Program-made: the position numbers and the translations under genes
DNA from: Patescibacteria group bacterium
Lineage (GTDB): Bacteria; Patescibacteriota; Patescibacteriia; CAIXNZ01
Direction of reading: 5' to 3'
Assembly (NCBI GenBank): GCA_041651155.1
Contig: JBAZJU010000008.1
Span: forward strand, 1,932 to 65,931
DNA: 64,000 nt
In this document: positions 1 to 64,000 of the stretch, piece after piece
Layout of the letters: each line of letters begins with the position of its first letter
Position numbering within the stretch: the first letter of the stretch is position 1
Notes under the pieces: model-generated
The model's input: only the letters and a program-made list of their open reading frames with translations
The model's database searches: none
What the model was told of the DNA's origin: nothing

Positions 1-1341
1 AAATTTTAAAATATTTTTCCAGACCCTCAATGCCCAAGCCTTTAAAATCTTCATAACCGCCGCCAATCATGTAAAAAAAGGTATTGACTGACCAGGCAAT
101 TGCTTTATAAACATTAGTTATGCCATGCCCGCCGGCAGCCCAGTCAGGAAAAAACCAGCGGTTATAAAGCCATAAGCCGCCAGTGCTATTAACCGTGGTT
201 TTATCAGTGATAATGCCTTCCTGCAAAGCGCCGGCGGCAATAACCGGCTTTATCGTTGAACCAGACGGATATTCGCCCTTGACTGCCCTATCAAAAAGAG
301 GCTGATTCTCATCATTTAGCAAATTATTATAATCTTGTTCAGAAATGCCTTGGGCAAAAAGGTTAAGATCAAAATCAGGATAGCTTACCAGCGCCAGGAC
401 TTCCCCATTCTGAGGATTTAACATTATGACAGCCCCCTTTTTTTTATTAAGGCTATGCAAATGATTAATTAAAATTTCCCGCACTTTATTTTGCACCTTT
501 TGATCCACGCTTAAAACCAAACTTTTACCATTAACCGGATCCTCATGATAAAGGACTTTGTCCTCATGACCTGCCGCATCAACTTCAATCCCCTCTTGCC
601 CGAATTTTCCCCTTAAAACAGATTCGTAGCTTAATTCCAAACCAGTCTTGCCAATATAATCATTCAAGTTATAGCCATCCTGGCTGTGCTGGTCTAATTC
701 TTTTTCCGTTATTTTTCCTTCGTAGCCCAAGATATGGGCAAAATCAACAGGGCTAAAATATTGCCGCTGGTCCTGAGCATCAATAGATAAGCCCGTAAAT
801 TGAGCTGCTTTAATCTTTAAATCAATGGCTTCTTCATAACTCAGGTTTTCTTTAATTAAAAGCGGATATTTAAAATTTTTTGGATATTTGGCTAAAAGAT
901 CTGCAATTGGCTGGCTGGCAATGTTTAAAATCTGGCTGATACTATTTATCTCTTCCAGTCTTTTATCATTATTTAATGACAAATCTTTGGGTAAAATCAT
1001 GGCGTTGAAAATCGGCAAATTTTTCACTAATGGCTGGTTCTGGCTGTCATAAATCAAGCCTCTGGCCGCCGGCAAGATTTTTTCCCTGGTTCTGTTGGAG
1101 TCAGCCAAAAGCTGGTAATATTGGCCCTTGAAAATTTGCAAATACATTGTCCTGCCTAAAAGAATAAGCAGGCAGGCCATAACCAGATAGGAAAAAAAAT
1201 TTATTTTGTTTTCACTTATAAATTTGCCTAAAAATCCATGGCCAGACTGGCTGATCTTTTCACCCTCTAAATTATCATCAAAAAAATCAGCCTCAATTTC
1301 TTGGGCTCGCCTGTATTCTCTATTAACAAATAAGTCTCTCA
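1..1341 (-). CDS. mrdA: penicillin-binding protein 2 (transpeptidase). The N-terminal part is present; the C-terminus lies beyond the window start
   Basis: Minus-strand translation of 1-1341 reads MRDLFVNREYRRAQEIEADFF...GSTIKPVIAAGAL, containing the SxxK active-site motif (STIK). The ATG at 1341 overlaps the mreD stop. The position downstream of mreBCD is canonical. The ORF runs off the window edge, so it is absent from the ORF track. Confidence 0.75.
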
Positions 1342-1863
1342 TTTTTTTATTAAAAAGACTAAATTTAATTTTTTAATTGTTAATTTGGCAATGACAAAAA
1401 TCAAACTGATCAAAGCCACATTAAGGATATTCTGCCACAAAAAATTTATTAAAAAAATGCTGTCAACTGAGATATAAATTCTAATCATCCCTAATAGATA
1501 GGCCAGATAATTAATTAAGACCAATAAGCAATTGTACAAAAAAGTGGCCATGACAATTAAAATTATATTGGTCAAATATGAAAAATTAATTAAAACATGC
1601 TTATATAAAAAATTAACCAGGCTTATTATTAGTAAAAATATGATTATTAATGAACCGAATGGCAAATATGAATAAAGGCCGGCAATTAAACCGATAATCA
1701 CCGAGAAAATGAAACCCAGATTAAAGCCGGAAATAATGGTGATAAAAACTAAAAAAACCAATAAGATGTTCAGATTCGCAGTATAGCCAAAAACCATTAA
1801 AATGCTTTGCTGAATAAAAACCAAAAATAATGAGATAAATATGTAATAAAGATATTTAATCAT
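1339..1863 (-). CDS. mreD: rod shape-determining protein MreD (polytopic membrane protein)
   Basis: 174-aa, highly hydrophobic multi-TM protein immediately downstream of mreC and translationally coupled to it. The call rests on context plus composition. Confidence 0.55.
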   Translation of the reverse strand: MIKYLYYIFISLFLVFIQQSILMVFGYTANLNILLVFLVFITIISGFNLGFIFSVIIGLIAGLYSYLPFGSLIIIFLLIISLVNFLYKHVLINFSYLTNIILIVMATFLYNCLLVLINYLAYLLGMIRIYISVDSIFLINFLWQNILNVALISLIFVIAKLTIKKLNLVFLIKK

Positions 1864-1878
1864 AGAAATTAAATCTAA

Positions 1879-2688
1879 TTAATAGCTTTTTGGCAAAATT
1901 ACGCTTAAAATAGTAATTTCTTCATAATCAAGCAAAGGGCTGAGCGTCGCACTTTTAAACAATTCGTTTTCCTGGCTGATAATACGGTTTATCTTGCCTA
2001 AGATTAGCCCACGAGGTATGTTTTTTTCTAAGCCTGAAGTAATGAATAAATCACCTTCTTTTATTTCTAAATCTTGAGGAATTAATTCTACTTTTATGCT
2101 TAAGCCGTACTCGCCGATTGCCATGCCCGTTGTTTTATTATTAGCCAGCGTGCTGACGGCCAATTCGCTCATTTTGTCAGTAATCAGTAAAACCGTCGCT
2201 AAATGGTCACTAGCGGCAATGACCTTGCCGACAATAATACCATTATCAACAACTACGGGATAACCCTCGGCAATACCATCCAATTTGCCTTTATCAAGCA
2301 ATAAGGTATTCAAACGATCCTGATCACGGCCAATAACTTTAGCCAGGACAAGATCATAATTCTGGCTGGTTTTAAAATTTAAAGTCGTTCTTAATTTTTC
2401 ATTTTCTGTTTTATAATCATTGAGCTGGGTATTGGCAAAAAGCAGCTCATCATACTGGCGTTTTAATTCAATATTTTCCTTTTTTAAATTTTGCGCTTCC
2501 TGATAATTTATAAACGAATATTTTAATTTGGTCAAAAAGGCATAAGTCTGATGCTGGGACTCATTTAAAATTCCCATGATGAAATTTTCAGGCGCTGCTA
2601 AAATTCTTAAATAATGGAAAAAAATAAGCAGTATGATAACTGCCAAAATATAAATTTTTAGATATTGATTTTTTTTCTTTTCAATCAT
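1879..2688 (-). CDS. mreC: rod shape-determining protein MreC
   Basis: 269 aa with an N-terminal TM, a coiled-coil segment (NLKKENIELKRQYDELLFANTQL) and a C-terminal beta-rich domain. Lies directly downstream of mreB. Confidence 0.75.
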   Translation of the reverse strand: MIEKKKNQYLKIYILAVIILLIFFHYLRILAAPENFIMGILNESQHQTYAFLTKLKYSFINYQEAQNLKKENIELKRQYDELLFANTQLNDYKTENEKLRTTLNFKTSQNYDLVLAKVIGRDQDRLNTLLLDKGKLDGIAEGYPVVVDNGIIVGKVIAASDHLATVLLITDKMSELAVSTLANNKTTGMAIGEYGLSIKVELIPQDLEIKEGDLFITSGLEKNIPRGLILGKINRIISQENELFKSATLSPLLDYEEITILSVILPKSY

Positions 2689-2719
2689 AATTTAAGCTCC
2701 ACGAGCTTAGGCCCGTGGA

Positions 2720-3778
2720 TTACATTTTTGAACTTTGCTCCATGGTTGAAGGCGAGGCAACATTTTTAAGCAAAGGCAGATCATCAAGCAAATAGCCGGT
2801 GCCTCTGACTACAGCAGTTAAGGGATCATCAGCCACAAAAACCGGAATTTGAGTGGCTCGGGAAATGGCAATGTCTAGAGATTTTAAAAGCGCGCCGCCG
2901 CCAGTTAGCAGGATGCCTCTCTCATAAATATCTGCCACTAATTCCGGCGGAGTAATTTCCAGGGTAGCTTTGACATTATCAATAATTATTCTGACAGATT
3001 TTGCCAAGGCTTCCCTGATCTGGCTGTCATTAACAATAATTTCTTTGGGCAGGCCAGTCACCAAATCACGGCCTCTCATCTGGGCTTCAAGGGGCTGCTT
3101 TAATTCTGCGGCTGAACCGATTTTAATTTTAATTTCTTCAGCAACTTTTTCGCCTAAAAGCAAGTTGAATTTGCTGCGCGCATATTGAATAATATTTTTG
3201 TTCATTTCATCACCGGCGATTTTTATAGTTTTCCAGGTCACAACGCCGCCTAAAGAAATTACTGCTATCTCAGAAGTACCGCCGCCAATATCAACAATCA
3301 TATTGCCCAAAGCTTCTTCAATCGGCAAACGGCAACCGATGGCCGCTGCCATTGATTCTTCAACCAGATAAACCTCGCGCGCACCGGCAGAATAAGCCGC
3401 ATCTTCAACTGCTTTTCTTTCCACTTCAGTAATATCCAATGGCACCCCTATAACTACTCTTGGTCGAGGCAGCAAATTAAAGCCTTCAGCATGGATTTTA
3501 TCAATGAAATATTTAAGCATTTTCTCAGTCACTTCAAAATCAGAAATTACGCCGTCAACCAAAGGTTTAATCGCAATAATATGGGCCGGAGTTTTGCCGA
3601 CCATTTTTTTGGCTTCACCGCCCACTGCTAAAATCTGATCAGTTTTAGAATTAATGGCCACGACTGATGGCTCATTAATCACAATCCCCTTATCTTTGAC
3701 ATAAACTAAAGTATTGGCAGTGCCTAAGTCAATGCCAATATCTTTGGAAAATCTGCCTAGAATTCTATCAAAAATCAT
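2720..3778 (-). CDS. mreB: rod shape-determining actin homolog MreB
   Basis: 352 aa, MIFDRILGRFSKDIGIDLGTANTLVYV...; actin/Hsp70 fold phosphate-binding motifs (DLGTANT, DIGGGTSE). Confidence 0.95.
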   Translation of the reverse strand: MIFDRILGRFSKDIGIDLGTANTLVYVKDKGIVINEPSVVAINSKTDQILAVGGEAKKMVGKTPAHIIAIKPLVDGVISDFEVTEKMLKYFIDKIHAEGFNLLPRPRVVIGVPLDITEVERKAVEDAAYSAGAREVYLVEESMAAAIGCRLPIEEALGNMIVDIGGGTSEIAVISLGGVVTWKTIKIAGDEMNKNIIQYARSKFNLLLGEKVAEEIKIKIGSAAELKQPLEAQMRGRDLVTGLPKEIIVNDSQIREALAKSVRIIIDNVKATLEITPPELVADIYERGILLTGGGALLKSLDIAISRATQIPVFVADDPLTAVVRGTGYLLDDLPLLKNVASPSTMEQSSKM

Positions 3779-3780
3779 AA

Positions 3781-3812
3781 TGATACTAATTTACAAATAT
3801 TATACTAATGAT
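3781..3812. promoter_or_regulatory. conserved 24-nt leader motif GATACTAATTTACAAATATTATAC (two ATACTAA repeats; contains TATAAT on the minus strand), immediately upstream of the mreB start
   Basis: 23/24 identical to the copy at 5626-5649, which sits upstream of the 5208..5600-proS operon. Confidence 0.5.
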
Positions 3813-3957
3813 ACAAATAGTTCCCCTGTTTTAATTCCAGATACCTGTCCATTTTACCTTTCTTACCTGTCATCCGACCTGTCTGCCATAGCTTAAGCGG
3901 AGGCAGAAGCTTTAGCGTAGGATGACCCCTTTTACCCTTCTTTCTCTTTTTACTCTT

Positions 3958-5211
3958 TTAAATTAATCCTTTAAGGTATTTTATCAGTTTATCCAGCTTA
4001 ACTATTTCCAGCTTATCAGAATTTCTCGGCTTTATTTCCACGCTTTTAGCTTGCAAAGTTTTTGCGCTTAAAACAAGCCTGAACGGAATACCGATTAAAT
4101 CACTGTCTTTTAATTTAATTCCAGCTGATTCTTCCCTATCATCATATAGCACTTCAAAGCCAGCTTTAACCAGCTCATTATATAACTTGTCCCCATTTTT
4201 TGCAAGTTCCTTTTCTGAACCTAAAGTCAGTAAATGCAGGGCAAAAGGAGCCACTTCTTGGGGCCAAATAATACCCTTATTATCATGATGAATTTCAACT
4301 ATAGTCCCCATAAGTCTGCCCAAACCCATACCATAACAACCCATAGTAATAATAACTTCCTGCCCCTCGCTATTATTTACTTTTAAATCAAAAGGAAGTG
4401 AGTATTTTGTCTTAAGCTTAAAAATATTGCCTGTTTCAATGGCCTTGGCTTCTTTAAAATCTTTAACAGTCAGATTGCAGGTTTCACATTTAGTTATAAC
4501 CTCAATAATTTCTTTATTATAAGCAATTTTACATTTTGGGCAGATATAAATTGTATCTTCACCGGCTGGCGTGACTGTTTGAAATTCATGTGAATATTTT
4601 GAGAATGAAGATCCAGAAGCCAAAGTCAGATATGTTTCTGCTCTAATCCCTGCTCTTTGAAAAATCTTAAAATAAGCATCTTTAGCTTTTTCATAATATT
4701 CATCCAAATCTTTTTCGTCTAAATGGAAAGAATAAAGGTCTTTCATGACAAATTCCCTGCCACGCAAAATGCCGGACTTTGAACGCAATTCCATTCTGAA
4801 TTTATTTTGAAATTGATAAATATAGACCGGTAAATCTTTGTAGGAATTGATGAATTTTTTCATTAATGGCACAACCACTTCTTCATGAGTCGGTCCCAGC
4901 GCAAATTCATGGCCGCTTGAATCTTTAACTTTGTATAAATCATCCATGCTTGACCAACGGCCTGTTTTTTCCCAATTATCTTTAGGATGCAATGAGGGCA
5001 TCACAATTTCCTGGCCGCCAATATTATTCATTTCTTCACGAATAATATTCTCAAGCTTTTTAAAAACTCTTAAGCCCAGTGGCAATAGAGTATAGACGCC
5101 GGCTGCCAATTTATCAATAAAGCCTGCCCTAATTAATAATTGGGCATTAAGGCTTTTTTCCTCCTCCCCTATTTCTTTTTTAGTTTTGGTAAATAAAAAT
5201 GATTGTTTCAT
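3958..5211 (-). CDS. proS: prolyl-tRNA synthetase, short bacterial type without the INS editing domain; carries a CxxC...CxxC insertion
   Basis: 417 aa. Aligns closely to the ProRS N-terminus and class II motifs (LIRAGFIDKLAAGVYTLLPLG, LGPTHEEVVVPL, FRMELRSKSGILRGREFVMKDLYSFH). Contains the insert CPKCK...CETC. Confidence 0.9.
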   Translation of the reverse strand: MKQSFLFTKTKKEIGEEEKSLNAQLLIRAGFIDKLAAGVYTLLPLGLRVFKKLENIIREEMNNIGGQEIVMPSLHPKDNWEKTGRWSSMDDLYKVKDSSGHEFALGPTHEEVVVPLMKKFINSYKDLPVYIYQFQNKFRMELRSKSGILRGREFVMKDLYSFHLDEKDLDEYYEKAKDAYFKIFQRAGIRAETYLTLASGSSFSKYSHEFQTVTPAGEDTIYICPKCKIAYNKEIIEVITKCETCNLTVKDFKEAKAIETGNIFKLKTKYSLPFDLKVNNSEGQEVIITMGCYGMGLGRLMGTIVEIHHDNKGIIWPQEVAPFALHLLTLGSEKELAKNGDKLYNELVKAGFEVLYDDREESAGIKLKDSDLIGIPFRLVLSAKTLQAKSVEIKPRNSDKLEIVKLDKLIKYLKGLI

Positions 5212-5600
5212 ATTTTTATGCTTGGTTTAGATTTATAGCCCATGAAAAATATTTCTAAGATGACAAAGGCCAGAATTAAGAAAAAAATGTTTCTCCAGAT
5301 TAACAAATTAGCGCTTTTTAAAAACAAGCTGATGACTATTAACAAAGAAAACCAAACTGCCTGGCGGAATGAGGTAATAACTTTTCTGAAGATTAAATGC
5401 TCTGAGGTAAAAAATATCCTGGCAATCAGGCCAATTATGGAAAAAATCCCGATTAAAGTCAGCAATAAGCTGAAATAAAACAAAATTAATGCTAACAGAT
5501 TGGCCTTTGTCGGATCAAAAAAATAAACTACTGCTAAAAAAGCAAAAAAGCAGGCAATGGTGCATAAAAGCATTAAAATAATATAAGATCTTAATGTCAT
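5208..5600 (-). CDS. small polytopic membrane protein, function unknown
   Basis: 130 aa, about 4 predicted TM helices. Its stop overlaps the proS start, so it is probably co-transcribed with proS. Confidence 0.45.
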   Translation of the reverse strand: MTLRSYIILMLLCTIACFFAFLAVVYFFDPTKANLLALILFYFSLLLTLIGIFSIIGLIARIFFTSEHLIFRKVITSFRQAVWFSLLIVISLFLKSANLLIWRNIFFLILAFVILEIFFMGYKSKPSIKI

Positions 5601-5610
5601 AATTATGACT

Positions 5611-5696
5611 TAGTATATTAAGTAGGGATACTAATTTACGAATATTATACGAATAATACTAATTGGAACCGTATGAAAATTTGAGAACTATTAGTA
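5611..5696. promoter_or_regulatory. cluster of four ATACTAA/TTAGTAT heptamers including the 24-nt conserved leader motif, upstream of the membrane-protein-proS operon
   Basis: ttagtat (5612), atactaa (5626), atactaa (5654), ttagtat (5690). Read directly from the sequence. Confidence 0.5.
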
Positions 5697-5702
5697 TATT
5701 TT

Positions 5703-5744
5703 GCCTGCCTGCCCTGCCTACCGGCAGGCAGGCGGCAGGCAGGT
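5703..5744. other. GC-rich imperfect palindrome (gcctgcctgccctgcctaccggcaggcaggcggcaggcagg) in an otherwise AT-rich 390-bp intergenic region
   Basis: Read directly from the sequence. GTAG is present in the loop on the minus strand. Confidence 0.5.
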
Positions 5745-5987
5745 ATTGAATTCGTACATTAGTATCCAAATATAGATAATGGCGTTTTACCAAATTTAGG
5801 CAAATACGGCACTAAAACAAAAAAACGCTAAGAACAAGTTAGCTTAATTTTAGCAAATTTATATAAATTTAGCAATTGCCAAAATGGCCCAAGAACATTA
5901 TTTAAATACCTTAATTTTCTTAAATTAACTAAATAAAAAACACCACGCAACGCGTGACGTTTTTGCAATAAAATCAATTTATACAAA

Positions 5988-6413
5988 TTAGCTTTGGCTA
6001 GCTTGCATCTTCTGCACTTTAATCTCCAGATCCGCTAATTGCTTTTTCATAATTTCAATATCGCGATAAGCAGCTGAGATATCCTCGCCTTCAAACGTTT
6101 CTATATTATCTAGCCTTTCTTTAATTTCTTTTAATTCAAGCCTAATATCAGCCAATTCCTGTTTAATTGGAACCAATAGATCTTCAAACGTAGATAGAAC
6201 TCTTATTTCCATTTGTTTTAAGTCTTCTTTAGTCGCAAAACGGTCCAAGTCTTCTTTGGTCGCAAAACGGTCCAAATCTTCTTTGTTAGCAAAACCATCC
6301 AAATCTTCTTTGGTCGCAAAACGGTCCAAATCTTCTTTGTTAGCGGCATTGTCTTTAATAAAAGTTACAATGTCTAATATATCTTTTATATTTTGTTCCT
6401 GGCTATTGTCCAT
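5988..6413 (-). CDS. coiled-coil protein with five tandem 9-aa repeats (ATKEDLDRF)
   Basis: 141 aa. Carries a 27-bp tandem repeat at nucleotide level, with a heptad-rich C-terminal half. Confidence 0.5.
   Translation of the reverse strand: MDNSQEQNIKDILDIVTFIKDNAANKEDLDRFATKEDLDGFANKEDLDRFATKEDLDRFATKEDLKQMEIRVLSTFEDLLVPIKQELADIRLELKEIKERLDNIETFEGEDISAAYRDIEIMKKQLADLEIKVQKMQASQS
6222..6356. repeat. 27-bp tandem repeat, about 5 copies, inside the coiled-coil protein gene
   Basis: Unit t[ca]gcaaaac[gc][ga]tccaa[ag]tcttctttg[gt] is repeated head to tail and encodes KEDLDRFAT repeats. Confidence 0.8.
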
Positions 6414-6512
6414 AAAATTTATTTTTCTTTATACTAACAGTATACGATTTAATTATTTAATAGTCAAAATTGCGCAAATCACTATAAATAATTTGCTATG
6501 TTAAATTAACCG

Positions 6513-6803
6513 CTATATTACCAGCCTGATATCCTTGATAAAATCTGGGCTAAACTTGGCGTTTATTTTCTCAAGGATTTCTGCTTTTCTAAAATTCATT
6601 TCCTGGGCCATCACAGAACTTAAGCAAGCCACTGTCAGGATATTATTTTTAATATATAATGGTTTAATTTTTTTACCAAGATTAGAGCCGAATATTTTAA
6701 TAATAATCTCTTTAAATTCTTCAATTATTAAAGAGGTTTTAACCTGTTGGCTAAAACCTTGCTGAGTAATCCGTTTAGATAAAAATTTACTTATGTGTTC
6801 CAT
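6513..6803 (-). CDS. DUF721/DciA-like small protein
   Basis: 96 aa. The pattern KPLYIKNNILTVACLSSVMAQEMNFRKAEILEKIN resembles the DUF721 family signature (G.L.V.V.SS.WAQEL...IL.KIN). This is a weak, motif-only call. Confidence 0.4.
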   Translation of the reverse strand: MEHISKFLSKRITQQGFSQQVKTSLIIEEFKEIIIKIFGSNLGKKIKPLYIKNNILTVACLSSVMAQEMNFRKAEILEKINAKFSPDFIKDIRLVI

Positions 6804-6905
6804 AAGCTTGCTTGTAAAACAATAGTAATAGATTGTAATACAATTGTCTTACAATTTATTACCATATCTTACAACAATAAAACAAATAAAAAGCCTAAAA
6901 ACGAT

Positions 6906-7115
6906 TTATTTAATATTTGTTTTTAGCTGACCCAGGACTGTATTAATTGCCTGCGCAATTGCTAAATCATCTGCTTTTAATTTTTCAACTTCTTTTTGCA
7001 AAGACATGTTGTTTATAAATAAAAAAACATTGCTCAAAACCAAAGCGCCTAAAATAAAAATTATTAGAACTTGAAGCCAGTCTATTCTATTTCCCTCTTT
7101 ATTAATTAATTTCAT
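6906..7115 (-). CDS. small TM plus coiled-coil protein (FtsB/DivIC-like architecture)
   Basis: 69 aa with one TM followed by a coiled coil (LQKEVEKLKADDLAIAQ). Architecture only. Confidence 0.3.
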   Translation of the reverse strand: MKLINKEGNRIDWLQVLIIFILGALVLSNVFLFINNMSLQKEVEKLKADDLAIAQAINTVLGQLKTNIK

Positions 7116-7162
7116 AATTTTCTAATTAGTAGATTAGTAATAAATTAGCTGATTAGTAACCT

Positions 7163-10100
7163 TTATTTTTCATAGACCACAAAAATCGTTATCACATCCC
7201 CTTCTGTCCAGGTACCGCCCAATTTATCCACTCTGATAGCCGAGCCGTCATATTCAATCCTGTTTTCCGTATTAGTACTCCAAAAATCCTGATCGCCATA
7301 AACATTGCCGCTGACCACATAATGAACGCCATGCAAACTGGCAATTTTGTCTTTTGTGGCTTTTGCCCATGATTCTGAAAAATATGTATTTGTAACATCA
7401 TCGCTGGTTATTGTATGCCTGATTAGATCAGAAGCTAAAAATTCGTTGTCATTTGTCTTTAAATAATTTGAGGCTAAATCTCCTGTTGTTTTTAAACTTT
7501 GATCAAAAATGAATTGCGTATTAGTGGCATCCCAGATTAAATTGCCATAGTTGCTGCCCATATTGCCAAAAGATATCAAATTATAAATAGTATCGCTGCC
7601 TGAAACAGAAGAAGCCGCATTCCAAATTTTTAGAGGGTAAGTTGTGTTATTATTACTGTTAAAAAGTCCGGCAATAATTCCGTCACCGCTAGTATAATTG
7701 TTTAAAACTAATAATGAAGCCAGGCCTGAAATACCGCCTCTGCTGTTTATAACCATCTTATCAGGGTTGTCTGTTGCTCTGGCAATAATGTCTCCTAAAT
7801 TTAAAAGCTGGCTTTTATAAATAACTAGACTGTCCAAAATGCCTTTATAAAAATTACCGGACGAATCTTTGCCAATGTATAAATCAGCCGCATTATCCAG
7901 ACTGCCGGTTACACTGGTAATATTTTGGATGTATGTTAATGAACCATCATAAGCCATAGTGACATTACTGGAACGATCAAAGGCAATTAAAACATGATGC
8001 CACTTGCCATCATTTAAAGCATATCCGCCTGCTACATTTGTGCTATAAGTATTGGTGCCATCTCCGATAAAAAAACCGATTTTATTATTAGAATCAAAAT
8101 AAACTTCATAGCCGGCATCCCCGCTTCTTTTGGAAATAATCCTTTTATTTGTCTGGTCACTTGAATCTGCTTTGAGATAAAATTCCAGAGAAAAATTATC
8201 AGTGCCCATATTTAAATTAGCGCTGTCTGTCAAAGTCAGATAATCTGAAAGTCCGTTAAATCCCAAACCATAGCCATAATATCCTTTTTGCCAGGTTGTG
8301 CCTGTAATCGTAGGATCATCAGCCAGGGTAATATTTGAGGTAGTTGTCCCCTGCCCTTCGGCAAAGGCCAGGCCGACTGCCTTGCTATCATTGCTAAAAT
8401 AAACCGGATCTGCCTTATCTTTTTCATTAGTACTGGCTGGCAAGCCGATTAAACTGCCGACAGGCGAAGAAATATTGCCATCGCTCAAATTATTAGCCAC
8501 ATAAAGATTTTCAAATGCAGAATTAAAATGATTTTTGACTTCTGCAGGCGTTAAAACATCATCATAAATAGCGACACTATCAATTTCACCATCAAGTGAA
8601 GTATTTGGGCTGCCTGCTGAACCAAGATAGAATTTATCAAACCTGCTTATGTCTAAATTTGAATATGCAGTACTTAAGGCAAATTGCCCGTCACCATAAA
8701 AAGATACATTCCCTGAATCCCAGGCAATTACAACATAATGCCAGCTAGTATCCGGGATACTGCCCAGAGGAATCTTTGTGTCTCCTACCTTGAAATACAT
8801 ATCGCTCTGATTTTCTTTGGCAAACACAATTTCATTGGAAGTGCTTTCCGCCAGTCTAAAAGCATAATTATCAGCTGAGGCGGTTATATCATTAAATTTT
8901 ACCCAAAACTCAATTGAACCCTGAGTTGATGATAAGCCGGGATCTGCAAAAGACACTGAATCGCCATCAGCGCCAAATTTCATGCCATAGCCAATATAGC
9001 CTGAATTTGTCCAGTCAGCATTGCCATTGACAGTACCATTGGCATTGCCAGCCAGATCCGTGACAGTGGAACCGACAGAATCAGAAAAATCATAGGCTAA
9101 TTTTTTATTTTCATCACTATAATGCGTGTAATCCTGCGAATTTGCGCGATTTGCTAAATAAGGCATTTGATTCGGCAGATAAGTTTCAGCGCTGAATTTA
9201 ATACGCTGATAAAAATTATCCCAGGCCAGATAGCCCTCGCCTGTATTTTCATCATCGCTAGATTCAAGATAAATTGTGTGGGTTGTAATTTTGTTGCTAT
9301 GGATATTTTGCCTATTGTCATCTGCATATATTCTTTTTATTTCATCCGGGCTTAAAGCTCTATTAAAAACTTTAACTTCATCAAATTGTCCCCTGGCATA
9401 ATTGGCCGCATAATTGCCGATATTAAATGCGCCGGTCAAATTTTCCATGCCAGCATATGATGAGCTGTTGCTTTCATTGACAGTATCATCAACTTCTATT
9501 CCATTAATATATAATTTTATTCCGGCCGATGTTTTTGAACTATCATAAGTCGCAATCACATTAGCCCACTCCCCTTCATAGCTTGTTAAGGCGGTATTAA
9601 ACATTCTACCCAAATAAGTATTGGTCTGGCTTTGATCAATCAGCTGCAGATTAATCTTATCATCAGCATTAATATAAAATTTATATTCGTCATCAGCAGA
9701 ACCTGTGCCTTTGCTGGCAATTATAAAATTAGTGGCTTCATCCATTTTTATCCAGGCTGACAATGTGAAAGCCGAATCATCTGTGCCATTGCCAAAGCTT
9801 AATTTATCATCATCAGCTACTGAAAAATATTGATTAAGACCATCAAGAGTCAAAACATCATTAGCAGCACTGGCGCTGTTTTCCAATGTTCCAGTTAAAC
9901 CATTGGGGCTGCTATCATCTGAATTCCCATTAAAGCCATAATCTGCGACCAAAGAACTATCTATAATTTTTGGCACGCTCAAATTTCCGGTCATTTCACC
10001 GCCTTCAATCTGAACAAAATCTGCAGATCCCTTGCCATTCAATTTGTCAGCATTCATGGCATAAGGCGTAGCTGTAAATCTTTTTCTGGGCAAAAATACT

Positions 10101-10675
10101 TCTTCAAAAGTGCCATTAGCGTCATAATCCAATTCAACTTGCAAATAAAAACTGTCAGTGGAAAATGTTACGCCGCCATTGGAAGCGCAAGTGCCGACCC
10201 AGTTGCCGCACAACGAATTTAATTCAACTGTAAAAATGCCGTCATTCACCTGAACTTTACTGCCGCTTGTGCCTTGATTTGTGCCATCCCAATTTTCCGC
10301 CCAAAGAAGGTTTCCGCTGGTAGCTTGGCTGTATATCCTAAAACGCATATCATAAAGTCCGTCCGGCGGAGGCACTCCGTCGGCATTGGTTATTTTACCC
10401 TGATAGGTCAAAGTATCACGGATGCCTTCAGTCGCAAAAATTGTATTTCTATAAATAAAATAAAGATAGCCTATTATTAAGGCAATCTGCAGGCCGATTA
10501 CAAAAATAATCAAAAATGATTTTAAAGACCTTTTAATACTGCTAAAAAATATCCCTAAAAATTTAGGCCTGTTACCCCCAGCCCTTTTAGCTCCTCCCTG
10601 CGCTATTTTTTTATTTTTCTTTAACATAAGCAAATTAAAAGTTGCCCACGGCTGTAACAGTAACTGTTTGGGCAT
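7163..10675 (-). CDS. giant membrane-anchored surface protein with three LamG-like (concanavalin A-like lectin) domains
   Basis: 1170 aa. N-terminal TM. Three copies of the LamG_3-type motif (GQFDEVKVFNRALSPDEIKRIY, GEIDSVAIYDDVLTPAEVKNHF, GILDSLVIYKSQLLNLGDII), S/T/N/G-rich. The first 14 codons overlap the upstream gene; an alternative start ATG at 10627 (MLKKNKK...) avoids the overlap. Confidence 0.7.
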   Translation of the reverse strand: MPKQLLLQPWATFNLLMLKKNKKIAQGGAKRAGGNRPKFLGIFFSSIKRSLKSFLIIFVIGLQIALIIGYLYFIYRNTIFATEGIRDTLTYQGKITNADGVPPPDGLYDMRFRIYSQATSGNLLWAENWDGTNQGTSGSKVQVNDGIFTVELNSLCGNWVGTCASNGGVTFSTDSFYLQVELDYDANGTFEEVFLPRKRFTATPYAMNADKLNGKGSADFVQIEGGEMTGNLSVPKIIDSSLVADYGFNGNSDDSSPNGLTGTLENSASAANDVLTLDGLNQYFSVADDDKLSFGNGTDDSAFTLSAWIKMDEATNFIIASKGTGSADDEYKFYINADDKINLQLIDQSQTNTYLGRMFNTALTSYEGEWANVIATYDSSKTSAGIKLYINGIEVDDTVNESNSSSYAGMENLTGAFNIGNYAANYARGQFDEVKVFNRALSPDEIKRIYADDNRQNIHSNKITTHTIYLESSDDENTGEGYLAWDNFYQRIKFSAETYLPNQMPYLANRANSQDYTHYSDENKKLAYDFSDSVGSTVTDLAGNANGTVNGNADWTNSGYIGYGMKFGADGDSVSFADPGLSSTQGSIEFWVKFNDITASADNYAFRLAESTSNEIVFAKENQSDMYFKVGDTKIPLGSIPDTSWHYVVIAWDSGNVSFYGDGQFALSTAYSNLDISRFDKFYLGSAGSPNTSLDGEIDSVAIYDDVLTPAEVKNHFNSAFENLYVANNLSDGNISSPVGSLIGLPASTNEKDKADPVYFSNDSKAVGLAFAEGQGTTTSNITLADDPTITGTTWQKGYYGYGLGFNGLSDYLTLTDSANLNMGTDNFSLEFYLKADSSDQTNKRIISKRSGDAGYEVYFDSNNKIGFFIGDGTNTYSTNVAGGYALNDGKWHHVLIAFDRSSNVTMAYDGSLTYIQNITSVTGSLDNAADLYIGKDSSGNFYKGILDSLVIYKSQLLNLGDIIARATDNPDKMVINSRGGISGLASLLVLNNYTSGDGIIAGLFNSNNNTTYPLKIWNAASSVSGSDTIYNLISFGNMGSNYGNLIWDATNTQFIFDQSLKTTGDLASNYLKTNDNEFLASDLIRHTITSDDVTNTYFSESWAKATKDKIASLHGVHYVVSGNVYGDQDFWSTNTENRIEYDGSAIRVDKLGGTWTEGDVITIFVVYEK

Positions 10676-12707
10676 AAGAGCCTGCTTCTGTCGTACCAGT
10701 TATGACAGCGGCATGGCATAAGGTCGTTGAATCAGAACTGATCGGCCCTGTAGCAGAAGCAAATGATTGATCGCTGGTTAATAAAACTGAAGCTGGCATA
10801 GCTGTAGCCAATTGATTGGCTAAATTACTGCAAGCAGAGCCTGAATTATTTTGTGTAATTGTTTCACCGGCCTTTGAAGTTGAAACTCCGTATTCTTCTT
10901 CTGTAGAAACTCCTCCAATATTTGTCACTCCCACATCGCCATCAGCCACATCGCTTATTTGATTGGCGGCATTTCTCAGCATGCCATCTGCTCTAATATA
11001 GGCAGTATAGCCTAAGCTGCCATTGGTGCTAATTTGCGTATCATAATTGCAAGTGCTCAAGCCAGCAGCGCTGAAAGTGCCTAAACTGCAGTTTGCGGCT
11101 GACAATGACAGAGTTAAAGTTGCATCAACTGCGGCTGAGATATCAACTGTATCTTCCTGATCAATTATCCAATGGGTAAAATAAATTTCATTATTGCCGT
11201 CAATGTTATCCTGCCAAATGACATTGGGCAGATTGGTATTTCTTAGCACAATTTCAGGATAATCCGAAAAACTGTTGCCATTATCAGATAAATTATCTGT
11301 GCCTGCTACATCCCCCATTTTGGTCCAGCCAAGGCCTGGAGTCCATTTGCGAAAATATATTTCGTAATTATAAACGCTCACGGCTTCCCGCCAAACAATA
11401 TTCGGAAAGCCCTGAGAGCTAAGTCCTATTTTGGGATATCTTGAAGCAGTTGCCGTGTTTGAGACATTATCATGCCCCAGAGTGCCATCCATTTTTGTCC
11501 AGCCAACACCCCCAGTCCATTTAGTGAAATAAATATCTCTAGTGCCTGTGGTGGCATCATCCCAGACAACGTTGGGTATGTTTGATTGGTCAAGTTTAAA
11601 ATCAATGCTATCGGAATCGCCCAAGGTATTGGAAATATTTTCATAGCCTAAAGTGCCATCCATTTTTGTCCAGCCTGTGCCTGGCTGCCACTTGGTAAAA
11701 AATATCTCCCCATTTGCGCTTGTGACATCTCTCCAGATAATAATAGGAAAGCCTAATGAATCAAGACGCATTTTTGGCAAACCTGATGCAGATGAATTAT
11801 TGGAAACATTATCCGCGCCTGGAGTACCGTCCATTTTGGTCCAGCCAACTCCCTGAGTCCATTTCTTAAAATAAATATCACCATTTCCTGTTAAATCAAC
11901 AGACCAAGTAAGGCAAGGGTTATTTGAGGAATCAATCGCAAATTGTGCTAAATGTGAATTATTGCCGCTATCATTTGAAACATTATCAGTGCCTGGAGTA
12001 CCATCCATTTTGGTCCAGCCAACTCCAAAAGTCCATTTACGGAAATAAATCTGCGTTTTACCATTAACAGGTTCTTCCCAAGCAATATAAGGATTATTAT
12101 CATTATCTATGGCAAATTGAGTTGAGCCAGAATTTAAAGCCGTACCAGAAACATTATCAGTACCAGCCGACCCATCCATTTTTGTCCAGCAATCATCAAT
12201 CCCAGCACCGCAGACACCTGAGCCGGCACCCACTGTCCATTTTCTAAAAAAAATTTCATAATTTCCAGTGGAATTATCCAGCCAGACTAAATAAGGAGTA
12301 CCTGAATCTGTCAGTGAAAATTTTGGCAAAGTTGAGCTGCCAGAATCATTAGAAACGTTTTCTGAACCTTCACTGCCATCCATTTTTGTCCAGCAACCAT
12401 TACCTCCACATCCAGTCGCTGTCCACTTGCTAAAAAAAATATCACTATTTCCAGTAGTACTATCAATCCAAATTGCATATGTATTATTATAAGCATCAGC
12501 CATAATTTGCGGTGCGATGGATGAGCCTGTATTATTGGAAATATTTTCACTAATATCTGTCCTGTCCATATTTTTCCAAGAGGCAAAAACTTCTTTGGTA
12601 AAAATCTGGCTGGTAACAATAATTACAATACCAAAGCAAAAAAGCCCAATTTTTCCTATTTTCCATTGGTTATTTAAATTAAAATACAATGGCTTTCTTT
12701 TAGTCAC
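10635..12707 (-). CDS. secreted repeat protein: about nine ~48-aa propeller-like repeats plus the conserved C-terminal VVGNF-family domain
   Basis: 690 aa with a signal/TM N-terminus. Repeats share IYF(R/T)KWT.G.GWTKMDGT.G.DNVSN; the repeat is also visible as a ~144-bp periodicity in the DNA. The C-terminal ~170 aa is homologous to the C-termini of 12745..13791, 13845..14930 and 16616..17686 and ends AVGNF. Confidence 0.7.
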   Translation of the reverse strand: MTKRKPLYFNLNNQWKIGKIGLFCFGIVIIVTSQIFTKEVFASWKNMDRTDISENISNNTGSSIAPQIMADAYNNTYAIWIDSTTGNSDIFFSKWTATGCGGNGCWTKMDGSEGSENVSNDSGSSTLPKFSLTDSGTPYLVWLDNSTGNYEIFFRKWTVGAGSGVCGAGIDDCWTKMDGSAGTDNVSGTALNSGSTQFAIDNDNNPYIAWEEPVNGKTQIYFRKWTFGVGWTKMDGTPGTDNVSNDSGNNSHLAQFAIDSSNNPCLTWSVDLTGNGDIYFKKWTQGVGWTKMDGTPGADNVSNNSSASGLPKMRLDSLGFPIIIWRDVTSANGEIFFTKWQPGTGWTKMDGTLGYENISNTLGDSDSIDFKLDQSNIPNVVWDDATTGTRDIYFTKWTGGVGWTKMDGTLGHDNVSNTATASRYPKIGLSSQGFPNIVWREAVSVYNYEIYFRKWTPGLGWTKMGDVAGTDNLSDNGNSFSDYPEIVLRNTNLPNVIWQDNIDGNNEIYFTHWIIDQEDTVDISAAVDATLTLSLSAANCSLGTFSAAGLSTCNYDTQISTNGSLGYTAYIRADGMLRNAANQISDVADGDVGVTNIGGVSTEEEYGVSTSKAGETITQNNSGSACSNLANQLATAMPASVLLTSDQSFASATGPISSDSTTLCHAAVITGTTEAGSYAQTVTVTAVGNF

Positions 12708-12744
12708 TAAATTCTTTCAATAAATTATTCTTAAAATTTATACT

Positions 12745-13791
12745 CTAAAAATTACCTACGACTGTAATCGTCACTGTCTGAGCATAAGCGCCTGCCGGGG
12801 TTGTGCCAGTGATCACTGCCGCATGGCATAAGGTAGTTGAATCAGCACTCACGGGCGCTGAAGAAGTGGCAAATGACTGGTCACTTGTTGTTAAAGCTGA
12901 ACCTGGCATGGCAGTTGTCAACTGACCATCCAAAGTTGCACAATCAGAGCCTGAATCATTGTCTACTATCGTAGATGATGCATTTGTTGTAGAAATGCCA
13001 TATTCTTCTTCTGTAGAAACTCCGCCGCTATTGGTTACACCCACGGTCGCATCTGCCACATTGGTTATGCTATTTGTGGCATTTCGCAAATTGCCGTCTG
13101 CTTTAATATACGCTGTATAGCCTGAATCAGCATTGGTGCTTACTTCTGTATCATAACTGCAGGTGCTTAAACCTGTTGTGCTTAATGTGCCTAAAGTGCA
13201 GGTAGAGGTAGATAAGGACAGAGTTAATGTTGGCTCAACTGTAGCCGAGATATTTACCTGGTTTAAGCCAACAACTATGGCTGCGCCGCCGCTATCTTCC
13301 TGGGTATCAGCATTGGTATCGCTGCCGCCCCAGGCATTATCAGCGCCCAAATCCCAGGTTGTAATAGCAAAAGAAGCTGAACCGGCAGTAGGATTGGTGA
13401 TATGGTTATTTGAAATCGTAATAGTAATTTGGCCTGAAACCTGATCGCCTTCTGTTGTAATCGGAATTTGCAAATTTTGTCCACTCACACTGGCTGTCCC
13501 CTTGGTGATATCTGTGGTTGTATGAGTTTGAGTAACTGCCACATCACCGTTAACTACGTTAGAAATGACATAGCCTGCCGGAAAAGTAATTTTAATGCCA
13601 TCCCCGCTATTTATATTGCCGTCAGGATTAAAAATAATCGTGGCATTTGTCGCTGCGCTGGCAGTGTAATTTGATAAAGTAATGCTCACCACGCTTATAC
13701 CGCCGGCTAAGGCTGGCAAAGCAGTAAAAGTGTTTAATACCATCAATAAAACCGCCAGTACAATTGAAAAAAATTTAAAATGTTTGTTCAT
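12745..13791 (-). CDS. secreted surface protein, paralog family (variable N-domain plus conserved C-terminal domain ending VVGNF)
   Basis: 348 aa. Signal peptide MNKHFKFFSIVLAVLLMVLNTFTALPALA. TWDLGADNAWGG motif. The C-terminal ~170 aa is nearly identical to the paralogs, with conserved Cys pairs. Confidence 0.7.
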   Translation of the reverse strand: MNKHFKFFSIVLAVLLMVLNTFTALPALAGGISVVSITLSNYTASAATNATIIFNPDGNINSGDGIKITFPAGYVISNVVNGDVAVTQTHTTTDITKGTASVSGQNLQIPITTEGDQVSGQITITISNNHITNPTAGSASFAITTWDLGADNAWGGSDTNADTQEDSGGAAIVVGLNQVNISATVEPTLTLSLSTSTCTLGTLSTTGLSTCSYDTEVSTNADSGYTAYIKADGNLRNATNSITNVADATVGVTNSGGVSTEEEYGISTTNASSTIVDNDSGSDCATLDGQLTTAMPGSALTTSDQSFATSSAPVSADSTTLCHAAVITGTTPAGAYAQTVTITVVGNF

Positions 13792-13844
13792 AACTTTTTT
13801 TATAAATTAATTTTATTCAATCTTTATTTTAATTATTTATTTTT

Positions 13845-14930
13845 TTAAAAATTTCCGACAACAGTGACAGTCACAACCTGGGCATAAGCGCCTGCAGGTG
13901 TTGTGCCCATAATAACAGCTGCATGGCACAAAGTCGTTGAATCAGCGCTCACTGGACTTGTCGCTGTGGCAAAAGACTGATCGCTGGTTGATAAGGCTGA
14001 ACCGGGCATCGCAGTTGTTAATTGGCCATCTAAAGTTGCGCAATCTGTGCCTGAATCATTTTCCACTATTGTAGAAGATGCATTAGTCGTGGAAATGCCA
14101 TATTCTTCTTCTGTAGAAACTCCGCCGCTATTAGTTACGCCCACGGTCGCATCAGCCACATTGGTTATGCTATTTGTGGCATTTCTCAAATTGCCGTCTG
14201 CTTTAATATAAGCTGTATAGCCTGAATCAGCGTTTGTGCTAACCTCAGTATCATAGCTGCAGGTGCTTAAACCGGTTGTGCTTAATGTACCCAAAGCGCA
14301 GGTCGTGCCTGACAAGGTTAAAGTTAAGGTTGGATCAACTGTGCCTGAAATATTAACCTGGTTTGTGCCAATCACTACCGCTGCATAAGAACTGTCTAAT
14401 ATTGTATCAGCATCAGCTCCAGTTCCCCCCCAAGCCTCATCAGCGCCTAAATCCCAAATTCCAAGTGTAATTTTCTGAGTGCCTGAAGATGAAGGCGTAG
14501 TAATATGGCTGTTGGCAATTGTAATCGTCACTGCTCCGCTGGGCGTATCACTTTCTGTGGTAATGGGAATTGCCAGTACATTTTGGAGGCCAATGCCACC
14601 TACGATTGCTGTTCCTTTAGTGATATCTGTGGCAGTATGCGCCTGAGTTACTGTCACGTCTCCATTGACAACTGGGGCAGTGGAAAGATCAGAATTATCA
14701 AACTGAACCGTTATCCCATCTCCAGTATTAATATTACCGTCTGGATCAAAGCTAACCGTTGTTGTGTTAATAGCTGTATTGACAGCTGAGACATTGTTCC
14801 CGCTGGCATCGTGATAAGTAACAGAAATATCGGCCAAACCGGCATTAGCGTAATTTTGGGCAAGACCACTTCCTCCTAAAATGATTACCATTGCCATAAA
14901 AATGTAAAAAAGCTTCGTTTTCTTAATCAT
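13845..14930 (-). CDS. secreted surface protein, paralog family (conserved C-terminal domain ending VVGNF)
   Basis: 361 aa. Signal peptide. IWDLGADEAWGG motif. The 3' half is near-identical at DNA level to 16616..17686. Confidence 0.7.
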   Translation of the reverse strand: MIKKTKLFYIFMAMVIILGGSGLAQNYANAGLADISVTYHDASGNNVSAVNTAINTTTVSFDPDGNINTGDGITVQFDNSDLSTAPVVNGDVTVTQAHTATDITKGTAIVGGIGLQNVLAIPITTESDTPSGAVTITIANSHITTPSSSGTQKITLGIWDLGADEAWGGTGADADTILDSSYAAVVIGTNQVNISGTVDPTLTLTLSGTTCALGTLSTTGLSTCSYDTEVSTNADSGYTAYIKADGNLRNATNSITNVADATVGVTNSGGVSTEEEYGISTTNASSTIVENDSGTDCATLDGQLTTAMPGSALSTSDQSFATATSPVSADSTTLCHAAVIMGTTPAGAYAQVVTVTVVGNF

Positions 14931-15110
14931 AGATTAATTATTAATTATTTATTAAAATTATTAGATATTTTATTTTATAATCTCATATCTTAGCCAAATT
15001 TTAACTCATCCATATCACAATTATATCATAAATTCAGCCGTAAAAAAAGTTAGCCTGTGAATAAAATTTTAACCTGCTGAAATAAAATTCCGTCATAATG
15101 ATGGCTTATC

Positions 15111-15473
15111 TTAATCTTTTTTATACTTTAATACACGTAAGTACGTATCAACAAATCTTAAAATTATAACCAAGATTAATGCTAAAATTACCATGATTAA
15201 CGCCATCAGCCCCCAACTGGCTGCTTGATCATAAATTGTCTGAACTTCCCCGGTGACTTCTTTTTGTTGCAAACCCAATGATTTTTCAAAAAAATATTGG
15301 TATTTATTTTCTTTGGTCATTACGGACTGGGTTGGCTGAGTGGAAATATTTTTATTTAATTCTGTTTCTGGCACAATGCCGTAAACATTCACATCCGTCT
15401 GCCCATGACTTACGGATAAATAAAAAAAATTTATCAATATTGCCGCTAAACCAATTAAAATAATTTTACGCAT
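15111..15473 (-). CDS. small secreted protein with a C-terminal TM anchor and basic tail
   Basis: 120 aa. Signal peptide MRKIILIGLAAILINFFYLSVSHG. C-terminal TM followed by RFVDTYLRVLKYKKD. Confidence 0.45.
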   Translation of the reverse strand: MRKIILIGLAAILINFFYLSVSHGQTDVNVYGIVPETELNKNISTQPTQSVMTKENKYQYFFEKSLGLQQKEVTGEVQTIYDQAASWGLMALIMVILALILVIILRFVDTYLRVLKYKKD

Positions 15474-15496
15474 ATAATAACTCCCCAGCTTGATAT

Positions 15497-15531
15497 AAGA
15501 AGAGGCTTTTAAGTATTAAAAGCCTCTTCTT
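15497..15531. terminator. 14-bp perfect-stem hairpin (aagaagaggctttt / aaaagcctcttctt) between the DUF916-like gene and the 120-aa gene
   Basis: Read directly from the sequence. T-rich flanks on both sides. Confidence 0.55.
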
Positions 15532-15563
15532 TTCAAAGTCCTTATAAATTGGGATTAATACTT

Positions 15564-16538
15564 TTATTTCTTAGCTTTGCCGTATTTCTTCAAAATCCAT
15601 TTGTTATATTTCTTGATAGCAAAATACAAGATTACAACAATAATGACTATTATTAACAAATTAACAATAATTATATTCCATGGGATTACCATGAATGTAG
15701 TTGAGGCTGTTAAAGTATTGCCTGCTGTGCCATAAGCCAAGCTTAAATCAGCGGTATAACTGCCAAAAGCAAAATTTTCTTTTTCCTGCATATATTTGCC
15801 CCAGAATGTGGTTGCGCCTACTGCATTAGGATCTTTTAACCAGCCAGCATCAAATTTTCTGATTTGGTCAGGCAGGACATTGCCACCTGCTTCATTGACA
15901 GCAACTTTGCCGGCAACAGCTCCCCACATGTTTTTAATCGTAATTGTTCCCATTGGCTTTAAATGGACATTACCGTCATTTTTTACTCTCACGCTAAAAT
16001 CTACTGGCAGTGAACTAAAAGTTTTACCAGCTGTGCTGAATTCTGCAATTTGCGCGCTTTCTTTAATTTCACCTGCAATTCTAACCAAAATCAAAGTGCC
16101 AATACGGCTGGCAATAGATACTTGAGAACCTGCATTGGCAGCTTCCGGAGGCGCAGTGCTCAAAAATATAGCAGCATAATGACCGCCTGGCCCGGCATAA
16201 TTAGGTACGATAATTGAAAAAGGCACTTCCACTGTAGAACCTGCTGGAACAGTGATACTCTGGAATGGAAACTTTATCCAGGTAGCTAAATCCACGTCTT
16301 CACCTGTAAAAGATGGTTCTCCTGCTTCACCGCCTGCCACAAATCGTTCTGCTGATAAGTAATAAGTGGCTGCTGCCGCACCTTCATTACGAACCTTAAT
16401 TGATTGATTTATCACATCGCCTTTCGCAGCGTCAATCTCAATTATAGGCGGTGATACTGTAACAGCAGAACTTGCTAAAGGCAGAAGTAAGCCGACAGCA
16501 AGCAGGGCAATTACCAATGAGAAAATTTTTGTTTTCAT
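15564..16538 (-). CDS. DUF916-like cell-surface protein: signal peptide, beta-rich ectodomain, C-terminal TM anchor with KK-rich tail
   Basis: The ORF track extends to 16559. The likely start is the second Met (MKTKIFSLVIALLAVGLLLPLASSA, a good signal peptide), preceded by GGAGGGTGAGGGG. The C-terminus is IIIVNLLIIVIIVVILYFAIKKYNKWILKKYGKAKK. The architecture matches DUF916/CscA-type proteins of WxL clusters; the assignment is by architecture, not by a strong motif. Confidence 0.55.
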   Translation of the reverse strand: MKTKIFSLVIALLAVGLLLPLASSAVTVSPPIIEIDAAKGDVINQSIKVRNEGAAAATYYLSAERFVAGGEAGEPSFTGEDVDLATWIKFPFQSITVPAGSTVEVPFSIIVPNYAGPGGHYAAIFLSTAPPEAANAGSQVSIASRIGTLILVRIAGEIKESAQIAEFSTAGKTFSSLPVDFSVRVKNDGNVHLKPMGTITIKNMWGAVAGKVAVNEAGGNVLPDQIRKFDAGWLKDPNAVGATTFWGKYMQEKENFAFGSYTADLSLAYGTAGNTLTASTTFMVIPWNIIIVNLLIIVIIVVILYFAIKKYNKWILKKYGKAKK

Positions 16539-16615
16539 ATTTTTCCCCTCACCCTCCATTGCTTAAAGCAGCGGAGGGCAAATTTAATTTTTATAATTTA
16601 TTTTAATTATTTATT

Positions 16616-17686
16616 TTAAAAATTACCAACAACTGTAATTGTCACAACCTGAGCATAAGCGCCTGCAGGTGTTGTGCCCATAATAACAGCGGCATGACAC
16701 AAAGTCGTTGAATCAGCGCTCACTGGACTTGTCGCTGTGGCAAAAGACTGATCGCTGGTTGATAAGGCTGAACCCGGCATCGCAGTTGTTAATTGGCCAG
16801 CTAAAGTTGCGCAATCAGAGCCTGAATCATTGTCCACTATTGTAGAAGATGCATTTGTTGTGGAAATACCGTATTCTTCTTCTGTGGAAACACCGCCGCT
16901 ATTAGCTACGCCCACGGTTGCGTCAGCAACATTGGTTATGCTATTTGTGGCATTTCTCAAATTGCCGTCTGCTTTAATATAAGCTGTATAGCCTGAATCA
17001 GCGTTTGTGCTAACCTCAGTATCATAGCTGCAGGTGCTTAAACCGGTTGTGCTTAATGTACCCAAAGCGCAGGTCGTGCCTGACAAGGTTAAAGTTAAGG
17101 TTGGATCAACTGTGCCTGAAATATTAACCTGGTTTGTGCCAATCACTACTGCCGCATAAGAACCATCTAAGACTGAATCAGCATTTTCGCCAGTGCCGCC
17201 AAAAGCATTGTCAGCGCCTAAATCATAGAGAACAATTGTGATTTTATAGGTGCCTGATGTAGTAGGGGTTGTAATGTGACTATTGGAAATAGTAACCGTC
17301 ACTGCGCCACTCGGCGTGTCGCTTTGGGTGGTAATTGGGATTAAAACGCTTTGGATAACTCGAACCGCAGTACCTTTTATTATATCTGTGCCGCTATTTG
17401 CCTGGGTGATAGCAACATCACCGTTAACAACGCTAGCAACGCCAAAATTATCTTGGAATTGAATCTCTAAAGCATCTCCTGTGCTGAGATTGCCATCGGG
17501 ATCAAAGCTAATTGTGGTTGTGTTAACAACCGTATTAACTGCTGAGATATTATTTCCGCTGCCATCATGCAATGTAACGGAAACTGCGCTTAACCCGGCG
17601 TTAGCGACATTTTCTGCAAAAAACCCTCCCCCTAAAATTGTCACTATTGCCATAAAAATGTAAAATAGTTTTGCTTTCTTTACCAT
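16616..17686 (-). CDS. secreted surface protein, paralog family (conserved C-terminal domain ending VVGNF)
   Basis: 356 aa. Signal peptide. The N-domain resembles that of 13845..14930. The C-terminal domain is near-identical to the paralogs. Confidence 0.7.
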   Translation of the reverse strand: MVKKAKLFYIFMAIVTILGGGFFAENVANAGLSAVSVTLHDGSGNNISAVNTVVNTTTISFDPDGNLSTGDALEIQFQDNFGVASVVNGDVAITQANSGTDIIKGTAVRVIQSVLIPITTQSDTPSGAVTVTISNSHITTPTTSGTYKITIVLYDLGADNAFGGTGENADSVLDGSYAAVVIGTNQVNISGTVDPTLTLTLSGTTCALGTLSTTGLSTCSYDTEVSTNADSGYTAYIKADGNLRNATNSITNVADATVGVANSGGVSTEEEYGISTTNASSTIVDNDSGSDCATLAGQLTTAMPGSALSTSDQSFATATSPVSADSTTLCHAAVIMGTTPAGAYAQVVTITVVGNF

Positions 17687-17890
17687 AGTTTAATCTTCAT
17701 TTGTTAATTAAAAAATACTAAAAGATTTAGTATTTAGATATTTTAAATATTTATTTTCCTGACTATTTCTTAAAATAAAATTCAAAGCTAAATCCATTGC
17801 TAAAATTTAGATTAAATAATTATTATATGTTTTTATTATAACATAAAAACATATAACTAACTATGATTTTAACCTGTGGAAAAGTCATGC

Positions 17891-18601
17891 CTAAAAAACT
17901 GGAATAAATTCATAAGTCAAAGTAGCGCCATAATTGCCAGCGTTTGTTTCAGGAGCAATATTCACAATTACCGAAACAGTAAAATCAGTCTGGTAAGAAA
18001 AACTTAATGACTGGGCAATAATATCACCGTCGTTATAAGCAAATTTATTTGTTGTATTATAATTTGGCGTTGCCCAACCAATCCCGCCCAAAGGGTCTGA
18101 GCCGATTAAAGGCACAGAATTACTCACTAAATTAATGCCAAATTGTTCAGTCCCCGGCTCAGAATCTGCAGCGACACTGCCTATTGGAGTGACGGCATGT
18201 TCCGAACTATGCAAAGATTCACCGATTATTTTTATAGTATAACCAGCTTTGGAATTTGTGTATGCTGAAAAAGTATGGCTGGAATAGGCTGTTGACGACG
18301 GAGAAAGCTCTCCAAAATTTAAACTGACTAACTGAACGCTAAATCCAATTGTCGGCTCAGCGCCAATGCCTGAAAAGCTTGGCTTTTCTTTAAAATTCAT
18401 GCTTTGGGAATTGGCGCCAGCTTGATCTGTGAAATTTGAGTCAATTGCATAATTTTCTGAAGACAAAGCGCCTCCGCCTGAACTTAAATTATCCAGCCAG
18501 ACTTTATAATTATTGCTGGACATGGCGGCTATTGCTTGTTTGCCAAAAGCCGCAAAACCAAACAATAAAAAAAGTATTAAAATTTTATTTAACTTGACCA
18601 T
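17891..18601 (-). CDS. secreted protein with a WxL-like C-terminal end (ends AGNYGATLTYEFIPVF)
   Basis: 236 aa. Signal peptide MVKLNKILILFLLFGFAAFGKQAIA. VWLDNL motif near the N-terminus. The C-terminal pattern parallels the AGAYAQTVTITVVGNF end of the paralog family. Confidence 0.5.
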   Translation of the reverse strand: MVKLNKILILFLLFGFAAFGKQAIAAMSSNNYKVWLDNLSSGGGALSSENYAIDSNFTDQAGANSQSMNFKEKPSFSGIGAEPTIGFSVQLVSLNFGELSPSSTAYSSHTFSAYTNSKAGYTIKIIGESLHSSEHAVTPIGSVAADSEPGTEQFGINLVSNSVPLIGSDPLGGIGWATPNYNTTNKFAYNDGDIIAQSLSFSYQTDFTVSVIVNIAPETNAGNYGATLTYEFIPVF

Positions 18602-18619
18602 GTTTATTTTTAGATTTTT

Positions 18620-20830
18620 CTATTTTTTTGCGCCCTTCTTTATTATCTTCTTTCTTAAAGCCAACAAAGCTGCAAAAAATAACAGAATTATTAAGAATAC
18701 AAGCCAAAACCACCAGGGAATTTTTAATTCTTGTCTTGGCACGAATTTTTCTTTTAGCGTTAGAGAAACCTGTTCCGATGGTTCTGAATTAAGCCCATTT
18801 ATACTGGCAATAGCGTATAAAGTATAACGGCCCGGCTCTAAAATTTTTTCTAAACTAATCATCCATAATCCCTGTTCGCTTGCTTTAGTTGAAACAATTA
18901 TTTCAGGCGAGGCTGCTAAGTGCAGAGTAACAAGGGAATTTTTCTCAGCCCGTCCGGTTATCATTAGCACATTTTTTACAAAAAACCTGCCGATCTGTTC
19001 AGGCATTATAATATGATCGATAAAGGGAGGAGCCACTGCTTTAATAGCAGGCTGGATTAAATTATATGTTGCCGGTTCTTTGTTTATGACTGTAAAATTT
19101 TGCAAATCAATATAAGCTTCAATGGCATTGCCGGCATTGTCAACTGCACGTAAAGATAATATTTTGCCAAGTTTGTCTGATTCATTTAAAACATAAGGGC
19201 TTTGCGCCTTTTGCCACTCTCCATTATCAATTTTCATTTCATAATAAGCAACCCCGGAACTCTTATCCAAAGCTGAAAAATAGAGTTTATATTGCTTGCT
19301 GCCGTCTGCTAAAATTCCTGTCTCAATGCTGGGTTTAAAAAATTCCGGCGGAGAGGTATCAATCTTAACTTGATAATGCGCTGTCGGACCCCAGCCATCA
19401 ATATATTTGACTTTAAGGTGAAAATACCAAAACCCATCAGCAATATTACTAAAAGCAAAAAGCTTATCCTGGCTGGAATAATAGCCAATGCTTGGATCAG
19501 CTAATGGATTTTGATCTAAATTAAAAGTATAACCTAGGCCTTCATCGGCAACTTGCCAGGCAAACTGAGGTTGATTATTGGCATACCATTGATTTTGCTC
19601 AGGATGGCTTGGCGAACTAATTATTGGCGATGTTTTATTGGACGTTTCTGTAAAATTTTGTTCTGCGCATACAGGCAATGGGCAACTAAACGACCCTCCT
19701 CCGCAAGGAGGACACTGGCCACCAAAAACAGTAACTCTAACGCTTAAATTAGAGCTCAAAGGATTAGTAATATTATTATCAAGAGCTTTAAAAACAGCAT
19801 AGTAAATCCCAGAATTTGTTGGTGCCCAACTAAATCTTGAAGTTGAAGTTATACCCGTAATAATTGGGTTTAAAGTTGCATTTTCCAGAGGTTCCAGGCT
19901 CAAAACAATATTATCATTATCTGGATCAGTGGCAGTTATATTAAATGTCAAAGTTTCGCCGGCATTAACTGTTTTTTCCGGGATTGGATCAAAGACAGGC
20001 TGATGGTTTTGTGGCGGAACTGGTTCTGAAACTCCAATACTTACTGTTAACGTAGAACTTTTTGATCCCAAGTCACTATCATCTACTGCGACAAATGAAG
20101 TTGTAAATACTCCCTTGCTTTGGGGTGTCCAATTGAAATCACCATAAACAATACTGGCGTTATTTGTAATGTTGGCCATCGTGGCATCTGCAGGAATATT
20201 CCAATTTAAATTGACAATATCATCATCAGGATCAGCGGCTTGAAGATGAAAACTTACTGTCTCCCCCAAATTAATTTGCTTATTGCCAACCGGCTGAAAA
20301 ACCGGCGCCAAATTTGCCGGAGGTGGTGGTGGCGGCGCGCCAATGACATTAATTGTAATTCCCTGGCAACCGCTTAAATCAATTTGTTCTGTTTGATCCA
20401 CTGCAATTAAATGCGAACCGGCAGCAAAGGAAATTGTTGAGGAGCCAACCTGAGAAGCTTTAAAAATCAAAGTGCCGAACAATGAATTAGAATTCACGGA
20501 ATCAACCAAAACAAAGCCACCGACATTAATATGATTGCTGGAATTATTCAATTCCCTGCCAGGACTTTGATTTGGCCAAGCAGTACCCAAACTAAAATCG
20601 TTAATGGAAATGACATTGCCGCTTGTATAATCCAAAATTGCCCTGACTGTATTTAAAGCAGCGCCATTAGGCTCAACCATAATATCAACATAAATGGTAT
20701 CTCCCACATAATAATCTGTTTTAGCTGAAATTAGCCTCATTATAGCACTCCCAGCTGCTTGGACTGGAATAATAGGCAAAATAAAACTAACTAGCAATAA
20801 AGATAGAATGATTTTTATTATTTTTTTCAT
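18620..20830 (-). CDS. membrane-anchored surface protein: N-terminal cohesin-like domain, Pro-rich linker, cadherin-like/Ig repeats, C-terminal TM with basic tail
   Basis: The ORF track extends to 20896. The probable start is MKKIIKIILSLLLVSFILPIIPVQA (signal peptide) at 20830. The cohesin-like segment is AIMRLISAKTDYYVGDTIYVDIMVEPNGAALNTVRAILDYTSGNVISINDF...GTLIFKASQVGSSTISF. PPPPPP linker. Repeats with ADPDDDIV / TDPDNDNIV. C-terminal WWFWLVFLIILLFFAALLALRKKIIKKGAKK. Confidence 0.6.
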   Translation of the reverse strand: MKKIIKIILSLLLVSFILPIIPVQAAGSAIMRLISAKTDYYVGDTIYVDIMVEPNGAALNTVRAILDYTSGNVISINDFSLGTAWPNQSPGRELNNSSNHINVGGFVLVDSVNSNSLFGTLIFKASQVGSSTISFAAGSHLIAVDQTEQIDLSGCQGITINVIGAPPPPPPANLAPVFQPVGNKQINLGETVSFHLQAADPDDDIVNLNWNIPADATMANITNNASIVYGDFNWTPQSKGVFTTSFVAVDDSDLGSKSSTLTVSIGVSEPVPPQNHQPVFDPIPEKTVNAGETLTFNITATDPDNDNIVLSLEPLENATLNPIITGITSTSRFSWAPTNSGIYYAVFKALDNNITNPLSSNLSVRVTVFGGQCPPCGGGSFSCPLPVCAEQNFTETSNKTSPIISSPSHPEQNQWYANNQPQFAWQVADEGLGYTFNLDQNPLADPSIGYYSSQDKLFAFSNIADGFWYFHLKVKYIDGWGPTAHYQVKIDTSPPEFFKPSIETGILADGSKQYKLYFSALDKSSGVAYYEMKIDNGEWQKAQSPYVLNESDKLGKILSLRAVDNAGNAIEAYIDLQNFTVINKEPATYNLIQPAIKAVAPPFIDHIIMPEQIGRFFVKNVLMITGRAEKNSLVTLHLAASPEIIVSTKASEQGLWMISLEKILEPGRYTLYAIASINGLNSEPSEQVSLTLKEKFVPRQELKIPWWFWLVFLIILLFFAALLALRKKIIKKGAKK

Positions 20831-20837
20831 AGATTGA

Positions 20838-20928
20838 AATAAGTAATAAGAAATAAGAAATATGGAATTGGAATTATTTAAATAATCATTTTTCACTTTT
20901 CCTTATTACCTATTTCCTATTACCTATT
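20838..20928. repeat. inverted arrays of AATAAG / CCTATT hexamers between the cohesin-like and dockerin genes
   Basis: aataagtaataagaaataagaaata ... ccttattacctatttcctattacctatt. Read directly from the sequence. Confidence 0.5.
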
Positions 20929-20931
20929 ATT

Positions 20932-22248
20932 TCAATATATTCCATCCCAATGTGCTGCCAAACCCGATAAATCAAAATCATCAACAATACTATCTTCATT
21001 AAAATCAGCATAGCACCAATTTGCCTGCCAGTGATAAGCCAAACCAGCTAAATCAAAATCGTCTATTTTGCCATCATTATTTGTATCACCTGTTTTGCTA
21101 CGTACCACTGTGGCGTTTAAAATATCGCTATTTTGGCCATAGCTATCGCGAGCAAAAATCAAAAAAAGATTATTCCCCAAAATCAAATTAACCAATGTAT
21201 TCCAAGTTGTCTGAGTCGGATAATTAATAATTCCTGATAAATCATTAATCTGAATAATAGTATTGTCTGGCTTTGTCCCGCTTAAAGTTGCGGTTGGCAA
21301 AAAAATCGGGCATGCTCTAGCGTCTAGTGTTGGCATCGCTGGCCGAGGCGGATAAATATGTCCCCCTCCCGTTATAAAACCGTGCACTTCGTTTGAAGGG
21401 GCAAAAAGACTTTCTGTATCATAAACATAAACTTTAAAATAGTAATCCTCATTAACATCCAAATCATTAATTGTGTACGTTGTCTGCGTCCTGTTATTAA
21501 AGGTTGCCACCAGATCTCCGGTCAGGTTAGTTAAGCCTGGCGTTTCAGACATATAGACCTCGTAGCGTTCAAAATCTAAATCAATATTTTGCGTCCAATT
21601 TAAAATTGCTGAAAGTGTTTGGGTATATTCTGCTTCACTTAAAATAACTGGATTAGGCGGTGCTCCAGCTGTCTGGCCGCCCACGCCAATTTGATCAACA
21701 AAAATCGCTACTGCCAATTTGCCAGAGTCTCCATAATTTCCAGACAAAGTAATTATTTTTGAACCGATTGTGGCTGGATTAATGATCTGATGACTGCCGC
21801 CATTGGCGTTTAGGCCGATTCTAATTACGACTTTGTCATTTGGTAAAATATCGCCATTGGCATTATCAGTCGGGTGCATTAAATCTAGATGACTGCCAGA
21901 AATAGTTATCCCCCAATTAGTGGCATTGGCGCTTGAAGCTAAAGTTTCATTGGTTTCCAGGCCAGTTATAGGTCCATGCAATAAATCAATATCTGCGAAA
22001 GTAATTGCGGATAAATTAAACCCACTGTCAAAAATTATTCTTAAATATTGTCCGCTTTCACCTATTCCACCTGGCGTGTTAAATTTTATTTCATGATTTG
22101 CAGCCACCAAAGGCGCCTGTCGGTTCATTCTATCGCTCAAAGCGCTTAAACTGGAAGCCTTGGAATTTTCCGGCAACACAAAAATTATAGTGATTAAAAA
22201 AATACTAAAAATTATCCAAATTTTATTATTTCCTCTATGTTTAAACAT
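20932..22248 (-). CDS. secreted protein with a fibronectin type III domain and a C-terminal type-I dockerin
   Basis: 438 aa with a signal peptide. FN3-like segment (YEVYMSETPGL...YYFKVYVYD). Duplicated Ca-binding dockerin repeats: DTNNDGKIDDFDLAGLAYHW and DFNEDSIVDDFDLSGLAAHW. Confidence 0.7.
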   Translation of the reverse strand: MFKHRGNNKIWIIFSIFLITIIFVLPENSKASSLSALSDRMNRQAPLVAANHEIKFNTPGGIGESGQYLRIIFDSGFNLSAITFADIDLLHGPITGLETNETLASSANATNWGITISGSHLDLMHPTDNANGDILPNDKVVIRIGLNANGGSHQIINPATIGSKIITLSGNYGDSGKLAVAIFVDQIGVGGQTAGAPPNPVILSEAEYTQTLSAILNWTQNIDLDFERYEVYMSETPGLTNLTGDLVATFNNRTQTTYTINDLDVNEDYYFKVYVYDTESLFAPSNEVHGFITGGGHIYPPRPAMPTLDARACPIFLPTATLSGTKPDNTIIQINDLSGIINYPTQTTWNTLVNLILGNNLFLIFARDSYGQNSDILNATVVRSKTGDTNNDGKIDDFDLAGLAYHWQANWCYADFNEDSIVDDFDLSGLAAHWDGIY

Positions 22249-22356
22249 TTTTATTTTATTTGAAATTTGGATTTTGTTATTTGAAATTTATATTTATATT
22301 ATACCTTAAATATAAAAAAATTCCTAAAATAAAATTCGCAGATTCGCATTATTCGC

Positions 22357-22388
22357 CTGCCCGCCGTAGCTTTAGCGAAGGTGGGCAG
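22357..22388 (-). terminator. hairpin with a GTAGCTTTAGCGAAGG loop directly after the helicase-nuclease stop; probable terminator
   Basis: ctgcccgcc / ggtgggcag stem with a U-rich tract downstream on the minus strand. Flanked by direct repeats of gcagattcgcattat. Confidence 0.45.
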
Positions 22389-22398
22389 ATTCGCATTA

Positions 22399-25300
22399 TC
22401 AAATCCTAAATTCACAAATTTCCCTAAAATCACAAAAGCTGCATTTGTGGTACTCAGGGCTGGCTGAAAACTGGCTAGATTTAATTTCTTCAATTGTGGT
22501 AATAAATTCATTTTCAAGCTTGTCTAATTCTTTGTCCGATCCTAAAAATGACAACTGAGAATTATTATCAATGTAATAAAATGTTAATTTGCCAACCGGA
22601 TTCCCGCCTGTTATTTCTGGTAAATTCAAACAGGCAAATTGATATAAAAGTAATTGCGTTTTTTCATCTAAACTTAATTTATCTTTTGGCGAACCAGTCT
22701 TGTAATCAATTAATTCCACTGTTTTATCAGGCAATAAATCAATGCGATCAATAAATCCCCTAATTGTATAAAATTCATTTTTAGAACGAGACATTTTAAT
22801 GTTAAAACCTTTTTCCAGACTAAGCGTATTTAAAATTTTATCCTTATTTTCTTCATAGAATAATTTTATGAATTCCCTGCCTTTTTTAAGATATTTTTCT
22901 TTATCCTCTTTATTATTAAACCATTCATCAATCCAGGAATCTGCAAAGATTTTTTTAAATTCTTCAAAACTGACCAGGTCGCCTATTTTTTTGCTTTCAC
23001 CTTTGGAGCTAGTTTTAGGGCTAAATAAATCTGTTTGGGCACTTTGAATCTTTGAATTTGCTAAAACATAAAATTTCTGTAAAGCAGTATGCATGCTTTT
23101 GCCATAAGAAAATACGCCCTTGCCCAAAACCGGAATTTTAAATATATGGGCCAGTTTATACTGATAAGGACAGGTGCGAAAGGCCGTAATTTGGGAAAAA
23201 GAAAATTGGGTCGGCAAAGCAAAAACTTCTTTTTGTTTTTTCTTACTGGCAACCTGTATTTCTGCTTTATTGCCAATACTTTTTTCTGTAGCCTTGGAAA
23301 CTTGCTGATCAAGCTTAAACCCTTTATTTGTTTGAGCTAATTCTGCCAAAAACTGAGAAATTTTCTTTTTTCGCGCGCCGCCATAATCATCTGCAGACGT
23401 TAAAAATAAGCCTTTTTTAGCGCGCGTCATTGCCACATAAAACAAACGTCTTTCTTCCTGCAAATGAAAATCTCCTTCTGGCAAAATATCTTTAACTAGT
23501 GGCTCGGGAATTTCAATAGGCTCTCCTCTTTTCACAGTTGGAAATCGCTGTTCAACTAAATTTGGAATAAAAACATATTCAAATTCCAGGCCCTTGGCAG
23601 AATGCACAGTCATAATTTTAATCACATCCGGCCCCATTTCCAGATCAAATTTCAATGGACCGCTTTCGCCTGATTCTAATTCCAGCTCCAGTTCAGCCAT
23701 AAAATTCTGCAACGATGGATCACTGGCGCCTTCTTCAAAAGTTTTTATCCTGTTATAGAATTGGTTTAAATAATCAGCATTTTGCTTGGCCAAAGCTTCG
23801 TCAGCGCCCAAAATCTTGGCCAGATATTTGGAATCCTGCATAAAAGCCAGCATTATCTCGCCGACTGTTTTTTCGCGGGTTAAAGCAGAATGCTTTTGGA
23901 TTAAAGATAAAAAGAAATTAATTTGCGAAACTGTTTCAGCAGAGATGCCGAAAATTGTAGAAGCTAATTTTAAGGCCTCGTATAAAGAAAAATTCTTCTT
24001 ATTGGCAAAATGGCAAAGTTTGGTTAATTCCTCGTCAGAGATATTGACAATCGGCGAGCGCAACAGCCGAAAAACCGCCGGGCTTTCATGATAATTATCT
24101 AAAAGCTTAAAATAATTTAAAATATCCAGAATAATCGGCTTATTATATAAGCCGCGCAAAGCCACAAATTGGTAAGGCAGGTTTGTTTTGCGCAAAAAAT
24201 TAATAAAGGTCGTGGCTGAATCATTGGCGCGAACTAAGATTGCAAAATCCGACCAATTTAATTCTTTATTCTTTTTTCTTAATTCTAAAATTTTATTTAT
24301 CACTCCCCTTACCTCTTCATCAAGAGTTTTAAAATGCAAATGCTCAATTTCAGACACACATTTATTATTGGCCTTTAGTTGTTTTTTAATCTTTGAACCT
24401 TTTTGCGCCTCTAAACGGTTTGGATTATTTAATTGGATAAAATTGTAAGACAAATCCAAAATATCCTGGCAGGAGCGGTAATTTTCAGTTAAAACAATAT
24501 TTTGTGCTTTAAGATAATCTTTTTGAAATTGCAAAATATTGGAGACGGAGGCGCCCCTAAATTTATAAATTGATTGGTCATCATCAGCCACAACTGTTAA
24601 ATTAGCCTTCTCCCCTGCCAAAAGTTTGACCAAATTATACTGGGCAAAATTTGTGTCTTGGAATTCATCAACTAAAATGTATTCAAATTGTTTCTGATAT
24701 TTTTGCAATATATTTTTGCGCTGTTTAAATAATCTTAAAGTGTAATTAATCAGATCTCCAAAATCAAAAGCATTATTATCCAAAAGTAATTGCTGATAAA
24801 CATGATAAGCATTGGCAATTTCTTTTAAACGCCTGACTTCCTCAACTAATCCTTCGTCGCCCTGTTTTGTATCCAAATCCAATTCCCTTTTTTCTGCATA
24901 AGCCAGATAATCTTCTGGATAAATTTCCTCATCTTTACAGCGGGAAAAATGAGTTAATAGCGCATGAATAAATTTTGTGGGATTGCCTAATGGCTTATAA
25001 TAATCCAAATCAAACTTATCCAAATTCTGCCTCACCAAAAGCCAGGCGCTCGTTTGATTTAGCAATTTAAAATCATTGCTTAAGCCAATATCCAGAGCAT
25101 GTTGTTCCAAAATTTTCTGGCAAAAAGAATGAAAAGTGGAAATCCACAAATCAACATAACCATAAGGCAAAAGCTTATCTACTCTTTCCTGCATTTCCCC
25201 AGCTGCTTTGTCAGTAAAAGTTAAAGCCAAAATCGCATCGGTTTTCACATCTTTATCCAAAATCAAATGGCTGATTCTTTGGGTAATGACCATTGTTTTG

Positions 25301-25434
25301 CCAGTGCCTGCGCCTGCCACAATCAAAAGAGGACCATTGCCAAAGGTAATGGCTTTTTTCTGCTGGAGATTAAATTTAGGTTTATTTTCAGACATATTTA
25401 ACTTAATTTTACAGGAAAAACTGAATTTAAACAA
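22399..25434 (-). CDS. UvrD/PcrA-family DNA helicase fused to a C-terminal PD-(D/E)XK nuclease with a Cas4/AddB-like 4-Cys cluster
   Basis: 1011 aa. Helicase motifs: GAGTGKT (Walker A), DEFQDTN, VVADDDQSIYKFRGA. The nuclease segment has GFIDRIDLL...DYKTG and cysteines C...CSFCDFREIC. The start may instead be the Met at 25395 (MSENKPKF...). Confidence 0.8.
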   Translation of the reverse strand: MFKFSFSCKIKLNMSENKPKFNLQQKKAITFGNGPLLIVAGAGTGKTMVITQRISHLILDKDVKTDAILALTFTDKAAGEMQERVDKLLPYGYVDLWISTFHSFCQKILEQHALDIGLSNDFKLLNQTSAWLLVRQNLDKFDLDYYKPLGNPTKFIHALLTHFSRCKDEEIYPEDYLAYAEKRELDLDTKQGDEGLVEEVRRLKEIANAYHVYQQLLLDNNAFDFGDLINYTLRLFKQRKNILQKYQKQFEYILVDEFQDTNFAQYNLVKLLAGEKANLTVVADDDQSIYKFRGASVSNILQFQKDYLKAQNIVLTENYRSCQDILDLSYNFIQLNNPNRLEAQKGSKIKKQLKANNKCVSEIEHLHFKTLDEEVRGVINKILELRKKNKELNWSDFAILVRANDSATTFINFLRKTNLPYQFVALRGLYNKPIILDILNYFKLLDNYHESPAVFRLLRSPIVNISDEELTKLCHFANKKNFSLYEALKLASTIFGISAETVSQINFFLSLIQKHSALTREKTVGEIMLAFMQDSKYLAKILGADEALAKQNADYLNQFYNRIKTFEEGASDPSLQNFMAELELELESGESGPLKFDLEMGPDVIKIMTVHSAKGLEFEYVFIPNLVEQRFPTVKRGEPIEIPEPLVKDILPEGDFHLQEERRLFYVAMTRAKKGLFLTSADDYGGARKKKISQFLAELAQTNKGFKLDQQVSKATEKSIGNKAEIQVASKKKQKEVFALPTQFSFSQITAFRTCPYQYKLAHIFKIPVLGKGVFSYGKSMHTALQKFYVLANSKIQSAQTDLFSPKTSSKGESKKIGDLVSFEEFKKIFADSWIDEWFNNKEDKEKYLKKGREFIKLFYEENKDKILNTLSLEKGFNIKMSRSKNEFYTIRGFIDRIDLLPDKTVELIDYKTGSPKDKLSLDEKTQLLLYQFACLNLPEITGGNPVGKLTFYYIDNNSQLSFLGSDKELDKLENEFITTIEEIKSSQFSASPEYHKCSFCDFREICEFRI

Positions 25435-25443
25435 TTTGATGTT

Positions 25444-25515
25444 ATTTGAGGCTAAGCCTTGAACTAAAGCTTAACTTTCTGGAGTCTCAAATTACTTCAA
25501 GGCTTAGCCTCAAAC
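25444..25515. promoter_or_regulatory. 20-bp perfect inverted repeat (tttgaggctaagccttgaa ... ttcaaggcttagcctcaaa) with a 32-nt spacer containing CTAAAGC, in the divergent region between the helicase-nuclease gene and the small-gene run
   Basis: Read directly from the sequence. Confidence 0.6.
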
Positions 25516-25594
25516 GTAATCCAGTCAATTTGACCAAATTTGAAAATATTGCTTTAATAAAGACAACTTTGAACCTTAAAAAGGAGACGCAAAA

Positions 25595-25843
25595 ATGCCA
25601 CAAGAAAAGCAGAACAGAATAAAAGGAATTGGCTTGGTTTTAGCTTCTGAAGCAGCTATTCGGGAAATAGAAACTAAAGATAAAATTTTCCCCTCATCTT
25701 TCGTTCGTCCACCAAATTTTGACAAGGTTATGCCTGATCGGGGTAGCCCAATATCCGAAATAATTGATCCTGAAATGGCAAATTGGAAAAGAGACTGCGA
25801 AAAAAAGAAACGAAAAGCAAAGCCAAAAAAAGGAGGAAAATAG
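25595..25843 (+). CDS. small basic protein, unknown function
   Basis: 82 aa. Consensus SD AAGGAG 8 nt upstream. K/R-rich C-terminus. First gene of a plus-strand run of tiny genes. Confidence 0.45.
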   Translation: MPQEKQNRIKGIGLVLASEAAIREIETKDKIFPSSFVRPPNFDKVMPDRGSPISEIIDPEMANWKRDCEKKKRKAKPKKGGK

Positions 25844-25846
25844 AGT

Positions 25847-26141
25847 GACAAATGAAGAACGTCGGGAATTTAAAAAAAAGTATAAGTCACAACCCTACAC
25901 ACCACCGCCTATAAAAAAACGTCACATTACTCAGACAACCTTCACAAAACAGATAGGAATTAACAAAGAAACAGCAAGGGAGCTGAAGGAGATTCAGGCT
26001 AAAGCCAAAAAGAAAAAAGGTAAGACCAGCTTTGCAAAGGATTTAAAGAAAGCCTTCAAAGTGGCTGAAAAGGTCCAAAAGCGGCTTAAAGAAATATCCA
26101 GAGTAGATGAAGACCGACTCCGCACCAGGATGACAATTTGA
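25847..26141 (+). CDS. small basic protein, unknown function (GTG start inferred)
   Basis: The ORF frame is open from 25764. The only well-placed start is the GTG at 25847, preceded by AAGGAGG; the in-frame ATG upstream would overlap the previous gene. Product VTNEERREFKKKYK...RLRTRMTI is very basic. Confidence 0.4.
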
Positions 26142-26169
26142 TCTTTCAGGACGCCAAAGGAGGTTTAAA

Positions 26170-26346
26170 ATGTCTGAGAAAAAAATCGATCGCTTGGGGC
26201 GAAAAGAAAATATCTGGCCCAGGAAGGAACTTGAACGAATTTTTGAATTAGCTAAACGAGATGAAATACGATGGGAAAAGATGCAAAAAATTGACGAATC
26301 CAAACTTCGCCAAAGAATCACTTTCCCTGGCTTTGAAAACTTATAA
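26170..26346 (+). CDS. small charged protein (58 aa), unknown function
   Basis: SD AAAGGAGG 7 nt upstream of the ATG at 26170. Product MSEKKIDRLGRKENIWPRKELERIFELAKRDEIRWEKMQKIDESKLRQRITFPGFENL. Below the 60-aa ORF-track cutoff. Confidence 0.4.
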   Translation: MSEKKIDRLGRKENIWPRKELERIFELAKRDEIRWEKMQKIDESKLRQRITFPGFENL

Positions 26347-26356
26347 GGAGCTGAAA

Positions 26357-26800
26357 ATGAGGAAAAAGCTTGACAGAGAGCAATTTCTAGGCCCCAAGGG
26401 TTCTGAATTAAGAAAGTTCATGGAGCGACCTGGCTGTTATTACCCAGGCTCGGATGGAATTGACGAAGAAACAGCAAGAAAGCTCAATGAGCACATAGAT
26501 AAAGCTCATCGAGGCGAATTAAAAGGAGGATTCCCTAAAGAAGTGCTGGAAAGAGAAAAGCGACTCAAGTTTCCCAGAAAGAGAAAAAGTTTCAACAGAG
26601 ATAAATTCCTCGGACCTCCGGGTTCTGAATTAAGAAAACTCATGATGCGACCTGGGCGTCTGGAGCTAGGTCCGGAAGGAATTGACGAAGAAACTGCCAA
26701 GAAACTAAATGAACTATTCGAAAAAGTCGAACGTGGCGAAGTCCCCGAAGGAATTCCACAGCACGTTCTTGAACGGGAAAAACAACTAAGATTCTGCTAG
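26357..26800 (+). CDS. small protein made of two tandem ~65-aa repeats (FLGPxGSELRKxMxRPG...GIDEETAxKLNE...VLEREKxLxF), unknown function
   Basis: The ORF track begins at 26261. The likely start is ATG 26357 (MRKKLDREQFLGP...), preceded by TAAGGAG. The internal duplication is obvious in the translation. Confidence 0.5.
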   Translation: MRKKLDREQFLGPKGSELRKFMERPGCYYPGSDGIDEETARKLNEHIDKAHRGELKGGFPKEVLEREKRLKFPRKRKSFNRDKFLGPPGSELRKLMMRPGRLELGPEGIDEETAKKLNELFEKVERGEVPEGIPQHVLEREKQLRFC

Positions 26801-26809
26801 TGCAAAACT

Positions 26810-26835
26810 AAAAGGCGCCAATAAGCGCCTTTTAA
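26810..26835 (+). terminator. intrinsic terminator after the four-gene small-protein run
   Basis: aaaaggcgc-caataa-gcgcctttt hairpin followed by a T-rich tract. Confidence 0.5.
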
Positions 26836-26903
26836 AATTGGCTTTTGTGCTTGACAACCAGCTAAATTTTTGCTTAACTTAAAGCAAATTTAAACAAAGG
26901 TCT

Positions 26904-26930
26904 CCTTCGTCCCGCGGAGCGGGACTACGG
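26904..26930. repeat. REP-like GC-rich hairpin element, copy 1 (CCTTCGTCCCGC-gga-GCGGGACTACGG); GTAG head on the minus strand
   Basis: 7-bp stem gtcccgc / gcgggac. 24/27 identical to the reverse complement of 37383-37409. Confidence 0.7.
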
Positions 26931-26950
26931 CGGACCGAGGGGAGGGAAAA

Positions 26951-27145
26951 ATGAGCGACATGTTGCTGGTTGAAGAACATCTTTGCCTAAACTGCAAAGA
27001 AACGTTCAGAATTGTGGTGATTGAAGAATCAGTCAAATTGACCAAAGAAGACAAGCGACTACTTAAAAATGACGGAATCTTTACTATCAAAAAAGGCAAA
27101 AAATTCGAATGCCCGAATTGCCTGCACAAAGTAGAAGTAAAATAA
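26951..27145 (+). CDS. zinc-ribbon mini-protein (CxxC...CxxC), tandem paralog 1
   Basis: 64 aa. Motifs CLNC...CPNC. SD GGGGAGGG. Upstream leader is similar to that of the paralog at 27226. Confidence 0.5.
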   Translation: MSDMLLVEEHLCLNCKETFRIVVIEESVKLTKEDKRLLKNDGIFTIKKGKKFECPNCLHKVEVK

Positions 27146-27225
27146 GTTCGCCGTCGCTTTGGCCTAGGCTTGCCTTGCAAAACAGGTCAAGACGGGTAAA
27201 GCTATAGCGACCGAAGGGAGGGAAA

Positions 27226-27429
27226 ATGACAGAGCCAGATGAAAAATTTACAACCAAAGACATTGATTGTCCGAATTGCCACAAAACAAATCGCCTTGTA
27301 ATCATTGAAAAAGGCCATGCGTTAAGTGAAAAATATCAAATCCTATTGACAAACGCCGGCTGCACAATCACTAATTCTGAATCAGAATTTGTCTGCAACC
27401 ATTGCGACCAGAAAAATGAAATAAAATAA
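27226..27429 (+). CDS. zinc-ribbon mini-protein (CxxC...CxxC), tandem paralog 2
   Basis: 67 aa. Motifs CPNC...CNHC. SD GGGAGGG. Followed by a strong intrinsic terminator. Confidence 0.5.
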   Translation: MTEPDEKFTTKDIDCPNCHKTNRLVIIEKGHALSEKYQILLTNAGCTITNSESEFVCNHCDQKNEIK

Positions 27430-27437
27430 TTTCCAGC

Positions 27438-27473
27438 AAAAAAGCCGTCCCGAAAGCGAGACGGCGTTTTTTA
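27438..27473. terminator. bidirectional intrinsic terminator between convergent genes
   Basis: aaaaaagccgtc-ccgaaagcga-gacggcgtttttt: a GC stem flanked by an A-run and a T-run. Confidence 0.7.
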
Positions 27474-28493
27474 TTGATTAATCCTTTTTTTGATCTCTTT
27501 ATCCAATTTATGCAAATAAACTTTAAATAAACTCTTTTTCATTGGCACGCCAGTAATTTCTAAAAATCCCTGACCAGAAACCTTTTTACCATTACATTCC
27601 CCTTCTATCTTTATAGCGCCTTCCCAATAATTTAAAGGCCCGAAAACCATTTCTTGCTTTTTATTTATTGGCTGAACTTCTAATTTTATATCCCAGTCAG
27701 GCAAATAAATTTCATAGCCAAGTTGGTATGTCGCGCCAGTCTCATGGCTGGTATATTTATTTAGTCTTGGTTTTAAAAACATATTATCAGTTATTTTCTG
27801 GCGGCCATTTTTATCCAGCGAAGTTGCATGATAAATCTTATTCTGATCGCCATAAACAAAACAGATAATATCAACTCCGTTATTTAGCTGCAATGAAAAC
27901 CAGGTCCATTTATCGCTTTTTGTCAGCGGTGTATTGGCCCATTGATGGTCCATCCAGGAAATCCCTGAAACTTCCAGCCATTTTTTATTGACATTAATCA
28001 GGCCTTTTGTTTTTAAACGGCTTAAAGAATAATAATACGTGGACTTTTCCACCAGATCAATAAAGCCCTTATTGTTAACTAAAAGGGGTTTTTTTGTCGC
28101 AGATAAATTCAGATCAATAAAATCATTGACAATTTTATAATTAAAAAGTTTTGTTTCCTCAATTAAGCAGGAATTGTCATATTGCGCCCAAAGCAAGGGC
28201 AAGGTAAAACTTTTTTTATCCACAAATGAAACCGGCATGATTTTGCTCCACTCTTTATGCTTTTTGTTGTCTGTCAGTAGATAATGGCTAAAATACCAGG
28301 CTTTAAAAGGCAATCTTTTGGCATAAGGAATGGCAACCTTTTTCGGCTTGGCCGCAAAAAGAGTGTTCATGTAGGAAAATTCCCTGCCGTCTTTTGTTTT
28401 TAAATGACCGTTAAAATACCACCATTCAATCGTATGATCATGCTTTTGCTCATCACGCGGAAATTTGAGGGGTTTAAATTTTTCTTTGGGCAT
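27471..28493 (-). CDS. AttH/CrtC-like lipocalin-fold protein (COG5621 family)
   Basis: 340 aa. N-terminal signature H..EWWYFNGHL typical of the AttH/hydroxyneurosporene-synthase-like family. Confidence 0.55.
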   Translation of the reverse strand: MPKEKFKPLKFPRDEQKHDHTIEWWYFNGHLKTKDGREFSYMNTLFAAKPKKVAIPYAKRLPFKAWYFSHYLLTDNKKHKEWSKIMPVSFVDKKSFTLPLLWAQYDNSCLIEETKLFNYKIVNDFIDLNLSATKKPLLVNNKGFIDLVEKSTYYYSLSRLKTKGLINVNKKWLEVSGISWMDHQWANTPLTKSDKWTWFSLQLNNGVDIICFVYGDQNKIYHATSLDKNGRQKITDNMFLKPRLNKYTSHETGATYQLGYEIYLPDWDIKLEVQPINKKQEMVFGPLNYWEGAIKIEGECNGKKVSGQGFLEITGVPMKKSLFKVYLHKLDKEIKKRINQ

Positions 28494-28497
28494 AAAT

Positions 28498-29172
28498 TTA
28501 AGTTTCTATATTATCAATTAATTCGGGGGAATTTAAACTCGTGTATTGCCAATTTTTTGGCAGGCCATGCTTCAAATGGTTATAAACCGTGTAATCATAA
28601 TGGTTGTCCCAATCCTTCTGTTTTTTCAAATGGTTATCATGGAAACGGATGTAATGGTCGTAAAATTTTCTCTGCCACTTGAATTTAGGGTACGGCGTTC
28701 CATTTTTAAATTTTTGATTAAATAAATCTTGATACCGCTGAACATCAAATTTCCATACATATAATTCATGGGGATTTAATATGGGTAGTCCAATAATCTT
28801 ACCTTTAAAAACATCCCCCATTCCCCGTAGGCCACACAATATTGTGTGGCCTACGGGGTTATTGGGATAATTATTTGTATAACCCATTATAATATTAATA
28901 TTGCGAGAAACATTTCTTTTCAAAGATTTCATCACGTGCGAAATATCAAATTTATTGTTTGGTTCAATCATCAAATTCACATGATCATAAATAATTGAAA
29001 AGGCATATAATTTAAATCCTTTCAATACTTTACAAATCTTTAAATTCTCAATAAATAAATCACAAAAAATTTGCTCCTTAAAATATGGGTAATTATTTTT
29101 CGTCTTAAACACGACGTAATAAATCGCGCCCGGGAAACAAATTCGCCTTATGGAATTTTTATGCAACATCAT
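28498..29172 (-). CDS. IS200/IS605-family Y1 (HUH) transposase-like protein, RAYT-like, probably catalytically degenerate
   Basis: 224 aa. Aligns to IS200 TnpA blocks: IYYVVFKTKNNYPYF matches YHIVFAPKYRR; YDHVNLMIEPNNKFDISHVMKSLKRNVS matches ADHIHMLLEIPPKMSVSSFMGYLKGKSS. The HUH motif reads HVN and the catalytic Tyr block is disrupted. Contains a 36-bp perfect palindrome. Confidence 0.6.
   Translation of the reverse strand: MMLHKNSIRRICFPGAIYYVVFKTKNNYPYFKEQIFCDLFIENLKICKVLKGFKLYAFSIIYDHVNLMIEPNNKFDISHVMKSLKRNVSRNINIIMGYTNNYPNNPVGHTILCGLRGMGDVFKGKIIGLPILNPHELYVWKFDVQRYQDLFNQKFKNGTPYPKFKWQRKFYDHYIRFHDNHLKKQKDWDNHYDYTVYNHLKHGLPKNWQYTSLNSPELIDNIET
28823..28858. repeat. 36-bp perfect palindrome inside the transposase-like CDS, with a GTAG head (ccccGTAGgccacacaatattgtgtggcCTACgggg)
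   Basis: Read directly from the sequence. In frame (12 codons, PVGHTILCGLRG) and located where the catalytic Tyr block of IS200 TnpA should be. Confidence 0.9.
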
Positions 29173-30343
29173 TTTCTTCCTTTAAAAAATAATTCTTCAA
29201 CTGCGAAATCTGCCAAATCAAAACCGTATTTAAAGTTAAAATTATTACAAATATTAAAATCAAGGAATTGCCGCCTAAAAATATACCGCCCATAATTGCC
29301 ACAATTGAGGCGCCAATAATCGTCACTATATTATCCATGGCCACGCCAACCACAGCATCCCCTATTCTGCCATTGGGATGGACGGAAAAATTATGTACCA
29401 CAATCATTTCACCTAGACAGCCAATAACACCGGCTAAAACACCGGCAATCACATAAGGCAAGTTGGTTATTTCACACAAAGTTTCAATTGAGCGAACCAT
29501 GCTTTCAGCTGCCATCAAGATTGCCAAGCCGCTGATTAATAAATATCCCCAGATAATTAAATTACTCTTGGTTTTAAAATATCCTTCCTCTTCAACAATT
29601 TCTTCAACCGGACTTTTAGCTCTTTTAGTTTTCCTAAAATAATATAAAATAAAAATTCCCAAAAGCAAAATTAAAAAACCAACCGGCCTAATTAACTGGT
29701 AAAGATCAGATTCAATCCCAGCTGGTTTTATTTTTACCTGGCCAAAAATAACCATGCTTAAAGCAACTATTGCGGTTAGAATAGTCAGAGCCATTGAAAT
29801 ATTAATTGCAGTGTCAAATTCTGATAGCAATGGCTTGCGCTGATGATCTTTAATCGGCTTAACAGTTCCGCCAAATTTTAATTTGGGAAACATCAGGACA
29901 CTAACGCCTTTGGCATTTGCTAAATTTTGCCGAAAAATGCACCAGGCAGCATGTCCAATATTATAAACATTTGAGCCAAAAGTTGTGGCCGCGGCAATTA
30001 TGGCATAATTAATAGCTAAAGCAAAATCTGTTTGTCTTAAGCTAACGCTGACAAGAGCGGCCACAATGCCTAAAACCATATCAGGAAAGGCAGTGCCAAA
30101 AGATTGCAATAAGCCTCCGGCCAATTTTGTTCTTTCCGTTAAAACACCCGTTGTTTCTTCAATAATTTTGGCAGTCCCTCTTAAAATAAAGAATGCGCCC
30201 AATCCCAAAATAGCAACAACTGCAAATATTCTGATAAAAATATTATGCGGCTCCCCTAATAAATTCATGAGGTAAAAACGCAAAACAAAAGCGCCTGCCA
30301 ATAAGACCAAAACATAAATTAAGTGATTTTTAAATAATTTCAT
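29159..30343 (-). CDS. Ca2+/cation antiporter (CaCA, YrbG-like) family membrane protein
   Basis: 394 aa, polytopic. Two alpha-repeat-like motifs: GTAFPDMVLGIVAAL and GCLGEMIVV. Confidence 0.6.
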   Translation of the reverse strand: MKLFKNHLIYVLVLLAGAFVLRFYLMNLLGEPHNIFIRIFAVVAILGLGAFFILRGTAKIIEETTGVLTERTKLAGGLLQSFGTAFPDMVLGIVAALVSVSLRQTDFALAINYAIIAAATTFGSNVYNIGHAAWCIFRQNLANAKGVSVLMFPKLKFGGTVKPIKDHQRKPLLSEFDTAINISMALTILTAIVALSMVIFGQVKIKPAGIESDLYQLIRPVGFLILLLGIFILYYFRKTKRAKSPVEEIVEEEGYFKTKSNLIIWGYLLISGLAILMAAESMVRSIETLCEITNLPYVIAGVLAGVIGCLGEMIVVHNFSVHPNGRIGDAVVGVAMDNIVTIIGASIVAIMGGIFLGGNSLILIFVIILTLNTVLIWQISQLKNYFLKEENDVA

Positions 30344-30365
30344 GAGTCCCTAATTATTCAATTTA

Positions 30366-31292
30366 TTATGGCTGTAAAATATCTTCTGTCCGGCCATTAA
30401 TCGAAATAATAACTTGTTTAATACTGGTAAATTGTTTTAAAGTTGTCACAATCTGCGAATTAATGGCTGCCACGCGGCATGAACCTCCCACCTGAAATTC
30501 TAATTGCTTGTCAAAATCAACCCTAGCTACACCATCAACGATAGTCAATTTTTGAATTTTAACTCCGCTATTTATTGAAGTATAATAACCATTGGCTTTT
30601 TCCTCTTCAGTCGGACCTTTTAATAATTCCTCCAAAGCTGCCCTGGCAGTTGAAACTGTTTTGGCAATTTTACGATCAACTGGATAGACTAAACGGCAAT
30701 CCATGGCATTTGGATTTTTCTTGGCATTGCCAAAAAAGACTTTAATCACTAATGTGGCGACACCTTTTAATTTTACTGGCAAACGAAATTCCTTTTGCAA
30801 TTCTGGTAAGCCTGACGGATTATCATTCATAAAAACCAAAGTTCCTGCCTGGTCTTTATCAACTAAAAATTCCAAATTTGCTTTAAACGGTACAAAATCA
30901 GTTGTCATCCAATCACTCTGAGCTTGGGCAATGGCCGTGGCTATTTCTTTACCACTTTCGTCAAGCAATTTTACAGGAAAACTTGCTTCAAAATACCAGC
31001 CCGCTGCTTGCCCAGTGAGAATATATGGGCTAGCTATTTCTTCATTTGCCTTTGGGTTATCTACAATAATTTCTTTTACAGCCGGGACTGTATTGGAATT
31101 TTCTACTGGCTGATTAATATTTGCGCCAGGGCAAGGCGTAGTTGGCATTGGCGCGCTAGGCTGGCCATGTTTGGTCCACTCGCCATTTTGACAAATCCAA
31201 TTATCTTCTCCGCTAAAAAAACGGACGCCTAAAATAATTCCGCCTAATACTATAATTAAAACAATGATAATTATTAAAATTTTTTGAGTCAT
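30366..31292 (-). CDS. membrane-anchored GerMN/Gmad2-domain protein
   Basis: 308 aa with an N-terminal TM. C-terminal GerMN-like segment: GYYTSINSGVKIQKLTIVDGVARVDFDKQL...GGSCRVAAINSQIVTTLKQF. Confidence 0.5.
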   Translation of the reverse strand: MTQKILIIIIVLIIVLGGIILGVRFFSGEDNWICQNGEWTKHGQPSAPMPTTPCPGANINQPVENSNTVPAVKEIIVDNPKANEEIASPYILTGQAAGWYFEASFPVKLLDESGKEIATAIAQAQSDWMTTDFVPFKANLEFLVDKDQAGTLVFMNDNPSGLPELQKEFRLPVKLKGVATLVIKVFFGNAKKNPNAMDCRLVYPVDRKIAKTVSTARAALEELLKGPTEEEKANGYYTSINSGVKIQKLTIVDGVARVDFDKQLEFQVGGSCRVAAINSQIVTTLKQFTSIKQVIISINGRTEDILQP

Positions 31293-31420
31293 AAACTTAA
31301 GGTTAATTTTTAATAACTAATTTATAATTTTTAAATAATTTCTAATGATCTAATGAGATAATTAAAACATTAATACATTATAAAATTCACCAAAAAATTA
31401 TCCATTAAAAATTTCAATGG

Positions 31421-32434
31421 TTATTGTTCACCTTTTTCGCCAGCAAGTTGCCCGCAAGCTGCCTTTATATCCTGGCCAAAACGATAACGCTGTGTTACTT
31501 TAATTTTGCTCCTGATTAAAACTTCTTTAAACTTCTTTATTTTAAGGGCTGGCGAGGGTTTAAAGCCTTTCGTAGGATTGTAAGCAATTAAATTTACTAC
31601 AAAAAGAGAGCTTGGCAAAAACCGCAATAACTCCACAAGTTCTTCAGCCTGTTTTTCTGAGTCATTATAATCATCAATCATTAGATATTCAAACATTACC
31701 TGCCTATTTGTTTTTTTAAGATAATAATCAACAATTTTTAAAATACTTTCAATTGGGTATGACTGGTTCATAGGGACAAGCTTGTCTCGCAACTCATTGT
31801 TTGGTGCGTGCAGAGAAATCGCCAAATTAATCTGCAATGGTTCGCCAGCCAGCATTTTAATGCCTTCAGTTATTCCAATCGTTGAAATAGAAATATGCCT
31901 GGCTCCGATATTCAGACTATCTTTATCATTTAAAATTTTAATAGCAGAAATCACATTGTCATAATTTAAAAATGGCTCGCCCATGCCCATAAAAACTAAA
32001 TTGCTGACCCTCTCCCCTACTTTCTTTAAATCCCTAGCAAAGAATAAAACCTGATTGACAATTTCCCACTCAGTCAAATTTCTTTTAAATCCCATTTTGC
32101 CTGTTGCGCAAAAAAGACAGCCCAAAGGACAGCCGACTTGAGAAGACACACAAACCGTATTTCTGCCATCTTCATGCCGCAGTAAAACTGTTTCAATTTT
32201 AGAATCATCATTTAAAGTCAGCAAAGCCTTCTGGGATTCTTTTGTTTTAGTTTCAACAACTTTAGCTTTTATACTTAGTGGAAATTCTTTATTTAGTTTT
32301 TGGCGGATTTCTAAGGGCAAGTTGGTAGCCTTTTCCCAGTCATCAGCTAAATCTTTAAAAATAAAAGCATAAGCCTGTTTAATTCTATAAACTGGTTCGT
32401 TTTTTAAAATCTTATTTAATTTATCTAATTCCAT
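31421..32434 (-). CDS. rlmN: 23S rRNA (adenine2503-C2)-methyltransferase, radical SAM
   Basis: 337 aa. CVSSQVGCPLGCLFCATG radical-SAM cluster and RlmN-type overall alignment. Confidence 0.9.
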   Translation of the reverse strand: MELDKLNKILKNEPVYRIKQAYAFIFKDLADDWEKATNLPLEIRQKLNKEFPLSIKAKVVETKTKESQKALLTLNDDSKIETVLLRHEDGRNTVCVSSQVGCPLGCLFCATGKMGFKRNLTEWEIVNQVLFFARDLKKVGERVSNLVFMGMGEPFLNYDNVISAIKILNDKDSLNIGARHISISTIGITEGIKMLAGEPLQINLAISLHAPNNELRDKLVPMNQSYPIESILKIVDYYLKKTNRQVMFEYLMIDDYNDSEKQAEELVELLRFLPSSLFVVNLIAYNPTKGFKPSPALKIKKFKEVLIRSKIKVTQRYRFGQDIKAACGQLAGEKGEQ

Positions 32435-32475
32435 AGTATAATCGTAGCTTATATATAAATTTAAGTAAACAAAAG

Positions 32476-32501
32476 GCCCTTTTCCATTCGGAGAAAAGGG
32501 C
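32476..32501 (-). terminator. intrinsic terminator downstream of the 84-aa gene
   Basis: gcccttttc / gaaaagggc stem, followed on the minus strand by a U-rich tract. Confidence 0.5.
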
Positions 32502-32504
32502 GCA

Positions 32505-32759
32505 TTAATCGCGGGGAAATTCCCAGCAGATTAGCTTGTATTGCCCTTTGGCAGTTAAGTTATTTGGGTCGGCGAACTCAATTTTAGCCAGCTGCAGAGT
32601 TTTCAGCTTAAGGTCAGCCACAATTTTTGTTAAATCTGCTTTGTTTCCACTTAAATTCAGGCCAACATATTCTTTTTTTCCCAAAGTATAGATTTCAATA
32701 CCTTTATCTAACTTGTCTTTGAGCTCAGCTGGTCTGCAGAGCATAAACATGACAAGCAT
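32505..32759 (-). CDS. hypothetical small protein (84 aa)
   Basis: ORF with a downstream terminator. Sits in the GC-elevated block. No recognisable motif. Confidence 0.3.
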   Translation of the reverse strand: MLVMFMLCRPAELKDKLDKGIEIYTLGKKEYVGLNLSGNKADLTKIVADLKLKTLQLAKIEFADPNNLTAKGQYKLICWEFPRD

Positions 32760-32835
32760 AAGAACCTCCTTTTTTTGTTTGATTTGAATTTTAATTTAGC
32801 TGATTTTTGAAAAAATGTCAAGAAAAAGCTGACCC

Positions 32836-33072
32836 CTATTTAGAGTCAGCTTGTGGCAAAAATTCGCTGGCAATAGAACAATCTAATCTTTTTTCGCAGA
32901 TATAGCCGCAATATAATTCACGCATGATCCAGCCGAATTTTTCAATAAAATCACTCGTTGCTTGTTGTTTGTCAACAATGTGTGCAAACCATTTGTGCTT
33001 GTCAATATGCTTTTTGATTATTGTGCTTTGAACGCTGGCCAGTTGTCTTAAGTTTGTGCAATGATCAAGCAT
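32836..33072 (-). CDS. hypothetical small protein (78 aa)
   Basis: ORF only. GC-elevated. Cys-containing C-terminus. Confidence 0.25.
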   Translation of the reverse strand: MLDHCTNLRQLASVQSTIIKKHIDKHKWFAHIVDKQQATSDFIEKFGWIMRELYCGYICEKRLDCSIASEFLPQADSK

Positions 33073-33117
33073 ATCGCACCTCCTGCAGATATTTTAAAAC
33101 ATAATTTAAAAAAAGAA

Positions 33118-33147
33118 AAGCGCTCCGACGTATTTGTCGAAGCGCTT
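33118..33147 (-). terminator. intrinsic terminator downstream of the glycoside-hydrolase lipoprotein gene
   Basis: 12-bp stem aagcgctccgac / gtcgaagcgctt, followed on the minus strand by uuucuuuuuuuu. Confidence 0.6.
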
Positions 33148-33157
33148 GCATTTAATC

Positions 33158-34795
33158 CTAATAACCAGCGTACCAATCGCGCAGAATCAGTTCTGCCGGT
33201 TTATTCCAAACATCAAATCTATTGATGTCCTGAGCCGGATTCCAGTACCACATCCAGCCGTACATGCCTTTGAACCAAGGCTGATTGTAGGCGCTTTCCA
33301 TAATCGCCTGATAGCAATCTGCCTGTTCTTGCAGATCAATTGTGCCACTCGGCGCCCACCAGGGTGAAATATTAGTGCCGTTTAAGCTCTGGTAGCCAAA
33401 TTCCGTAAAGACAATGTCCTGGCCATACGCTTCCGCAAAGTTTTGCAAAGCGCTTATATATGGCTGCCAGGCTATCTTTAATTCTTCCACGGTTGGCGAG
33501 TAACTGCTGGTCAAAGGGAAATAGGCATCCACTCCAATGAAATCCAGAGCGTCCCACCAAACGACATTGAAATAACTGTCGTGATTGGCGCCGTAAGTCA
33601 GTTGTCCTGAAAAGCTTGTCCGGGCATTGGCTATTTCATCACGCCAGTTTGTTTCTCTGTGTTCAGTAGCTTTGAATTCAGTTCCAATCACAAATATCTC
33701 AACCTGATTTGCTTCTGCCAGATCAAGATAGTGGTTGAGAAACTGGCGATAACTTGCAAACCAGGCTTGCCAGTCGGCTTCTGAAGAAAAGGTAATTTCT
33801 CCGCGCCAGGCGCCTGATTGCACATCAACATGAGGTTTTAGCATTACACTTAGGCCAGAATCATGAATGTAGGTTATTATTTGGGCTAAACCAGCATCAC
33901 TTGGAGTTTTACTGGAGATCGGGTATATGGTTGTAGAATTAATCGCATCCTGATATTGGGTAACCAGGACGGCGATAACTTCACATCCATCGGCTTTCAT
34001 CTTGTCAACAGTTTGATTGGAGGTAAAATTCTGGTAATCATTGTACCACCATGAGGTGAGAGTACAGCCGCGCTGGAATGTTATACCATTGTCGCTTGGA
34101 ATTACTCTGATGGCAAATTTTTGCGTGTCGCTAAACTCCCCATCAGTGACAGATACTTCAACTTTGTAATTACCTATCTGTGCAGATGTGGAAGTCCAAG
34201 TAATTTTGCCAGAAGCTGAATCAATGGTCATGCCAGTGGGAAAAGTTACCAGCGAATAAGTTAAAATGTCACCCTCCGGATCATCAGCACCCACAGTATA
34301 GGTATATTCAACCTCGGCTGTAGCAACTGTAACAGGGCCAGAAATAATTGACGGCCCTACGTTCGGCGGGGGTAATGTTACTTTCAGAGTATATTCCTGC
34401 CAGACCACTATTTTTCCATCACTAACTCTGAGTTTAACCTGCTGCTCCCCGACTTGTGTGTCATTAGGCAGCCAGGACACCAGACCAGTACTGGCATTAA
34501 TGGTCATGCCAGCCGGTCCAACGTCTAAGCCATAAGTCAGAACATCATTGTCAGAATCTGTCGCGCTCAGAGCATAACCATACAGTTCGCCAGAAATCGC
34601 TGTAGTGATCGGCAATGAGGTTATAACTGGAGGTTGATTGTCTGCTGGCGGTATAATCGGCGGGATATAATTCGTGCTGTCGTCTCCGCCACCTCCGCCC
34701 GAAGAAACACAGGCTGTGAGTAATAACACCAGCGCAAGCACCCATAACGACGCAAATCTTACAATGTTTACTTTCATTTCTTTCCTCCTTTTCAT
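33158..34795 (-). CDS. lipoprotein with two cadherin-like/Ig-like domains and a C-terminal TIM-barrel glycoside hydrolase (clan GH-A-like) domain
   Basis: 545 aa. Lipobox LLLTAC followed by a G/S linker. Repeated VSDG/VTDGEF Ig-like modules. The catalytic-domain candidate contains IGTEFK and VFTEFGYQS. GC is ~48%, against ~35% in the surroundings. Confidence 0.55.
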   Translation of the reverse strand: MKRRKEMKVNIVRFASLWVLALVLLLTACVSSGGGGGDDSTNYIPPIIPPADNQPPVITSLPITTAISGELYGYALSATDSDNDVLTYGLDVGPAGMTINASTGLVSWLPNDTQVGEQQVKLRVSDGKIVVWQEYTLKVTLPPPNVGPSIISGPVTVATAEVEYTYTVGADDPEGDILTYSLVTFPTGMTIDSASGKITWTSTSAQIGNYKVEVSVTDGEFSDTQKFAIRVIPSDNGITFQRGCTLTSWWYNDYQNFTSNQTVDKMKADGCEVIAVLVTQYQDAINSTTIYPISSKTPSDAGLAQIITYIHDSGLSVMLKPHVDVQSGAWRGEITFSSEADWQAWFASYRQFLNHYLDLAEANQVEIFVIGTEFKATEHRETNWRDEIANARTSFSGQLTYGANHDSYFNVVWWDALDFIGVDAYFPLTSSYSPTVEELKIAWQPYISALQNFAEAYGQDIVFTEFGYQSLNGTNISPWWAPSGTIDLQEQADCYQAIMESAYNQPWFKGMYGWMWYWNPAQDINRFDVWNKPAELILRDWYAGY

Positions 34796-34931
34796 GGTGT
34801 TTTGTGGTTGTAAAAGGTCGCTATTATTAATCTAATCTAATAACTATTCAGATAAAATGTCAAGCCACAAAAAAAAGCCGCAAAAAAAAGCACCCCGAAC
34901 ATGGAAGCGCTTTAATCTAGATTATTTTAAT

Positions 34932-35363
34932 TTACTCAGCAATTTCTTCAAATTCCCAGCCATCATCACTTTTTTTGATACGGAAACTCTTGACTTCAGC
35001 GTCAGGATATTTTTCTTTTAAAAAATCCCGCACTTTTTTCATGTCTGTCAGATGCTTACTTGTTTCAGCTTCAGCCGAAACAAAAGCGCTTTGGCCGCCA
35101 TAAGCTCCGCAATCTTCGTGCATGGTCAGAAAAAAGCGTCGTACTCCGTGTTTTTCATAAGACAAACGGATGCCATCAAGAATTAAGCCTGCTTGGCAGC
35201 CTTCCTGATTTTCAGCCACTACCTTACAGGATCCTGGCACTAAAATAATGTCTGTATCACCAGTATATCCATTTACTGAAAGCCAGTTAATAATTGCTGT
35301 CTGCAAGCGAAAATCCATGCAGCAGAGTAAAAAATTTTTACAGTTGTGTGACATATTTTTCAC
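34932..35363 (-). CDS. beta-class carbonic anhydrase-like protein (short)
   Basis: 143 aa. Zn-ligand motifs CCMDFR (CxDxR) and HEDCGAYGG (HxxCG). Confidence 0.5.
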   Translation of the reverse strand: MKNMSHNCKNFLLCCMDFRLQTAIINWLSVNGYTGDTDIILVPGSCKVVAENQEGCQAGLILDGIRLSYEKHGVRRFFLTMHEDCGAYGGQSAFVSAEAETSKHLTDMKKVRDFLKEKYPDAEVKSFRIKKSDDGWEFEEIAE

Positions 35364-35383
35364 CTCCTAATTTAAATTATTAA

Positions 35384-35836
35384 TTATTCGTTGGCATGAA
35401 ATTGCTCTTGGCCAGGCAACTTTTTATATTTTCTTTTGCGCACGACTTTAAGGCGCGCTAATTCTTTTTCAATTTTAGCTGATAAGGCTGCAAATTCCTG
35501 ATCATCAAAACTTTTTTCTTTTTGCAATTCCAAAGCTCGCACTCTTGCTTCTTCAGCTCGCTTTTCATCTATTTCTTCAGCATGCTCAGCAGAATCTGCT
35601 AAAATTGTTATCTTATTTGGTAAAACTTCAATAAAACCTCCGGAGACAGCCATTAATATTTCTTCTTTATCTTTGATAATTCGTAATTCTCCTGGAACTA
35701 AAACTGCAACCAGCGGAATATGTTCTGGCAAAATAGTAATCTCCCCCATTTGAGTAGGAATGCTGACCTGATTAGCTTCAGCTGAAAAAACATTCCTTTC
35801 CGGAGTAGTAATTTCAATTTTAATTTTTTTCTCCAT
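35384..35836 (-). CDS. atpC: F1 ATP synthase epsilon subunit
   Basis: 150 aa. The N-terminal beta-sandwich sequence is epsilon-like (ITILPEHIPLVAVLVPGELRI). Last gene of the atp operon. Confidence 0.85.
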   Translation of the reverse strand: MEKKIKIEITTPERNVFSAEANQVSIPTQMGEITILPEHIPLVAVLVPGELRIIKDKEEILMAVSGGFIEVLPNKITILADSAEHAEEIDEKRAEEARVRALELQKEKSFDDQEFAALSAKIEKELARLKVVRKRKYKKLPGQEQFHANE

Positions 35837-35928
35837 ATTTTAACTTGTCATGGTGAGCCCTTCGGCTAAGCTCAGGGCAGGCACTGAAAGTTTACAGTGA
35901 GCGTAGTCGAACTGAACCATTACATTAA

Positions 35929-37317
<1,389 letters not shown>

Positions 37318-37382
37318 TTAAATGATTAAATTGTTAATTGCTAAATTGATATTTGAATTTATTTTGTTTTTTGCCTTCGCAA

Positions 37383-37409
37383 ACCGTAGTCCCGCTGGGC
37401 GGGACGAAG
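37383..37409. repeat. REP-like GC-rich hairpin element, copy 2 (ccGTAGtcccgc-tgg-gcgggacgaagg), in the atpD-atpG spacer
   Basis: Same element in the opposite orientation. The GTAG tetranucleotide lies immediately 5' of the stem. Confidence 0.7.
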
Positions 37410-37431
37410 GTTTGAATTTTAGCATTTGTCA

Positions 37432-38337
37432 TTACTCAAGGGCTGCTTTGCCTCCGGCGATTTCTGCAATTTCTCTGGTAATCGCTGCCTGCCTTAATTG
37501 GTTATATGCCAATGTTAATTCTGAAATCATATCACCGGCAGCTTCATTGGCATTTCTCATGGCCAGCATCCTGGCTGAATGTTCAGCAGCATTGCTTTCC
37601 AAAACCGCCTGATAAATCTGGACCTCAAGCAGCCTGGGCAATAATACATCTAAGATAATTTGCGGCTTGGGTTCAAATAAATACTCAAAACTTTCTTTCT
37701 TGTTTTCCTGAATAACGTCTCCAATCTCTCCTAAAAATTTATCTCTAATTGTTTTAATGGGTAATATTTGCTTTACTCTGGGCACTTGTTTTAAGGCTGA
37801 AACATAATCAGTATAAACCAAGGCAATCTGATCATATTTTTTCTGTAAAAAATCAGTTAAAATCATTTTTTGGATTGGTCTTATTTCTTCTGAGTCTTTT
37901 AAAATATCAGGCTTAATAAATTCAGCCGCAACCTTTTGTCCTGATCTGGACATTGCTCTCGCTCCTTTTTTACCTAAACAAATTAATTCAACCTCCAAAT
38001 TTTCCTTAAGACTCTTTTGCTGTTTGATATATTCCACCGCAGTTTTAATCACTTGTTGGTTAAAAGATCCGCACAAACCGCGATTTGAAGTAATCAAAAC
38101 AACTGCCATTTTTTTAATTTCCTTACGGTTTCTTAATAATGGGTGGCGCTGAATTTTAATTTTTTGCGCCACATTTAAAATTAACTGCCAAGCCAGACTG
38201 GAATATGGCCTAGTCGCCAGAACAGAATTAACAGCACGCCGCATTTTTGAAGATGCGACCATTTCCATGGCTTTGGTAATCTTTTTTGTATTGCCAATTG
38301 ATTTTATTCTGTGCCTAATGTCCTTTGTATTTGGCAT
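37432..38337 (-). CDS. atpG: F1 ATP synthase gamma subunit
   Basis: 301 aa. Conserved C-terminus ITREIAEIAGGKAAL. Confidence 0.9.
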   Translation of the reverse strand: MPNTKDIRHRIKSIGNTKKITKAMEMVASSKMRRAVNSVLATRPYSSLAWQLILNVAQKIKIQRHPLLRNRKEIKKMAVVLITSNRGLCGSFNQQVIKTAVEYIKQQKSLKENLEVELICLGKKGARAMSRSGQKVAAEFIKPDILKDSEEIRPIQKMILTDFLQKKYDQIALVYTDYVSALKQVPRVKQILPIKTIRDKFLGEIGDVIQENKKESFEYLFEPKPQIILDVLLPRLLEVQIYQAVLESNAAEHSARMLAMRNANEAAGDMISELTLAYNQLRQAAITREIAEIAGGKAALE

Positions 38338-38402
38338 ATTTGAATTATGAGATATGAATTATGAAATCTTTAATCTATCATCTATAATCTAAAATCTACA
38401 AT

Positions 38403-39926
38403 CTATTTCACCAAGAAATCCAAGGTCTGTTTATACTCCTCAATTACTTTATTTAATTCTTTTACAATTTCTTCAGTTAATTCTTTTTTATCTGCGATTT
38501 GCTTTAATAATTTTTGGGAATTTAATTTTAGATATTTATGAAAACCAGTTTCAAAAATTTGCACTTTTTCTACAGGCACATCATCAAGCAACCCGTTAAT
38601 ACCGGCATAAATAATGGCAATTTCATGTTCAACAGCCATTGGCACGTATTGGTCTTGTTTTAAGATTTCCTGCATGCGCAAACCAAGGTTTAATTGTTTT
38701 TTGGTCGTTTCATCCAAATCAGAGCCAAACTGGGCAAAAGCAGCTATTTCCCGAAATTGAGCCATGTCTAGTTTTAATTTGCCGGCCACTTTTTTCATGG
38801 CCTTAACCTGGGCTGCTGAACCGACGCGCGAAACAGACAAGCCAGTATTTAATGCCGGGCGAATTCCCTGGTAAAAAAGATCCGATTCCAAATATATTTG
38901 GCCGTCAGTTATAGAAATTACATTAGTCGGAATATAGGCAGAAACATCTCCAGCCTGAGTTTCAATGATTGGCAAGGCTGTTAATGAACCGCCGCCATAT
39001 TTGGCATTTAATTTAGCGGCTCTTTCTAATAAGCGGGAATGCAAATAAAAAATATCTCCTGGATATGCTTCACGTCCTGGCGGTCGTCGTAAAAGTAAAG
39101 AAATCTGACGATAAGCCACAGCATGTTTAGAAAGATCATCATAAATGACTAAGACATCCTTACCCTGATCCATAAAATATTCACCCATGGCGCAGCCCGC
39201 ATAAGGCGCAATATATGATAAAGCAGCCGGATCAGAAGCGCCGGTCAGAACCACAATGGTATAATCCATGGCGCCGAATTTTTCCAGTTCAGCCACAATA
39301 CGCGCTACTTTTGATTCTTTTTGCGCAATCGCGACATAAATGCAAATTACATCTTGTCCTTTTTGATTAATAATTGCATCAATCGCAATCGCAGTTTTGC
39401 CTGTCTGTCTGTCGCCAATAATTAGTTCGCGTTGGCCGCGGCCAATTGGAATCATGCTGTCAATGGCTTTGATTCCGGTTTGTAATGGCTGTCTGACTGG
39501 TTCGCGGGTAATTACTCTGGGAGCGATTTTTTCAACAGGATAATTTTTATCGCTTTTAATTTCGCCTTTGCCATCCAAAGCCTTGCCCAAGGGATTAATT
39601 ACCCGGCCAATTAGCTTTTCACCAACAGGCACTGATAGAATCTTGCCGGTAGTTTTAACTTTATTGCCTTCTTTAATTTCCAAATAGTCGCCCAAAATTA
39701 TAGCGCCGACAGTATCTTCCTCCAAATTCAAGGCTAAGCCATAGACAGGCTCTTTCTCTGTCTCAAATTCCAACATTTCAGCAGACATGCAGTCAGCCAA
39801 GCCGGAAATCCTAGCAATGCCATCACCTACCTCAATTACTGAGCCGGTCTTTTCAACTTTAGCTTTGGCTTTAAAATCTTTAATTTGGGTTCTAAGCGCT
39901 TCCAGTACAAAATCTTTTGTAGACAT
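38403..39926 (-). CDS. atpA: F1 ATP synthase alpha subunit
   Basis: 507 aa. GDRQTGKT Walker A. Alpha-subunit alignment. Confidence 0.97.
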
Positions 39927-39964
39927 ATAATTTAAATATGAATTATGAATTATGAACTATGAAA

Positions 39965-40369
39965 TTATGATTTAAATTGATTCCTTAATAGCTCCAGTCT
40001 GGTCTTTATACTGTCATCATAAATAGTATCACCGATTTTAACAATCAAGCCGCCAAGCAAAGAAGCATCTGTCTGCTCAATAAAATTGATTTTTTTAACG
40101 CCTCTGGATTCCTTGAATTTTTTCTCTAAGCTTTCTTTTATTGCCTTATCAACAGCTTTAGCTGAAAATAATTCCACATCTAAAATTCCTTCCTGTTTTT
40201 TACTATACGTATCAAAAGCTGACACAATCTCATCAGCATTTTTTAAATTTTTATTTTTAACCAGATAACTAAATAAATTCTCAACTTTAAGCTTAATTTG
40301 TTTTTTGTCCAAATCTTTAGTTTCTTCATACAATGCCTGCGCAATTTTTTTAGCTGATATTTTTTTCAT
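39965..40369 (-). CDS. atpH: F1 ATP synthase delta subunit (short form)
   Basis: 134 aa. Position between atpF and atpA. The C-terminus is delta/OSCP-like. Confidence 0.65.
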   Translation of the reverse strand: MKKISAKKIAQALYEETKDLDKKQIKLKVENLFSYLVKNKNLKNADEIVSAFDTYSKKQEGILDVELFSAKAVDKAIKESLEKKFKESRGVKKINFIEQTDASLLGGLIVKIGDTIYDDSIKTRLELLRNQFKS

Positions 40370-40386
40370 AAAATGGCTTTATGGCC

Positions 40387-40893
40387 TTATGGCTTAACGC
40401 CAATATCTTTTACCGCCTCATTAATTATTTTCTTATCAATTTCTTTGTTTAGTTCCACGGACAAAACTTTTTTTGTCGCCGCAACCACCAAATCACCTAT
40501 TTCAGCCTTGACCTCGCCAACCATTTTGTCTTTTTCACTGGCTAATTGTATTTTCCCGCTGGCCACTAATTTTTCAATCTCTCCTTTGGCTTGACTTATC
40601 ATCTGTCTTTTATTGTTTTCAGCTTCCTGGCTGGCTTTTTCTAAAATTAATTCCGATTCTTTTTTTGCTGCGTTTAAAGTTTTCAATCTGTCTCTTTCAG
40701 CCTGAGCCAGTTTTTCTTCAAAATTTTTGGCATCTTTCAGGCCATTTTCAATCTTAGCAGTTCTTTCTCTCATTATTTTCATTAAAGGTTTGAGCGCAAA
40801 AAACCACAAAACCACGGCCACTATCAAAAAATTAACTAATTGGGCAATAATAAGCTTTAAGTCCAGATGAAATGTTTGTATTAATGAATTCAT
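40387..40893 (-). CDS. atpF: Fo ATP synthase b subunit
   Basis: 168 aa. Single N-terminal TM followed by a long charged helix. Confidence 0.75.
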   Translation of the reverse strand: MNSLIQTFHLDLKLIIAQLVNFLIVAVVLWFFALKPLMKIMRERTAKIENGLKDAKNFEEKLAQAERDRLKTLNAAKKESELILEKASQEAENNKRQMISQAKGEIEKLVASGKIQLASEKDKMVGEVKAEIGDLVVAATKKVLSVELNKEIDKKIINEAVKDIGVKP

Positions 40894-40925
40894 AATGTTG
40901 ATAAATAATAATAGAAAACTTATTA

Positions 40926-41004
40926 CTACAGATTACAGATATTTACAGATTTACAAATTTTTGAGATTTTCATTAGTATTTCTGTATGAATCTGTAATCT
41001 GTAG
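40926..41004. mobile_element. 79-bp MITE-like element with perfect 15-bp terminal inverted repeats (CTACAGATTACAGAT ... ATCTGTAATCTGTAG), between atpF and atpE
   Basis: Read directly from the sequence. A second copy lies at 43674-43754. Confidence 0.65.
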
Positions 41005-41060
41005 TCAAAATAATTACTTGCTCAAGGAGGCAAATTTTGTCTCCTTGGTGTAAATAATCA

Positions 41061-41318
<258 letters not shown>

Positions 41319-41336
41319 TTAAAGTCGTTCGCCAGC

Positions 41337-41402
41337 AGAATTAAGAATTAAAAGTTAAAAACTAAGTTATTCCCTAATTCTTAATTCTAAATTCTTAATT
41401 CT
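41337..41402. repeat. inverted-repeat element between atpE and atpB (agaattaagaatt ... aattcttaattct x2)
   Basis: 13-bp arm with two tandem copies of its reverse complement. Read directly from the sequence. Confidence 0.55.
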
Positions 41403-41410
41403 AAATAATT

Positions 41411-42292
41411 TCAATGCTCTTCTTTAGTAGTTGCAATCGTCATATAAACCAGAGTCAAAATCGCAAAAATTAAAGCTTGAATCATACCTACAACTAATTC
41501 TAAGAACATAAAAGGTATTGGCACCAAAAACGCGAACAAAGCTGCCATGGATGCCAAAAGCACTTCGCCTGCAAAAATATTACCAAAAAGACGAAATGAC
41601 AGCGAAGCAACCTTGGCAATCTCGCCTATTATTTCCACCAAGCCCACAAAGGCCTTAATTGGATTAACCAAAACTACGGTCGGTTCTTTAATTATCTTCT
41701 TGGGAATCTCTAAAAATGCTTTAATATTGATAAATTTATTAACGTAAGTCCACGTCCCGACCATGATCATGCCTACTATATTAGCGCCGATAACTGAGAA
41801 TAACGCCAAGGCCAATGTTGTATTTAAATCAGCCGTGCCGCCGCGAAAAAATGGAATGAAAACCTTATGGCCTTCTTCCAGCGCGTAAAAACCGATTGAA
41901 CCAATACCAGGCAATAGGCCGAGCCAATTATTCAATAAAATAAAAACAAATAACGCGAAAACAATGGGGAAAAATTTTAAAGTTTTTTCTCGGCTGCCAG
42001 TAACTGAATCACATAAATCTAAGGCTCCTTCCACAATAATTTCCATGGCATTCTGAATTCCTTTTGGTATTTTTTTTATTTTCCAATGCAGGACCAAAGA
42101 AACAATAACTACAATCATCACTACCAACCAGCTATTTAACAGCGAATTAGTCACCGTAAATCCGCCTAAATTAAAAACCGGCTCAGCAAATAAAGTCGGC
42201 TTTTCTCCAGTGCTAGCCTGGGCTTCACTAGTTGCAGCCGCATTATTTTCAAAATCAAATATATTTTGTCCTTGTTCACTATTTTCGGTCAT
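41411..42292 (-). CDS. atpB: Fo ATP synthase a subunit
   Basis: 293 aa. Conserved R-containing helix (LSFRLFGNIFAGE). Confidence 0.85.
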   Translation of the reverse strand: MTENSEQGQNIFDFENNAAATSEAQASTGEKPTLFAEPVFNLGGFTVTNSLLNSWLVVMIVVIVSLVLHWKIKKIPKGIQNAMEIIVEGALDLCDSVTGSREKTLKFFPIVFALFVFILLNNWLGLLPGIGSIGFYALEEGHKVFIPFFRGGTADLNTTLALALFSVIGANIVGMIMVGTWTYVNKFINIKAFLEIPKKIIKEPTVVLVNPIKAFVGLVEIIGEIAKVASLSFRLFGNIFAGEVLLASMAALFAFLVPIPFMFLELVVGMIQALIFAILTLVYMTIATTKEEH

Positions 42293-42599
42293 CTTTTTTA
42301 TTTATTTCTTTATTATTGAATTTTTCCATTTGCTTAATCGCCCCTGTCGCTTCTTTAACCATGCCAAACATGGAAATCGTAAAAGCCACAATCACCGTGG
42401 CTAAAAATAACCAGGGCTTGGTATTGAATCTCTGATCCAGCCATCTGCCTAAAAATACCCCGATTATAATCGGCGCTACAATCCAGCCGCTTAACTGAAC
42501 AAAGATAGTAATTCCTGGCTGCCACCAGGGTACATTTACTTTTTGCTCTATTTTCTTTTCATCTTCCATCTTCTTTTTTCTTAATTCTAAAGTCTGCAT
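42279..42599 (-). CDS. AtpZ/AtpI-like small membrane protein at the head of the atp operon
   Basis: 106 aa, two TM helices. Overlaps the atpB start. Confidence 0.45.
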   Translation of the reverse strand: MQTLELRKKKMEDEKKIEQKVNVPWWQPGITIFVQLSGWIVAPIIIGVFLGRWLDQRFNTKPWLFLATVIVAFTISMFGMVKEATGAIKQMEKFNNKEINKKDDRK

Positions 42600-42794
42600 T
42601 CTAAATAAAAAAAGCTCCTCACGAGTCTTATGTTTTTACCTAAAATAGTTTTCCACAATTTTAGGATTCACTCCTAATTTTATAACAAAAAGAAGAAAAA
42701 ATCAAGCCTCCTGAAAAATTATCCCCACAAATTTGCAAAAAATCTTCGGCTTAAAATTTTAAAAGGCTAATTTTAGCCAAATTATAAGTAATAT

Positions 42795-43670
42795 TTATAG
42801 TTTAAATAAATTGCTTGCGTTCTCAAAGGTGGCCCTTTCAACTTCTTCAAACGTCATTTGTTTTAAATCAGCAATTTTCTGCACAACATATTGCACATAA
42901 GAAGGTTCATTTCTCTGTCCGCGATAAGGCTCTGGCGCCAAAAATGGCGCGTCTGTTTCCACTAAAATTTTATCTAAGGCAATCTCACTAGCTATCTGCT
43001 GTAATTCTTTGGCATTTTTAAAAGTCACAATGCCAGTAAACCCAATATAAAATCCTAAATCAATAAATTTTAAAGCCTGATCTAATGTCCCGCCAAAACA
43101 ATGAACAACTCCCCTTTTCCCGTCTGAACGCCAATCGCCAAGTACCAATTCCAAAACTTCCAGCATTGTATTATAAGCGCCATAAGGATCTTTTTCCTCG
43201 CCTCGGCAATGCAAAATTAATGGCAAGTCAGTTTCTTTGGCTAAATTAATAAATTCGCGAAAAATATTTATCTGCATTTCTTTAACTTCAGTGAGCGGAT
43301 GTTTAGAATCTGCTAAACGGAAAAAATCCAAACCAGTTTCACCCAAGCCCACTACCCTATCGCTTGATTTGGCTAATTCCAAATATTTATTATAATTAAA
43401 TTTTTCTCTGGGAGTAAAAAAAACAGTTTCTTTGCCATCAAATTCAGATCTTTCTTCTATATCTTTAATTAAGTGGATTGGATGCACACCAACAGCAGCC
43501 CAAACCCCCAAGCCAAATTTATTCGCAATTTCTACTGCTTTTTGGCTAGATTCATAATTAGAACCAACATTAATCAGCCAGGTTTTATTATCTAAAGAAC
43601 GCTGAATTACCTCATTTAATTCAGCGTCGTATTCTTTAAAATTTATATGCGCGTGCGAATCAATAAGCAT
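42795..43670 (-). CDS. tatD: TatD-family metal-dependent DNase/hydrolase
   Basis: 291 aa. MLIDSHAHIN start. TatD motifs: HCRG, GETGLD, VETDAPFL. Confidence 0.8.
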   Translation of the reverse strand: MLIDSHAHINFKEYDAELNEVIQRSLDNKTWLINVGSNYESSQKAVEIANKFGLGVWAAVGVHPIHLIKDIEERSEFDGKETVFFTPREKFNYNKYLELAKSSDRVVGLGETGLDFFRLADSKHPLTEVKEMQINIFREFINLAKETDLPLILHCRGEEKDPYGAYNTMLEVLELVLGDWRSDGKRGVVHCFGGTLDQALKFIDLGFYIGFTGIVTFKNAKELQQIASEIALDKILVETDAPFLAPEPYRGQRNEPSYVQYVVQKIADLKQMTFEEVERATFENASNLFKL

Positions 43671-43673
43671 AGG

Positions 43674-43754
43674 CTACAGATTACGGATAAATACAAATTT
43701 ACAGATAAATATAACTTTATAATTCGTATATCTGTACAAATCTGTAATCTGTAG
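43674..43754. mobile_element. 81-bp MITE-like element, second copy (TIR ctacagattacggat ... atctgtaatctgtag, 14/15 match), between tatD and cvpA
   Basis: Read directly from the sequence. Terminal repeats are shared with the element at 40926-41004. Confidence 0.65.
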
Positions 43755-43756
43755 AA

Positions 43757-44266
43757 TTAAATTACAGAATGAATCTGCCTTAATAATTCTGGCAGCATCA
43801 GCTGGAGGATCTTTGAGGTTGTAATAAACCAAGGCGCGACTGTGGAAGCTTCCAAAACAGAAGTAAACCAATCTGACAAAGGGAATCGAGCTATGATAAA
43901 TAAAGATAGGCCAATAACTAAGACCCCTTCAAAAAACCCCAAAATACCGCCGAACAAGCGATTTATTGTTTTTAAAAAAGGGATTATTGTCAAAAAATTA
44001 AAAATTTTATTCAGCACATAAAAAGCAAAACCGATTAAGCGATTTAAAATAATAAAAATGAAAATAAAAGCAAAAATACGCATCAAATTCGGATGGCCAA
44101 AAATTGATTCCAACCAGCTGCCCAATGGTTCAAACCACAGTCCGGCGAAAAAAGCCCCGGCAAATGTGCCGATAATCGCGCCTAGAGTATGAATTAACCC
44201 AAACCATAAGCCAAACATCACAAATCCACCCAAGAGTATTAACAAAACAACATCAAATATTGTCAT
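43757..44266 (-). CDS. cvpA: CvpA-family membrane protein
   Basis: 169 aa, 4 TM. CvpA-like pattern. Confidence 0.6.
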   Translation of the reverse strand: MTIFDVVLLILLGGFVMFGLWFGLIHTLGAIIGTFAGAFFAGLWFEPLGSWLESIFGHPNLMRIFAFIFIFIILNRLIGFAFYVLNKIFNFLTIIPFLKTINRLFGGILGFFEGVLVIGLSLFIIARFPLSDWFTSVLEASTVAPWFITTSKILQLMLPELLRQIHSVI

Positions 44267-44513
44267 AAAATTGAGTTATTAAATGATTTTATATTTATAG
44301 TCTGCAGCTCTGCTTTGCAGAACAGAGGACTACTCGTAGTCCGAAGCTTTAGCGAAGGACTACATCCACTCCTTCATGAACCAATAAAGCAAGACCAAAA
44401 CCAAAACAATCAAAAAATAAATATAAAATGGGACGTGCACCATATTTTTTTATTAAAAAATTGCTTTAATAAGCTGTTTTTATTATACCTCAATTCATTT
44501 TTTAAATAAAGTC

Positions 44514-44542
44514 TTGACATTTTTAAGCAGATTTTTTATAAT
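44514..44542 (+). promoter_or_regulatory. perfect sigma70 consensus promoter: TTGACA, 17-nt spacer, TATAAT
   Basis: ttgaca at 44514-44519 and tataat at 44537-44542. Spacer is exactly 17 nt. About 45 nt upstream of the small ORF at 44587. Confidence 0.6.
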
Positions 44543-44586
44543 ACAATTAATTTGTAAAATCTACCAAAAAAGGAGGACGCCAAGAA

Positions 44587-44670
44587 ATGAAAGCCAAACG
44601 AGGGGGCATTCCGTTAAATCCGGAAGACGAAGAAGAAGAACAAAAAAAACAAGAACCCGAAGAATATTAA
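44587..44670 (+). CDS. 27-aa acidic peptide (MKAKRGGIPLNPEDEEEEQKKQEPEEY)
   Basis: Consensus SD AAAGGAGG 8 nt upstream of the ATG. Consensus promoter upstream. Strong terminator directly downstream. Below the ORF-track size cutoff. Confidence 0.35.
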   Translation: MKAKRGGIPLNPEDEEEEQKKQEPEEY

Positions 44671-44710
44671 TTCAAACCCCTTAACTCAACATTTTCATTT
44701 CCAAGAACCA

Positions 44711-44742
44711 ACAAGCTGCGCCTAGGCGCAGCTTCTTTTTTT
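44711..44742 (+). terminator. strong intrinsic terminator (22-bp perfect palindrome aagctgcgcctaggcgcagctt plus a T8 run)
   Basis: Read directly from the sequence. May also serve convergent metG weakly. Confidence 0.8.
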
Positions 44743-44745
44743 AAA

Positions 44746-46296
44746 TTATTCTAATCTTGGAAATAAGGCTGAACCTTTTTTAATTTTCTGACCCAAAGGC
44801 AGACTCGCCCAGGTTCTCAATTCTTCAATAGACTTTTTTTCTTCTTTGGCAGGATCAAAACCTAACTGGCTTAAGATTTCATTGCCGGTTTGAGGCATAA
44901 ACGGCCAGATCATGATTGCTGTCTGGCGCAAGGTTTCTAAAAGATTATACATTACGTCAACTAATACCTTGGGATTGCTCTTTGCCAGTTCCCAGGGTTT
45001 TTCCTTATCAATGTAAGCATTGCAACGCCTGATATTTTCCCAGGCAACGTTCAGAGCTTCGTCAAACTTTAAATTCCTCAGGAAAAAGTCATATCTGTCC
45101 CAGTCTGTTTTTAAATCAAAAGCAAAAAATTTGTCATAATCAACATTGTATTTTGGCACCACGCTATTATTATATTTTTCAGACATGGACAGCACTCGCG
45201 AAAGCAGATTGCCAAATTCATTAGCCAGGGCAGAATTATACTGTTGGTCTAATCTGGCTTTATTAAAATCACCGTCAGTCCCAAAGCCAAACTGCGATAA
45301 AAGCAGATACCTGGTGGCATCAGTGCCATATTTGGCGATTAATTCCTCAGGCAAAATCACATTGCCAATTGTCTTACTCATTTTCTGGCCATCCACAGTA
45401 AAAAATCCATGGGCAAAAACTATTTTTGGCAAAGGCAATTTTAAGGCCAAAAGCATGGCAGGCCAAATCACTGCGTGGAATTTTAAAATATCTTTAGCCA
45501 TTAAATGTACATTGGCAGGCCAGAATTTTTTATATAATTTTCCTTTTGGGCCGCCCAGGGCAGAGACATAATTTATTAAAGCATCAAACCAGACATAAAC
45601 TACTTGCTTTTCATCAAACGGCAATTTAATCCCCCATTTTACCTGTTCGCGTGAAATGGAAACGTCTTTTAAGCCAGTATTAATCAAACCCAAAATTTCA
45701 TTTTTTCTTGATTCAGGCATGATTAATAATTCATTTTTTTCAATCAGCTCTTTTAATTTTTGCCCGTAATCAGAAAGCCTGAAAAACCAGTTTTTTTCCT
45801 TAATCATCTGGCAGACTTTCTGGTGATCAACGCATTTATCATCAACTAATTCACTCTCAGTTTTGAATGATTCACAACCAACACAATACAAGCCTTCATA
45901 TTCCTTCTCATACAAGCAGTCATTGCCTAAAGGAGTTTTGGCTTTTTTCAGCTGCTTTAAAAATTCCACTACAACTTTCTTATGCCTGCTTTCAGTTGTG
46001 CGGATAAAATCATTATTGGAAATATCCAGGCTATCCCAGACAAGCTGAAATTTAGCTGCTTCCATATCAACAAATTCTTGCGGGCTCATGTTGTTCCTCT
46101 CTGCTGCCTGCGCTATTTTTGCTCCATGTTCATCTGTGCCTGCTAAAAAATAGACGTTGTCAGCGCCTAAAAGCATGCGATGATAGCGCGCTAAAACATC
46201 TGCGGCAATTGTGGTATAGGCATGCCCAATATGTGGCACATCATTCACATAATAAATCGGCGTGGTTACGTAAAATGTTTCTTGTTTTTTCGGCAT
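44746..46296 (-). CDS. metG: methionyl-tRNA synthetase
   Basis: 516 aa. HIGH motif (PHIGHAYT) and KMSKT motif. Zn knuckle CVGCESF...C.DH. Confidence 0.93.
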   Translation of the reverse strand: MPKKQETFYVTTPIYYVNDVPHIGHAYTTIAADVLARYHRMLLGADNVYFLAGTDEHGAKIAQAAERNNMSPQEFVDMEAAKFQLVWDSLDISNNDFIRTTESRHKKVVVEFLKQLKKAKTPLGNDCLYEKEYEGLYCVGCESFKTESELVDDKCVDHQKVCQMIKEKNWFFRLSDYGQKLKELIEKNELLIMPESRKNEILGLINTGLKDVSISREQVKWGIKLPFDEKQVVYVWFDALINYVSALGGPKGKLYKKFWPANVHLMAKDILKFHAVIWPAMLLALKLPLPKIVFAHGFFTVDGQKMSKTIGNVILPEELIAKYGTDATRYLLLSQFGFGTDGDFNKARLDQQYNSALANEFGNLLSRVLSMSEKYNNSVVPKYNVDYDKFFAFDLKTDWDRYDFFLRNLKFDEALNVAWENIRRCNAYIDKEKPWELAKSNPKVLVDVMYNLLETLRQTAIMIWPFMPQTGNEILSQLGFDPAKEEKKSIEELRTWASLPLGQKIKKGSALFPRLE

Positions 46297-46312
46297 AATA
46301 AAAATTTTTATA

Positions 46313-46349
46313 CCCTGCTTTAGCAGGATAATAGCCCACTAAAGTGGGG
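46313..46349. other. twin hairpin with TTTA and TAAA loops (ccctgcTTTAgcaggg + cccacTAAAgtgggg), 17 nt upstream of the metG start
   Basis: Read directly from the sequence. Same design as the inner hairpins of 48129-48224. Confidence 0.6.
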
Positions 46350-46386
46350 TGTAAATTATGATAATTTAAAAATCAAAAATAAAATT

Positions 46387-46779
46387 TTATCTTTTCCATT
46401 CTTTAATATCCGGGGAAAAATCTAATTGATAATCGGGAATACCTAAAGAAATCCCATATTTAGTTACCTCGTCATATTCAGCTTTTTCACTGCGATTAAC
46501 TTTAAAAACTTTATCTCTAAAAATAATATAATGAAATTGATCGTTTTTAAAATCAGCATACCAATTCCCATGACTTATATCCAATGATTGACTAATCTTT
46601 TCTGCAATCTCCTGAATCTCATTTTCCGGAATTTCAACGGTATGCAATGTCCATTGTTTAAGATGAGGAGTATGATGTTCTTCGGTTACAGTTTCAATTT
46701 TAGTATCCAAAATTTTGACTTTTTCCAAAATGTCTTTATTAATTAAACTTTCTTCAATTATTGTACCCTGAAAATTCAT
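46387..46779 (-). CDS. hypothetical protein (130 aa)
   Basis: ORF only. Confidence 0.3.
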   Translation of the reverse strand: MNFQGTIIEESLINKDILEKVKILDTKIETVTEEHHTPHLKQWTLHTVEIPENEIQEIAEKISQSLDISHGNWYADFKNDQFHYIIFRDKVFKVNRSEKAEYDEVTKYGISLGIPDYQLDFSPDIKEWKR

Positions 46780-46785
46780 ATTATT

Positions 46786-47130
46786 TTATTTTTTATTAAT
46801 AGATAATCTTTTAGTAATTTTACTAATAGCTAGCAATAAAAAGAAAATTGGTACTGCAAAAATTAAAAAATCTATTATAAAAATAAAAACATTTATATGT
46901 GTATTACCCCATGCATTATTTCCAAATTCTAATGGATAGCCTCGATAAGACGTGGCGCAATCTAGGCAAGAGAAGTGCGTAAGGCCAGTTGTCGGATCAT
47001 ATTGAGACACTCCTGTTGAAAATTCAAAATTTAACTCAAAAATCATTATCGCCGAAGCAATTAATAAAGATATTATTAAAATTAAATAATTCTTTTTAAA
47101 AAAATTTTCTTTTGATAAATTTTGATTCAT
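46786..47130 (-). CDS. hypothetical membrane protein (114 aa)
   Basis: Two TM helices. ORF only. Confidence 0.3.
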   Translation of the reverse strand: MNQNLSKENFFKKNYLILIISLLIASAIMIFELNFEFSTGVSQYDPTTGLTHFSCLDCATSYRGYPLEFGNNAWGNTHINVFIFIIDFLIFAVPIFFLLLAISKITKRLSINKK

Positions 47131-47159
47131 AGTTTTAATGTTAAAAATTTAAGTTTAAA

Positions 47160-48086
47160 TTATATTATTTTATTTTTTAAACTTACGACATTTTTATTTA
47201 ATTCCTCATCTGCAGGTAATCCATATTTTTTCCTAAAATTAATAATTCTTATTAAATTTTCTTCATCTGCCGAAGCATTTATTTTTGCCAAATTATTCAG
47301 AGCGCCTTTGCCTAGAGACATTATTAATTTAGCAATTTTTTCTATTCCACCATTGAAATAGACCCTTATAAACTCACGTATGATAGGCTCTTCACTTTCA
47401 TAAATAGTGCTATTAAGCATGGCAAGTTTTCGACATAAATCAAAAAATAAATTTTCAAAACTTTTATAACAATCAAATTTTTCTTTGTTGCTTAAATTTT
47501 CAATTGCTAAAGACGGAGCAGAAACTGGAAGCTCTATTTTATCTTTAACATAATCAAAATAACATACATTCGTTAAAAAAACAGTCATTGCTTCGTTTAA
47601 GCCTTGGAAGTCAGGCTCATTTAAATCCACCCTCAGCCCAACTTTTAAATTTTTCAACTCAAATTGTTCTTTATTCCTTTTAATTCTTGTTTTTTGATTA
47701 GAACTGGCATGAAGTAATTCATGGCAAAATATCATTAATTTTGTTAATTCATCCCATTTTTTGTACCGTTGTTCATTTACATAAATCCCTCCGCTCCTGT
47801 AAAAAGCTCCTACTTGCTCATTAGATTCTTTAATAAAATCTTCGCGTGGCAATAGATGCAGCATTTCTAATTTAATATCCAGTGGTTTTACCCCATAATT
47901 ATTTGCCAAGTCAGTAACTATCTCCTTGGCTTTTGTAAAAAATTTTATAAATTGTGGATCTTTTTCCAATTCATTTTCATTTTTTACAGAAGCATACCCT
48001 TCTAAATAATCACTCGCTTCGCTATCAGTCTTTTTTTTACCTTCATCTATTATTTGAATGTTAAATTTTGGTTTTTCTGAATTCAT
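47160..48086 (-). CDS. hypothetical protein with an HExxH motif (putative zinc metallopeptidase-like)
   Basis: 308 aa. FCHELLHASSNQ contains HELLH. No further support. Confidence 0.3.
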   Translation of the reverse strand: MNSEKPKFNIQIIDEGKKKTDSEASDYLEGYASVKNENELEKDPQFIKFFTKAKEIVTDLANNYGVKPLDIKLEMLHLLPREDFIKESNEQVGAFYRSGGIYVNEQRYKKWDELTKLMIFCHELLHASSNQKTRIKRNKEQFELKNLKVGLRVDLNEPDFQGLNEAMTVFLTNVCYFDYVKDKIELPVSAPSLAIENLSNKEKFDCYKSFENLFFDLCRKLAMLNSTIYESEEPIIREFIRVYFNGGIEKIAKLIMSLGKGALNNLAKINASADEENLIRIINFRKKYGLPADEELNKNVVSLKNKII

Positions 48087-48128
48087 AAATCCTTTAATTT
48101 TTCAGCCTATATTATCTTATTTTTTATT

Positions 48129-48224
48129 GGGCGAAAACGCTCGGTCTTATTCTACCGGCGACTTTAGTCGCCGTTCAACCGCCACTAAAGTGGCGGTTAG
48201 GAAATTGAGAAGGCGTTTTCGCCC
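48129..48224 (-). ncRNA. candidate structured RNA element (96 nt, three stems) in the 5' leader of the 47160..48086 gene, or 3' of rsmI
   Basis: 12-bp closing stem gggcgaaaacgc / gcgttttcgccc. It encloses two 7-bp hairpins, cggcgacTTTAgtcgccg and ccgccacTAAAgtggcgg. Strand assignment is uncertain. Confidence 0.35.
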
Positions 48225-48261
48225 TTCCATATTTCATAATTCAGATCTCAGCTATCAGAAT

Positions 48262-48924
48262 TCATCCCACCACCACCACAAACTCCCCTTTTGTCACCCC
48301 CTTTTCCAGTTCAGCCAAAACCTCAGCAATGCTCCCCCGATAAACTGTTTCAAATTTCTTGGTCAATTCACGACAAACCACAACATGCTTATCCAAACCC
48401 ATTTCTTTTAACTTATTCAAAGTCTTCAAAATCCTGTGTGTTGACTCGTAAAAAACAGAAGTGAATTTATTATTAATGATTTCTTTTAAAATTGTTTCCT
48501 TGCCTTTTTTATGAGGTAAGAATCCATAAAAGACAAATTTATCAGTTGGCAAGCCAGAAATTGATAAGGCAGAAATTGCAGCATTTGCGCCTGGGATTGG
48601 TTCAATTTTTAGTTCTGGAATTTCTTTAAGCACCAATTCAATCAGCTTATTCCCCGGGTCAGAAATTCCTGGCGTACCAGCGTCAGAAACTAAAGCCAGA
48701 TCTTTGCCTTGTTTAAGCAAATCAATTATCTGATTAACCTTAGCCAAGCCAGAATGCTGAAAATAAGAAATTGTTGGAGTTTTAATCCCGTATTTGTCCA
48801 AAAGTATTTTAGTTGTACGCGTATCTTCGCACAAAACAAAATCAACTTCCTTAAGTATTCTTAAGGCTCTTAAACTAATATCTTCCAAATTCCCGATCGG
48901 AGTAGCGACAATATATAATTTCAT
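48262..48924 (-). CDS. rsmI: 16S rRNA 2'-O-methyltransferase RsmI
   Basis: 220 aa. MKLYIVATPIGNLEDISLRALRILKEVDFVLCEDTRTT is the canonical RsmI N-terminus. Confidence 0.85.
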   Translation of the reverse strand: MKLYIVATPIGNLEDISLRALRILKEVDFVLCEDTRTTKILLDKYGIKTPTISYFQHSGLAKVNQIIDLLKQGKDLALVSDAGTPGISDPGNKLIELVLKEIPELKIEPIPGANAAISALSISGLPTDKFVFYGFLPHKKGKETILKEIINNKFTSVFYESTHRILKTLNKLKEMGLDKHVVVCRELTKKFETVYRGSIAEVLAELEKGVTKGEFVVVVG

Positions 48925-49505
48925 ACAGGGTAGTCAATTGTTATTTTACCAGCCTTATAATCCTCAACTCGTTTTAAAAATTTTTCTCCGTCAATTAATT
49001 CCAAACCAAGCTCTTTTAATATTGCCAGCAAATTTGGTTCATGCAATTCACTGTCATCTTTATCTGCCAAAAATTCCACTTCTAATAAGTAGGCAAAATT
49101 TTCAATATGCTGCAAGCAAAGGCAATAATCATAATCCCTAAATTTATAGATAAATTCCTGCTTATGCTTCAAGGTTTTCGGCTGTTTTTCTAAAGGCAAA
49201 AAATCAAGTACTTGTTTTAAATGCTCTAAATGTTCCATTGAAGCCAACGGGATTTTAATCTCTTTACGGCAAATTTTAGTCACCAGACCCTTTTTACAGA
49301 CAAGCTCAATTGTTTTGTCAGAATTGCGTAATCTGATGTCTGTTTTATCCGCATCAGCTTTATAAAATTCCGTGGTAATGCTTTCCGTATTAAATAGCTT
49401 GAATTTTTCATTGCTATTTAAATAATCATTCAGCTGGTCATATTTTGCCTTATCAAAGACTGATTTTAGCTCAATTTCATAGAAATTTTCGGGTTTTTTC
49501 TCCAT
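48921..49505 (-). CDS. CYTH-domain protein (triphosphate tunnel metalloenzyme)
   Basis: 194 aa. N-terminal EIELK motif (FYEIELKSVF) typical of CYTH. Confidence 0.5.
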   Translation of the reverse strand: MEKKPENFYEIELKSVFDKAKYDQLNDYLNSNEKFKLFNTESITTEFYKADADKTDIRLRNSDKTIELVCKKGLVTKICRKEIKIPLASMEHLEHLKQVLDFLPLEKQPKTLKHKQEFIYKFRDYDYCLCLQHIENFAYLLEVEFLADKDDSELHEPNLLAILKELGLELIDGEKFLKRVEDYKAGKITIDYPV

Positions 49506-49603
49506 ACATAATGTCCGTCATTTATTAGGTTATTTGCCCTAAGCTTATCAAAAATATGATTTTTTTTCAAATCAAAAACGCCCATTTAATCGGGGCGTTC
49601 TTT

Positions 49604-49711
49604 TTACTCTTCATCATCTCTATCCGCAGTAGTAGGCTCGTGAAAAATATAATCTTGCTCGCAAGTGCAAGGATCTTGTTCGCAAATGGGACATGGATCA
49701 GACATAGTCAT
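49604..49711 (-). CDS. possible 35-aa Cys-rich peptide (MTMSDPCPICEQDPCTCEQDYIFHEPTTADRDDEE)
   Basis: ORF followed on the minus strand by the hairpin aacgcccc / gggcgtt plus a U-run. No clear SD. Speculative. Confidence 0.2.
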   Translation of the reverse strand: MTMSDPCPICEQDPCTCEQDYIFHEPTTADRDDEE

Positions 49712-49929
49712 TGGCTAATGAACATTTAATATTTAATGAAAAAATTATTCTTAAAAAGAATAATAAAATAAATTAAAAAATTATGCAAGAGGAAACTGTG
49801 CATAACTTTGATAAATCACAAAATCCAAATACCAAACTTCAAATAAATTTTAAAATCCAAGCACCAAATACAAAACAAGTTTGTAATTTGTAATTTAAAG
49901 ATTGGGATTTATTTGTGATTTGAGATTTG

Positions 49930-50910
49930 TTATTTGGTGCTTAAAATGGTTATTCTAACTTTCCCTAAATCACTTTGTTTGGGTAAGTGTTTTAATAAAC
50001 CATTTTTGGCTCCCATTCTCTGGATTACCCCATTGGCGTTTAAAATTGCTAAACGCAAACCATAATCCCAATCATTTTTTAATATCATCCCGGTACAAAA
50101 ACCAGAACCAAAAGCATCGCCAGCGCCTGTTGTATTAATCGCTTTGCTGCTTAGAGCCTTTGTATAGTAAATTAAGGTGCCATCACTTAAATAAGCGCCA
50201 TTAGCGCCATCTGTGACAAGATTATAACCCGGGCTTAAGTGATTTAATTCCTTAAAAATTGCTTTAATTTCTTTTTGGCCAGTTAACTTTTGCGCCTCCT
50301 CTTTATTTAGATTAAAAATATAAGTCTGCCTAATTAAGTTTTTTAATTTTTTAATTCCTAAATTCAACTCATCACTTCCCGGGTTCCAGCTGATTTTAAT
50401 TTTCTTCTTTTTGGCAAATGCAAAAATTTTATTCAATAATTTTAAATTGCCGGCTAAAGAAGTGAGATAAAACCATTTGGTTTTTAATTTTGGCCAATTA
50501 ATTTCTTTTTCAGAAAAATTAGCGCTGGCGCCGCGATAAACCAAAACTGTCCGATCTCCTTCGGGCATTAATAAAATTGTAGAATAGGCGGTTTTATGAT
50601 TTTTGTCAGCGATTAACTGGCTGATATCTATTTTTTTATCAGCCAAGGTGTGCATTATCTCCAAGCCATAGATATCCTTGCCCACGCGCGAAACAACCGC
50701 CGGGCTTAAGCCCAAATTGGCAAAAGTGTAAACGGAATTAGTGGCTCCCCCGCCTGTATCAAAATAAATATCACCTAATTCAACTTTGGAGCCATAAGCA
50801 AAGCATTCCCCCACTCCGGTTTTAAATTCACTGGATTTAATTAATTTAAAATTTTTGGATACTAAAAATACATCTTTAGTGGAAGAACCGATGGATATAA
50901 TGTCGTGCAT
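49930..50910 (-). CDS. PfkB-family carbohydrate/nucleoside kinase
   Basis: 326 aa. Motifs GGGATNSVYTFANLG and TTGAGDAFGSGFCTG. Confidence 0.8.
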   Translation of the reverse strand: MHDIISIGSSTKDVFLVSKNFKLIKSSEFKTGVGECFAYGSKVELGDIYFDTGGGATNSVYTFANLGLSPAVVSRVGKDIYGLEIMHTLADKKIDISQLIADKNHKTAYSTILLMPEGDRTVLVYRGASANFSEKEINWPKLKTKWFYLTSLAGNLKLLNKIFAFAKKKKIKISWNPGSDELNLGIKKLKNLIRQTYIFNLNKEEAQKLTGQKEIKAIFKELNHLSPGYNLVTDGANGAYLSDGTLIYYTKALSSKAINTTGAGDAFGSGFCTGMILKNDWDYGLRLAILNANGVIQRMGAKNGLLKHLPKQSDLGKVRITILSTK

Positions 50911-50949
50911 AAGTATAGGTTAATTTTGTTATTAATGAAAACTATTAAA

Positions 50950-51418
50950 CACGGATTATTTTCACGGATGCGCACGGATATTTTTCTAGTTAATTATTCG
51001 TTTAACTCTGACCCCATCCTTATTAAATATTATCAGTAAACCCAGCCTTAAATGATTCGCTTTTAAATAACTAAGGACTTGCTTAATATCCTTAGTATAG
51101 AATTCATTTGCCAGTTTTAATTCCACAACAATTTTATTTTCAATTACAAAATCCATGTAATATTTGGCTATAATCCTGCCATCGTACTTAATGTGCACAC
51201 AACATTCTTTCTTAAACTTTAAACCAGCATTTTCGTATTCAATTTGATGTGCCCTTTGAAGTACCTTCTCTCTATGCCCAAAACCCAACATATTATGAAC
51301 AGTATAAGATACGCCAATTATCTGTCGGGTCAATTCATAATATAATAAATCTTCTTCCCTAACTTTATTGTAAAAAAATCTGATAGATATCCGTGAAATC
51401 CGTGATTAAAATCCGTGA
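50950..51418. mobile_element. ~470-bp cassette bounded by inverted arrays of three CACGGAT heptamers, carrying a GxxExxY gene
   Basis: Left array: cacggatt (50950), cacggatg (50963), cacggata (50973). Right array: atccgtga at 51389, 51398 and 51411. Each array abuts the gene within 5-55 nt. Confidence 0.5.
50986..51333 (-). CDS. GxxExxY-family protein (PD-(D/E)XK-like), paralog 1
   Basis: 115 aa. The C-terminal 60 aa are near-identical to 52403..52774 (KQVLSYLKANHLRLGLLIIFNKDGVRVKRIIN). The N-terminal GxxExxY motif is degenerate here (GFGHREKVL). Confidence 0.55.
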   Translation of the reverse strand: MTRQIIGVSYTVHNMLGFGHREKVLQRAHQIEYENAGLKFKKECCVHIKYDGRIIAKYYMDFVIENKIVVELKLANEFYTKDIKQVLSYLKANHLRLGLLIIFNKDGVRVKRIIN

Positions 51419-51425
51419 TTCATAG

Positions 51426-52310
51426 TTAACCTTTCTTTTGTCTTACCCACAATTCAATAAAATACATAAAATTCTTCGCAATCAAACCAATCGCCTTTTG
51501 TTTATTTATTTTTTTATCCCTCCATCTTTCCAAAGGCCCATAAAAAATTGTTCGTCCCACAGCAAAACCAATAATTTCTTTAAACTTGTCTGCTGTTTTT
51601 AACCATTGGCTCACCAACTCTTTTGAACCAGCTCGACCCAAGACAATTATTTTTTCATCCTTGCCAATTAGTTTAATAATTTTTTGCCAGTCACTGTCTT
51701 TGTACATTGCTTCCAATTTCCAAATATCTGGTTTTACACCAAAAGCGCGTATTTCTTTAATTGCCTGGCAAGTTAGAGCCGGCCGAGCTTTGAGGTCATA
51801 ACTCTTTTTGTATTTTTTTAACTGAGCTGGTTCGCTCGGCACCAGGAGTTCAAAGAGAAATCCAATTTTCTTTCTTTTACAAAAGTCATTCAAAACTTTT
51901 AAACGTTTCAATTGAATCTGATTATCTTTTTTATTTATCGGATTATAACGTACCAAAACTTTGGCATAATCTGGCTTAAACTTCAAAATATGCGCGCCAA
52001 ATGTAGAACCATACTCAAAATCAAAAACATTCTGACCGCTTTTTTCAGTGGTTAAAATAGTTACTGCACCAAATTTCTTGGCTGAGCGTAAAATTTCTGT
52101 GCCAAACTCTTCATCAACTAAAACCCCCAACGCTTCCTTGCTTTTACTTTTGCTCCAAACTGCTTTAAACGCCTGCCAGATCATTTCTTTAGCTTCTTTT
52201 ACCTTATTATGCTGAGCTTTTGTCAAAGGCTCCTTAAAGCCAAATAAACCAGTGGCAAATGTCGCCCGATGGTCAAAAGGTAAGATGTAAAGTTGTTTAG
52301 GATCTTTCAT
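51426..52310 (-). CDS. class-I aldolase-like TIM-barrel protein (LacD / DUF2090-like)
   Basis: 294 aa. LYILPFDHRATF resembles the LacD/DUF2090 N-terminus (ALAFDQRGAL). Sandwiched tightly between the two GxxExxY cassettes. Confidence 0.4.
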   Translation of the reverse strand: MKDPKQLYILPFDHRATFATGLFGFKEPLTKAQHNKVKEAKEMIWQAFKAVWSKSKSKEALGVLVDEEFGTEILRSAKKFGAVTILTTEKSGQNVFDFEYGSTFGAHILKFKPDYAKVLVRYNPINKKDNQIQLKRLKVLNDFCKRKKIGFLFELLVPSEPAQLKKYKKSYDLKARPALTCQAIKEIRAFGVKPDIWKLEAMYKDSDWQKIIKLIGKDEKIIVLGRAGSKELVSQWLKTADKFKEIIGFAVGRTIFYGPLERWRDKKINKQKAIGLIAKNFMYFIELWVRQKKG

Positions 52311-52342
52311 ATATAAAGTAATATAATTAGAATTCTATGAAA

Positions 52343-52866
52343 CACAGATTTATACTCACTGATTACACTGATAAAATAAATAATCCACAGTCTGGAATAA
52401 TATTAATTTATTATTCTTTTTACTTTTACTCCATCCTTATTAAATATTATCAACAAACCTAATCTTAAATTATTAGCTTTCAAATAGCTCAAAACTTGTT
52501 TTACGTCTTTTGTATAAAAATCATTAGCTATCTTTAATTCTACCACCACTTTACCCTCTACAACAAAATCCATATAATACTTGCCAATTAATCTATCGAG
52601 ATAGAAAATTCTTACAGGAAATTCACTTTTAAAACTTATCCCTTGATCTTTAAATTCTTCCGCATATGCCCGATGATAAACCTTTTCCCGATAACCAAAC
52701 CCCAATTCGTTATAAACTTTAAATGAAATCCCAATAATCTTCTCCGTCAAATCTTCGTATAAAAACTCTTCCATACAAAATTTTTAAATGCAAATTATAA
52801 TTTATAGTATCTGTGAGCAGAATCAATGGTTCTTAAATCTGTGCAATCAGTGAATCAAATCAGTGG
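52343..52866. mobile_element. ~520-bp cassette bounded by inverted arrays of CACAGAT/CACTGAT heptamers, carrying a GxxExxY gene
   Basis: Left array: cacagatt (52343), cactgatt (52357), cactgata (52367), cacagtct (52386). Right array: atctgtga (52809), atctgtgc (52837), atcagtga (52846), atcagtgg (52859). Confidence 0.5.
52403..52774 (-). CDS. GxxExxY-family protein (PD-(D/E)XK-like), paralog 2
   Basis: 123 aa. Canonical motif GFGYREKVY (G-x-x-E-x-x-Y). Confidence 0.65.
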   Translation of the reverse strand: MEEFLYEDLTEKIIGISFKVYNELGFGYREKVYHRAYAEEFKDQGISFKSEFPVRIFYLDRLIGKYYMDFVVEGKVVVELKIANDFYTKDVKQVLSYLKANNLRLGLLIIFNKDGVKVKRIIN

Positions 52867-52876
52867 TTCCGTTATC

Positions 52877-53833
52877 CTATTTAAGTAATTTTCTTACTGC
52901 CTCAATTATTCCTTTAGTGTTCAAACCATATTTATCCAAAAGTTCTTTTCCCGTTCCCGATTCCCCAAATTTATCAGGCATACCAATTATTTTCATGGCT
53001 ACTGGATAATTTTGCGCCAAAACTTCTGCCACTGCGCTGCCTAATCCCCCATTTACCTGATGATCTTCAATTGTCACGACCCGATTTGTCTTTTTAGCTG
53101 ACTTAATGATTGTCTGCTTATCAATTGGTTTAATTGTATGGCAATTAATCACTTCTGCGCTAATTTTCTGTTTAGCTAATTCATCAGCAACCAAGAGAGC
53201 ATCATAAACCAAGGCACCGCAAGCAATAATTGTAATATCTTTTCCAGCGCGCAAAATTTCTGCGTGGCTGATTTTAAATTTTGAATTTTTATTTGTAATG
53301 ACAGGACTTTTGTCCCTGCCATAGCGAATATAAACAGGACCTTTGAATTTTGCAGCTGCCAAAACTGCTTTTTTTGTTTCCTCATAATCACAAGGTGCAA
53401 TTACAATCATATTGGGTAAAACTCGCATTAAAGCTATATCCTCTAAAGCCTGATGAGTGGCACCATCTTCGCCAACATTTAAACCAGCATGAGAACTGAC
53501 TATTTTAACATTGGCATTATTATAGCAAACTGAAAGGCGAATTTGTTCCCAATTTGTGCCAGGTGAAAAGACCGCAAATGAACAGATGAAAGGAATTTTC
53601 CCTTCCAAAGCCAAACCAGCTGCGACTCCTGCCATATTTTGTTCAGCGACACCAACTTCAATAAATCGACTTTGATATTTTTTCCCAAATTCAAGACAAC
53701 GAGTTGATTCAGCTAAATCAGCGCTGACAACTACCACATTTTTATTCTTTTTACCCAAAACCAAAAGCGCCGTGCCCAACCCATCTCGGCAAGCCTTTAA
53801 TTCTGGCTGTTTTGTTATTTGTGATTTGATCAT
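52877..53833 (-). CDS. transketolase, C-terminal subunit (pyrimidine-binding and C-terminal domains)
   Basis: 318 aa. Transketolase Pyr-domain alignment (FIEVGVAEQNMAGVAAGLA). Confidence 0.9.
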   Translation of the reverse strand: MIKSQITKQPELKACRDGLGTALLVLGKKNKNVVVVSADLAESTRCLEFGKKYQSRFIEVGVAEQNMAGVAAGLALEGKIPFICSFAVFSPGTNWEQIRLSVCYNNANVKIVSSHAGLNVGEDGATHQALEDIALMRVLPNMIVIAPCDYEETKKAVLAAAKFKGPVYIRYGRDKSPVITNKNSKFKISHAEILRAGKDITIIACGALVYDALLVADELAKQKISAEVINCHTIKPIDKQTIIKSAKKTNRVVTIEDHQVNGGLGSAVAEVLAQNYPVAMKIIGMPDKFGESGTGKELLDKYGLNTKGIIEAVRKLLK

Positions 53834-54006
53834 TGGATACTGTACTAATTACTAATTTTTAATTTATAATTTTAAAATAATTTCTAATGTTATAATTTTA
53901 AAATTTAGACATTAAATCATTTACTAAAAATTAATCATTTAATCATTAGATCATTGATTAAAAATTAAAAATTTATAATTAAAAATTAAACACAAGCAAT
54001 ATAGAC

Positions 54007-54828
54007 CTAACGGCTCAATTCCTCAAGTGCTTTTTCTGCCTCAATTTTTGATGGAGCTTTCCCGTGCCAGTTATAATCATTTTCCATAAAACTCACGCCT
54101 TTGCCGGGAATTGTGTGGGCGATTATAACTTTTGGCTTACCTTTTGTTTTTTTTGCCTTAATTAAGGCAGCCAAAATTTCTTTCATATTATTGCCATCAA
54201 TTTGCTGCACATGCCATTTAAAAGCTAAATATTTTTGATGCAAATGAGTCAAGGGCATTATTTTTTCAGTAAACCCGTCAATCTGAATCATATTGCGGTC
54301 TAAAATAAAAATTAAATTATCCAATTTGTATTTGGCAGCTGTCATGATTGCTTCCCAGGTTTCGCCTTCATCATGTTCTCCGTCACTAGTTACGCAATAA
54401 ATAAAATGTTTTTGTTTATTCATTTTCGCAGCCAAGGCCTTACCCACTGCCACTGAAACTCCTTGACCAAGTGGGCCTGAAGAACTTTCTAAAGCTGGCA
54501 GATCAAGATATGAAGGATGGCCTTGTAGTTTAGACCCTAATTTACGCAAGGTTTTTAACCAAGACAAAGGGAAATAACCAGCCCTAGCCATGGCAGCATA
54601 TCTAATTGGGCAAATATGGCCACATGATAAAATCAAACGATCTCTTTTGTCCCACAGCAGCTTTTTCGGGTCATGATTTAAAACATTAAAATATAAAGCG
54701 CTAAAAACATCAGCCATGCCTAAAGGACCCGCTGTATGGCCACTCCCTGCCTCAACCAGCATTTTAATCACATCTTGACGCAAAGTATTGGCCATTTTCT
54801 TAAGTTGTGCTAGGTTATATTTTTTCAT
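54007..54828 (-). CDS. transketolase, N-terminal subunit (TPP-binding)
   Basis: The ORF track extends to 54879. The likely start is MKKYNLAQLKK at 54828. Motifs GSGHTAGPLGMADV and GDGE-type TSDGEHDEGETWEA. Confidence 0.85.
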   Translation of the reverse strand: MKKYNLAQLKKMANTLRQDVIKMLVEAGSGHTAGPLGMADVFSALYFNVLNHDPKKLLWDKRDRLILSCGHICPIRYAAMARAGYFPLSWLKTLRKLGSKLQGHPSYLDLPALESSSGPLGQGVSVAVGKALAAKMNKQKHFIYCVTSDGEHDEGETWEAIMTAAKYKLDNLIFILDRNMIQIDGFTEKIMPLTHLHQKYLAFKWHVQQIDGNNMKEILAALIKAKKTKGKPKVIIAHTIPGKGVSFMENDYNWHGKAPSKIEAEKALEELSR

Positions 54829-55249
54829 TTTTATTAAAATACTCTCTATTTCTAAAAAGATAAATACTGCAGATGCCAAAAATAAATTTAGTTATAAATA
54901 TACCGTTTAATAATGATATTTCTTCATAATAACCGTAAAGAAACAAAAATATAATTTTAAAAATTTCCCAAAAGAATAAAAATAAAGCCGGAATAATTAC
55001 AAAGTATAGAGCCCAATTTCTTAATCTGTACAAAAAAATTCCTCCTATAAAACAATAAATAACAATTGCTATTGATTCAATAATCATTTCAAATAATGCT
55101 GGAAAATAATTTATAAAAACATCATACTTTATTATCAAATAAATAGTAGCAAGAAAATAAACAATACCAACAAATAATAAAATAACTGCAAAAATTCTGG
55201 CGAATTTATTAACATTTTTTATTTTATTCATATATTTATATTTCTTCAT
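54815..55249 (-). CDS. hypothetical membrane protein (144 aa)
   Basis: Four TM helices. Very AT-rich. ORF only. Confidence 0.3.
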   Translation of the reverse strand: MKKYKYMNKIKNVNKFARIFAVILLFVGIVYFLATIYLIIKYDVFINYFPALFEMIIESIAIVIYCFIGGIFLYRLRNWALYFVIIPALFLFFWEIFKIIFLFLYGYYEEISLLNGIFITKFIFGICSIYLFRNREYFNKNEKI

Positions 55250-55485
55250 CTTTATTTCTAGAAAATAACATTTACTATTTAGGTTGCACTAAACAATTAG
55301 ACCAATGATCCACACCCCAGGCGCTTGAATATCTCTCATATTTTCCACCAACATAATCGCAGACAACTTTACTCGGAACTCCTTTATAAAATTGTTTATA
55401 ACATGACGGCTCTTCTTGTTTAGACCCTTGGGGCTGAAGATTATCTGAAGACAAATTGCATACATATGCTTCGTATGTCTCAACT

Positions 55486-56214
55486 TTAAAATTTGCTAAA
55501 AAAAAATTTTATTTCAATATTATTTGAAAGTAAGGTTAACAGAGTGAATAATATAATTAAAATTACAAATAAAATCGCGTAAAATTTTATTGAAATAATT
55601 TCAGAACCTTTTTTAAATAATAAATAAATACTCAATGGTATCAAGCCGAGCAGGCAAAAGATGCTTAAAGGCAAAACAATGGCCAATACACTTTCATATG
55701 TTATAAAATTCGCTGATGCAGTAAAATGTGTATTCTGTAATATTTTAGCTAATAAAGATAAGGAGACAAAGTCAATAGTAAAAAAAATTAGTCCTAAGGC
55801 AATTTTTTGAGAAAAATTTATTTTTGGCTTGCCAGTTAATATATATATTACAGCTAAGACAGCTAGAACTATTAGCAATGGAATTTGGGCCAAAAAAAGT
55901 AAAAAAATCCAACCTTTTATAATAATGAATAGAATGATTAGGCCCAGAACTACACCAGCAAACCATTTACCAATTAAATGATAATTAATTTTTAATTGAC
56001 CTTTAATTTTTTGCTGGATCAAATAAATAATTATAAAAACAAAGCACACAATAATAAAGATTAATGCTGGCCATGACAGAATAACGATCCAGTCTTTAAC
56101 AAAATCAACAGCCGCTAATATCAAGCTGTCAGTGGATAATATTTTAAAAAATTGCAATAAAACAAAAACCACTGGGAGAAATATAGCGATTAAAATTTTA
56201 CTCAAATACTTCAT
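55486..56214 (-). CDS. hypothetical polytopic membrane protein (242 aa)
   Basis: ORF plus hydrophobicity only. Confidence 0.35.
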   Translation of the reverse strand: MKYLSKILIAIFLPVVFVLLQFFKILSTDSLILAAVDFVKDWIVILSWPALIFIIVCFVFIIIYLIQQKIKGQLKINYHLIGKWFAGVVLGLIILFIIIKGWIFLLFLAQIPLLIVLAVLAVIYILTGKPKINFSQKIALGLIFFTIDFVSLSLLAKILQNTHFTASANFITYESVLAIVLPLSIFCLLGLIPLSIYLLFKKGSEIISIKFYAILFVILIILFTLLTLLSNNIEIKFFFSKF

Positions 56215-56228
56215 AAATTTAAATATTA

Positions 56229-57281
56229 CTAATTATTTTTTTCAATATTCTTCTGATGATATTCTTCAATTATTTTGGCATATACTTTTTCATAGCCGGT
56301 AACCATTTTCCCCACGCTAAAATAAGTCTCTGCCCGCTTTCTGGTTTCTTCTCTGCTGATTTTATCAATCTTGTTAATAGCCTTCACCATATCAGCAACG
56401 CTTTTAACAATGTAGCCGGAGTGGCAATGGGATATAACTTCCGGCACAGCGCCGTTTCGCCAGCCAATGACGGGAGTGCCACAGGACATGGCTTCAATCA
56501 TTACCAGGCCAAAAGATTCATTATATTGAGTCGGAAATAATACCGCCTTAGCATTTTTCAAATATTTAATTTTTTCTTCCAATCCAGCCTCGCCCACATA
56601 TTTAATAGTTTCGCCGTCAATATTTTTTTCAATTTTTTCATGCCAATAGCCTTCCTGCGAATAGCTTGTACCTGCAATAATAAGTTTAACATTAGCGCCT
56701 TTAGCTGCTTCAATTGCCAAATGCACGCCTTTTTCTTCAGTAATCCTGCCCAGATACAAAAAATAATCTTTGGGGTTGGGATTAAAAGCGAATTTTTTCA
56801 AATCCAAGCCATGATAAATATTAGCCACCCAATTTAATTCAGGGGCCAATTTGCGCTGGGCAAGAGAAAAAGAGATGTAATTATTATTTTTAAAAAATTT
56901 AAGGATCTTTTTTGTTTCGCTGTCAATCGGACTATGGATTGATTGAACAGTCGGCACATGCGCCAAATAGGAATAAAAAGAAGATAACAGAGTAAAATGA
57001 GCGTGAATGATGTCAAAATTATCGCTATTTTTATAACATTTGGATAATAATAAATTCAAATAATTCCTTTTTAAATTATCGGAAATAGCCATTTTGGCGA
57101 CTGAATATTTATTAATATATTCCAATTTTGCCTTGGTTACAGAATTGCCGGCCGCATATAAGCTCACCTGATGCCCATGGTCAACCAAATGATCAGTCAA
57201 ATACGCAACATGCGAATAAATGCCTCGATTTGAATTCGGCGAAACCGCATAAAAATTTGAAGCTACTTGTGCTATTCTCAT
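56229..57281 (-). CDS. GT4-family glycosyltransferase
   Basis: 350 aa. C-terminal EX7E region ESFGLVMIEAMSCGTPVIG. Confidence 0.8.
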   Translation of the reverse strand: MRIAQVASNFYAVSPNSNRGIYSHVAYLTDHLVDHGHQVSLYAAGNSVTKAKLEYINKYSVAKMAISDNLKRNYLNLLLSKCYKNSDNFDIIHAHFTLLSSFYSYLAHVPTVQSIHSPIDSETKKILKFFKNNNYISFSLAQRKLAPELNWVANIYHGLDLKKFAFNPNPKDYFLYLGRITEEKGVHLAIEAAKGANVKLIIAGTSYSQEGYWHEKIEKNIDGETIKYVGEAGLEEKIKYLKNAKAVLFPTQYNESFGLVMIEAMSCGTPVIGWRNGAVPEVISHCHSGYIVKSVADMVKAINKIDKISREETRKRAETYFSVGKMVTGYEKVYAKIIEEYHQKNIEKNN

Positions 57282-57311
57282 AAGTTTAGTAATAAATTAA
57301 TTCATTAACTG

Positions 57312-58499
57312 CTAATTTTTAAAGAGCTGCAAATAGGCATCAAAAATATATTTTTTATCATGTTTTTTATTTAAATTTGAAAACATTTTATTTATCTTAG
57401 CAAATGAAACAGCCTTGCTAATTTTTTTAATTCTGCCGATTACTGCTTTTGGCTTAGCAAAATCAACAATCAAGTCAGCGCAGTGGTTTCTACGATATTC
57501 ATTGACCCAGCCGACATTTGGCGATATTAAGGTAATTTTTCCTTCATTCGCGGCTTCAATCACTACATTCGGCGAAACATCAAAATGCGAGGGCAAAATT
57601 AACAAGTCCATTTTTTGTAAAAATTTAATAATATGATTATAATCCATTGGCGCAATAACTTCAACCAAATTTCGGTACTGCTTTTTAAAATCAGATCTCA
57701 CGGCTGTTTCCGGTATTTTAGTGACGGAATAAATTTTCCATGGCAATCCGTTTTTTCTTAACGCCTTGGCCAGTTTCAAAATTGCTTCATGATTTTTAAT
57801 TCTGTCCCAACGGGCAATCGCTCCAATTTTTAAGGATTTATCACTATTGAATGCTTTAAACTTTGGCCGAATATTTTTTTTGCCGGAAAATGGCAAAGGA
57901 ATCACGAAAGCTTTTTCCGATGGCACTTTGCGAACAAGTTTAAAATAAGTCTGCTTGCTAAACTCATTCAAAAAAATTTCAACTGCCACCGAATCAGTAA
58001 TATCTTTTTCCATTTGCAACAGTAATTTTCTACCCCAGGGTGAAAAAAAATCAGCATAGATATTTATTTCCTTGGCCAAAATTCCCGCATGCTGAATCAC
58101 GATTTTCTTATTTTCATCAAAAGCAGCCTTCAAAATTATCCAATTAAAAATAGAAAATCCATTAAGAAAAATGATGTCGGGCTTAAACTTTTTTATTATC
58201 CTGCGAATTTGCTCAATAACGGGCTGTAAAATCTTTCCTGGGTCAACTTTGGTTTTTGCATCACAAACCGCCTTAATTAATTTTTGATCCATTGACACCA
58301 GCCAAAAAAATTTGCCTTTGCGTTTTATCTGCTTAATTTTTATATTTGAATCTGCACTGGCAACAAGAGAAATCCCCTGCCAAATATTTTTCTTATTTAT
58401 CGCGTAATCTGAAAATTCTTTGGCAAACCTGGCCGGTCCACCTGTAGAAACTTTATCAGCCAGAAAATTAGATCTATAATCATTGGAAAATATTATCAT
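57312..58499 (-). CDS. glycosyltransferase-like protein (GT-B/GT4-like)
   Basis: 395 aa. HFDVSPNVVIEAANEGKITLISPNVG resembles the GT4 C-terminal motif. Confidence 0.45.
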   Translation of the reverse strand: MIIFSNDYRSNFLADKVSTGGPARFAKEFSDYAINKKNIWQGISLVASADSNIKIKQIKRKGKFFWLVSMDQKLIKAVCDAKTKVDPGKILQPVIEQIRRIIKKFKPDIIFLNGFSIFNWIILKAAFDENKKIVIQHAGILAKEINIYADFFSPWGRKLLLQMEKDITDSVAVEIFLNEFSKQTYFKLVRKVPSEKAFVIPLPFSGKKNIRPKFKAFNSDKSLKIGAIARWDRIKNHEAILKLAKALRKNGLPWKIYSVTKIPETAVRSDFKKQYRNLVEVIAPMDYNHIIKFLQKMDLLILPSHFDVSPNVVIEAANEGKITLISPNVGWVNEYRRNHCADLIVDFAKPKAVIGRIKKISKAVSFAKINKMFSNLNKKHDKKYIFDAYLQLFKN

Positions 58500-58504
58500 A
58501 ATTC

Positions 58505-59155
58505 TTATTTTCTATTCAAACTTGCCAGCGCTCGTTTAATATCATTTGGCCGGCTCAAAGCTTCACCCATGGCTAAAATATTTGCGCCTGCATTAATAAT
58601 TTCCCCTGCATTTTCTAGATTAACTCCTCCATCAACTTCAATGTCCAATTTAGGATAAGCTTTTCTAATCTCTTTAATTTTATTTAAAACTTTAGGCTGA
58701 AATTTTTGTCCGCCCCACCCAGGTTCAACTCCTAAAATTAAAATCAAATCAAGAATTGGCAAAAATTTCTTAAAGATCTCAAACTTAGTTTCTGGATTAA
58801 CCGCCAAGCCAACCTTAATTTTGTGCTTTCTCAAATAATCAATCAGACCCAAAATTTTTTTATCATTTTTAACTGCCTCGTAATGAAAAAATATTTTTTT
58901 AACTTTTTTAAAATTTTGCCATTTTTTTATAACTTTTAACGGATCATTGACCATTAAATGCAATTCTAAATCAGCGCTAAAAATTAAGCTTTTTATCTTA
59001 TCAATATCGAAAAATGTTTTATTTTTTACAAATTCGCCATCTGCGCAGTCAATTTGCACTAAATCAAAATACTCATCCAGTTTTTCCAGTTTTGACTTAA
59101 ATTCTGCAAAAGATTGAGTTAATAACGTTGGAACTAGTTGTATCTTTTTTTTCAT
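58505..59155 (-). CDS. rpe: ribulose-phosphate 3-epimerase
   Basis: The ORF track extends to 59221. The likely start is MKKKIQLVPTLL at 59155. Motifs DCADGEFV, HLMV, GVEPGWGGQKF, DGGV. Confidence 0.85.
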   Translation of the reverse strand: MKKKIQLVPTLLTQSFAEFKSKLEKLDEYFDLVQIDCADGEFVKNKTFFDIDKIKSLIFSADLELHLMVNDPLKVIKKWQNFKKVKKIFFHYEAVKNDKKILGLIDYLRKHKIKVGLAVNPETKFEIFKKFLPILDLILILGVEPGWGGQKFQPKVLNKIKEIRKAYPKLDIEVDGGVNLENAGEIINAGANILAMGEALSRPNDIKRALASLNRK

Positions 59156-59189
59156 GGATATAAAACCATTATTTTCAGCCGAAGGCTGA

Positions 59190-59651
59190 TCAGCCTCTGG
59201 CTGAAAATTCCTTATTCTCAATTAGTTTAATTTTTCTCACTCGTCGTTGATGCCTGGCCGCTCTTGAAAAAGGCGTATTTAACCAGGTTTTAATAATTTT
59301 TTGAGCTAAATCTTTTTTTAAATTCCAGCCAGATAAGCACAAGACATTGGCATCATTATGTTCGCGTGACAAAACAGCATCATAGGTTTTATCAAGAGAG
59401 ACAGCTCTCACGCCTTTTACTTTATTAGCTACAATACAAACCCCAAAAGAACTGCCACAAATTAAAATCCCCCGATTTTGAGGATTTTTAGCCACAGCCT
59501 TGGCAACTTTATAACCGAATTCTGGATAATCATCATTTTTATCCAATTTAAAATTACCCAGATCAATAAATTTAATTTTTCGGGTTTGAAAATATTTTTT
59601 AATTTGTTCTTTGAGCTTAAATCCTGCGTGATCTGCTCCCAAATAAACCAT
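59190..59651 (-). CDS. rpiB: ribose-5-phosphate isomerase B
   Basis: 153 aa. Motifs GADHAG, ICGSSFG, REHNDANVL. Confidence 0.85.
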   Translation of the reverse strand: MVYLGADHAGFKLKEQIKKYFQTRKIKFIDLGNFKLDKNDDYPEFGYKVAKAVAKNPQNRGILICGSSFGVCIVANKVKGVRAVSLDKTYDAVLSREHNDANVLCLSGWNLKKDLAQKIIKTWLNTPFSRAARHQRRVRKIKLIENKEFSARG

Positions 59652-59759
59652 TTGTCTAATTTTAAATTATAAATTTTTAATTTTTAATCAATTATTAAAT
59701 GACTAAATTTTAAATTATTCTTCCAATAATTAAAATTTTAAATTTAGACTTTAGCCTTT

Positions 59760-62204
59760 TCACAATTCAACTGTCTCCCCTTCATTAACTTTCTTTGCAT
59801 CCCCCAGCAAGTCAACTGACGGCATTTTTTCTTTTTTAGGCAGCTCCTCTTTCTTTACAATTTTAACTTCAGGTTCCTTCTTAACCTCCTTGCTTTTATC
59901 TATAGTGAGTTCTGGCTTAACTACTTTTATTTCCGACTCTTTTACTGGCTCTTTTGGTTTTTCCACTTTATTTTCAAGAGTTGGCTTCTTTTCCATATCC
60001 TCCCTAGCCTTTTTATCCACCATAGCTTTCCTGACTTCCGTAGCTTTTTTATCAGCCATAGCTTTAGCGTCGGCTGAAGCGTAGGAAGTAGCGGAGGTGG
60101 AGGCGAAGGAGGGCTTAATTGCCTCATTTTTAATTTCTGGCATTTTAATTTCTTTTGGTTTTTCTACGGGTTTTATCTCCACCTTAATCTTTGGGGTCTC
60201 AATTTTAGCTTTCTCTGGCTTTTCTAAAATAGGCTTGGCCGGTTCAGCTTTAACTTCTTGGACTTTCAACGCCTTAATCTCTGGCTTGAAAATTTCTTTT
60301 GGCTTGGCCATTGGTTTTATTTCTGCTTTAATTACAGGCTTTGACTCGGCCATGACTCTTGGTTTTTCAACTTTTTTTTCATCTTTCTTAATTTCTGGTT
60401 TATCTGGCTTCTCTGTCGGATTAGCTTTAATTTCCCATGGTTTAACTATTTCCTTTTTCCAAGCCTCGTCTTTTTGTTGCCCTTCTTCCCCTTTTTGCTC
60501 CTTTCTCCCGTTTTGCCCTTCTTTTATCGGCTTACCCCCAAAATCCACTGTTTGTTTTTTTATTTCAACCAAAGAAACGGGCGGCTTTTCAACCTTTTTA
60601 ATATCCTCCGAAGCCTTGGCGAAGGAGGACATTTTAATGTCACCGCGACGCGCTTTTTTCAAACAATCCTTACAATAAACTGGCCTAACATTATCAGGCT
60701 TAAATGGCACCTCAACTTCATTTCCGCAATTATAACAAAGAGCCTGATACTTTGGCCCGGTTGAAGATTTTGACATTTCTTCTTCATTTTTTTTGCCAAT
60801 AGGCCGTTCTTCTCTTCTACCTTCCTGTCTTTTGGCAAAAACATCAACTGTGACGCCTGACTCCCTATCTTTGTCAGTTAATTTTGCCTCGGCTTTGTTA
60901 CCAGAACTCCAGCGCATTATTTTATCTTCTACCACATCACGCGGTTTAGTATAGCGCTCACGCGAGGCACGAATAGCTTTTTCTTCATTACCCAAAGATT
61001 CGCCATAAACCGGGGGCAAGCCTTTGGCTGAAAAAGGCTCTGAGGTTACGCCATCAATCATCAACTTTGTATAAAAATTATATTTCGGCAAATTAACTAA
61101 ATCTTCTGGCAAAATATTTGGCGCAAATTCATTTTCCAAAAATTCAGCATCTTCTGCTCCCACGCGAAAACAAATAATGGTGCCCACATTGCCAAAAACA
61201 GCAGGCTTAACCACTTCACCCAGCTGTTCAATATATTGGTGGGCGATTATCAAGTTTAAACGGTATTTGCGGGCTTCTGATAAAATATTGGCAAAAGAAT
61301 CGGTAGCAAAATTTTGAAATTCATCCACATATAGGTAAAAATCTTTTCTGATATCTTCTTGAATATCAACACGGCTCATGGCTGATAATTGTATTTTAGT
61401 AACCATCATTGCGCCCAATAAAGCTGAAGCATCCTCGCCGATTCTGCCTTTAGATAAATTTAAAATTAAAATTTTCCCCTCATCCATGACCTTGCGCAAG
61501 TCAATTGATGATCTGACCTGTCCAACAATATTTCTGATTAAAGCAGTTGATAAAAACTGGCCGACCTTATTTTGAATAGGCGAAATAACCTCTTGCAAAA
61601 CGCGATCATTCCACTTAGTAAACTCATCCAGCCAAAAGGAGCGCACCACAGGATCCTGGACTTTATCTACTACTTTTTTACGATAAACCTTATCTACTAA
61701 AATGCGGTTAATCCCGAGCAAGGTGCTATCGGGATATTCTAACAAAGCCAAAATAGCATTGCGCAAAATATATTCCAAACGAGGCCCCCAAGAATCAGCC
61801 CACTGTTTTTTAAATACCCCGATCAAGCCTGAAGAAATTAAGTGCCGATATTCTGGCGCGACTTTTTCCAGCACATTGAAAGAAATGGGGAAATTAATAT
61901 CAGACGGATTAAAATAAATCACATCATTAATACGATTGGAAGGAATCCAACCCAGCATTTTTTCTGCGGTATCACCATGAGGATCAACATAACAAACGCC
62001 ATGCCCGGCAATAATATCAGAATAAACCATATTTTCAATCAAAGTGGTTTTGCCCATGCCGGTTTTTCCAATTACATAAACATGGCGCCTGCGGTCATCT
62101 ATTTTAATGCCAAAAACCCTTTCGCGATTTCTAAAAGTGGTCACCGCAAATGGCGTAACTCCGGCTTGCATTGCCTTATGCATTTGTAATCTTTCTTCTG
62201 ACAT
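59760..62204 (-). CDS. AAA_10 (VirB4/TraG-VirD4/HerA-like) P-loop ATPase with a zinc ribbon and a ~300-aa K/E/P-rich repeat tail
   Basis: 814 aa. Walker A YVIGKTGMGKTT, then CYVDPHGD (the AAA_10 D-P-K/H-G-E/D box). Walker B YLYVDEFQNF. HQ motif LIIAHQYIEQL. Zinc ribbon CYNCGNE...CKDC. C-terminal PEIK/KPxE repeats. Confidence 0.6.
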   Translation of the reverse strand: MSEERLQMHKAMQAGVTPFAVTTFRNRERVFGIKIDDRRRHVYVIGKTGMGKTTLIENMVYSDIIAGHGVCYVDPHGDTAEKMLGWIPSNRINDVIYFNPSDINFPISFNVLEKVAPEYRHLISSGLIGVFKKQWADSWGPRLEYILRNAILALLEYPDSTLLGINRILVDKVYRKKVVDKVQDPVVRSFWLDEFTKWNDRVLQEVISPIQNKVGQFLSTALIRNIVGQVRSSIDLRKVMDEGKILILNLSKGRIGEDASALLGAMMVTKIQLSAMSRVDIQEDIRKDFYLYVDEFQNFATDSFANILSEARKYRLNLIIAHQYIEQLGEVVKPAVFGNVGTIICFRVGAEDAEFLENEFAPNILPEDLVNLPKYNFYTKLMIDGVTSEPFSAKGLPPVYGESLGNEEKAIRASRERYTKPRDVVEDKIMRWSSGNKAEAKLTDKDRESGVTVDVFAKRQEGRREERPIGKKNEEEMSKSSTGPKYQALCYNCGNEVEVPFKPDNVRPVYCKDCLKKARRGDIKMSSFAKASEDIKKVEKPPVSLVEIKKQTVDFGGKPIKEGQNGRKEQKGEEGQQKDEAWKKEIVKPWEIKANPTEKPDKPEIKKDEKKVEKPRVMAESKPVIKAEIKPMAKPKEIFKPEIKALKVQEVKAEPAKPILEKPEKAKIETPKIKVEIKPVEKPKEIKMPEIKNEAIKPSFASTSATSYASADAKAMADKKATEVRKAMVDKKAREDMEKKPTLENKVEKPKEPVKESEIKVVKPELTIDKSKEVKKEPEVKIVKKEELPKKEKMPSVDLLGDAKKVNEGETVEL

Positions 62205-62207
62205 ATT

Positions 62208-63995
62208 TTAATCTATAAAAGGTAAATTCCCAGGAATCCCTGATTTTTCCTTGCCCTCAGTCCTGTCTGCCCCGGCCTTAGCAAAGGCAGAAGATTTACT
62301 CGTCTTGGCAGAGGCCGGAGCAAAGGATGATTTTTCTGCTTCAGTTTTATCAGCCTCTTTCAGCGGCGATTTCTTTGTATTTTTATCTTTAGTTTTTTTA
62401 TCAGCTTTTATTGCCTCCATCTCTGTTTTTTTAATCTTCTCTAATCTAACAGCATCTTCTTTGGCTACCTCTTTAAGCTTTTCTTCTCTGGCTGGCCTGC
62501 CTTTTTTAAACGCCTCCTTATCTTTGGCAAACTGCATTTCAAAAGTATCATTATCATAATCAAACGATGGAACAACCTGGGTCTTTTCAGCAATAACCTC
62601 GCTCACCTGCTTTGGCCTTGCGGCTTGAGTGGCAACACCAAACGGCAAATCAGCTGGCGCCGCTGCTTTTCTAAATTCAGTTTTTCTAAGCAATGGCGAT
62701 TTAACATACATGCTTGGGAAGTGCCATAAAGAAGCCAATTCTTCACTGCACATAGGCTTGGCAGGATCGCCCATGACCCCATCTCTTGAGATATAACCGC
62801 CCAATAGCCAGTTTCTTCTGGTATTGCGCCTATATTCAATTAAAATATACTGGGGCGCATTTGTCCCAGTAGGTTTTAAGTCTGGTTTTAAGCTGTTTGC
62901 ATTCATATCTGACCATTGTTTAATTACCCCAACCATGCCATTAACACCTAAAGATTTATTCATCTTGTCTTTTTCAGCGACATAAATATATCTTATCTTT
63001 GTATTAAAAGCTAATTTAGAAATTTTACGTTCAATTAGTTCAAGCTGTTCCTTTTGCCCAGGCGTTAAATTCATCATGCGAAAGGGCTGATCCTCTTTTT
63101 TATTATTACCAGTTTCATCGGTTGATGGTCCGAGTATCTGGTTAGAAAATTCGCTGGCAATACCTGTCCCCATTTCAGCCATCCCTCCCAAAATGCCCTT
63201 TTTTTTCTCTTCCGGCGGTATTTTTAAAATTTTATTTATAACCTTTTCTCCGCCTTCTCTGCCCCAATCTACAGCTAATGGTCTAATTAGAATCTGCAGC
63301 CACATCTGTTCGCCTGGACCAATCTGGCTCATATTTTCAAGCATCGCAGCCATGGGATCAACAAAAACCTCTGAAAATCTATGCTCAAATTTAGTATAAG
63401 TTTTAATCGGCAAGTAAACATTTTTATTACTTAACGTAAATTCACAGCCCCAAATATCATGGGTATCATTAGGATACCAACGCGGCACTGAATGAGTATA
63501 ATCTTCAACTTCTGTTATTTCAGCATCAGGAAACTGTGACCATACTGCTGCTTCCACTAAATTTCTCCAGTGGCTTGGAGTTCTAATTATAAACTGGACA
63601 TTGCCTTCAATGCTGACAATTTCGCACGAAAAGCTAAGCTGAAAAACGCCAACAATGTATTTTTCCCATTTATTAATGGTAGCATGAGCACCTTGCAAAT
63701 GGTCAAAAAAATTTTCCATGGCTTGGACGCTCTGCTCATTCATTTTTGGCACATCTATAGCCAAATAAGTCATTTTAACCGTTTGAGCAAACCACCTGTT
63801 CTGGATATAATCCATATATTCCGGAAAAATTAATTCTACTATAAATACATATACAATAAGCAGCCAACCCCAGTATTTAAACAAAAACAACCAGACCACT
63901 GCATAGGCAGTAGGCGCAGTCGTAAAATCATAAGCCACTTGATTTACAAATTGGCTAATGAAAGATATAATTGGACTTAAATCAATCACAAACAT
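62208..63995 (-). CDS. large membrane protein, unknown function, translationally coupled upstream of the AAA_10 ATPase
   Basis: 595 aa. N-terminal TM helices. The K/E-rich C-terminal tail ends ...SSFAPASAKTSKSSAFAKAG..., resembling the PSFASTSATSYASADAKA motif in the ATPase tail. Confidence 0.4.
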   Translation of the reverse strand: MFVIDLSPIISFISQFVNQVAYDFTTAPTAYAVVWLFLFKYWGWLLIVYVFIVELIFPEYMDYIQNRWFAQTVKMTYLAIDVPKMNEQSVQAMENFFDHLQGAHATINKWEKYIVGVFQLSFSCEIVSIEGNVQFIIRTPSHWRNLVEAAVWSQFPDAEITEVEDYTHSVPRWYPNDTHDIWGCEFTLSNKNVYLPIKTYTKFEHRFSEVFVDPMAAMLENMSQIGPGEQMWLQILIRPLAVDWGREGGEKVINKILKIPPEEKKKGILGGMAEMGTGIASEFSNQILGPSTDETGNNKKEDQPFRMMNLTPGQKEQLELIERKISKLAFNTKIRYIYVAEKDKMNKSLGVNGMVGVIKQWSDMNANSLKPDLKPTGTNAPQYILIEYRRNTRRNWLLGGYISRDGVMGDPAKPMCSEELASLWHFPSMYVKSPLLRKTEFRKAAAPADLPFGVATQAARPKQVSEVIAEKTQVVPSFDYDNDTFEMQFAKDKEAFKKGRPAREEKLKEVAKEDAVRLEKIKKTEMEAIKADKKTKDKNTKKSPLKEADKTEAEKSSFAPASAKTSKSSAFAKAGADRTEGKEKSGIPGNLPFID

Positions 63996-64000
63996 ATTGT

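What the first reader, a model, noticed from the sequence alone, without database searches (positions are those of the whole stretch)
48129..48224. 96-nt three-stem element (12-bp closing helix plus two 7-bp hairpins with TTTA and TAAA loops): candidate structured RNA
gggcgaaaacgc [15 nt] CGGCGAC-TTTA-GTCGCCG [5 nt] CCGCCAC-TAAA-GTGGCGG [16 nt] gcgttttcgccc. A second locus (46313-46349, 17 nt upstream of metG) has the same pair of hairpins with different stem sequences (ccctgc-TTTA-gcaggg; cccac-TAAA-gtgggg). That is covariation that preserves structure and loop sequence. Both lie just upstream of minus-strand gene starts (the 47160..48086 gene and metG). A paired TTTA/TAAA-loop module does not correspond to any riboswitch or leader known to me.
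Basis: seen in the sequence. Interest (0 to 1): 0.65.

Follow-up and report, generated by a model that had tools for sequence, protein, structure and literature searches.

The report
REP-like nested palindromic repeat, CPR bacterium
The 96-nt three-stem element is real, but it is one copy of a dispersed family of strand-symmetric nested palindromes (most like REP/REPIN/BIME repeats) found between genes in a clade of Patescibacteria, not a gene-specific riboswitch or leader RNA.

Summary
The element is at 48129-48224 as described and folds far better than shuffles (z about -8 on both strands). It is not a leader RNA tied to one gene.

A metagenome scan for its outer helix (GGCGAAAACGC...GCGTTTTCGCC) found 115 stretches. 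About 85 are low-GC, Patescibacteria-like contigs. The helix encloses interchangeable palindromic interiors.

The element reads the same on both strands. It shows no sense/antisense folding or G-U bias, no target-site duplication and no U-tract. It sits tightly between genes of many different kinds.

Downstream of rsmI, related genomes keep the outer helix but carry different interiors. The second locus (46314-46348) is a helix-less copy of another dispersed doublet and folds best as one long hairpin. RAYT-like transposase genes occur on two element-bearing contigs.

Rfam and the searchable literature have no match. Best reading: a REPIN/BIME-like repeat family, new for this phylum. Its function, whether selfish DNA or an intercistronic mRNA structure, is unproven.

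The parts
48129..48140 (.). Outer arm GGGCGAAAACGC. It is itself a mini-palindrome (GGGCG-AAAA-CGCC) and is the conserved, REP-like end of the element.
   Evidence: The same arm pair occurs in 115 metagenome stretches and in L003.
48213..48224 (.). Outer arm GCGTTTTCGCCC, the inverted copy of the first arm. Together they form the 12-bp closing helix.
48156..48173 (.). Inner hairpin 1, CGGCGAC-TTTA-GTCGCCG, preceded by CTAC (GTAG on the other strand).
   Evidence: The C-TTTA-G loop is invariant and the stem covaries in 17 family members.
48177..48198 (.). Inner hairpin 2, AACCGCCAC-TAAA-GTGGCGGTT. It is an inverted, stem-diverged copy of hairpin 1.
   Evidence: (I18, 79% complementary to hairpin 1).
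48225..48261 (-). AT-rich flanking module between the rsmI stop codon and the element. On the gene strand it reads attcTGAtagcTGAgatcTGAattaTGAaatatggaa, with TGA every 7 nt, which covers all three reading frames.
   Evidence: Near-identical modules lie next to elements in L141, L121, L154, L171, L177, L191, L192, L137 and L138. The ATGA[AG][AG]T core lies upstream on the sense strand in 11 of 61 elements, against 1-3 in each of the other three positions.
46307..46355 (.). Second locus. A doublet without the outer helix (CCTGC-TTTA-GCAGG at 46314-46327; CCCAC-TAAA-GTGGG at 46335-46348) with TTTATAC/GTGTAAA outer flanks. It folds best as one long hairpin.
   Evidence: The same stems and flanks occur in L144 2859-2896 between different genes. 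The family model scores it 24.3 and 23.8 bits, E about 0.02.

Best explanation
The element is one copy of a lineage-specific family of interspersed, nested palindromic repeats in a clade of Patescibacteria (Parcubacteria/Buchananbacteria-like). Its architecture is that of a REPIN or BIME.

Anatomy. Two copies of a short imperfect palindrome, GGGCG-AAAA-CGCC(C), lie in inverted orientation at the ends and pair to form the closing helix. They enclose a variable spacer that is itself built from palindromic modules. Here the spacer is a second-level inverted doublet of hairpins with C-TTTA-G and C-TAAA-G loops.

Likely mechanism (inferred, not shown). The family is propagated and homogenised at the DNA level, by single-strand hairpin transposition through a RAYT-type HUH/Y1 transposase, by template switching or gene conversion between copies, or both. 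Small palindromes appear to land in, or be swapped within, the loop of the outer palindrome.

Likely RNA consequence (inferred). Because copies sit inside co-directional gene strings, they are probably co-transcribed and form a very stable stem (-45 to -70 kcal/mol). That stem may incidentally, or by co-option, act as an intercistronic stabiliser or processing site.

The element is not a ligand-sensing or gene-specific regulatory RNA.
For: Shown by tool results:
1. Family size. The outer arm pair with a 60-90 nt gap occurs in 115 metagenome stretches and in no viral contig. About 85 stretches are on low-GC contigs, many homologous to the window at 70-90% nucleotide identity.
2. Interchangeable interiors. 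The same helix encloses at least five interior classes. All fold with z of -6 to -14.
3. Multiple copies per contig. Ga0209777_10000015 carries at least three (L110, L121, L138). L147 and L149 each carry two.
4. Strand symmetry. The TTTA-then-TAAA order is the same on both strands. The family model scores both strands about equally. In 61 elements the sense-minus-antisense fold energy averages 0.06 kcal/mol (Wilcoxon p = 0.30), with 137 versus 130 G-U pairs.
5. Position. Copies fill intergenic gaps between unrelated gene pairs, often 1-40 nt from each gene.
6. Ends. There is no target-site duplication and no U-tract after the element.
7. Interior turnover at the same site. Downstream of rsmI the outer helix is present in the window, L003, L126, L102, L106, L132 and L091/L112, but with interior types A, A-prime, C, B, B, B and C. 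The same holds at a second site (L104, L105, L158, L165).
8. Decay and compensation. Copies not selected by the search pattern include compensated helix variants (CGGC/GCCG; GGCAAAAACGC/GCGTTTTTGCC), single mismatches and truncated copies.
9. Free-standing modules. Interior modules also occur without the helix, at window 46314-46348, L144, L192 4177-4266 and window 35846-35920.
10. Candidate enzyme. RAYT-like Y1 transposase genes occur on element-bearing contigs L107 and L177. They are common in Patescibacteria, and JGI names several homologues 'REP element-mobilizing transposase RayT'.

From the literature. REPINs are inverted REP doublets of about 90 nt with a variable spacer that still folds, two possible configurations, and vertical persistence (PMC3337134; bioRxiv 10.1101/2021.07.10.451892).
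Against: - Copy number looks low: one full element in 64 kb here, and roughly one per 100 kb on the 332-kb contig. Classical REPINs number in the hundreds per genome.
- The REP hallmark GTAG 5' of the hairpin is absent from the outer arm. In the inner hairpins it lies 3' of the hairpin.
- No RAYT gene is in the window, and none was shown to be flanked by these repeats.
- No clean empty site (presence/absence polymorphism) was found, so mobility is inferred, not shown.
- Persistence of the helix at the same intergenic sites, and a flanking module with an orientation bias towards the upstream sense side, hint at host-level function.
- The metagenome set was chosen by exact helix match, so helix conservation in that set is partly ascertainment.
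Confidence: 0.68

Rival explanations
1. A host-selected intercistronic RNA structure. The GGGCGAAAACGCC helix would be kept at particular intergenic sites as a processing site (for example for RNase III), a 3'-end protector or an insulator between cistrons. The interior would be free to vary so long as it folds.
For: - An element with the same helix is present at the same intergenic sites in genomes whose flanking genes are only 75-90% identical, while the adjacent flanks are not conserved.
- Compensated helix variants exist.
- Placement is tight: just after a stop codon, and 10-25 nt before the next start codon, followed by an A-rich leader.
- A stop-rich flanking module lies preferentially upstream on the sense strand.
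Against: - There is no sense/antisense asymmetry in stability or G-U use.
- The family model scores both strands equally.
- About 10% of copies lie between divergent genes.
- Truncated and decayed copies exist.
- Palindrome self-correction at the DNA level can mimic compensatory change.
- Helix conservation in the metagenome set is partly ascertainment.
- No expression data are available.
Confidence: 0.2
2. A miniature inverted-repeat transposable element (MITE) moved by a DDE transposase that recognises the 12-20-bp terminal inverted repeats (GGGCGAAAACGCCCTTTGTC).
For: It has terminal inverted repeats, is about 85-110 nt long, occurs in several copies per contig and has variable internal sequence.
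Against: - No target-site duplication flanks any of about 80 copies.
- No longer element with the same ends enclosing a transposase was found; arm pairs in the held loci are 50-160 nt apart.
- Solo arms are rare.
- Copies persist at the same sites across species, which is not MITE-like according to the bioRxiv paper read.
Confidence: 0.07
3. A cis-regulatory leader or riboswitch-like RNA controlling the 308-aa gene and metG.
For: - Both loci lie upstream of gene starts on the minus strand.
- Loops are conserved and stems covary.
- A promoter-like TTGAAC-18-TAGAAT lies inside the element on the gene strand.
Against: - In L132 the homologue of the 308-aa gene follows a type-B interior. In L102 it has no element in front of it.
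- metG in L003, L132, L180 and about 25 other relatives has no hairpin pair upstream.
- The same doublet as locus 2 sits before a YbaK-like gene in L144.
- Promoter-like hits point either way across the family.
- No unpaired segment is conserved that could bind a ligand.
- Rfam gives nothing.
Confidence: 0.03
4. A recombination site marking the edge of a gene-cassette region, working like an integron attC site.
For: - The rsmI-metG gap holds different small genes in different relatives.
- The element is always at the rsmI edge of that gap.
- Its ends are conserved and its centre variable.
Against: - Most cassette junctions have no element.
- The same element also sits between conserved gene pairs with no insertion (site 2).
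- There is no R''/R' core pairing: GTTCAAC and GTTAGGA are not complementary (read directly).
- No integrase lies nearby.
Confidence: 0.04
5. An intrinsic transcription terminator for rsmI.
For: It is a stable GC-rich stem 37 nt after the rsmI stop codon, and the arms contain A4 and T4 tracts.
Against: - No T-run follows the stem on the gene strand. The downstream flank is A-rich here and across the family.
- The only terminator-like hit in the consensus scan is on the + strand (48126-48145, overlapping the 5' arm), not the gene strand.
- Canonical A-tract/hairpin/T-tract terminators exist elsewhere in the window and look different.
Confidence: 0.08

Closest known systems
REPINs (REP doublets forming hairpins) with RAYT transposases, as in Pseudomonas fluorescens and E. 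coli
   Same: - Two short imperfect palindromes in inverted orientation form a hairpin of about 90-110 nt.
- The spacer varies between copies but always folds.
- Copies are extragenic.
- Two doublet configurations exist, one common and one rare: TT-AA/AA-TT in REPINs, TTTA>TAAA/TAAA>TTTA here.
- There is no target-site duplication.
- Copies persist at the same sites across species.
- RAYT-like genes occur in the lineage (PMC3337134).
   Different: - No GTAG lies 5' of the outer palindrome.
- Copy number appears to be tens, not hundreds.
- RAYT genes were not shown to be flanked by these repeats.
- A second doublet is nested inside the first.
[quoted passage not shown]
BIMEs (bacterial interspersed mosaic elements) of enterobacteria
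   Same: Both are mosaics of a few palindromic unit types plus short linker and flanking motifs, combined differently at different loci. Both are intergenic within operons. Paired units differ from each other by stem changes. This comparison rests on my own knowledge of the BIME literature.
   Different: The sequences are unrelated. The modules here are nested rather than tandem. No IHF or gyrase binding is known.
Correia elements and other MITEs (Neisseria)
   Same: Both are about 100-150 nt with terminal inverted repeats that form a long stem in mRNA, and both have internal variants. Correia elements are co-transcribed with flanking genes; these elements probably are too, since they lie within co-directional gene strings, but that is inferred, not shown. 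This comparison rests on my own knowledge.
   Different: No TA duplication was found. No parent insertion sequence was found. Copies are stable at the same sites across species.
Integron attC sites
   Same: Both have conserved paired ends and a variable centre, are defined by structure more than by sequence, and can lie at the edge of a variable gene region.
   Different: There are no R/L core boxes, no integrase and no one-site-per-cassette pattern. The element is also found between conserved genes.

Membership tests
REP / REPIN-RAYT system | Short imperfect palindromes arranged as inverted doublets that form a larger hairpin | tested here: met
   The outer arms GGGCG-AAAA-CGCC and GGCG-TTTT-CGCCC are inverted and paired. 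The inner hairpins are 79% complementary to each other. Locus 2 folds as one long hairpin.
REP / REPIN-RAYT system | Many dispersed extragenic copies within one genome | tested here: inconclusive
   There is one full copy and one helix-less doublet in 64 kb. At least three copies lie on one 332-kb contig, and two on each of L147 and L149. No complete genome was available.
REP / REPIN-RAYT system | Conserved GTAG tetranucleotide 5' of the palindrome | tested here: not met
   The outer arm has no GTAG. For the inner hairpins of the window, GTAG or TTAG lies 3' of the hairpin on the strand where it reads GTAG. Other type-A copies have TRTA there. Only the type-C interiors (GTAGAGAC...GTCTCTAC) start with GTAG.
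REP / REPIN-RAYT system | A single-copy RAYT (HUH/Y1) gene in the same genome, flanked by the repeats | tested here: inconclusive
   RAYT-like ORFs lie on element-bearing contigs L107 (5246-5797) and L177 (~4707-5351), 1-3 kb from an element but not flanked by one. None is in the window.
MITE | Terminal inverted repeats plus a target-site duplication | tested here: not met
   Terminal inverted repeats are present, but no direct repeat flanks any of about 80 copies.
MITE | A full-length insertion sequence with the same ends | tested here: not met
   Arm pairs in 1.6 Mb of held sequence are all 50-160 nt apart. Two-copy loci enclose an APH-family kinase, not a transposase.
Riboswitch / cis-regulatory leader | Consistent association with one gene family, and conserved unpaired nucleotides | tested here: not met
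   The neighbouring genes differ from locus to locus. Only the tetraloops and the helix are conserved. Rfam has no match.
Strand-specific structured RNA of any kind | The structure is better on the transcribed strand (G-U tolerated, A-C avoided) | tested here: not met
   In 61 elements the mean energy difference is 0.06 kcal/mol (p = 0.30), with 137 versus 130 G-U pairs. The family model scores both strands equally.
Intrinsic terminator | GC-rich stem followed directly by a U-tract on the transcribed strand | tested here: not met
   The downstream flank is A-rich, and the scan found no gene-strand terminator.
Integron attC | R''/L'' and L'/R' boxes, one site per cassette, and a nearby integrase | tested here: not met
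   The core boxes are not complementary. Most cassette junctions lack an element. No integrase is among the neighbours.

The most novel reading that the evidence does not exclude
The GGGCGAAAACGCC helix may be a host-maintained docking site at fixed intercistronic positions across a Patescibacteria clade. On this reading its loop acts as a landing pad where small palindromic modules (the TTTA/TAAA doublets, GTAG-type REPs and others) are repeatedly inserted and exchanged. That would make it a modular, two-tier hairpin-in-hairpin repeat system with a role in operon RNA processing or genome plasticity in streamlined genomes, possibly serviced by the RAYT-like enzymes that carry a REP palindrome inside their own gene.
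Probability: 0.2. Interest if true: 0.7.

Novelty: new variant of a known kind. Interest (0 to 1): 0.45.

Why it matters
Patescibacteria have tiny, tightly packed genomes and are usually thought to carry little repetitive DNA. [quoted passage not shown]

A nested, REPIN-like family that persists at the same intergenic sites while its interior is swapped would extend that biology to a very different phylum. It would also give markers for strain and lineage tracking in metagenomes. It would explain many spurious 'structured RNA' and small-ORF calls in these genomes.

For the scan itself, the practical lesson is that strand-symmetric hairpin doublets with reverse-complement loops should be read as REP-like DNA repeats before they are read as RNA motifs.

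Tried and rejected
- **Rfam.** Searches at gathering and permissive thresholds on the window, and at gathering threshold on 13 related loci, found nothing relevant.
- **Promoter module.** A TTGAAC-18-TAGAAT match lies inside the element on the gene strand, but equivalent matches in other copies point either way. Rejected as a general feature.
- **Terminator.** There is no U-tract.
- **Target-site duplication.** None found.
- **Sense versus antisense folding bias.** None found.
- **attC-like site.** The core boxes do not pair, and elements are not one per cassette.
- **DNA-uptake-sequence idea.** The 10-mer GCGAAAACGC occurs only twice in 64 kb, both times inside the element, and solo arms are rare.
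- **Viral contigs.** No match.
- **Reverse arm order (TTTT...AAAA).** None in the held loci.
- **Short-spacer 'empty' outer palindromes.** None in the held loci.
- **Empty orthologous site.** I looked near window 54880 by comparison with L190 and L132. The neighbouring gene differs, so the comparison is uninformative.
- **Literature.** Searches by sequence string and by keyword (CPR/Patescibacteria with REP, MITE, hairpin or inverted repeat) found no description.
- **RAYT homologue in the window.** tblastn found none.

Full report
**1. The observation**

- A 12-bp closing helix: GGGCGAAAACGC paired with GCGTTTTCGCCC.
- Hairpin 1: CGGCGAC-TTTA-GTCGCCG at 48156-48173.
- Hairpin 2: CCGCCAC-TAAA-GTGGCGG, which extends to 9 bp at 48177-48198.

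As RNA it folds to -54.2 kcal/mol on the + strand and -50.3 on the - strand. The z-scores are -7.3 and -8.0, and no shuffle of 200 does as well. In the 36%-GC window, only this locus and 46314-46348 carry adjacent GC-rich hairpins with TTTA and TAAA loops.

Two corrections apply to the second locus. Its stems are 5 bp, not 6. Its best fold on either strand is a single long hairpin in which the two 'hairpins' pair with each other.

- TTTA and TAAA are reverse complements.
- The two inner hairpins are 79% complementary to each other (I18).
- The outer arms read identically on both strands.

The whole element is therefore a pseudo-dyad.

**2. Setting**

All nearby genes are on the minus strand. 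In order they are:
- an rsmI-type methyltransferase (48262-48924);
- the element;
- three genes with no Pfam match, of 308, 114 and 130 aa;
- the second hairpin pair;
- metG (44746-46296).

The organism is a Patescibacterium. The closest genome locus is L003, a Parcubacteria MAG with metG 81% and rsmI 86% identical. In roughly 25 of the 39 related genome loci with an rsmI match, rsmI ends within about 150 nt (mostly 10-80 nt) of the metG start. Only the window's lineage has genes inserted between them, and the inserted genes differ between relatives.

**3. A large family**

L003 carries a homologous element directly after rsmI. It reads TGGCGAAAACGCCC ... ACCCC-TAAA-GGGGT ... AAGGC-TTTA-GCCTT ... 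GGGCGTTTTCGCCA. It has the same outer helix and the same loops, with different stems.

A metagenome scan for GGCGAAAACGC-N60-90-GCGTTTTCGCC returned 115 stretches. The viral collection returned none. About 85 stretches are low-GC contigs, many 70-90% identical to the window or L003 in their flanking genes.

The same helix, often extended to GGGCGAAAACGCCCTTTGTC, encloses several interior types.
- **A**: the TTTA/TAAA hairpin doublet.
- **B**: gtcattctgagcgaagcgaagaatc... long palindromes.
- **C**: GTAGAGACACGG-TATA-CCGTGTCTCTAC.
- **D**: nested CGCGAAAACCCGC.
- **E**: gtcaccctgag...cgaagggtg.

All fold very stably. One 332-kb contig carries at least three copies.

On an alignment of 17 type-A copies, the loops C-TTTA-G and C-TAAA-G are invariant or nearly so. 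Six of seven pairs in each hairpin change on both sides. Overall 93% of cells are paired, against 78% in shuffles and 37-46% when partners are slid.

A covariance model built from this alignment finds the window element on both strands at 81.8 and 77.2 bits. It finds L003 at 42 and 40 bits, and the second window locus at 24 bits (E about 0.02). It finds nothing significant in 80 other Patescibacteria loci. The family with this helix therefore looks clade-restricted.

**4. Why it is not a gene-specific RNA**

- Strand symmetry. The TTTA-then-TAAA order is unchanged by reverse complementation. A rarer TAAA-then-TTTA type also exists (L003, L158, L185, L192).
- No strand bias. For 61 elements with a clear gene direction, sense and antisense fold energies do not differ (mean 0.06 kcal/mol, p = 0.30). 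G-U pairs number 137 and 130.
- Many gene contexts. Copies lie between many unrelated gene pairs, usually co-directional, often 1-40 nt from each ORF.
- No terminator. The downstream flank on the gene strand is A-rich, with no U-tract.
- No duplication. No target-site duplication flanks any copy.
- No consistent promoter. Promoter-like matches inside type-A interiors point either way.
- No link to the 308-aa gene. Its homologue follows a type-B interior in L132 and has no element before it in L102.
- No link to metG. In relatives, metG lacks the hairpin pair.
- Locus 2 is a separate repeat. The doublet at 46314-46348 recurs with the same stems and flanks in L144, between a 103-aa gene and a YbaK-like gene.
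- No Rfam match. Rfam has no matching family for any interior type.

**5. Dynamics**

Downstream of rsmI the outer helix is present in the window, L003, L126, L102, L106, L132 and L091/L112. The interiors there are A, A-prime, C, B, B, B and C. L091/L112 also carry a compensated helix variant, GGGCGAAAACGGC paired with GCCGTTTTCGCCC. A second orthologous site (L104, L105, L158, L165) shows B, A, A-prime and B.

Contigs about 90% identical in their flanks (L084 versus L147) share the helix and the type-C core but differ in the rest of the interior.

Copies that were not selected by the search pattern include the following:
- compensated helix variants;
- single mismatches;
- truncated halves;
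- a TTTA hairpin inserted within a type-B arm.

Interior modules also occur without the helix, at window 35846-35920, L192 4177-4266 and L144.

One caveat applies. The metagenome loci were chosen by exact helix match, so helix conservation within that set is partly ascertainment. The window, L003 and the L091/L112 rsmI site are free of that bias.

**6. Candidate enzyme**

A motif search followed by Pfam found IS200-like Y1 transposase ORFs in two other Patescibacteria loci, L021 and L025. Homologues are common in Patescibacteria, and JGI names several 'REP element-mobilizing transposase RayT'.

tblastn finds such genes on two element-bearing contigs, L107 (5246-5797) and L177 (~4707-5351). It finds none in the window.

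These genes carry a GTAG...CTAC palindrome in frame just after the HUH motif (peptide VGTGRDLSL and variants; L107 has GTAGAGACGCATAGCTATGCGTCTCTAC). This is the type-C module. So the lineage encodes RAYT-like enzymes and GTAG-type REPs. The enzyme's link to the TTTA/TAAA doublets or to the outer helix is not shown.

**7. Interpretation**

The anatomy matches the published definition of a REPIN (PMC3337134; bioRxiv 10.1101/2021.07.10.451892):
- two short imperfect palindromes in inverted orientation, forming a hairpin of about 90 nt;
- a spacer that differs between copies but always folds;
- two possible configurations;
- long vertical persistence.

The mosaic of modules also recalls BIMEs.

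The differences are:
- no 5' GTAG on the outer palindrome;
- apparently low copy number;
- a second doublet nested in the first;
- no RAYT shown to be flanked by the repeats.

I therefore describe it as REPIN/BIME-like and do not file it as a proven REPIN-RAYT member. Propagation by single-strand hairpin transposition or by template switching is inferred. A co-opted role of the very stable stem in polycistronic mRNA remains possible and is the main rival.

**8. Verdict**

The structured-RNA or leader interpretation is not supported. The element belongs to an apparently undescribed, clade-specific family of nested palindromic repeats. Novelty: a new variant of a known kind. Interest is moderate (0.45).

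Noticed in passing
window 46297-48261; L003 4269-5988; L102, L106, L126, L132, L180, L091: The rsmI-metG gap is a variable small-gene region in this lineage only. Related genomes carry different combinations: a 308-aa HEXXH protein, 114-aa and 130-aa proteins, a GDSL hydrolase, a cytidine deaminase, a 166-aa protein, and a gene that looks MazG-like (my reading of its sequence, not a database hit). In most other Patescibacteria rsmI abuts metG.
   Followed up: partly
L107 5246-5797 (-); L021 1392-1991; L025 2092-2589; proteins P0002-P0039: RAYT-like Y1 transposases of Patescibacteria carry a GTAG...CTAC palindrome in frame right after the HUH motif. It encodes VGTGRDLSL-like peptides. The REP-like sequence therefore sits inside the transposase gene rather than beside it.
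   Followed up: partly
window 48225-48261 (-); flanks of L141, L121, L154, L171, L177, L191, L192, L137, L138, L095, L104, L165, L180: Short tandem-repeat modules lie next to one side of many elements, mostly upstream on the sense strand. One form has TGA every 7 nt. Others are tatgaggtt repeats or ggaaatag repeats. All are rich in stop codons in all frames. Their function is unknown.
   Followed up: partly
window 22352-22389; 26893-26959; 37371-37415; flanks in L132, L195, L163, L091: Another hairpin module has a conserved internal loop: stem-CTTCGC-TAAA-GCTWCG-stem, or CCGTAG-[hairpin]-CGAAGG. It shares the TTTA/TAAA tetraloop and contains GTAG. In L091 its loop carries a further insertion.
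   Followed up: partly
window 35846-35920; L100 9900-10075: A roughly 75-nt palindromic module (gtcatggtgagccc...) is free-standing in the window. By eye it looks about 88% similar to a copy nested inside a larger palindrome in L100.
   Followed up: partly
window 28823-28858; 5698-5751; 25445-25514; 40920-41010; 43674-43754: Other strong intergenic palindromes are present. They include a perfect 16-bp stem CCCCGTAGGCCACACA-ATAT-..., a GCCTGCC-repeat hairpin, a 23-bp stem, and two AT-rich ctacagattacagat... palindromes. The genome is peppered with several palindrome families.
   Followed up: no
L003 4269-4288; L110, L137 and L159 flanks: A GGCCAGGCCTAGGCCTAGAC motif abuts the outer helix in several copies. 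It is another mosaic flanking module.
   Followed up: no
L097, L098, L108, L114, L125, L130, L136, L146, L184 (GC 0.62-0.70): High-GC soil contigs carry AAGGGCGAAAACGCGAAA...TTTCGCGTTTTCGCCCTT palindromes built from GCGAAA repeats. This looks like a separate family in another phylum that happens to share the 11-mer.
   Followed up: no
L170 2461-3080: Perfect inverted repeats of at least 264 bp flank the element. This is probably a fold-back assembly chimera seeded by the hairpin.
   Followed up: no
window 1-64000: No tRNA gene and no Rfam family at gathering score occurs in 64 kb. Nearly all genes are on the minus strand.
   Followed up: no
window 47160-48086 (-): The 308-aa protein has an HELLH (HEXXH) motif but no Pfam match. 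An 81%-identical homologue is in L132, and a partial match (61 aa at the locus end, 90% identical) is in L102.
   Followed up: no

What the first reader, a model, noticed from the sequence alone, without database searches (positions are those of the whole stretch)
50950..52866. Two GxxExxY (PD-(D/E)XK) gene cassettes, each bounded by inverted heptamer arrays, bracket an aldolase-like gene
Each of the two paralogous GxxExxY genes (50986..51333 and 52403..52774; their 3' halves are ~80% identical at DNA level) lies within ~50 nt of a left array of 3-4 CAC[GAT]GAT[TAG] heptamers and a right array of 3-4 reverse-complement ATC[CAT]GTG[ACG] heptamers. Arrays are CACGGAT in cassette 1 and CACAGAT/CACTGAT in cassette 2, so array sequence varies between cassettes while their position and orientation are conserved. 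This looks like subterminal multi-site transposon or MITE ends, or conserved operator arrays. GxxExxY proteins are PD-(D/E)XK-fold proteins. My recollection is that they are often found in insertion-like contexts such as rRNA intervening sequences; I am not certain of this. The two cassettes sit 8 and 33 nt from either end of the LacD/DUF2090-like gene. The whole 1.9 kb therefore has a composite-element-like layout: cassette, cargo, cassette in direct orientation.
Basis: partly seen in the sequence, partly recalled or inferred. Interest (0 to 1): 0.8.

Follow-up and report, generated by a model that had tools for sequence, protein, structure and literature searches.

The report
IVS-like nuclease gene cassettes in operon
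Two small nuclease genes, each enclosed by mirror-image runs of a 7-base repeat, are separate insertions of a widespread selfish stem-loop element, built like the intervening sequences of ribosomal RNA genes, into the gaps between genes of a sugar-metabolism operon; they are not the two ends of a transposon carrying the aldolase-like gene.

Summary
In this 64 kb Patescibacteria contig, CACNGAT/ATCNGTG heptamers cluster only around the two GxxExxY (PF13366, RecB/Cas4-like PD-(D/E)XK) genes. Each gene has 3-5 units on each side, in inverted orientation with mirrored spacing.

The same design recurs across many phyla. Of 73 GxxExxY genes, 45% have inverted 6-mer arrays, against 2.6% of control genes. 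The repeat unit (xRC-N-RAT) tracks the protein clade, not the host.

Close relatives have empty sites: TK_C and DUF2090 overlap (ATGA), and DUF2090|pfkB is 9-11 nt. The DUF2090 gene is therefore resident, not cargo, and the cassettes are independent insertions. Against one relative, cassette 2 plus the last 70 TK_C codons show dS 0.25-0.34, while the flanks show about 1.0-1.2. Cassette 1 is saturated. This indicates horizontal exchange and replacement.

ORF-less array hairpins also occur, for example in the atp operon.

The Coxiella 23S rRNA intervening sequence has the same anatomy: GACAGAT heptamer repeats, an inverted-repeat stem, a small ORF and RNase III excision. My best reading is an IVS-type selfish element at mRNA gene junctions, which is a new variant of a known kind. 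The composite-transposon reading is rejected. What the arrays and the nuclease do biochemically is inferred, not shown.

The parts
50940..50979 (-). Cassette 1, 3' end in gene orientation. Three units (CACGGAT on the + strand at 50950, 50963, 50973) plus the outer 10-nt part of the inverted repeat (50940-50949).
   Evidence: (I1)
50986..51360 (-). Cassette 1 GxxExxY gene. The ORF is 50986-51333 with a TTG start. The in-frame ancestral N-terminus runs to 51360, where ATG has become AGG.
   Evidence: PF13366 E 1.3e-28 and TIGR04256 E 9e-30. N-terminus compared with P0023.
51389..51427 (-). Cassette 1, 5' end. Three units (ATCCGTG on the + strand at 51389, 51398, 51411) plus the outer repeat part (51418-51427), which overlaps the DUF2090 stop codon by 2 nt.
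   Evidence: These units pair with 50940-50979 in the predicted RNA fold.
51426..52310 (-). DUF2090 / DeoC-LacD-like aldolase gene. It is a resident operon gene lying between the two insertions. It is not part of either element and not cargo.
   Evidence: PF09863 E 9e-37. It is present, abutting TK_C and pfkB, in cassette-free relatives L087-L090, L093, L096, L098, L100 and L103.
52311..52392 (-). Cassette 2, 3' end. Units at 52343, 52357 and 52366, plus a degenerate unit at 52386. CTATGAAA (52335-52342) lies outside the outer unit. A conserved AT-rich tail (TTC..TAATTA box) runs to the DUF2090 start codon.
52403..52774 (-). Cassette 2 GxxExxY gene, 123 aa, with intact E30, D69, E79-x-K81 and Q93xxxY97.
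52809..52876 (-). Cassette 2, 5' end. A duplicated triplet array (units at 52859, 52846, 52837; then 52822 degenerate and 52809), followed by GTTCC (52866-52870) and 6 nt up to the TK_C stop codon (52877-52879).
40926..41003 (-). ORF-less array hairpin between the ATP synthase subunit c-like gene (read from its translation, not scanned) and the next downstream gene. Sequence: TACAGAT TACAGAT tca TACAGAA, loop, ATCTGTA aat ATCTGTA ATCTGTA.
   Evidence: RNA fold -31.7 kcal/mol, z -7.9.
43675..43753 (-). Second ORF-less array hairpin with 4 + 4 units (TACAGAT / TACGAAT), between two genes about 2.7 kb upstream (in gene orientation) of the first hairpin.
   Evidence: RNA fold z -5.3.
49790..49900 (-). 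ORF-less inverted arrays (CACAAAT/TACAAAT ... TTTTGTA/TTTGGTG) in the 424-nt gap downstream of pfkB.
   Evidence: A similar hairpin lies directly after pfkB in L109/L110.
3784..3818 (-). Solo array of four units (ATTTGTA/ATTAGTA in gene orientation, spacing 9, 11, 8) ending 5 nt before the start codon of gene 2720-3778.
5629..5663 (-). Array of four units (ATTAGTA/ATTCGTA) at the 3' side of a 390-nt non-coding gap. Forward units TACTAAT/TACGAAT lie about 100 nt upstream of it (+ strand about 5763-5777). The gap may hold a decayed cassette.
7125..7158 (-). Solo forward array (TACTAAT x3) just upstream of a 69-aa ORF (6906-7115).

Best explanation
Each cassette is an independent copy of an IVS-type selfish stem-loop element inserted at a gene junction of the TK_N-TK_C-DUF2090-pfkB operon.

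Anatomy. An element is about 0.5 kb. It consists of a small RecB/Cas4-like PD-(D/E)XK nuclease gene (GxxExxY) enclosed by inverted arrays of 3-6 heptamers of the form xRC-N-RAT. The units always point inward. A short conserved AT-rich tail leads into the next gene.

Shown here:
1. The arrays and the gene form one heritable module found in many phyla.
2. The module is absent from the same junctions in closer relatives.
3. It has been exchanged or replaced horizontally by recombination.
4. The ORF is under strong purifying selection.
5. ORF-less derivatives of the arrays litter other operon junctions.

Inferred:
1. The element has no promoter of its own and is transcribed with the operon.
2. In the RNA, the 5' and 3' arrays zip into a long-range stem that closes off the ORF. 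Repeated units allow several pairing registers.
3. As shown experimentally for the Coxiella 23S rRNA intervening sequence, which has GACAGAT heptamer repeats at the same position, RNase III cuts this stem. The insert is thereby removed at the RNA level and is tolerated between essential or highly expressed genes.
4. The nuclease serves the element's own maintenance or spread: homing-like cutting of empty alleles, or action on the arrays themselves. It does not serve host metabolism.
For: Module and distribution:
- The same architecture appears in L001 (recJ context), L002/L094, L003, L084, L086, L125 and L126.
- Inverted 6-mer arrays (2 or more on each side) flank 45% of 73 GxxExxY genes, against 2.6% of 155 control genes. 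The one strong 'control' turned out to be a second GxxExxY gene.
- 49 non-redundant cassettes have significant 5'/3' inverted alignments.
- The unit type follows the protein clade, not host taxonomy.
- Every array pair less than 600 nt apart, bar one low-complexity AAAGTT pair (L026), reads forward units then reverse units.

Insertion:
- In empty sites the TK_C stop and DUF2090 start overlap (ATGA), and DUF2090|pfkB is 9-11 nt.
- The empty relatives have pfkB 85% identical to the window. That is closer than the occupied L094, at 76%.

Horizontal exchange (dS, window against L094; sliding identity):
- TK_C first 240 codons: 0.97.
- TK_C last 70 codons: 0.34.
- Cassette 2 ORF: 0.25.
- DUF2090: 1.10.
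- pfkB: 1.16.
- Cassette 1 ORF: saturated.
- In addition, the cassette 2 lineage (80-82% aa) sits upstream of recJ in other genomes.

Selection on the ORF:
- dN/dS is 0.04.
- E30, D69, ExK and QxxxY are invariant.

Operon embedding:
- The gene is co-directional with its upstream neighbour in 66/74 cases and with its downstream neighbour in 60/71. Median gaps are 78 and 54 nt.
- Promoter and terminator matches are at background level.

RNA stem:
- The minimum-free-energy folds of both cassettes close through the arrays, with z -3.7 and -3.0.
- The ORF-less hairpins fold with z -7.9 and -5.3.

Precedent:
- The Coxiella IVS has tandem GACAGAT heptamers 5' of its ORF, a 28-bp terminal inverted-repeat stem, and an RNase III cut at the first repeat (PMC4990558).
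- GACAGAT is also the unit of cassette L023.
Against: - No transcript or cleavage data exist for any GxxExxY cassette.
- Mismatches between the arms show no RNA-type bias: 81 G.U-type against 72 A.C-type, p = 0.52.
- In the aligned register, the central base of paired units disagrees in 47 of 141 unit pairs (33%, as free as the spacers at 27%). Positions 3, 5 and 6 almost never disagree. Spacers between units are mostly not complementary. This is what sequence-specific recognition of each unit predicts. Simple helix conservation does not predict it.
- The unit consensus is conserved across phyla, which pairing alone does not require.
- The ORF family in documented IVSs is PF05635, not PF13366. 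No GxxExxY cassette was found inside an rRNA gene (20 loci searched; PMC11270868 supplement).
- Some cassettes look vertically inherited for a long time. In the rpsG|fusA slot, GxxExxY is 57-69% identical against EF-G at 70-79%. That fits a maintained function as well as it fits a parasite.
- The co-conversion signal rests on one genome pair.
Confidence: 0.5

Rival explanations
1. DNA-level mobile element. The heptamer arrays are subterminal binding or cleavage sites for the cassette's own GxxExxY nuclease, acting as a dimer or oligomer. The nuclease synapses or cuts the two ends (transposon-like), or drives homing into empty junctions. ORF-less hairpins are non-autonomous derivatives, like MITEs. 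Any RNA stem is incidental.
For: - Units are conserved as sequence rather than as pairs. Of 141 unit pairs, positions 3, 5 and 6 disagree once each, while the central base disagrees 47 times. Spacers are free, and there is no wobble bias.
- Polarity, copy number and spacing are fixed and mirrored at both ends.
- The unit type is co-inherited with the protein clade across phyla.
- Extra arrays of a cassette's own unit type are 17-fold enriched in its own locus. One example is the CGCTGA hairpin 3.3 kb from the CGCTGA cassette in L018.
- The catalytic residues are intact and under purifying selection.
- Many family members are tandem two-domain fusions, which suggests a dimeric enzyme.
- Empty sites exist, and there is a one-sided co-conversion tract.
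- Possible 7-9 nt direct repeats flank both window cassettes: ATTACTT, and TTAAC(C)TAT.
Against: - The Coxiella IVS has the same kind of heptamers around an unrelated ORF (PF05635), so the units cannot be specific to GxxExxY proteins alone.
- No near-identical copies were seen within a genome. The two window copies are 69% identical.
- A 120-aa nuclease domain has no known strand-transfer activity.
- The direct repeats were not reproduced in other loci.
- Cassettes with different unit variants coexist, and one cassette can mix A, T and G central bases.
- Viral homologues lack arrays.
Confidence: 0.27
2. A domesticated REPIN/RAYT-like partnership. The array hairpins are the primary, host-useful intergenic elements, acting as mRNA stabilisers, processing sites or insulators in operons. 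A vertically inherited GxxExxY nuclease, itself flanked by the arrays, maintains or disperses its cognate hairpin population.
For: - The gene is flanked by inverted repeats of the element it would service, which is the REPtron layout (REPIN/RAYT literature: PMC3116915, PMC3337134, PMC5581495).
- There are 13 array clusters in 64 kb, mostly ORF-less and at operon junctions, for example after the ATP synthase c-like gene.
- Cassettes stay for a long time in one slot (the pfkB-upstream slot).
- The paralogues are divergent single copies rather than identical copies.
Against: - The hairpins in the window (TACAGAT, TACTAAT, CACAAAT) do not match the units of the two cassettes present (CACGGAT, CACWGAT). 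No cognate gene is visible in the 64 kb.
- Presence is patchy, and the dS evidence shows cassettes moving horizontally.
- GxxExxY is not an HUH/Y1 transposase.
- Whole-genome copy numbers could not be measured.
Confidence: 0.13
3. Autoregulatory operators. The arrays are ordinary DNA operator sites, or RNA sites in the UTRs, through which the GxxExxY protein or a host regulator controls expression of the small gene. No mobility is involved.
For: - The arrays lie directly 5' of the start codon. In some clades they leave no room for a separate ribosome-binding site.
- Repeated short units are typical of cooperative binding.
Against: - A mirror-image array 3' of the gene is the rule.
- ORF-less array pairs exist.
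- Empty sites show that the whole module, arrays included, is an insertion.
- The nuclease catalytic residues are invariant.
Confidence: 0.06
4. Composite transposon. Two directly oriented GxxExxY cassettes mobilise the DUF2090 aldolase-like gene as cargo.
For: Cassette, gene and cassette lie in direct orientation in the window and in L094.
Against: - DUF2090 sits between TK_C and pfkB without any cassette in at least 9 related contigs, with overlapping or abutting start and stop codons.
- Relatives carry one cassette only.
- The two cassettes differ in age and lineage: dS 0.25 against saturated, and 69% aa identity.
- DUF2090 itself has the same dS as the flanks (1.10).
Confidence: 0.02

Closest known systems
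Intervening sequences (IVS) of bacterial 23S/16S rRNA genes (Coxiella, Leptospira, Salmonella; CPR rRNA insertions with 23S_rRNA_IVP ORFs)
   Same: - A roughly 0.4-0.5 kb insert in a transcribed region.
- Terminal inverted repeats that form a stem enclosing a small ORF.
- In Coxiella, tandem heptamer repeats (GACAGAT x2-3 plus GACAGAA) lie immediately 5' of the ORF, with variable copy number, and RNase III cuts at the first repeat (PMC4990558).
- Sporadic distribution attributed to horizontal transfer.
- ORF-less short versions exist (PMC11270868).
   Different: - The host site here is a junction between protein-coding genes of an mRNA operon, not an rRNA helix.
- The ORF is a PD-(D/E)XK nuclease (PF13366), not the four-helix-bundle S23p (PF05635).
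- The units are separated by non-complementary spacers, so the stem would be interrupted.
- RNase III processing is untested here.
REPIN / REP elements with RAYT (REP-associated tyrosine transposase) genes
   Same: - Short intergenic inverted-repeat hairpins are scattered through the genome.
- A single-copy nuclease-type gene is itself flanked by the repeats in inverted orientation.
- Residence is long and largely vertical, with lineage-specific repeat sequences (PMC3116915, PMC5581495).
   Different: - The protein is a RecB/Cas4-like PD-(D/E)XK nuclease, not an HUH/Y1 transposase.
- The repeats are arrays of 7-nt units rather than one roughly 20-nt palindrome with a GTAG tetranucleotide.
- Horizontal replacement of the gene-bearing copy is seen here.
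Free-standing homing endonuclease genes (for example T4 seg/mob genes; the PD-(D/E)XK homing enzyme I-Ssp6803I). Comparison from my own knowledge.
   Same: - A small nuclease gene is wedged, co-directionally, between conserved genes.
- Presence is patchy among relatives, with precise empty sites.
- The cassette is younger than its flanks, with a co-converted flank (TK_C last 70 codons).
- There are many divergent paralogues, each tied to its own locus.
   Different: - Homing genes need no repeat arrays at their own borders.
- Cleavage of the empty junction has not been tested.
- ORF-less array hairpins have no counterpart.
MITEs and co-transcribed TIR elements such as Neisseria Correia elements. 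Comparison from my own knowledge.
   Same: - TIR-bounded short inserts lie in intergenic parts of operons.
- They are transcribed into hairpins that RNase III can process.
- ORF-less copies exist.
   Different: - Correia elements and MITEs have single long TIRs, a defined target duplication, many near-identical copies and no internal nuclease ORF.
- Here the copies are few and divergent, and any target duplication is uncertain.

Membership tests
GxxExxY protein family (Pfam PF13366 PDDEXK_3 / NCBIfam TIGR04256) | Profile score above the curated cut-off | tested here: met
   PF13366 scores 100.2 and 118.7 bits (cut-off 22). TIGR04256 scores 103.4 and 117.3 bits (cut-off 35)..
GxxExxY protein family (Pfam PF13366 PDDEXK_3 / NCBIfam TIGR04256) | GxxExxY motif and the D...ExK catalytic core | tested here: met
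   G27-x-x-E30-x-x-Y33, D69 and E79-x-K81 are invariant in 40 sequences. Q93xxxY97 is also conserved.
PD-(D/E)XK (RecB/Cas4-like) nuclease fold | Alpha-beta-beta-beta-alpha-beta core, with structural neighbours that are nucleases of this superfamily | tested here: met
Composite transposon | Two (near-)identical flanking elements | tested here: not met
   The two cassettes are 69% identical in protein, and only 76% identical over 185 nt of DNA. They use different units (CACGGAT against CACWGAT).
Composite transposon | The cargo moves with the flanking elements and is absent from the site in relatives that lack them | tested here: not met
   DUF2090 is present at the same place in cassette-free relatives. 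Its dS equals that of the flanks.
rRNA intervening sequence (IVS) | Inserted in a helix of a 23S or 16S rRNA gene | tested here: not met
   The cassettes lie between protein-coding genes. There is no Rfam match in the region or in the whole window, and none in 20 other cassette loci apart from tRNAs.
rRNA intervening sequence (IVS) | Terminal inverted repeats forming a stem that encloses a small ORF, with heptamer repeats next to the ORF | tested here: met
   compared with the description of the Coxiella IVS (PMC4990558).
rRNA intervening sequence (IVS) | The ORF belongs to the S23p / 23S_rRNA_IVP family (PF05635) | tested here: not met
   The ORFs are PF13366. A PF05635 gene with its own inverted repeats was seen at operon junctions in other loci (L078, L138-L144).
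rRNA intervening sequence (IVS) | Excision from the transcript by RNase III | not testable with these tools
   Only predicted stems are available.
TIR transposon / MITE | Terminal inverted repeats | tested here: met
   (I1, I3). 49 cassettes have significant inverted alignments.
TIR transposon / MITE | Target-site duplication of fixed length | tested here: inconclusive
   Candidate direct repeats are ATTACTT (cassette 2) and TTAAC(C)TAT (cassette 1). They were not reproduced in L084, L086 or L125.
TIR transposon / MITE | A recognisable transposase (DDE, HUH, serine or tyrosine) and multiple near-identical copies | tested here: not met
   The only ORF is a 115-123 aa nuclease domain. No near-identical second copy exists in the window. 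Whole-genome copy number is not testable here.
REPIN-RAYT system | The associated gene is a RAYT (IS200/IS605-like Y1 HUH transposase) | tested here: not met
   The Pfam and NCBIfam hits are PD-(D/E)XK only.
REPIN-RAYT system | The gene is flanked by inverted copies of a repeat that is also dispersed as hairpin doublets in the genome | tested here: inconclusive
   Array hairpins are dispersed: 13 clusters against 0.47 expected. Same-unit arrays are enriched 17-fold in the cassette's own locus. However, the window's hairpins use other unit variants than its two cassettes.
Free-standing homing endonuclease gene | A nuclease gene at a conserved junction, with empty alleles in relatives and co-conversion of flanks | tested here: met
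   The signal is one-sided (last 70 codons of TK_C) and comes from one genome pair.
Free-standing homing endonuclease gene | The enzyme cleaves the cassette-free allele near the insertion point | not testable with these tools
   A biochemical assay on the TK_C|DUF2090 ATGA junction is needed.

The most novel reading that the evidence does not exclude
GxxExxY cassettes, rRNA intervening sequences and the ORF-less heptamer hairpins are one ancient, pan-bacterial class of selfish element that works as a protein-dependent 'intergenic intron'. On this reading:
- The heptamer arrays are read twice. As DNA, they are the cognate sites of the element's own RecB/Cas4-like nuclease, which drives homing or transposition into gene junctions.
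- As RNA, they form a multi-register zipper that RNase III (or the nuclease itself) cuts, so that the insert removes itself from operon and rRNA transcripts.

This would give a function to two very large orphan families: PF13366 (about 30,000 clusters at 50% identity) and PF05635.
Probability: 0.22. Interest if true: 0.88.

Novelty: new variant of a known kind. Interest (0 to 1): 0.68.

Why it matters
GxxExxY/PDDEXK_3 is a very large family: 30,301 clusters at 50% identity with E <= 1e-3. It has no assigned function and almost no literature.

This work gives the family a concrete, testable biology by showing three things:
- About half of sampled members, across more than 15 phyla, sit inside inverted heptamer arrays.
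- These modules are insertions at operon junctions that are gained, replaced and decay into hairpins.
- The design is that of rRNA intervening sequences.

It also extends the 30-year-old puzzle of what IVSs are. If the view here is right, IVSs are the rRNA-resident subset of a broader class that also colonises mRNA operons such as atp, str and pentose-phosphate.

There is a practical point for annotation. The arrays mark element borders, and they explain odd small genes wedged into conserved operons in CPR, Bacteroidota and other genomes.

Tried and rejected
- Composite transposon with aldolase cargo: rejected by the empty sites and by unequal dS.
- RNA-wobble asymmetry test: no bias, 81 against 72. 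It gives no positive support for an RNA stem. The per-position test even favours unit recognition. Arrays allow shifted registers, and both cassettes still close in the minimum-free-energy fold, so the test does not exclude pairing.
- Rfam: nothing in the region, the whole window or 20 cassette loci. No tRNA in the window.
- PDB sequence search: no hit.
- PADLOC and PHROGs: only marginal hits, so there is no support for a known defence system or phage family.
- Promoter and terminator scan: at background level.
- Target-site duplication: candidates at both window cassettes were not reproduced elsewhere.
- Homing across phyla at rpsG|fusA: rejected. The three genomes are related (EF-G 70-79% identical), and their cassettes are more diverged than the flanks, so inheritance there looks vertical.
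- Orthogonality of units between neighbouring cassettes: holds in the window and in L018, but not in L094 or L125, so it is not claimed.
- Viral contigs: 10 distant 147-aa homologues, none with arrays.
- Chi-like recombination hotspot idea: considered and dropped. The heptamer is not over-represented in the window (22 outside the arrays against roughly 24 expected for both strands). Sites at the cassette border would also not promote recombination in the flanks.
- Type III toxin-antitoxin analogy (repeat RNA upstream of a nuclease): dropped. The period is 7-14 nt rather than about 36 nt, and a mirror array lies downstream.
- Literature: searches for GxxExxY, PDDEXK_3, TIGR04256 and PF13366 found no functional study.

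Full report
CONTEXT. The window is a 36% G+C contig of a Patescibacteria (CPR) metagenome-assembled genome. The cassette 2 protein is identical to a protein that NCBI names 'GxxExxY protein [Patescibacteria group bacterium]', on a 67,449-bp contig. Every long ORF is on the minus strand. The region is an operon in the order TK_N (54007-54879), TK_C (52877-53833), GxxExxY-2, DUF2090/DeoC-like (51426-52310), GxxExxY-1, pfkB kinase (49930-50910).

1. CACNGAT/ATCNGTG matches number 35 in 64 kb. Thirteen of them form four tight arrays that bracket the two GxxExxY ORFs, and there is no other triple cluster.
- In gene orientation, each cassette reads: 5' units (xAC-N-GAT), ORF, 3' units (ATC-N-GTx).
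- Start-to-start spacing is 13-14 and 9-10 nt, mirrored at the two ends.
- Cassette 1 uses CACGGAT six times.
- Cassette 2 uses CACAGAT/CACTGAT and has a duplicated 5' triplet.
- The inverted repeat of cassette 1 extends 10 nt beyond the outer unit (I1).
- Both proteins are PF13366/TIGR04256 and are 69% identical. DNA identity in the 3' halves is 76% over 185 nt.

2. THE ARRAYS BELONG TO THE GENE, EVERYWHERE.
- Close homologues fetched with their flanks show the same layout. The contexts are upstream of recJ (L001, L126), the syntenic operon (L002/L094), and rearranged operons (L003, L125, L084, L086).
- A scan of species-representative genomes returned 80 loci from CPR lineages, Bacteroidota, Desulfobacterota, Chloroflexota, Planctomycetota, Acidobacteriota, Bacillota, Nitrospinota, Bdellovibrionota and others.
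- Inverted 6-mer arrays (2 or more copies on each side) flank 45% of 73 GxxExxY genes, against 2.6% of 155 control genes in the same loci. The one strong 'control' proved to be a second, divergent GxxExxY gene with CGCTGA x4 / TCAGCG x4.
- Forty-nine non-redundant cassettes have a significant 5'/3' inverted alignment.
- The unit differs by lineage: CACNGAT, TACGAAT, TACAAAT, AACGAAT, GACAGAT, CGCGGAT/C, CACAGAA, CACTGAA, CGCTAAT and others. All fit roughly x-R-C-N-R-A-T.
- On a protein tree the unit type follows the protein clade, not the host. For example, Bacteroidota, Planctomycetota and Bdellovibrionota cassettes with xAC[GA]AAT units group with CPR cassettes of that type.
- Every array pair less than 600 nt apart, bar one low-complexity AAAGTT pair (L026), reads forward units then reverse units, so the units point inward.

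3. THE CASSETTES ARE INSERTIONS, AND THE ALDOLASE-LIKE GENE IS NOT CARGO. A metagenome scan with the pfkB protein returned orthologous operons.
- In L087, L088/89/93, L090, L092, L096, L098/100 and L103, TK_C and DUF2090 overlap or abut, with the ATGA stop/start overlap. In L087 and L103, DUF2090|pfkB is only 9-11 nt.
- The window therefore carries a 566-nt insert (52311-52876) and a 515-nt insert (50911-51425) at two adjacent junctions of an otherwise conserved operon.
- The empty relatives have pfkB 85% identical to the window. The doubly occupied L094 is at 76%. Occupancy is therefore patchy with respect to relatedness.
- Other relatives carry a single cassette (L004/L086, L084/L097, L003).
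- The same DUF2090|pfkB slot also holds other inserts: a roughly 170-nt palindromic element (L091, L096, L100), a 797-nt ORF (L092), and a 93-nt ORF-less array hairpin with the cassette's GGAACCAC...GTGGTTC ends (L098/L099).

4. THE TWO CASSETTES HAVE DIFFERENT HISTORIES. The evidence is the comparison of the window with L094.
- Nucleotide identity: 68-87% in TK_C, rising to 90-93% in its last 180 nt; 87-98% in cassette 2; 75-90% in DUF2090; only 52-82% in cassette 1; 62-92% in pfkB.
- Synonymous divergence dS:

| Segment | dS |
|---|---|
| TK_C, first 240 codons | 0.97 |
| TK_C, last 70 codons | 0.34 |
| Cassette 2 ORF | 0.25 |
| DUF2090 | 1.10 |
| pfkB | 1.16 |
| Cassette 1 ORF | saturated |

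- Cassette 2, with a stretch of upstream flank, therefore shares a roughly four-fold more recent ancestor than the operon around it. This indicates horizontal exchange by recombination with co-conversion.
- The slot of cassette 1 holds different lineages in the two genomes. The window and L084/L097 have CACGGAT x6 with proteins 88% identical. L094, L004 and L125 have CACWGAT.
- The cassette 2 lineage (80-82% aa) also occurs upstream of recJ.
- The ORFs are under strong purifying selection: dN/dS 0.04, and dN 0.06-0.14 where dS is saturated.
- Elsewhere, cassettes can be old residents. In the rpsG|fusA slot of three related genomes, GxxExxY is 57-69% identical and EF-G 70-79%.

5. THE PROTEIN.
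- Forty homologues share invariant G25, G27, E30, D69, E79, K81 and Y97, with Q93 nearly invariant. This gives the PD-(D/E)XK motifs plus the QxxxY motif typical of RecB/Cas4-type nucleases (the motif reading is from my own knowledge).
- The AlphaFold2 model is confident, with pLDDT 94.7.
- There is no sequence match in the PDB and no meaningful PADLOC or PHROGs hit.
- The family is huge: 30,301 clusters at 50% identity at E <= 1e-3. Many top hits are tandem two-domain fusions, which hints at a dimeric enzyme.
- Distant viral homologues (147 aa) lack arrays.

6. ORF-LESS ARRAYS. With the motif [CT]AC-N-[GA]A[TA], the window has 13 clusters of 3 or more units, against 0.47 expected. Besides the four cassette arrays there are:
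- a hairpin of 3 + 3 TACAGAT units downstream of the ATP synthase subunit c-like gene (40926-41003; RNA fold z -7.9);
- a 4 + 4 hairpin at 43675-43753 (z -5.3);
- inverted arrays downstream of pfkB (about 49790-49900);
- solo arrays at 3784-3818, 5629-5663 and 7125-7158.

Similar hairpins occur in other loci, often with the unit of the neighbouring cassette (L018, L012, L061). Extra arrays of a cassette's own unit type are 17-fold enriched in its own locus.

7. HOW THE ARRAYS MIGHT WORK. Two lines of evidence pull in different directions.

For an RNA role:
- The cassettes are co-directional with their neighbours (66/74 upstream, 60/71 downstream) with gaps of only about 50-80 nt, which are filled by the arrays.
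- There are no promoter or terminator signals above background.
- Both cassettes fold so that the 5' and 3' arrays close the structure, with z -3.7 and -3.0.
- There is a direct precedent. The Coxiella burnetii 23S rRNA intervening sequence has tandem GACAGAT heptamers immediately 5' of its small ORF, with copy number varying between strains. It also has a 28-bp terminal inverted-repeat stem, and RNase III excises it with the 5' cut at the first repeat (PMC4990558). GACAGAT is exactly the unit of cassette L023 and is one base from CACAGAT.
- CPR rRNA genes also carry IVS-type inserts and PF05635 ORFs (PMC11270868).
- I saw PF05635 genes with their own roughly 45-nt inverted repeats wedged co-directionally into operons in L078 and in L138-L144, where one sits between a signal peptidase gene and hisS.

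For recognition of the units as sequence:
- Arm-to-arm mismatches show no G.U over A.C bias: 81 against 72.
- Among 141 aligned unit pairs, the central base disagrees in 47 (33%, like the spacers at 27%). Positions 3, 5 and 6 disagree once each.
- The spacers are not complementary.
- The unit consensus is conserved across phyla.

Repeated units do permit shifted pairing registers, which weakens the mismatch argument. Pairing alone still does not explain why the unit sequence is conserved.

I therefore commit to a combined reading. This is an IVS-type selfish stem-loop element. It is tolerated because its array stem lets the insert be processed out of the operon RNA (inferred). It spreads and is replaced by recombination between genomes (shown for cassette 2). 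Its nuclease serves element maintenance or homing (inferred). A purely DNA-level reading, in which the arrays are the nuclease's end-binding sites, is the main rival.

8. COMPARISON AND NOVELTY. The closest known kind is the rRNA intervening sequence. The cassettes fail its defining features of rRNA location and a PF05635 ORF, but they match its anatomy.
- They resemble REPIN/RAYT systems in layout but not in enzyme.
- They resemble free-standing homing endonuclease genes in population behaviour, but those genes have no border arrays.
- They are not a composite transposon.

I found no paper describing heptamer-array-bounded GxxExxY cassettes. I rate this a new variant of a known kind.

LIMITS.
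- No expression or biochemical data exist for any cassette.
- The co-conversion evidence rests on one genome pair.
- Target duplications are uncertain.
- The loci were sampled through GxxExxY or pfkB queries, so the frequency of arrays around other small genes is unknown.

Noticed in passing
window 40926-41003 and 43675-43753: Two ORF-less heptamer-array hairpins (TACAGAT units) lie between genes about 2.7 kb apart. The first follows the ATP synthase subunit c-like gene. Their predicted RNA stems are very stable (z -7.9 and -5.3). Whether they act as mRNA processing or stabilising sites was not examined.
   Followed up: partly
window 51333-51360: Gene 1 has lost its canonical start codon. ATG has become AGG at 51358-51360, whereas the closest homologue P0023 keeps MEEDLLYYE. 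The gene can only start at TTG 51333, nine residues in. This may be early decay of the ORF.
   Followed up: partly
L078 811-1224; L138 and L139-L144 2501-2872: Four-helix-bundle genes (PF05635, the '23S rRNA IVS protein') sit co-directionally between ordinary genes (a signal peptidase gene and hisS in L139-L144). They have a roughly 45-nt inverted repeat that includes their first codons. Homologues are 83-88% identical across many CPR phyla, with 3,986 hits at E < 1e-8, which is remarkably conserved for such diverged hosts.
   Followed up: partly
L091, L096, L100 (DUF2090|pfkB gap); window about 3830-3950: A different palindromic element of about 170 nt (GGCGAAAACGCCCTTTGTCATTCTGAG ... CTCAGGATGACA ... 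GGGCGTTTTCGCC) occupies the same intergenic slot in some relatives. The window has a similar-looking palindrome upstream of the solo array at 3784-3818.
   Followed up: no
L075 (Leptospira) about 2940-4140; L020 2809-2893; L030 2449-2887: Some cassettes carry greatly expanded arrays. L075 has dozens of CAGGAT units over more than 1 kb. L020 has eight CACTGAA units 5' of the gene. L030 has three tandem blocks 152 nt apart.
   Followed up: no
L010, L012, L029; L061: Cassettes sit exactly between rpsG and fusA, with the arrays starting 2-6 nt after the S7 stop codon and ending 0-4 nt before the EF-G start codon. In a Planctomycetota genome (L061) they sit in the atp operon: a hairpin between atpA and atpG, and a cassette after atpG. 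These are highly expressed, essential operons.
   Followed up: partly
one search hit list (P0241-P0300): Many of the best-scoring family members are proteins of about 260-275 aa with two tandem GxxExxY domains. These may be covalent dimers, or two adjacent cassettes read through.
   Followed up: no
3' ends of cassettes: window 50911-50940 and 52311-52334; L084, L086, L125, L126: A conserved AT-rich tail (TTTCATAG..TTCATTATTAA-like) follows the outer 3' unit and ends 5-25 nt before the start codon of whatever gene lies downstream (pfkB, DUF2090 or recJ). It may supply the translation-initiation region for the downstream gene.
   Followed up: no
window, whole: Every ORF of 130 aa or more (bar two that lie inside longer minus-strand ORFs) is on the minus strand. 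There is no tRNA and no Rfam family in 64 kb. Outside the arrays, the heptamer is strand-biased: 18 ATCNGTG against 4 CACNGAT on the + strand. That bias could be a coding-strand composition effect.
   Followed up: no
window 5600-5990: A 390-nt non-coding gap has forward units (TACTAAT g TACGAAT) about 100 nt upstream of four reverse units, and a terminator-like hairpin near its 5' end. It contains no ORF of more than 52 aa and no tblastn match to GxxExxY. It may be a decayed cassette or an unrelated RNA.
   Followed up: partly

What the first reader, a model, noticed from the sequence alone, without database searches (positions are those of the whole stretch)
59760..63995. AAA_10/T4CP-like ATPase with zinc ribbon and a 300-aa K/E/P repeat tail, coupled to a 595-aa membrane protein that shares a C-terminal SFAxxSA motif
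The ATPase core has Walker A GKTGMGKTT, the D-P-H-G-D box, Walker B DEFQNF and an HQ motif. This places it in the VirB4/VirD4/TraG/HerA (AAA_10) clade used by type IV secretion or conjugation and DNA-pumping systems. It is followed by a C4 zinc ribbon and a long low-complexity tail of PEIK/KPKE repeats. The upstream gene (4-nt gap, so translationally coupled) encodes a polytopic membrane protein with a K/E-rich tail ending SSFAPASAKTSKSSAFAKAG. That echoes PSFASTSATSYASADAKA in the ATPase tail, so the two proteins may share a binding module. No VirB4/VirB6/relaxase genes are visible before the window ends. The pair could be part of a DNA-uptake or translocation machine, as reported for CPR/Saccharibacteria T4SS-like clusters, or a novel two-component translocase.
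Basis: partly seen in the sequence, partly recalled or inferred. Interest (0 to 1): 0.65.

Follow-up and report, generated by a model that had tools for sequence, protein, structure and literature searches.

The report
Split membrane-tethered coupling-protein-like ATPase pair
Two adjacent genes in this Patescibacteria (CPR) genome encode the two halves of one motor, a membrane-anchored domain and a TrwB-like ATPase; the family is already catalogued in almost all Patescibacteria, lies outside any secretion gene cluster, and has no known job.

Summary
Both genes are real. By sequence and predicted fold it is a TrwB/VirD4-type coupling-protein (T4CP) ATPase. It is not FtsK, VirB4 or a terminase.

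Three details are wrong. The upstream 595-residue protein is not polytopic: it has one N-terminal hydrophobic anchor and a large soluble domain (Pfam DUF8128). The gap is 3 nt, not 4. The shared SFAxxSA motif is not conserved in homologues.

The DUF8128 model matches only VirB4 (TrwK) among solved structures. Fused TM-DUF8128-ATPase proteins occur in other Patescibacteria and in Bacillus phages (G, CP-51, SPO1-like), so this pair is a split form of one unit.

The truly conserved tail feature is a PPxNLPF peptide. It sits at the domain junction in fused proteins. Split partners carry it there and again at the extreme C-terminus, so it is probably a tethered docking peptide.

The pair is a core, highly conserved gene set. 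It is usually preceded by a Sigma70_r4/HARE-HTH gene and is not in a T4SS cluster. The ATPase family was already reported as an orphan T4CP homologue; the split architecture and the junction peptide appear to be undescribed. Function is inferred: a membrane-docked translocase, probably for nucleic acid.

The parts
62208..63995 (-). Partner gene (595 aa): N-terminal membrane anchor, DUF8128 domain, disordered K/E-rich linker and a C-terminal docking-type peptide.
   Evidence: ORF. The same 595-aa call with PF26449 appears on public contigs. There are 1,703 homologues at E<=1e-3 and 2,896 clusters at 50% identity.
63816..63917 (-). The only hydrophobic segment of the partner (about residues 27-60), taken as the membrane anchor. 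It lies within predicted helices 7-26, 30-40 and 43-72.
   Evidence: The Kyte-Doolittle 19-residue window exceeds 1.6 only at window starts 30-43. Helices are from the AF2 model. Fused paralogues also have a single N-terminal TM segment.
62688..63773 (-). DUF8128 domain (residues 75-436), an alpha/beta fold resembling VirB4 (TrwK).
   Evidence: AF2 pLDDT is mostly above 90. The top 13 Foldseek PDB hits are all TrwK/VirB4, best E 5e-5. hhalign to phage G gp156 residues 15-320 gives probability 96%. BFVD gives gp156 at 9e-17. phrog_5156 positions 40-293 match.
62640..62660 (-). First copy of the junction motif (residues 446-452, APADLPF). It lies 19-20 residues after the conserved WHFP.
   Evidence: P447 and P451 are invariant. 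The motif occupies the same position as the PPxNLP(I/V) junction of fused paralogues.
62238..62639 (-). Variable, mostly disordered K/E/A-rich linker (residues 453-586), with one predicted long helix (about 483-538). It contains the non-conserved SFAPASA and SAFAKAG strings.
   Evidence: pLDDT is below 50 at residues 437-474 and 539-586. Length after WHFP ranges from 26 to 241 residues among homologues. The SFA motif is not conserved.
62211..62237 (-). Conserved C-terminal peptide IPGNLPFID (residues 587-595). It is a second copy of the junction motif and is inferred to be a tethered docking peptide.
   Evidence: P592 is invariant and P588, N590 and L591 are at least 90% conserved. The NLP motif is at the C-terminus in nearly all of the 80 species loci. 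175 of 235 partners have exactly two motif copies.
59760..62204 (-). ATPase gene (814 aa): TrwB-like T4CP-type ATPase without its own membrane domain, then a zinc ribbon and a long disordered tail.
60870..62204 (-). ATPase core (residues 1-445): a RecA-like nucleotide-binding domain with an inserted all-alpha domain (helices about 117-227). Walker A is at nt 62043-62069, DPHGD at 61971-61985, Walker B at 61308-61325 and HQ at 61236-61241.
   Evidence: AF2 pLDDT is 83.8. Foldseek gives TrwB at E 8e-14, TMt 0.62-0.67, about 435 aligned columns. The motifs are invariant in 55 homologues. Identity across Patescibacteria lineages is 73-88%.
60648..60749 (-). CxxC-x17-CxxC treble-clef zinc ribbon (residues 486-519).
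   Evidence: PF23477 at 1.2e-12 and TIGR04272 at 1.4e-13, both above their cut-offs. C490, C493 and C511 are invariant and C514 is at least 90% conserved. Zinc binding by this domain type has been shown in M. mazei small proteins (PMC12704099).
59820..60647 (-). K/E/P-rich disordered tail (residues 520-795) with weak internal duplications. Its length and sequence vary between homologues.
   Evidence: Composition and charge are. Total homologue lengths range from 448 to 755 aa.
59763..59819 (-). Conserved C-terminal motifs of the ATPase (residues 796-814): SVDLL followed by EGETVEL at the extreme C-terminus.
   Evidence: The same motifs end close homologues. A related G-(E/Q)-x-(I/V)-x-(F/L) end is seen in more distant lineages and in some fused paralogues.

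Best explanation
The two genes encode one functional unit, a split form of a Patescibacteria-wide family with the architecture TM anchor - DUF8128 - TrwB-like ATPase.

The partner sits in the cytoplasmic membrane through its N-terminal hydrophobic segment. It presents a cytoplasmic DUF8128 domain whose fold resembles VirB4.

The ATPase has no membrane segment of its own. By analogy with TrwB and other members of the superfamily it probably forms a ring (inferred). It is probably held at the membrane by the partner (inferred).

Part of that attachment is probably the partner's flexible K/E-rich leash. The leash ends in a PPxNLPF peptide that duplicates the covalent DUF8128-ATPase junction of fused relatives (inferred).

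ATP hydrolysis would then drive a polymer through or along the ring at the membrane. The substrate is most likely nucleic acid (inferred). This rests on the TrwB-type all-alpha domain, the zinc ribbon, the net-positive tail and the conserved upstream DNA-binding-type gene.

The unit is a vertically inherited housekeeping component. It is not part of a conjugative element or a T4SS gene cluster.
For: Shown here:
- T4CP-type identity of the ATPase: Pfam PF10412 at 28.2 bits against 20.5 and PF12696 at 25 against 22. hhalign to TrwB gives probability 96%, E 3.6e-9, over TrwB residues 118-409. The Foldseek top 29 hits are TrwB, with TMt up to 0.67.
- The ATPase has no hydrophobic segment.
- The partner has one N-terminal hydrophobic segment and then a confident domain. 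Its only significant matches among solved structures are TrwK/VirB4.
- The two genes are one unit: phrog_5156 covers the partner at profile positions 40-293 and the ATPase at 407-821.
- Phage G gp156 aligns to the partner at residues 15-320 and to the ATPase at about 372-780.
- Fused DUF8128+PF10412 proteins of 725-1142 aa occur in Berkel-, Falkow-, Gottesman- and Saccharibacteria, and the four checked have an N-terminal TM segment.
- The ATPase is the next gene after the partner in 50 of 76 species loci, often with gaps of 1-12 nt.
- Junction peptide: P..[LIV]P lies 37-46 residues before Walker A in 74 of 90 fused proteins. In split partners the motif sits 19-20 residues after WHFP and again at the extreme C-terminus, after a linker that varies with a post-WHFP length of 26-241 residues.
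- Core-gene status: ATPase identity is 73-88% across CPR lineages and more than 8,000 clusters were hit. At least 581 species genomes encode a partner relative. The surroundings are housekeeping genes.
- From the literature: VirD4-type homologues occur in 2,918 of 3,035 Patescibacteria genomes and only 148 of 5,713 lie near virB4 (PMC12102498).
- A Sigma70_r4+HARE-HTH gene lies immediately upstream in 68 of 78 loci.
Against: - No experiment or complex prediction shows that the two proteins bind. Adjacency is lost in about a quarter of lineages, for example L035.
- The partner-VirB4 similarity is structural only. TM-scores are low (0.26-0.29 over about 450 columns) and there is no sequence signal. 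The tool did not show which part of VirB4 is matched.
- The substrate is not established. T4CPs also recruit proteins, the tails are polyampholytes rather than clearly basic, and the zinc-ribbon family has no known function.
- A role with the Patescibacteria T4SS encoded elsewhere cannot be excluded from a 64-kb window.
Confidence: 0.6

Rival explanations
1. It is the genuine coupling protein of the Patescibacteria type IV secretion system. The VirB4/TrsD/VirB3/VirB6/VirB2 genes are encoded elsewhere in the genome. The partner supplies the membrane domain, and its VirB4-like domain docks onto the VirB4 hexamer.
For: - The ATPase has a T4CP fold and T4CP sequence signatures.
- The partner's fold resembles VirB4.
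- T4CP genes often lie far from virB4, and T4SS genes are present in about 80% of Patescibacteria genomes (PMC12102498).
Against: - T4CP homologues occur in more genomes (2,918) than VirB4 (2,417), and only 148 of 5,713 lie near virB4.
- The S. epibionticum homologue was reported as non-essential although the T4SS is essential.
- Wang et al. saw no recognisable coupling protein in that T4SS cluster.
- No T4SS gene lies in the 64-kb window or near the two fused paralogues examined.
- Relaxases are almost absent from Patescibacteria: 109 in 3,035 genomes.
Confidence: 0.22
2. It is a functional analogue of FtsK/SpoIIIE: a membrane-anchored DNA pump that clears or segregates chromosomal DNA during division of these very small cells.
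For: - It belongs to the same ATPase superfamily.
- It is membrane-tethered and has a long flexible linker, as FtsK does.
- It is a core gene in a housekeeping context, with DNA replication or topology genes near the fused paralogues: dnaX and gyrBA.
Against: - The FtsK_SpoIIIE profile scores 11.9 bits against a cut-off of 24, and only over the P-loop.
- No FtsK gamma domain was detected in the profile searches.
- At least Saccharibacteria papers mention an FtsK of their own.
- The best fold matches are TrwB, and no FtsK appears in the top 50.
Confidence: 0.1
3. It is a defence or mobile-element module: a HerA/DndH/MADS-type ATPase, or a phage-derived packaging or translocation ATPase carried by a prophage.
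For: - PADLOC mad8 matches at 3.9e-22, with weaker HerA hits.
- HerA, DndH-C and TdpAB are among the fold matches.
- The closest profile outside Patescibacteria is a phage family, phrog_5156, at 1.2e-60.
Against: - Conservation of 73-88% identity across lineages, presence in nearly every genome and stable housekeeping synteny are the opposite of what defence or prophage genes show.
- Only 4 relatives were found in 2.9 million viral contigs.
- The MADS profiles were built from HHpred alignments against PDB, so they are probably generic for this ATPase fold.
- No nuclease, methylase or phage structural gene lies nearby.
Confidence: 0.04

Closest known systems
TrwB / VirD4 / TraD / TraG type IV coupling proteins (Pfam PF10412 TrwB_AAD_bind, PF12696 TraG-D_C, PF02534 T4SS-DNA_transf)
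   Same: - It has a RecA-like nucleotide-binding domain with an inserted all-alpha domain.
- It has the Walker A and B motifs and the DPxGD box next to the P-loop.
- TrwB is the best fold match (TMt up to 0.67) and the best profile match (probability 96%).
- Like F-plasmid TraD (my own knowledge), it has a long disordered C-terminal extension that ends in a short conserved peptide.
   Different: - The ATPase chain has no N-terminal transmembrane domain; the anchor is on a separate protein.
- An extra DUF8128 domain belongs to the unit.
- It carries a zinc ribbon.
- It is chromosomal, near-universal and highly conserved, rather than carried on a mobile element.
- No relaxase or mating-pair genes lie nearby.
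- No NCBIfam T4CP model reaches its cut-off (best 44.7 bits against 366).
VirB4 / TrwK ATPases, including the split TrsD+TrsE arrangement of pGO1
   Same: - A large N-terminal domain precedes a C-terminal P-loop ATPase, about 800 aa in fused form.
- The partner's only significant PDB matches are TrwK.
- In pGO1 a VirB4-N-terminal-like protein (TrsD, 227 aa) is encoded just upstream of the ATPase TrsE. That parallels the split seen here.
   Different: - The ATPase half resembles T4CPs, not the VirB4 C-terminal domain. hhalign to TrwK matches only the P-loop, and VirB4 is absent from the top 50 fold matches.
- The partner has no sequence similarity to TrwK or TrsD.
- TIGR00929 scores 14.5 bits against a cut-off of 643.
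phrog_5156 proteins of Bacillus phages (phage G gp156, CP-51 gp91, JL, and SPO1-like phages); function unknown
   Same: - They have the same two modules in the same order, fused in one chain of 825-913 aa.
- This is the best profile match for both window proteins.
- gp156 itself carries PF26449.
   Different: - They are fused, and gp156 aligns with the partner only from the start of the DUF8128 domain (gp156 residue 15 to partner residue 76), so it has no counterpart of the N-terminal anchor region.
- No zinc ribbon or K/E tail was seen.
- Identity is only 22-31%, and they are encoded by virulent phages.
Fused TM-DUF8128-ATPase paralogues of Patescibacteria, annotated 'type IV secretion system DNA-binding domain-containing protein', 'TraM recognition domain-containing protein' or 'ATP-binding protein'
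   Same: - They come from the same phylum and have the same domains.
- The four checked have an N-terminal anchor.
- They carry the same PPxNLP junction motif.
- They sit in a housekeeping context.
   Different: - They are a single chain with no zinc ribbon (no PF23477).
- No second copy of the motif on a leash was looked for or seen.
- They share about 25% identity with phage gp156. Their identity to the window proteins was not measured.

Membership tests
Type IV coupling protein (VirD4/TrwB/TraD/TraG) | P-loop nucleotide-binding domain with Walker A and B motifs and T4CP sequence signatures (Pfam PF10412, PF12696 or PF02534 above the gathering score). | tested here: met
   PF10412 scores 28.2 bits (cut-off 20.5) and PF12696 scores 25.0 (cut-off 22). 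hhalign to TrwB gives probability 96%. The motifs are invariant.
Type IV coupling protein (VirD4/TrwB/TraD/TraG) | All-alpha domain inserted in the nucleotide-binding domain, with an overall TrwB-like fold. | tested here: met
   The AF2 model has a helical insertion at about residues 117-227. The Foldseek top 29 hits are TrwB, TMt 0.62-0.67 over about 435 columns.
Type IV coupling protein (VirD4/TrwB/TraD/TraG) | N-terminal transmembrane domain in the same polypeptide. | tested here: not met
   No 19-residue window of the ATPase exceeds Kyte-Doolittle 1.6. The anchor is on the separate partner, or at the N-terminus of fused paralogues.
Type IV coupling protein (VirD4/TrwB/TraD/TraG) | Genomic and functional association with a T4SS (VirB4 and channel genes), a relaxase, or both. 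| tested here: not met
   No such genes lie in the 64-kb window or in the 1.5 kb of public contig sequence upstream of the partner gene. In the literature only 148 of 5,713 homologues lie near virB4. A functional association could not be tested.
Type IV coupling protein (VirD4/TrwB/TraD/TraG) | Match to a curated NCBIfam T4CP model above its cut-off. | tested here: not met
   The best scores are TIGR03743 at 44.7 bits against 366 and NF045973 at 42.7 against 250.
Type IV coupling protein (VirD4/TrwB/TraD/TraG) | Hexameric ring with ATP-dependent substrate recruitment or translocation. | not testable with these tools
   Only monomer models could be built.
VirB4 family ATPase | VirB4-type N-terminal domain. 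| tested here: inconclusive
   The top 13 Foldseek PDB hits are all TrwK, with E from 5e-5 to 4e-3. TMq is only 0.26-0.29, however, the matched region of TrwK was not shown, and there is no sequence signal.
VirB4 family ATPase | VirB4-type C-terminal ATPase domain (TIGR00929, PF03135 or AAA_10). | tested here: not met
   TIGR00929 scores 14.5 bits against 643. hhalign to TrwK matches only 22 P-loop columns. VirB4 is absent from the top 50 fold matches. PF12846 is on record for only one of the 120 listed homologues (P0048).
FtsK/SpoIIIE | FtsK_SpoIIIE motor domain (PF01580) and a gamma winged-helix domain. | tested here: not met
   PF01580 scores 11.9 bits against 24, over the P-loop only. No FtsK_gamma hit was found.
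HerA / DUF87 helicase-translocases | DUF87 central domain above its cut-off, a HAS-barrel and a NurA-type partner. | tested here: not met
   PF01935 scores 17.3 bits against 23.2. HerA ranks below TrwB in the fold search. No nuclease gene lies nearby.
DUF8128 (PF26449) - T4CP-like ATPase family of Patescibacteria and Bacillus phages | A DUF8128 domain followed, in the same chain or in the next gene, by the T4CP-like ATPase, with a P-x-x-(L/I/V)-P junction motif. | tested here: met
   PF26449 is precomputed for the partner. phrog_5156 covers both proteins. The junction motif is present. The local Pfam copy lacks this model, so the Pfam score could not be recomputed.
CxxC-x17-CxxC zinc-binding domain (TIGR04272 / PF23477) | Four cysteines with the family spacing and a score above the cut-off. 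| tested here: met
   TIGR04272 scores 50.3 bits against 36 and PF23477 scores 47.7 against 27. The cysteines are conserved.

The most novel reading that the evidence does not exclude
The DUF8128-plus-T4CP-like unit may be a T4SS-independent membrane translocase specific to Patescibacteria and inherited by all of them.

It could, for example, be the motor that imports host-derived DNA or RNA into these nucleotide-auxotrophic episymbionts, or one that exports nucleic acid or protein.

In evolutionary terms it would be a surviving intermediate that joins a VirB4-type N-domain to a coupling-protein-type motor. That would bear on how the two T4SS ATPases diverged.

The duplicated junction peptide on a leash would be a new way of reassembling a split AAA+-like motor.
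Probability: 0.15. Interest if true: 0.85.

Novelty: new variant of a known kind. Interest (0 to 1): 0.5.

Why it matters
Patescibacteria make up a large share of bacterial diversity. They live on other cells and cannot make their own nucleotides. How they move macromolecules across their envelope is an open question.

A published survey found coupling-protein homologues in 96% of their genomes. Almost none were next to T4SS genes, and the authors could only say the genes might have been 'exapted for other functions'.

The analysis here makes that orphan concrete:
- It belongs to a unit with a membrane-anchored VirB4-like domain.
- The unit exists in both fused and split forms.
- It carries a conserved junction or docking peptide.
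- It keeps a conserved neighbour with DNA-binding-type domains.
- It has relatives in large Bacillus phages.

These are specific handles for experiments in the two cultivable Saccharibacteria systems: pull-downs, peptide mutants and depletion. They also help the study of how VirB4 and coupling proteins evolved.

For this particular window, though, the locus is an ordinary member of a very common family.

Tried and rejected
- **SFAxxSA shared module.** It is present here but not conserved, and no DNA repeat links the two sites. Rejected as a family feature.
- **Polytopic partner.** Rejected; there is one hydrophobic segment.
- **Stop-codon read-through or programmed fusion.** Both genes share a frame here, separated by TAA AAT. 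Only 14 of 55 relatives share a frame, which is what chance predicts. Rejected.
- **Partner as a TrsD homologue.** hhalign to pGO1 TrsD gives probability 1.2%. No support.
- **Sequence-level link of the partner to TrwK.** None was found.
- **PADLOC mad8 lead.** The MADS paper gives no function for mad8 in its text. Its profiles were built from HHpred and PDB alignments, so the hit is probably generic. Dropped.
- **Viral origin.** Only 4 relatives appeared in IMG/VR. One is 65% identical and is probably a CPR fragment; the others are stand-alone ATPases at 25-38% identity.
- **True tandem repeat in the tail.** Only weak, short duplications were found.
- **Look-up of the 1011-aa ORF.** Nothing was on record because the called gene starts elsewhere.
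- **Literature.** No paper mentions DUF8128. The searches for FtsK in Patescibacteria were uninformative.

Full report
**1. What is in the sequence**

Two ORFs lie head to tail on the minus strand. One runs 62208-63995 (595 aa) and the other 59760-62204 (814 aa). Identical gene calls are found on independent public contigs.

Upstream of the 595-aa gene the frame stays open to the end of the window. A public contig shows a stop only nine codons further up, so the gene is essentially complete in the window.

The stop of the first gene and the ATG of the second are separated by 3 nt (TAA AAT ATG), not 4.

The window comes from a Patescibacteria (CPR) genome. The 595-aa protein is identical to NCBI locus WC460_05955, labelled 'Patescibacteria group bacterium'.

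**2. The ATPase**

- Walker A, GKTGMGKT
- DPHGD
- Walker B, DEFQNF
- HQ
- the four cysteines of the zinc ribbon

Profile and structure evidence on its family:
- Pfam places the protein in the coupling-protein families TrwB_AAD_bind and TraG-D_C, both above their gathering scores.
- The CxxC-x17-CxxC zinc ribbon also scores above its cut-offs.
- FtsK_SpoIIIE, DUF87 and VirB4 models match only the P-loop, below their cut-offs.
- No curated NCBIfam T4CP model is reached.
- A profile of the family aligns with TrwB over residues 118-409, with probability 96% and E 3.6e-9. It aligns with the VirB4 protein TrwK over only 22 P-loop columns.
- The AF2 model has mean pLDDT 83.8. TrwB takes its 29 best solved-structure matches, with E down to 8e-14, TM-score 0.62-0.67 by target length and about 435 aligned columns. 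HerA, Cag-beta, DotL and DndH-C follow.

The chain has no hydrophobic segment. It is therefore a T4CP-type ATPase that lacks the N-terminal membrane domain that canonical T4CPs carry.

After residue 445 the chain continues as follows:
- a disordered stretch of about 40 residues;
- the zinc ribbon (486-519);
- a tail of about 295 residues rich in K, E and P.

The tail has only weak internal duplications. Its length and sequence vary among homologues.

The extreme C-terminus is conserved. Close relatives end in SVDLL...EGExVEL. More distant ones end in G-(E/Q)-x-(I/V)-x-(F/L).

**3. The partner**

The 595-aa protein is not polytopic. It has one hydrophobic stretch, at about residues 27-60. After it comes a confidently predicted alpha/beta domain (residues 75-436, pLDDT mostly above 90). 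Disordered K/E-rich sequence follows.

The public collection annotates it as Pfam DUF8128 (PF26449). My Pfam copy does not hold that model, and no paper in the library mentions it.

Its only significant matches among solved structures are the 13 top hits. All are TrwK/VirB4 of plasmid R388, with E from 5e-5 to 4e-3. Three things limit this evidence:
- The TM-scores are low (0.26-0.29).
- There is no sequence-level signal to TrwK or to the VirB4-N-terminal-like TrsD of pGO1.
- I could not see which part of VirB4 is matched.

I therefore call the domain VirB4-like with moderate confidence.

**4. The two genes are one unit**

- The phage family phrog_5156 (824 profile positions) covers the partner at positions 40-293 and the ATPase at positions 407-821.
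- Bacillus phage G gp156 (825 aa) aligns with the partner over its residues 15-320 (hhalign probability 96%; Foldseek E 9e-17). It aligns with the ATPase over about residues 372-780.
- CP-51 gp91, phage JL and SPO1-like phages carry the same fusion.
- A search seeded with gp156 found many fused DUF8128+TrwB_AAD_bind proteins of 725-1142 aa inside Patescibacteria. They come from Berkelbacteria, Falkowbacteria, Gottesmanbacteria and Saccharibacteria.
- Four of the six Patescibacteria fused proteins I checked have a single N-terminal TM segment.
- The two fused paralogues I examined lie among housekeeping genes, not T4SS genes. One is next to dnaX and serS, and the other lies about 3 kb from gyrB-gyrA.

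The window therefore holds the split form of the architecture TM - DUF8128 - ATPase.

**5. The conserved tail feature**

Composition-preserving shuffles rarely produce them. They are nevertheless absent from 120 of 120 ATPase homologues and from 118 of 120 partner homologues. No DNA repeat links the two sites.

What is conserved is a P-x-x-(L/I/V)-P motif:
- In fused proteins, PPxNLP(I/V) lies at the DUF8128-ATPase junction. It sits 37-46 residues before Walker A in 74 of 90 proteins.
- In stand-alone partners the motif lies 19-20 residues after the conserved WHFP. Here that copy is APADLPF, residues 446-452.
- A second copy lies at the extreme C-terminus. Here that copy is IPGNLPFID. It follows a linker whose length varies, with 26-241 residues after WHFP. 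175 of 235 partners have exactly two copies.

I infer that the C-terminal copy is a tethered docking peptide that replaces the lost covalent junction. This inference has not been tested.

**6. Distribution and context**

- The ATPase core is 73-88% identical across Uhr-, Buchanan-, Falkow- and Moranbacteria and other Parcubacteria. The search saturated at 8,000 clusters.
- The partner family has 2,896 clusters at 50% identity. Relatives occur in at least 581 species genomes.
- In 80 species loci the ATPase is the next gene in 50 of 76 cases.
- A gene with Sigma70_r4 and HARE-HTH domains is the preceding gene in 68 of 78 cases.
- secD and secF precede that gene in about 30 loci.
- In about a quarter of lineages the partner is followed by glycosyltransferase genes instead of the ATPase.

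The 64-kb window itself holds housekeeping genes and no VirB4, VirB6 or relaxase:
- an ATP synthase operon
- aminoacyl-tRNA synthetases
- mreBC and a PBP2 gene
- pentose-phosphate genes
- an AddA-like helicase

Beyond position 64000 lies the Sigma70_r4/HARE-HTH gene.

**7. What is already known**

Quinonero-Coronel et al. 2025 (PMC12102498) reported the following:
- There are 5,713 VirD4-type homologues in 2,918 of 3,035 Patescibacteria genomes.
- Only 148 of them lie near virB4.
- VirB4 is present in 2,417 genomes.
- The S. epibionticum homologue is non-essential although the T4SS is essential.

Wang et al. 2023 saw no recognisable coupling protein in that T4SS cluster.

The ATPase family is therefore known and annotated as an orphan. 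I found no description of three things: the DUF8128 partner as its other half, the coexistence of split and fused forms, or the junction peptide.

**8. Mechanism**

Shown:
- The ATPase has a T4CP-type fold and motifs.
- It has no membrane segment of its own.
- Its partner carries a membrane anchor and a VirB4-like domain.
- The two are fused in relatives.
- The junction motif is conserved and duplicated.
- The pair is a core gene set.

Inferred:
- The ATPase forms a ring that is held at the membrane by the partner.
- The NLPF peptide docks it.
- ATP hydrolysis moves a polymer, probably nucleic acid.
- The conserved C-terminal peptide of the ATPase recruits another factor. This would resemble the way the C-terminal tail of F-plasmid TraD binds TraM (my own knowledge). 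The neighbouring HARE-HTH protein is a candidate.

Rivals:
- It could be a true coupling protein for the distant T4SS.
- It could have an FtsK-like role.
- It could be a defence or phage module.

The last is poorly compatible with the conservation and synteny. The first cannot be excluded from this window.

**9. Verdict**

The T4SS/conjugation context and the SFA module are not.

The locus is one ordinary member of a very common family in Patescibacteria. The family itself is an unusual, functionally unexplained variant of the coupling-protein/VirB4 theme.

Noticed in passing
beyond the window end; L001:345-1421 (+), about 116 nt upstream of the partner gene: A 358-aa protein with an N-terminal Sigma70_r4 domain and a C-terminal HARE-HTH domain is the gene immediately upstream of the partner in 68 of 78 species loci. 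That makes it a more constant neighbour than the ATPase itself. In about 30 loci secD and secF precede it. It could be a regulator or a DNA-binding adaptor of the system.
   Followed up: partly
window 28498-30343 (-): An IS200-type Y1 transposase gene (224 aa, PF01797) overlaps a 394-aa ORF that has no Pfam hit. The arrangement suggests an IS200/IS605-like element with a TnpB-like partner.
   Followed up: no
window about 50000-53000 (-); L001:12759-15603: Two small PDDEXK_3 genes flank a DUF2090 gene, next to a PfkB-family kinase gene.
   Followed up: no
window 7163-13791 (-): A 1170-aa surface-type protein with repeated Laminin_G_3 domains is preceded by ORFs of 690 and 348 aa that have no Pfam hit. 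The 690-aa ORF overlaps it by 41 nt.
   Followed up: no
window 60090-60110 (ATPase residues 699-705) and P0125 residues 526-532: The heptapeptide SFASTSA occurs in this ATPase's tail and also in the tail of the partner protein of an 82%-identical relative. It is not conserved in either family. The coincidence is unexplained.
   Followed up: partly
L095:9519-9998 and L096:9651-9995: Small ORFs of 159 and 114 aa, with no Pfam hit and no hydrophobic segment, end 3-5 nt before the fused TM-DUF8128-ATPase paralogues in a Falkowbacteria and a Saccharibacteria genome. They may be an additional subunit.
   Followed up: partly
L007:2223-3872 (Bacillus phage G gp155): The gene just upstream of the fused gp156 is annotated 'VirB-like'. 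Its predicted structure also resembles the DUF8128 partner (Foldseek E 1e-5). Phage G therefore carries a stand-alone copy and a fused copy of this domain side by side.
   Followed up: no
window 52877-54879 (-): Transketolase is encoded as two separate genes, one for the N-terminal half and one for the pyrimidine-binding and C-terminal half. A 144-aa hydrophobic ORF overlaps the start of the N-terminal gene.
   Followed up: no
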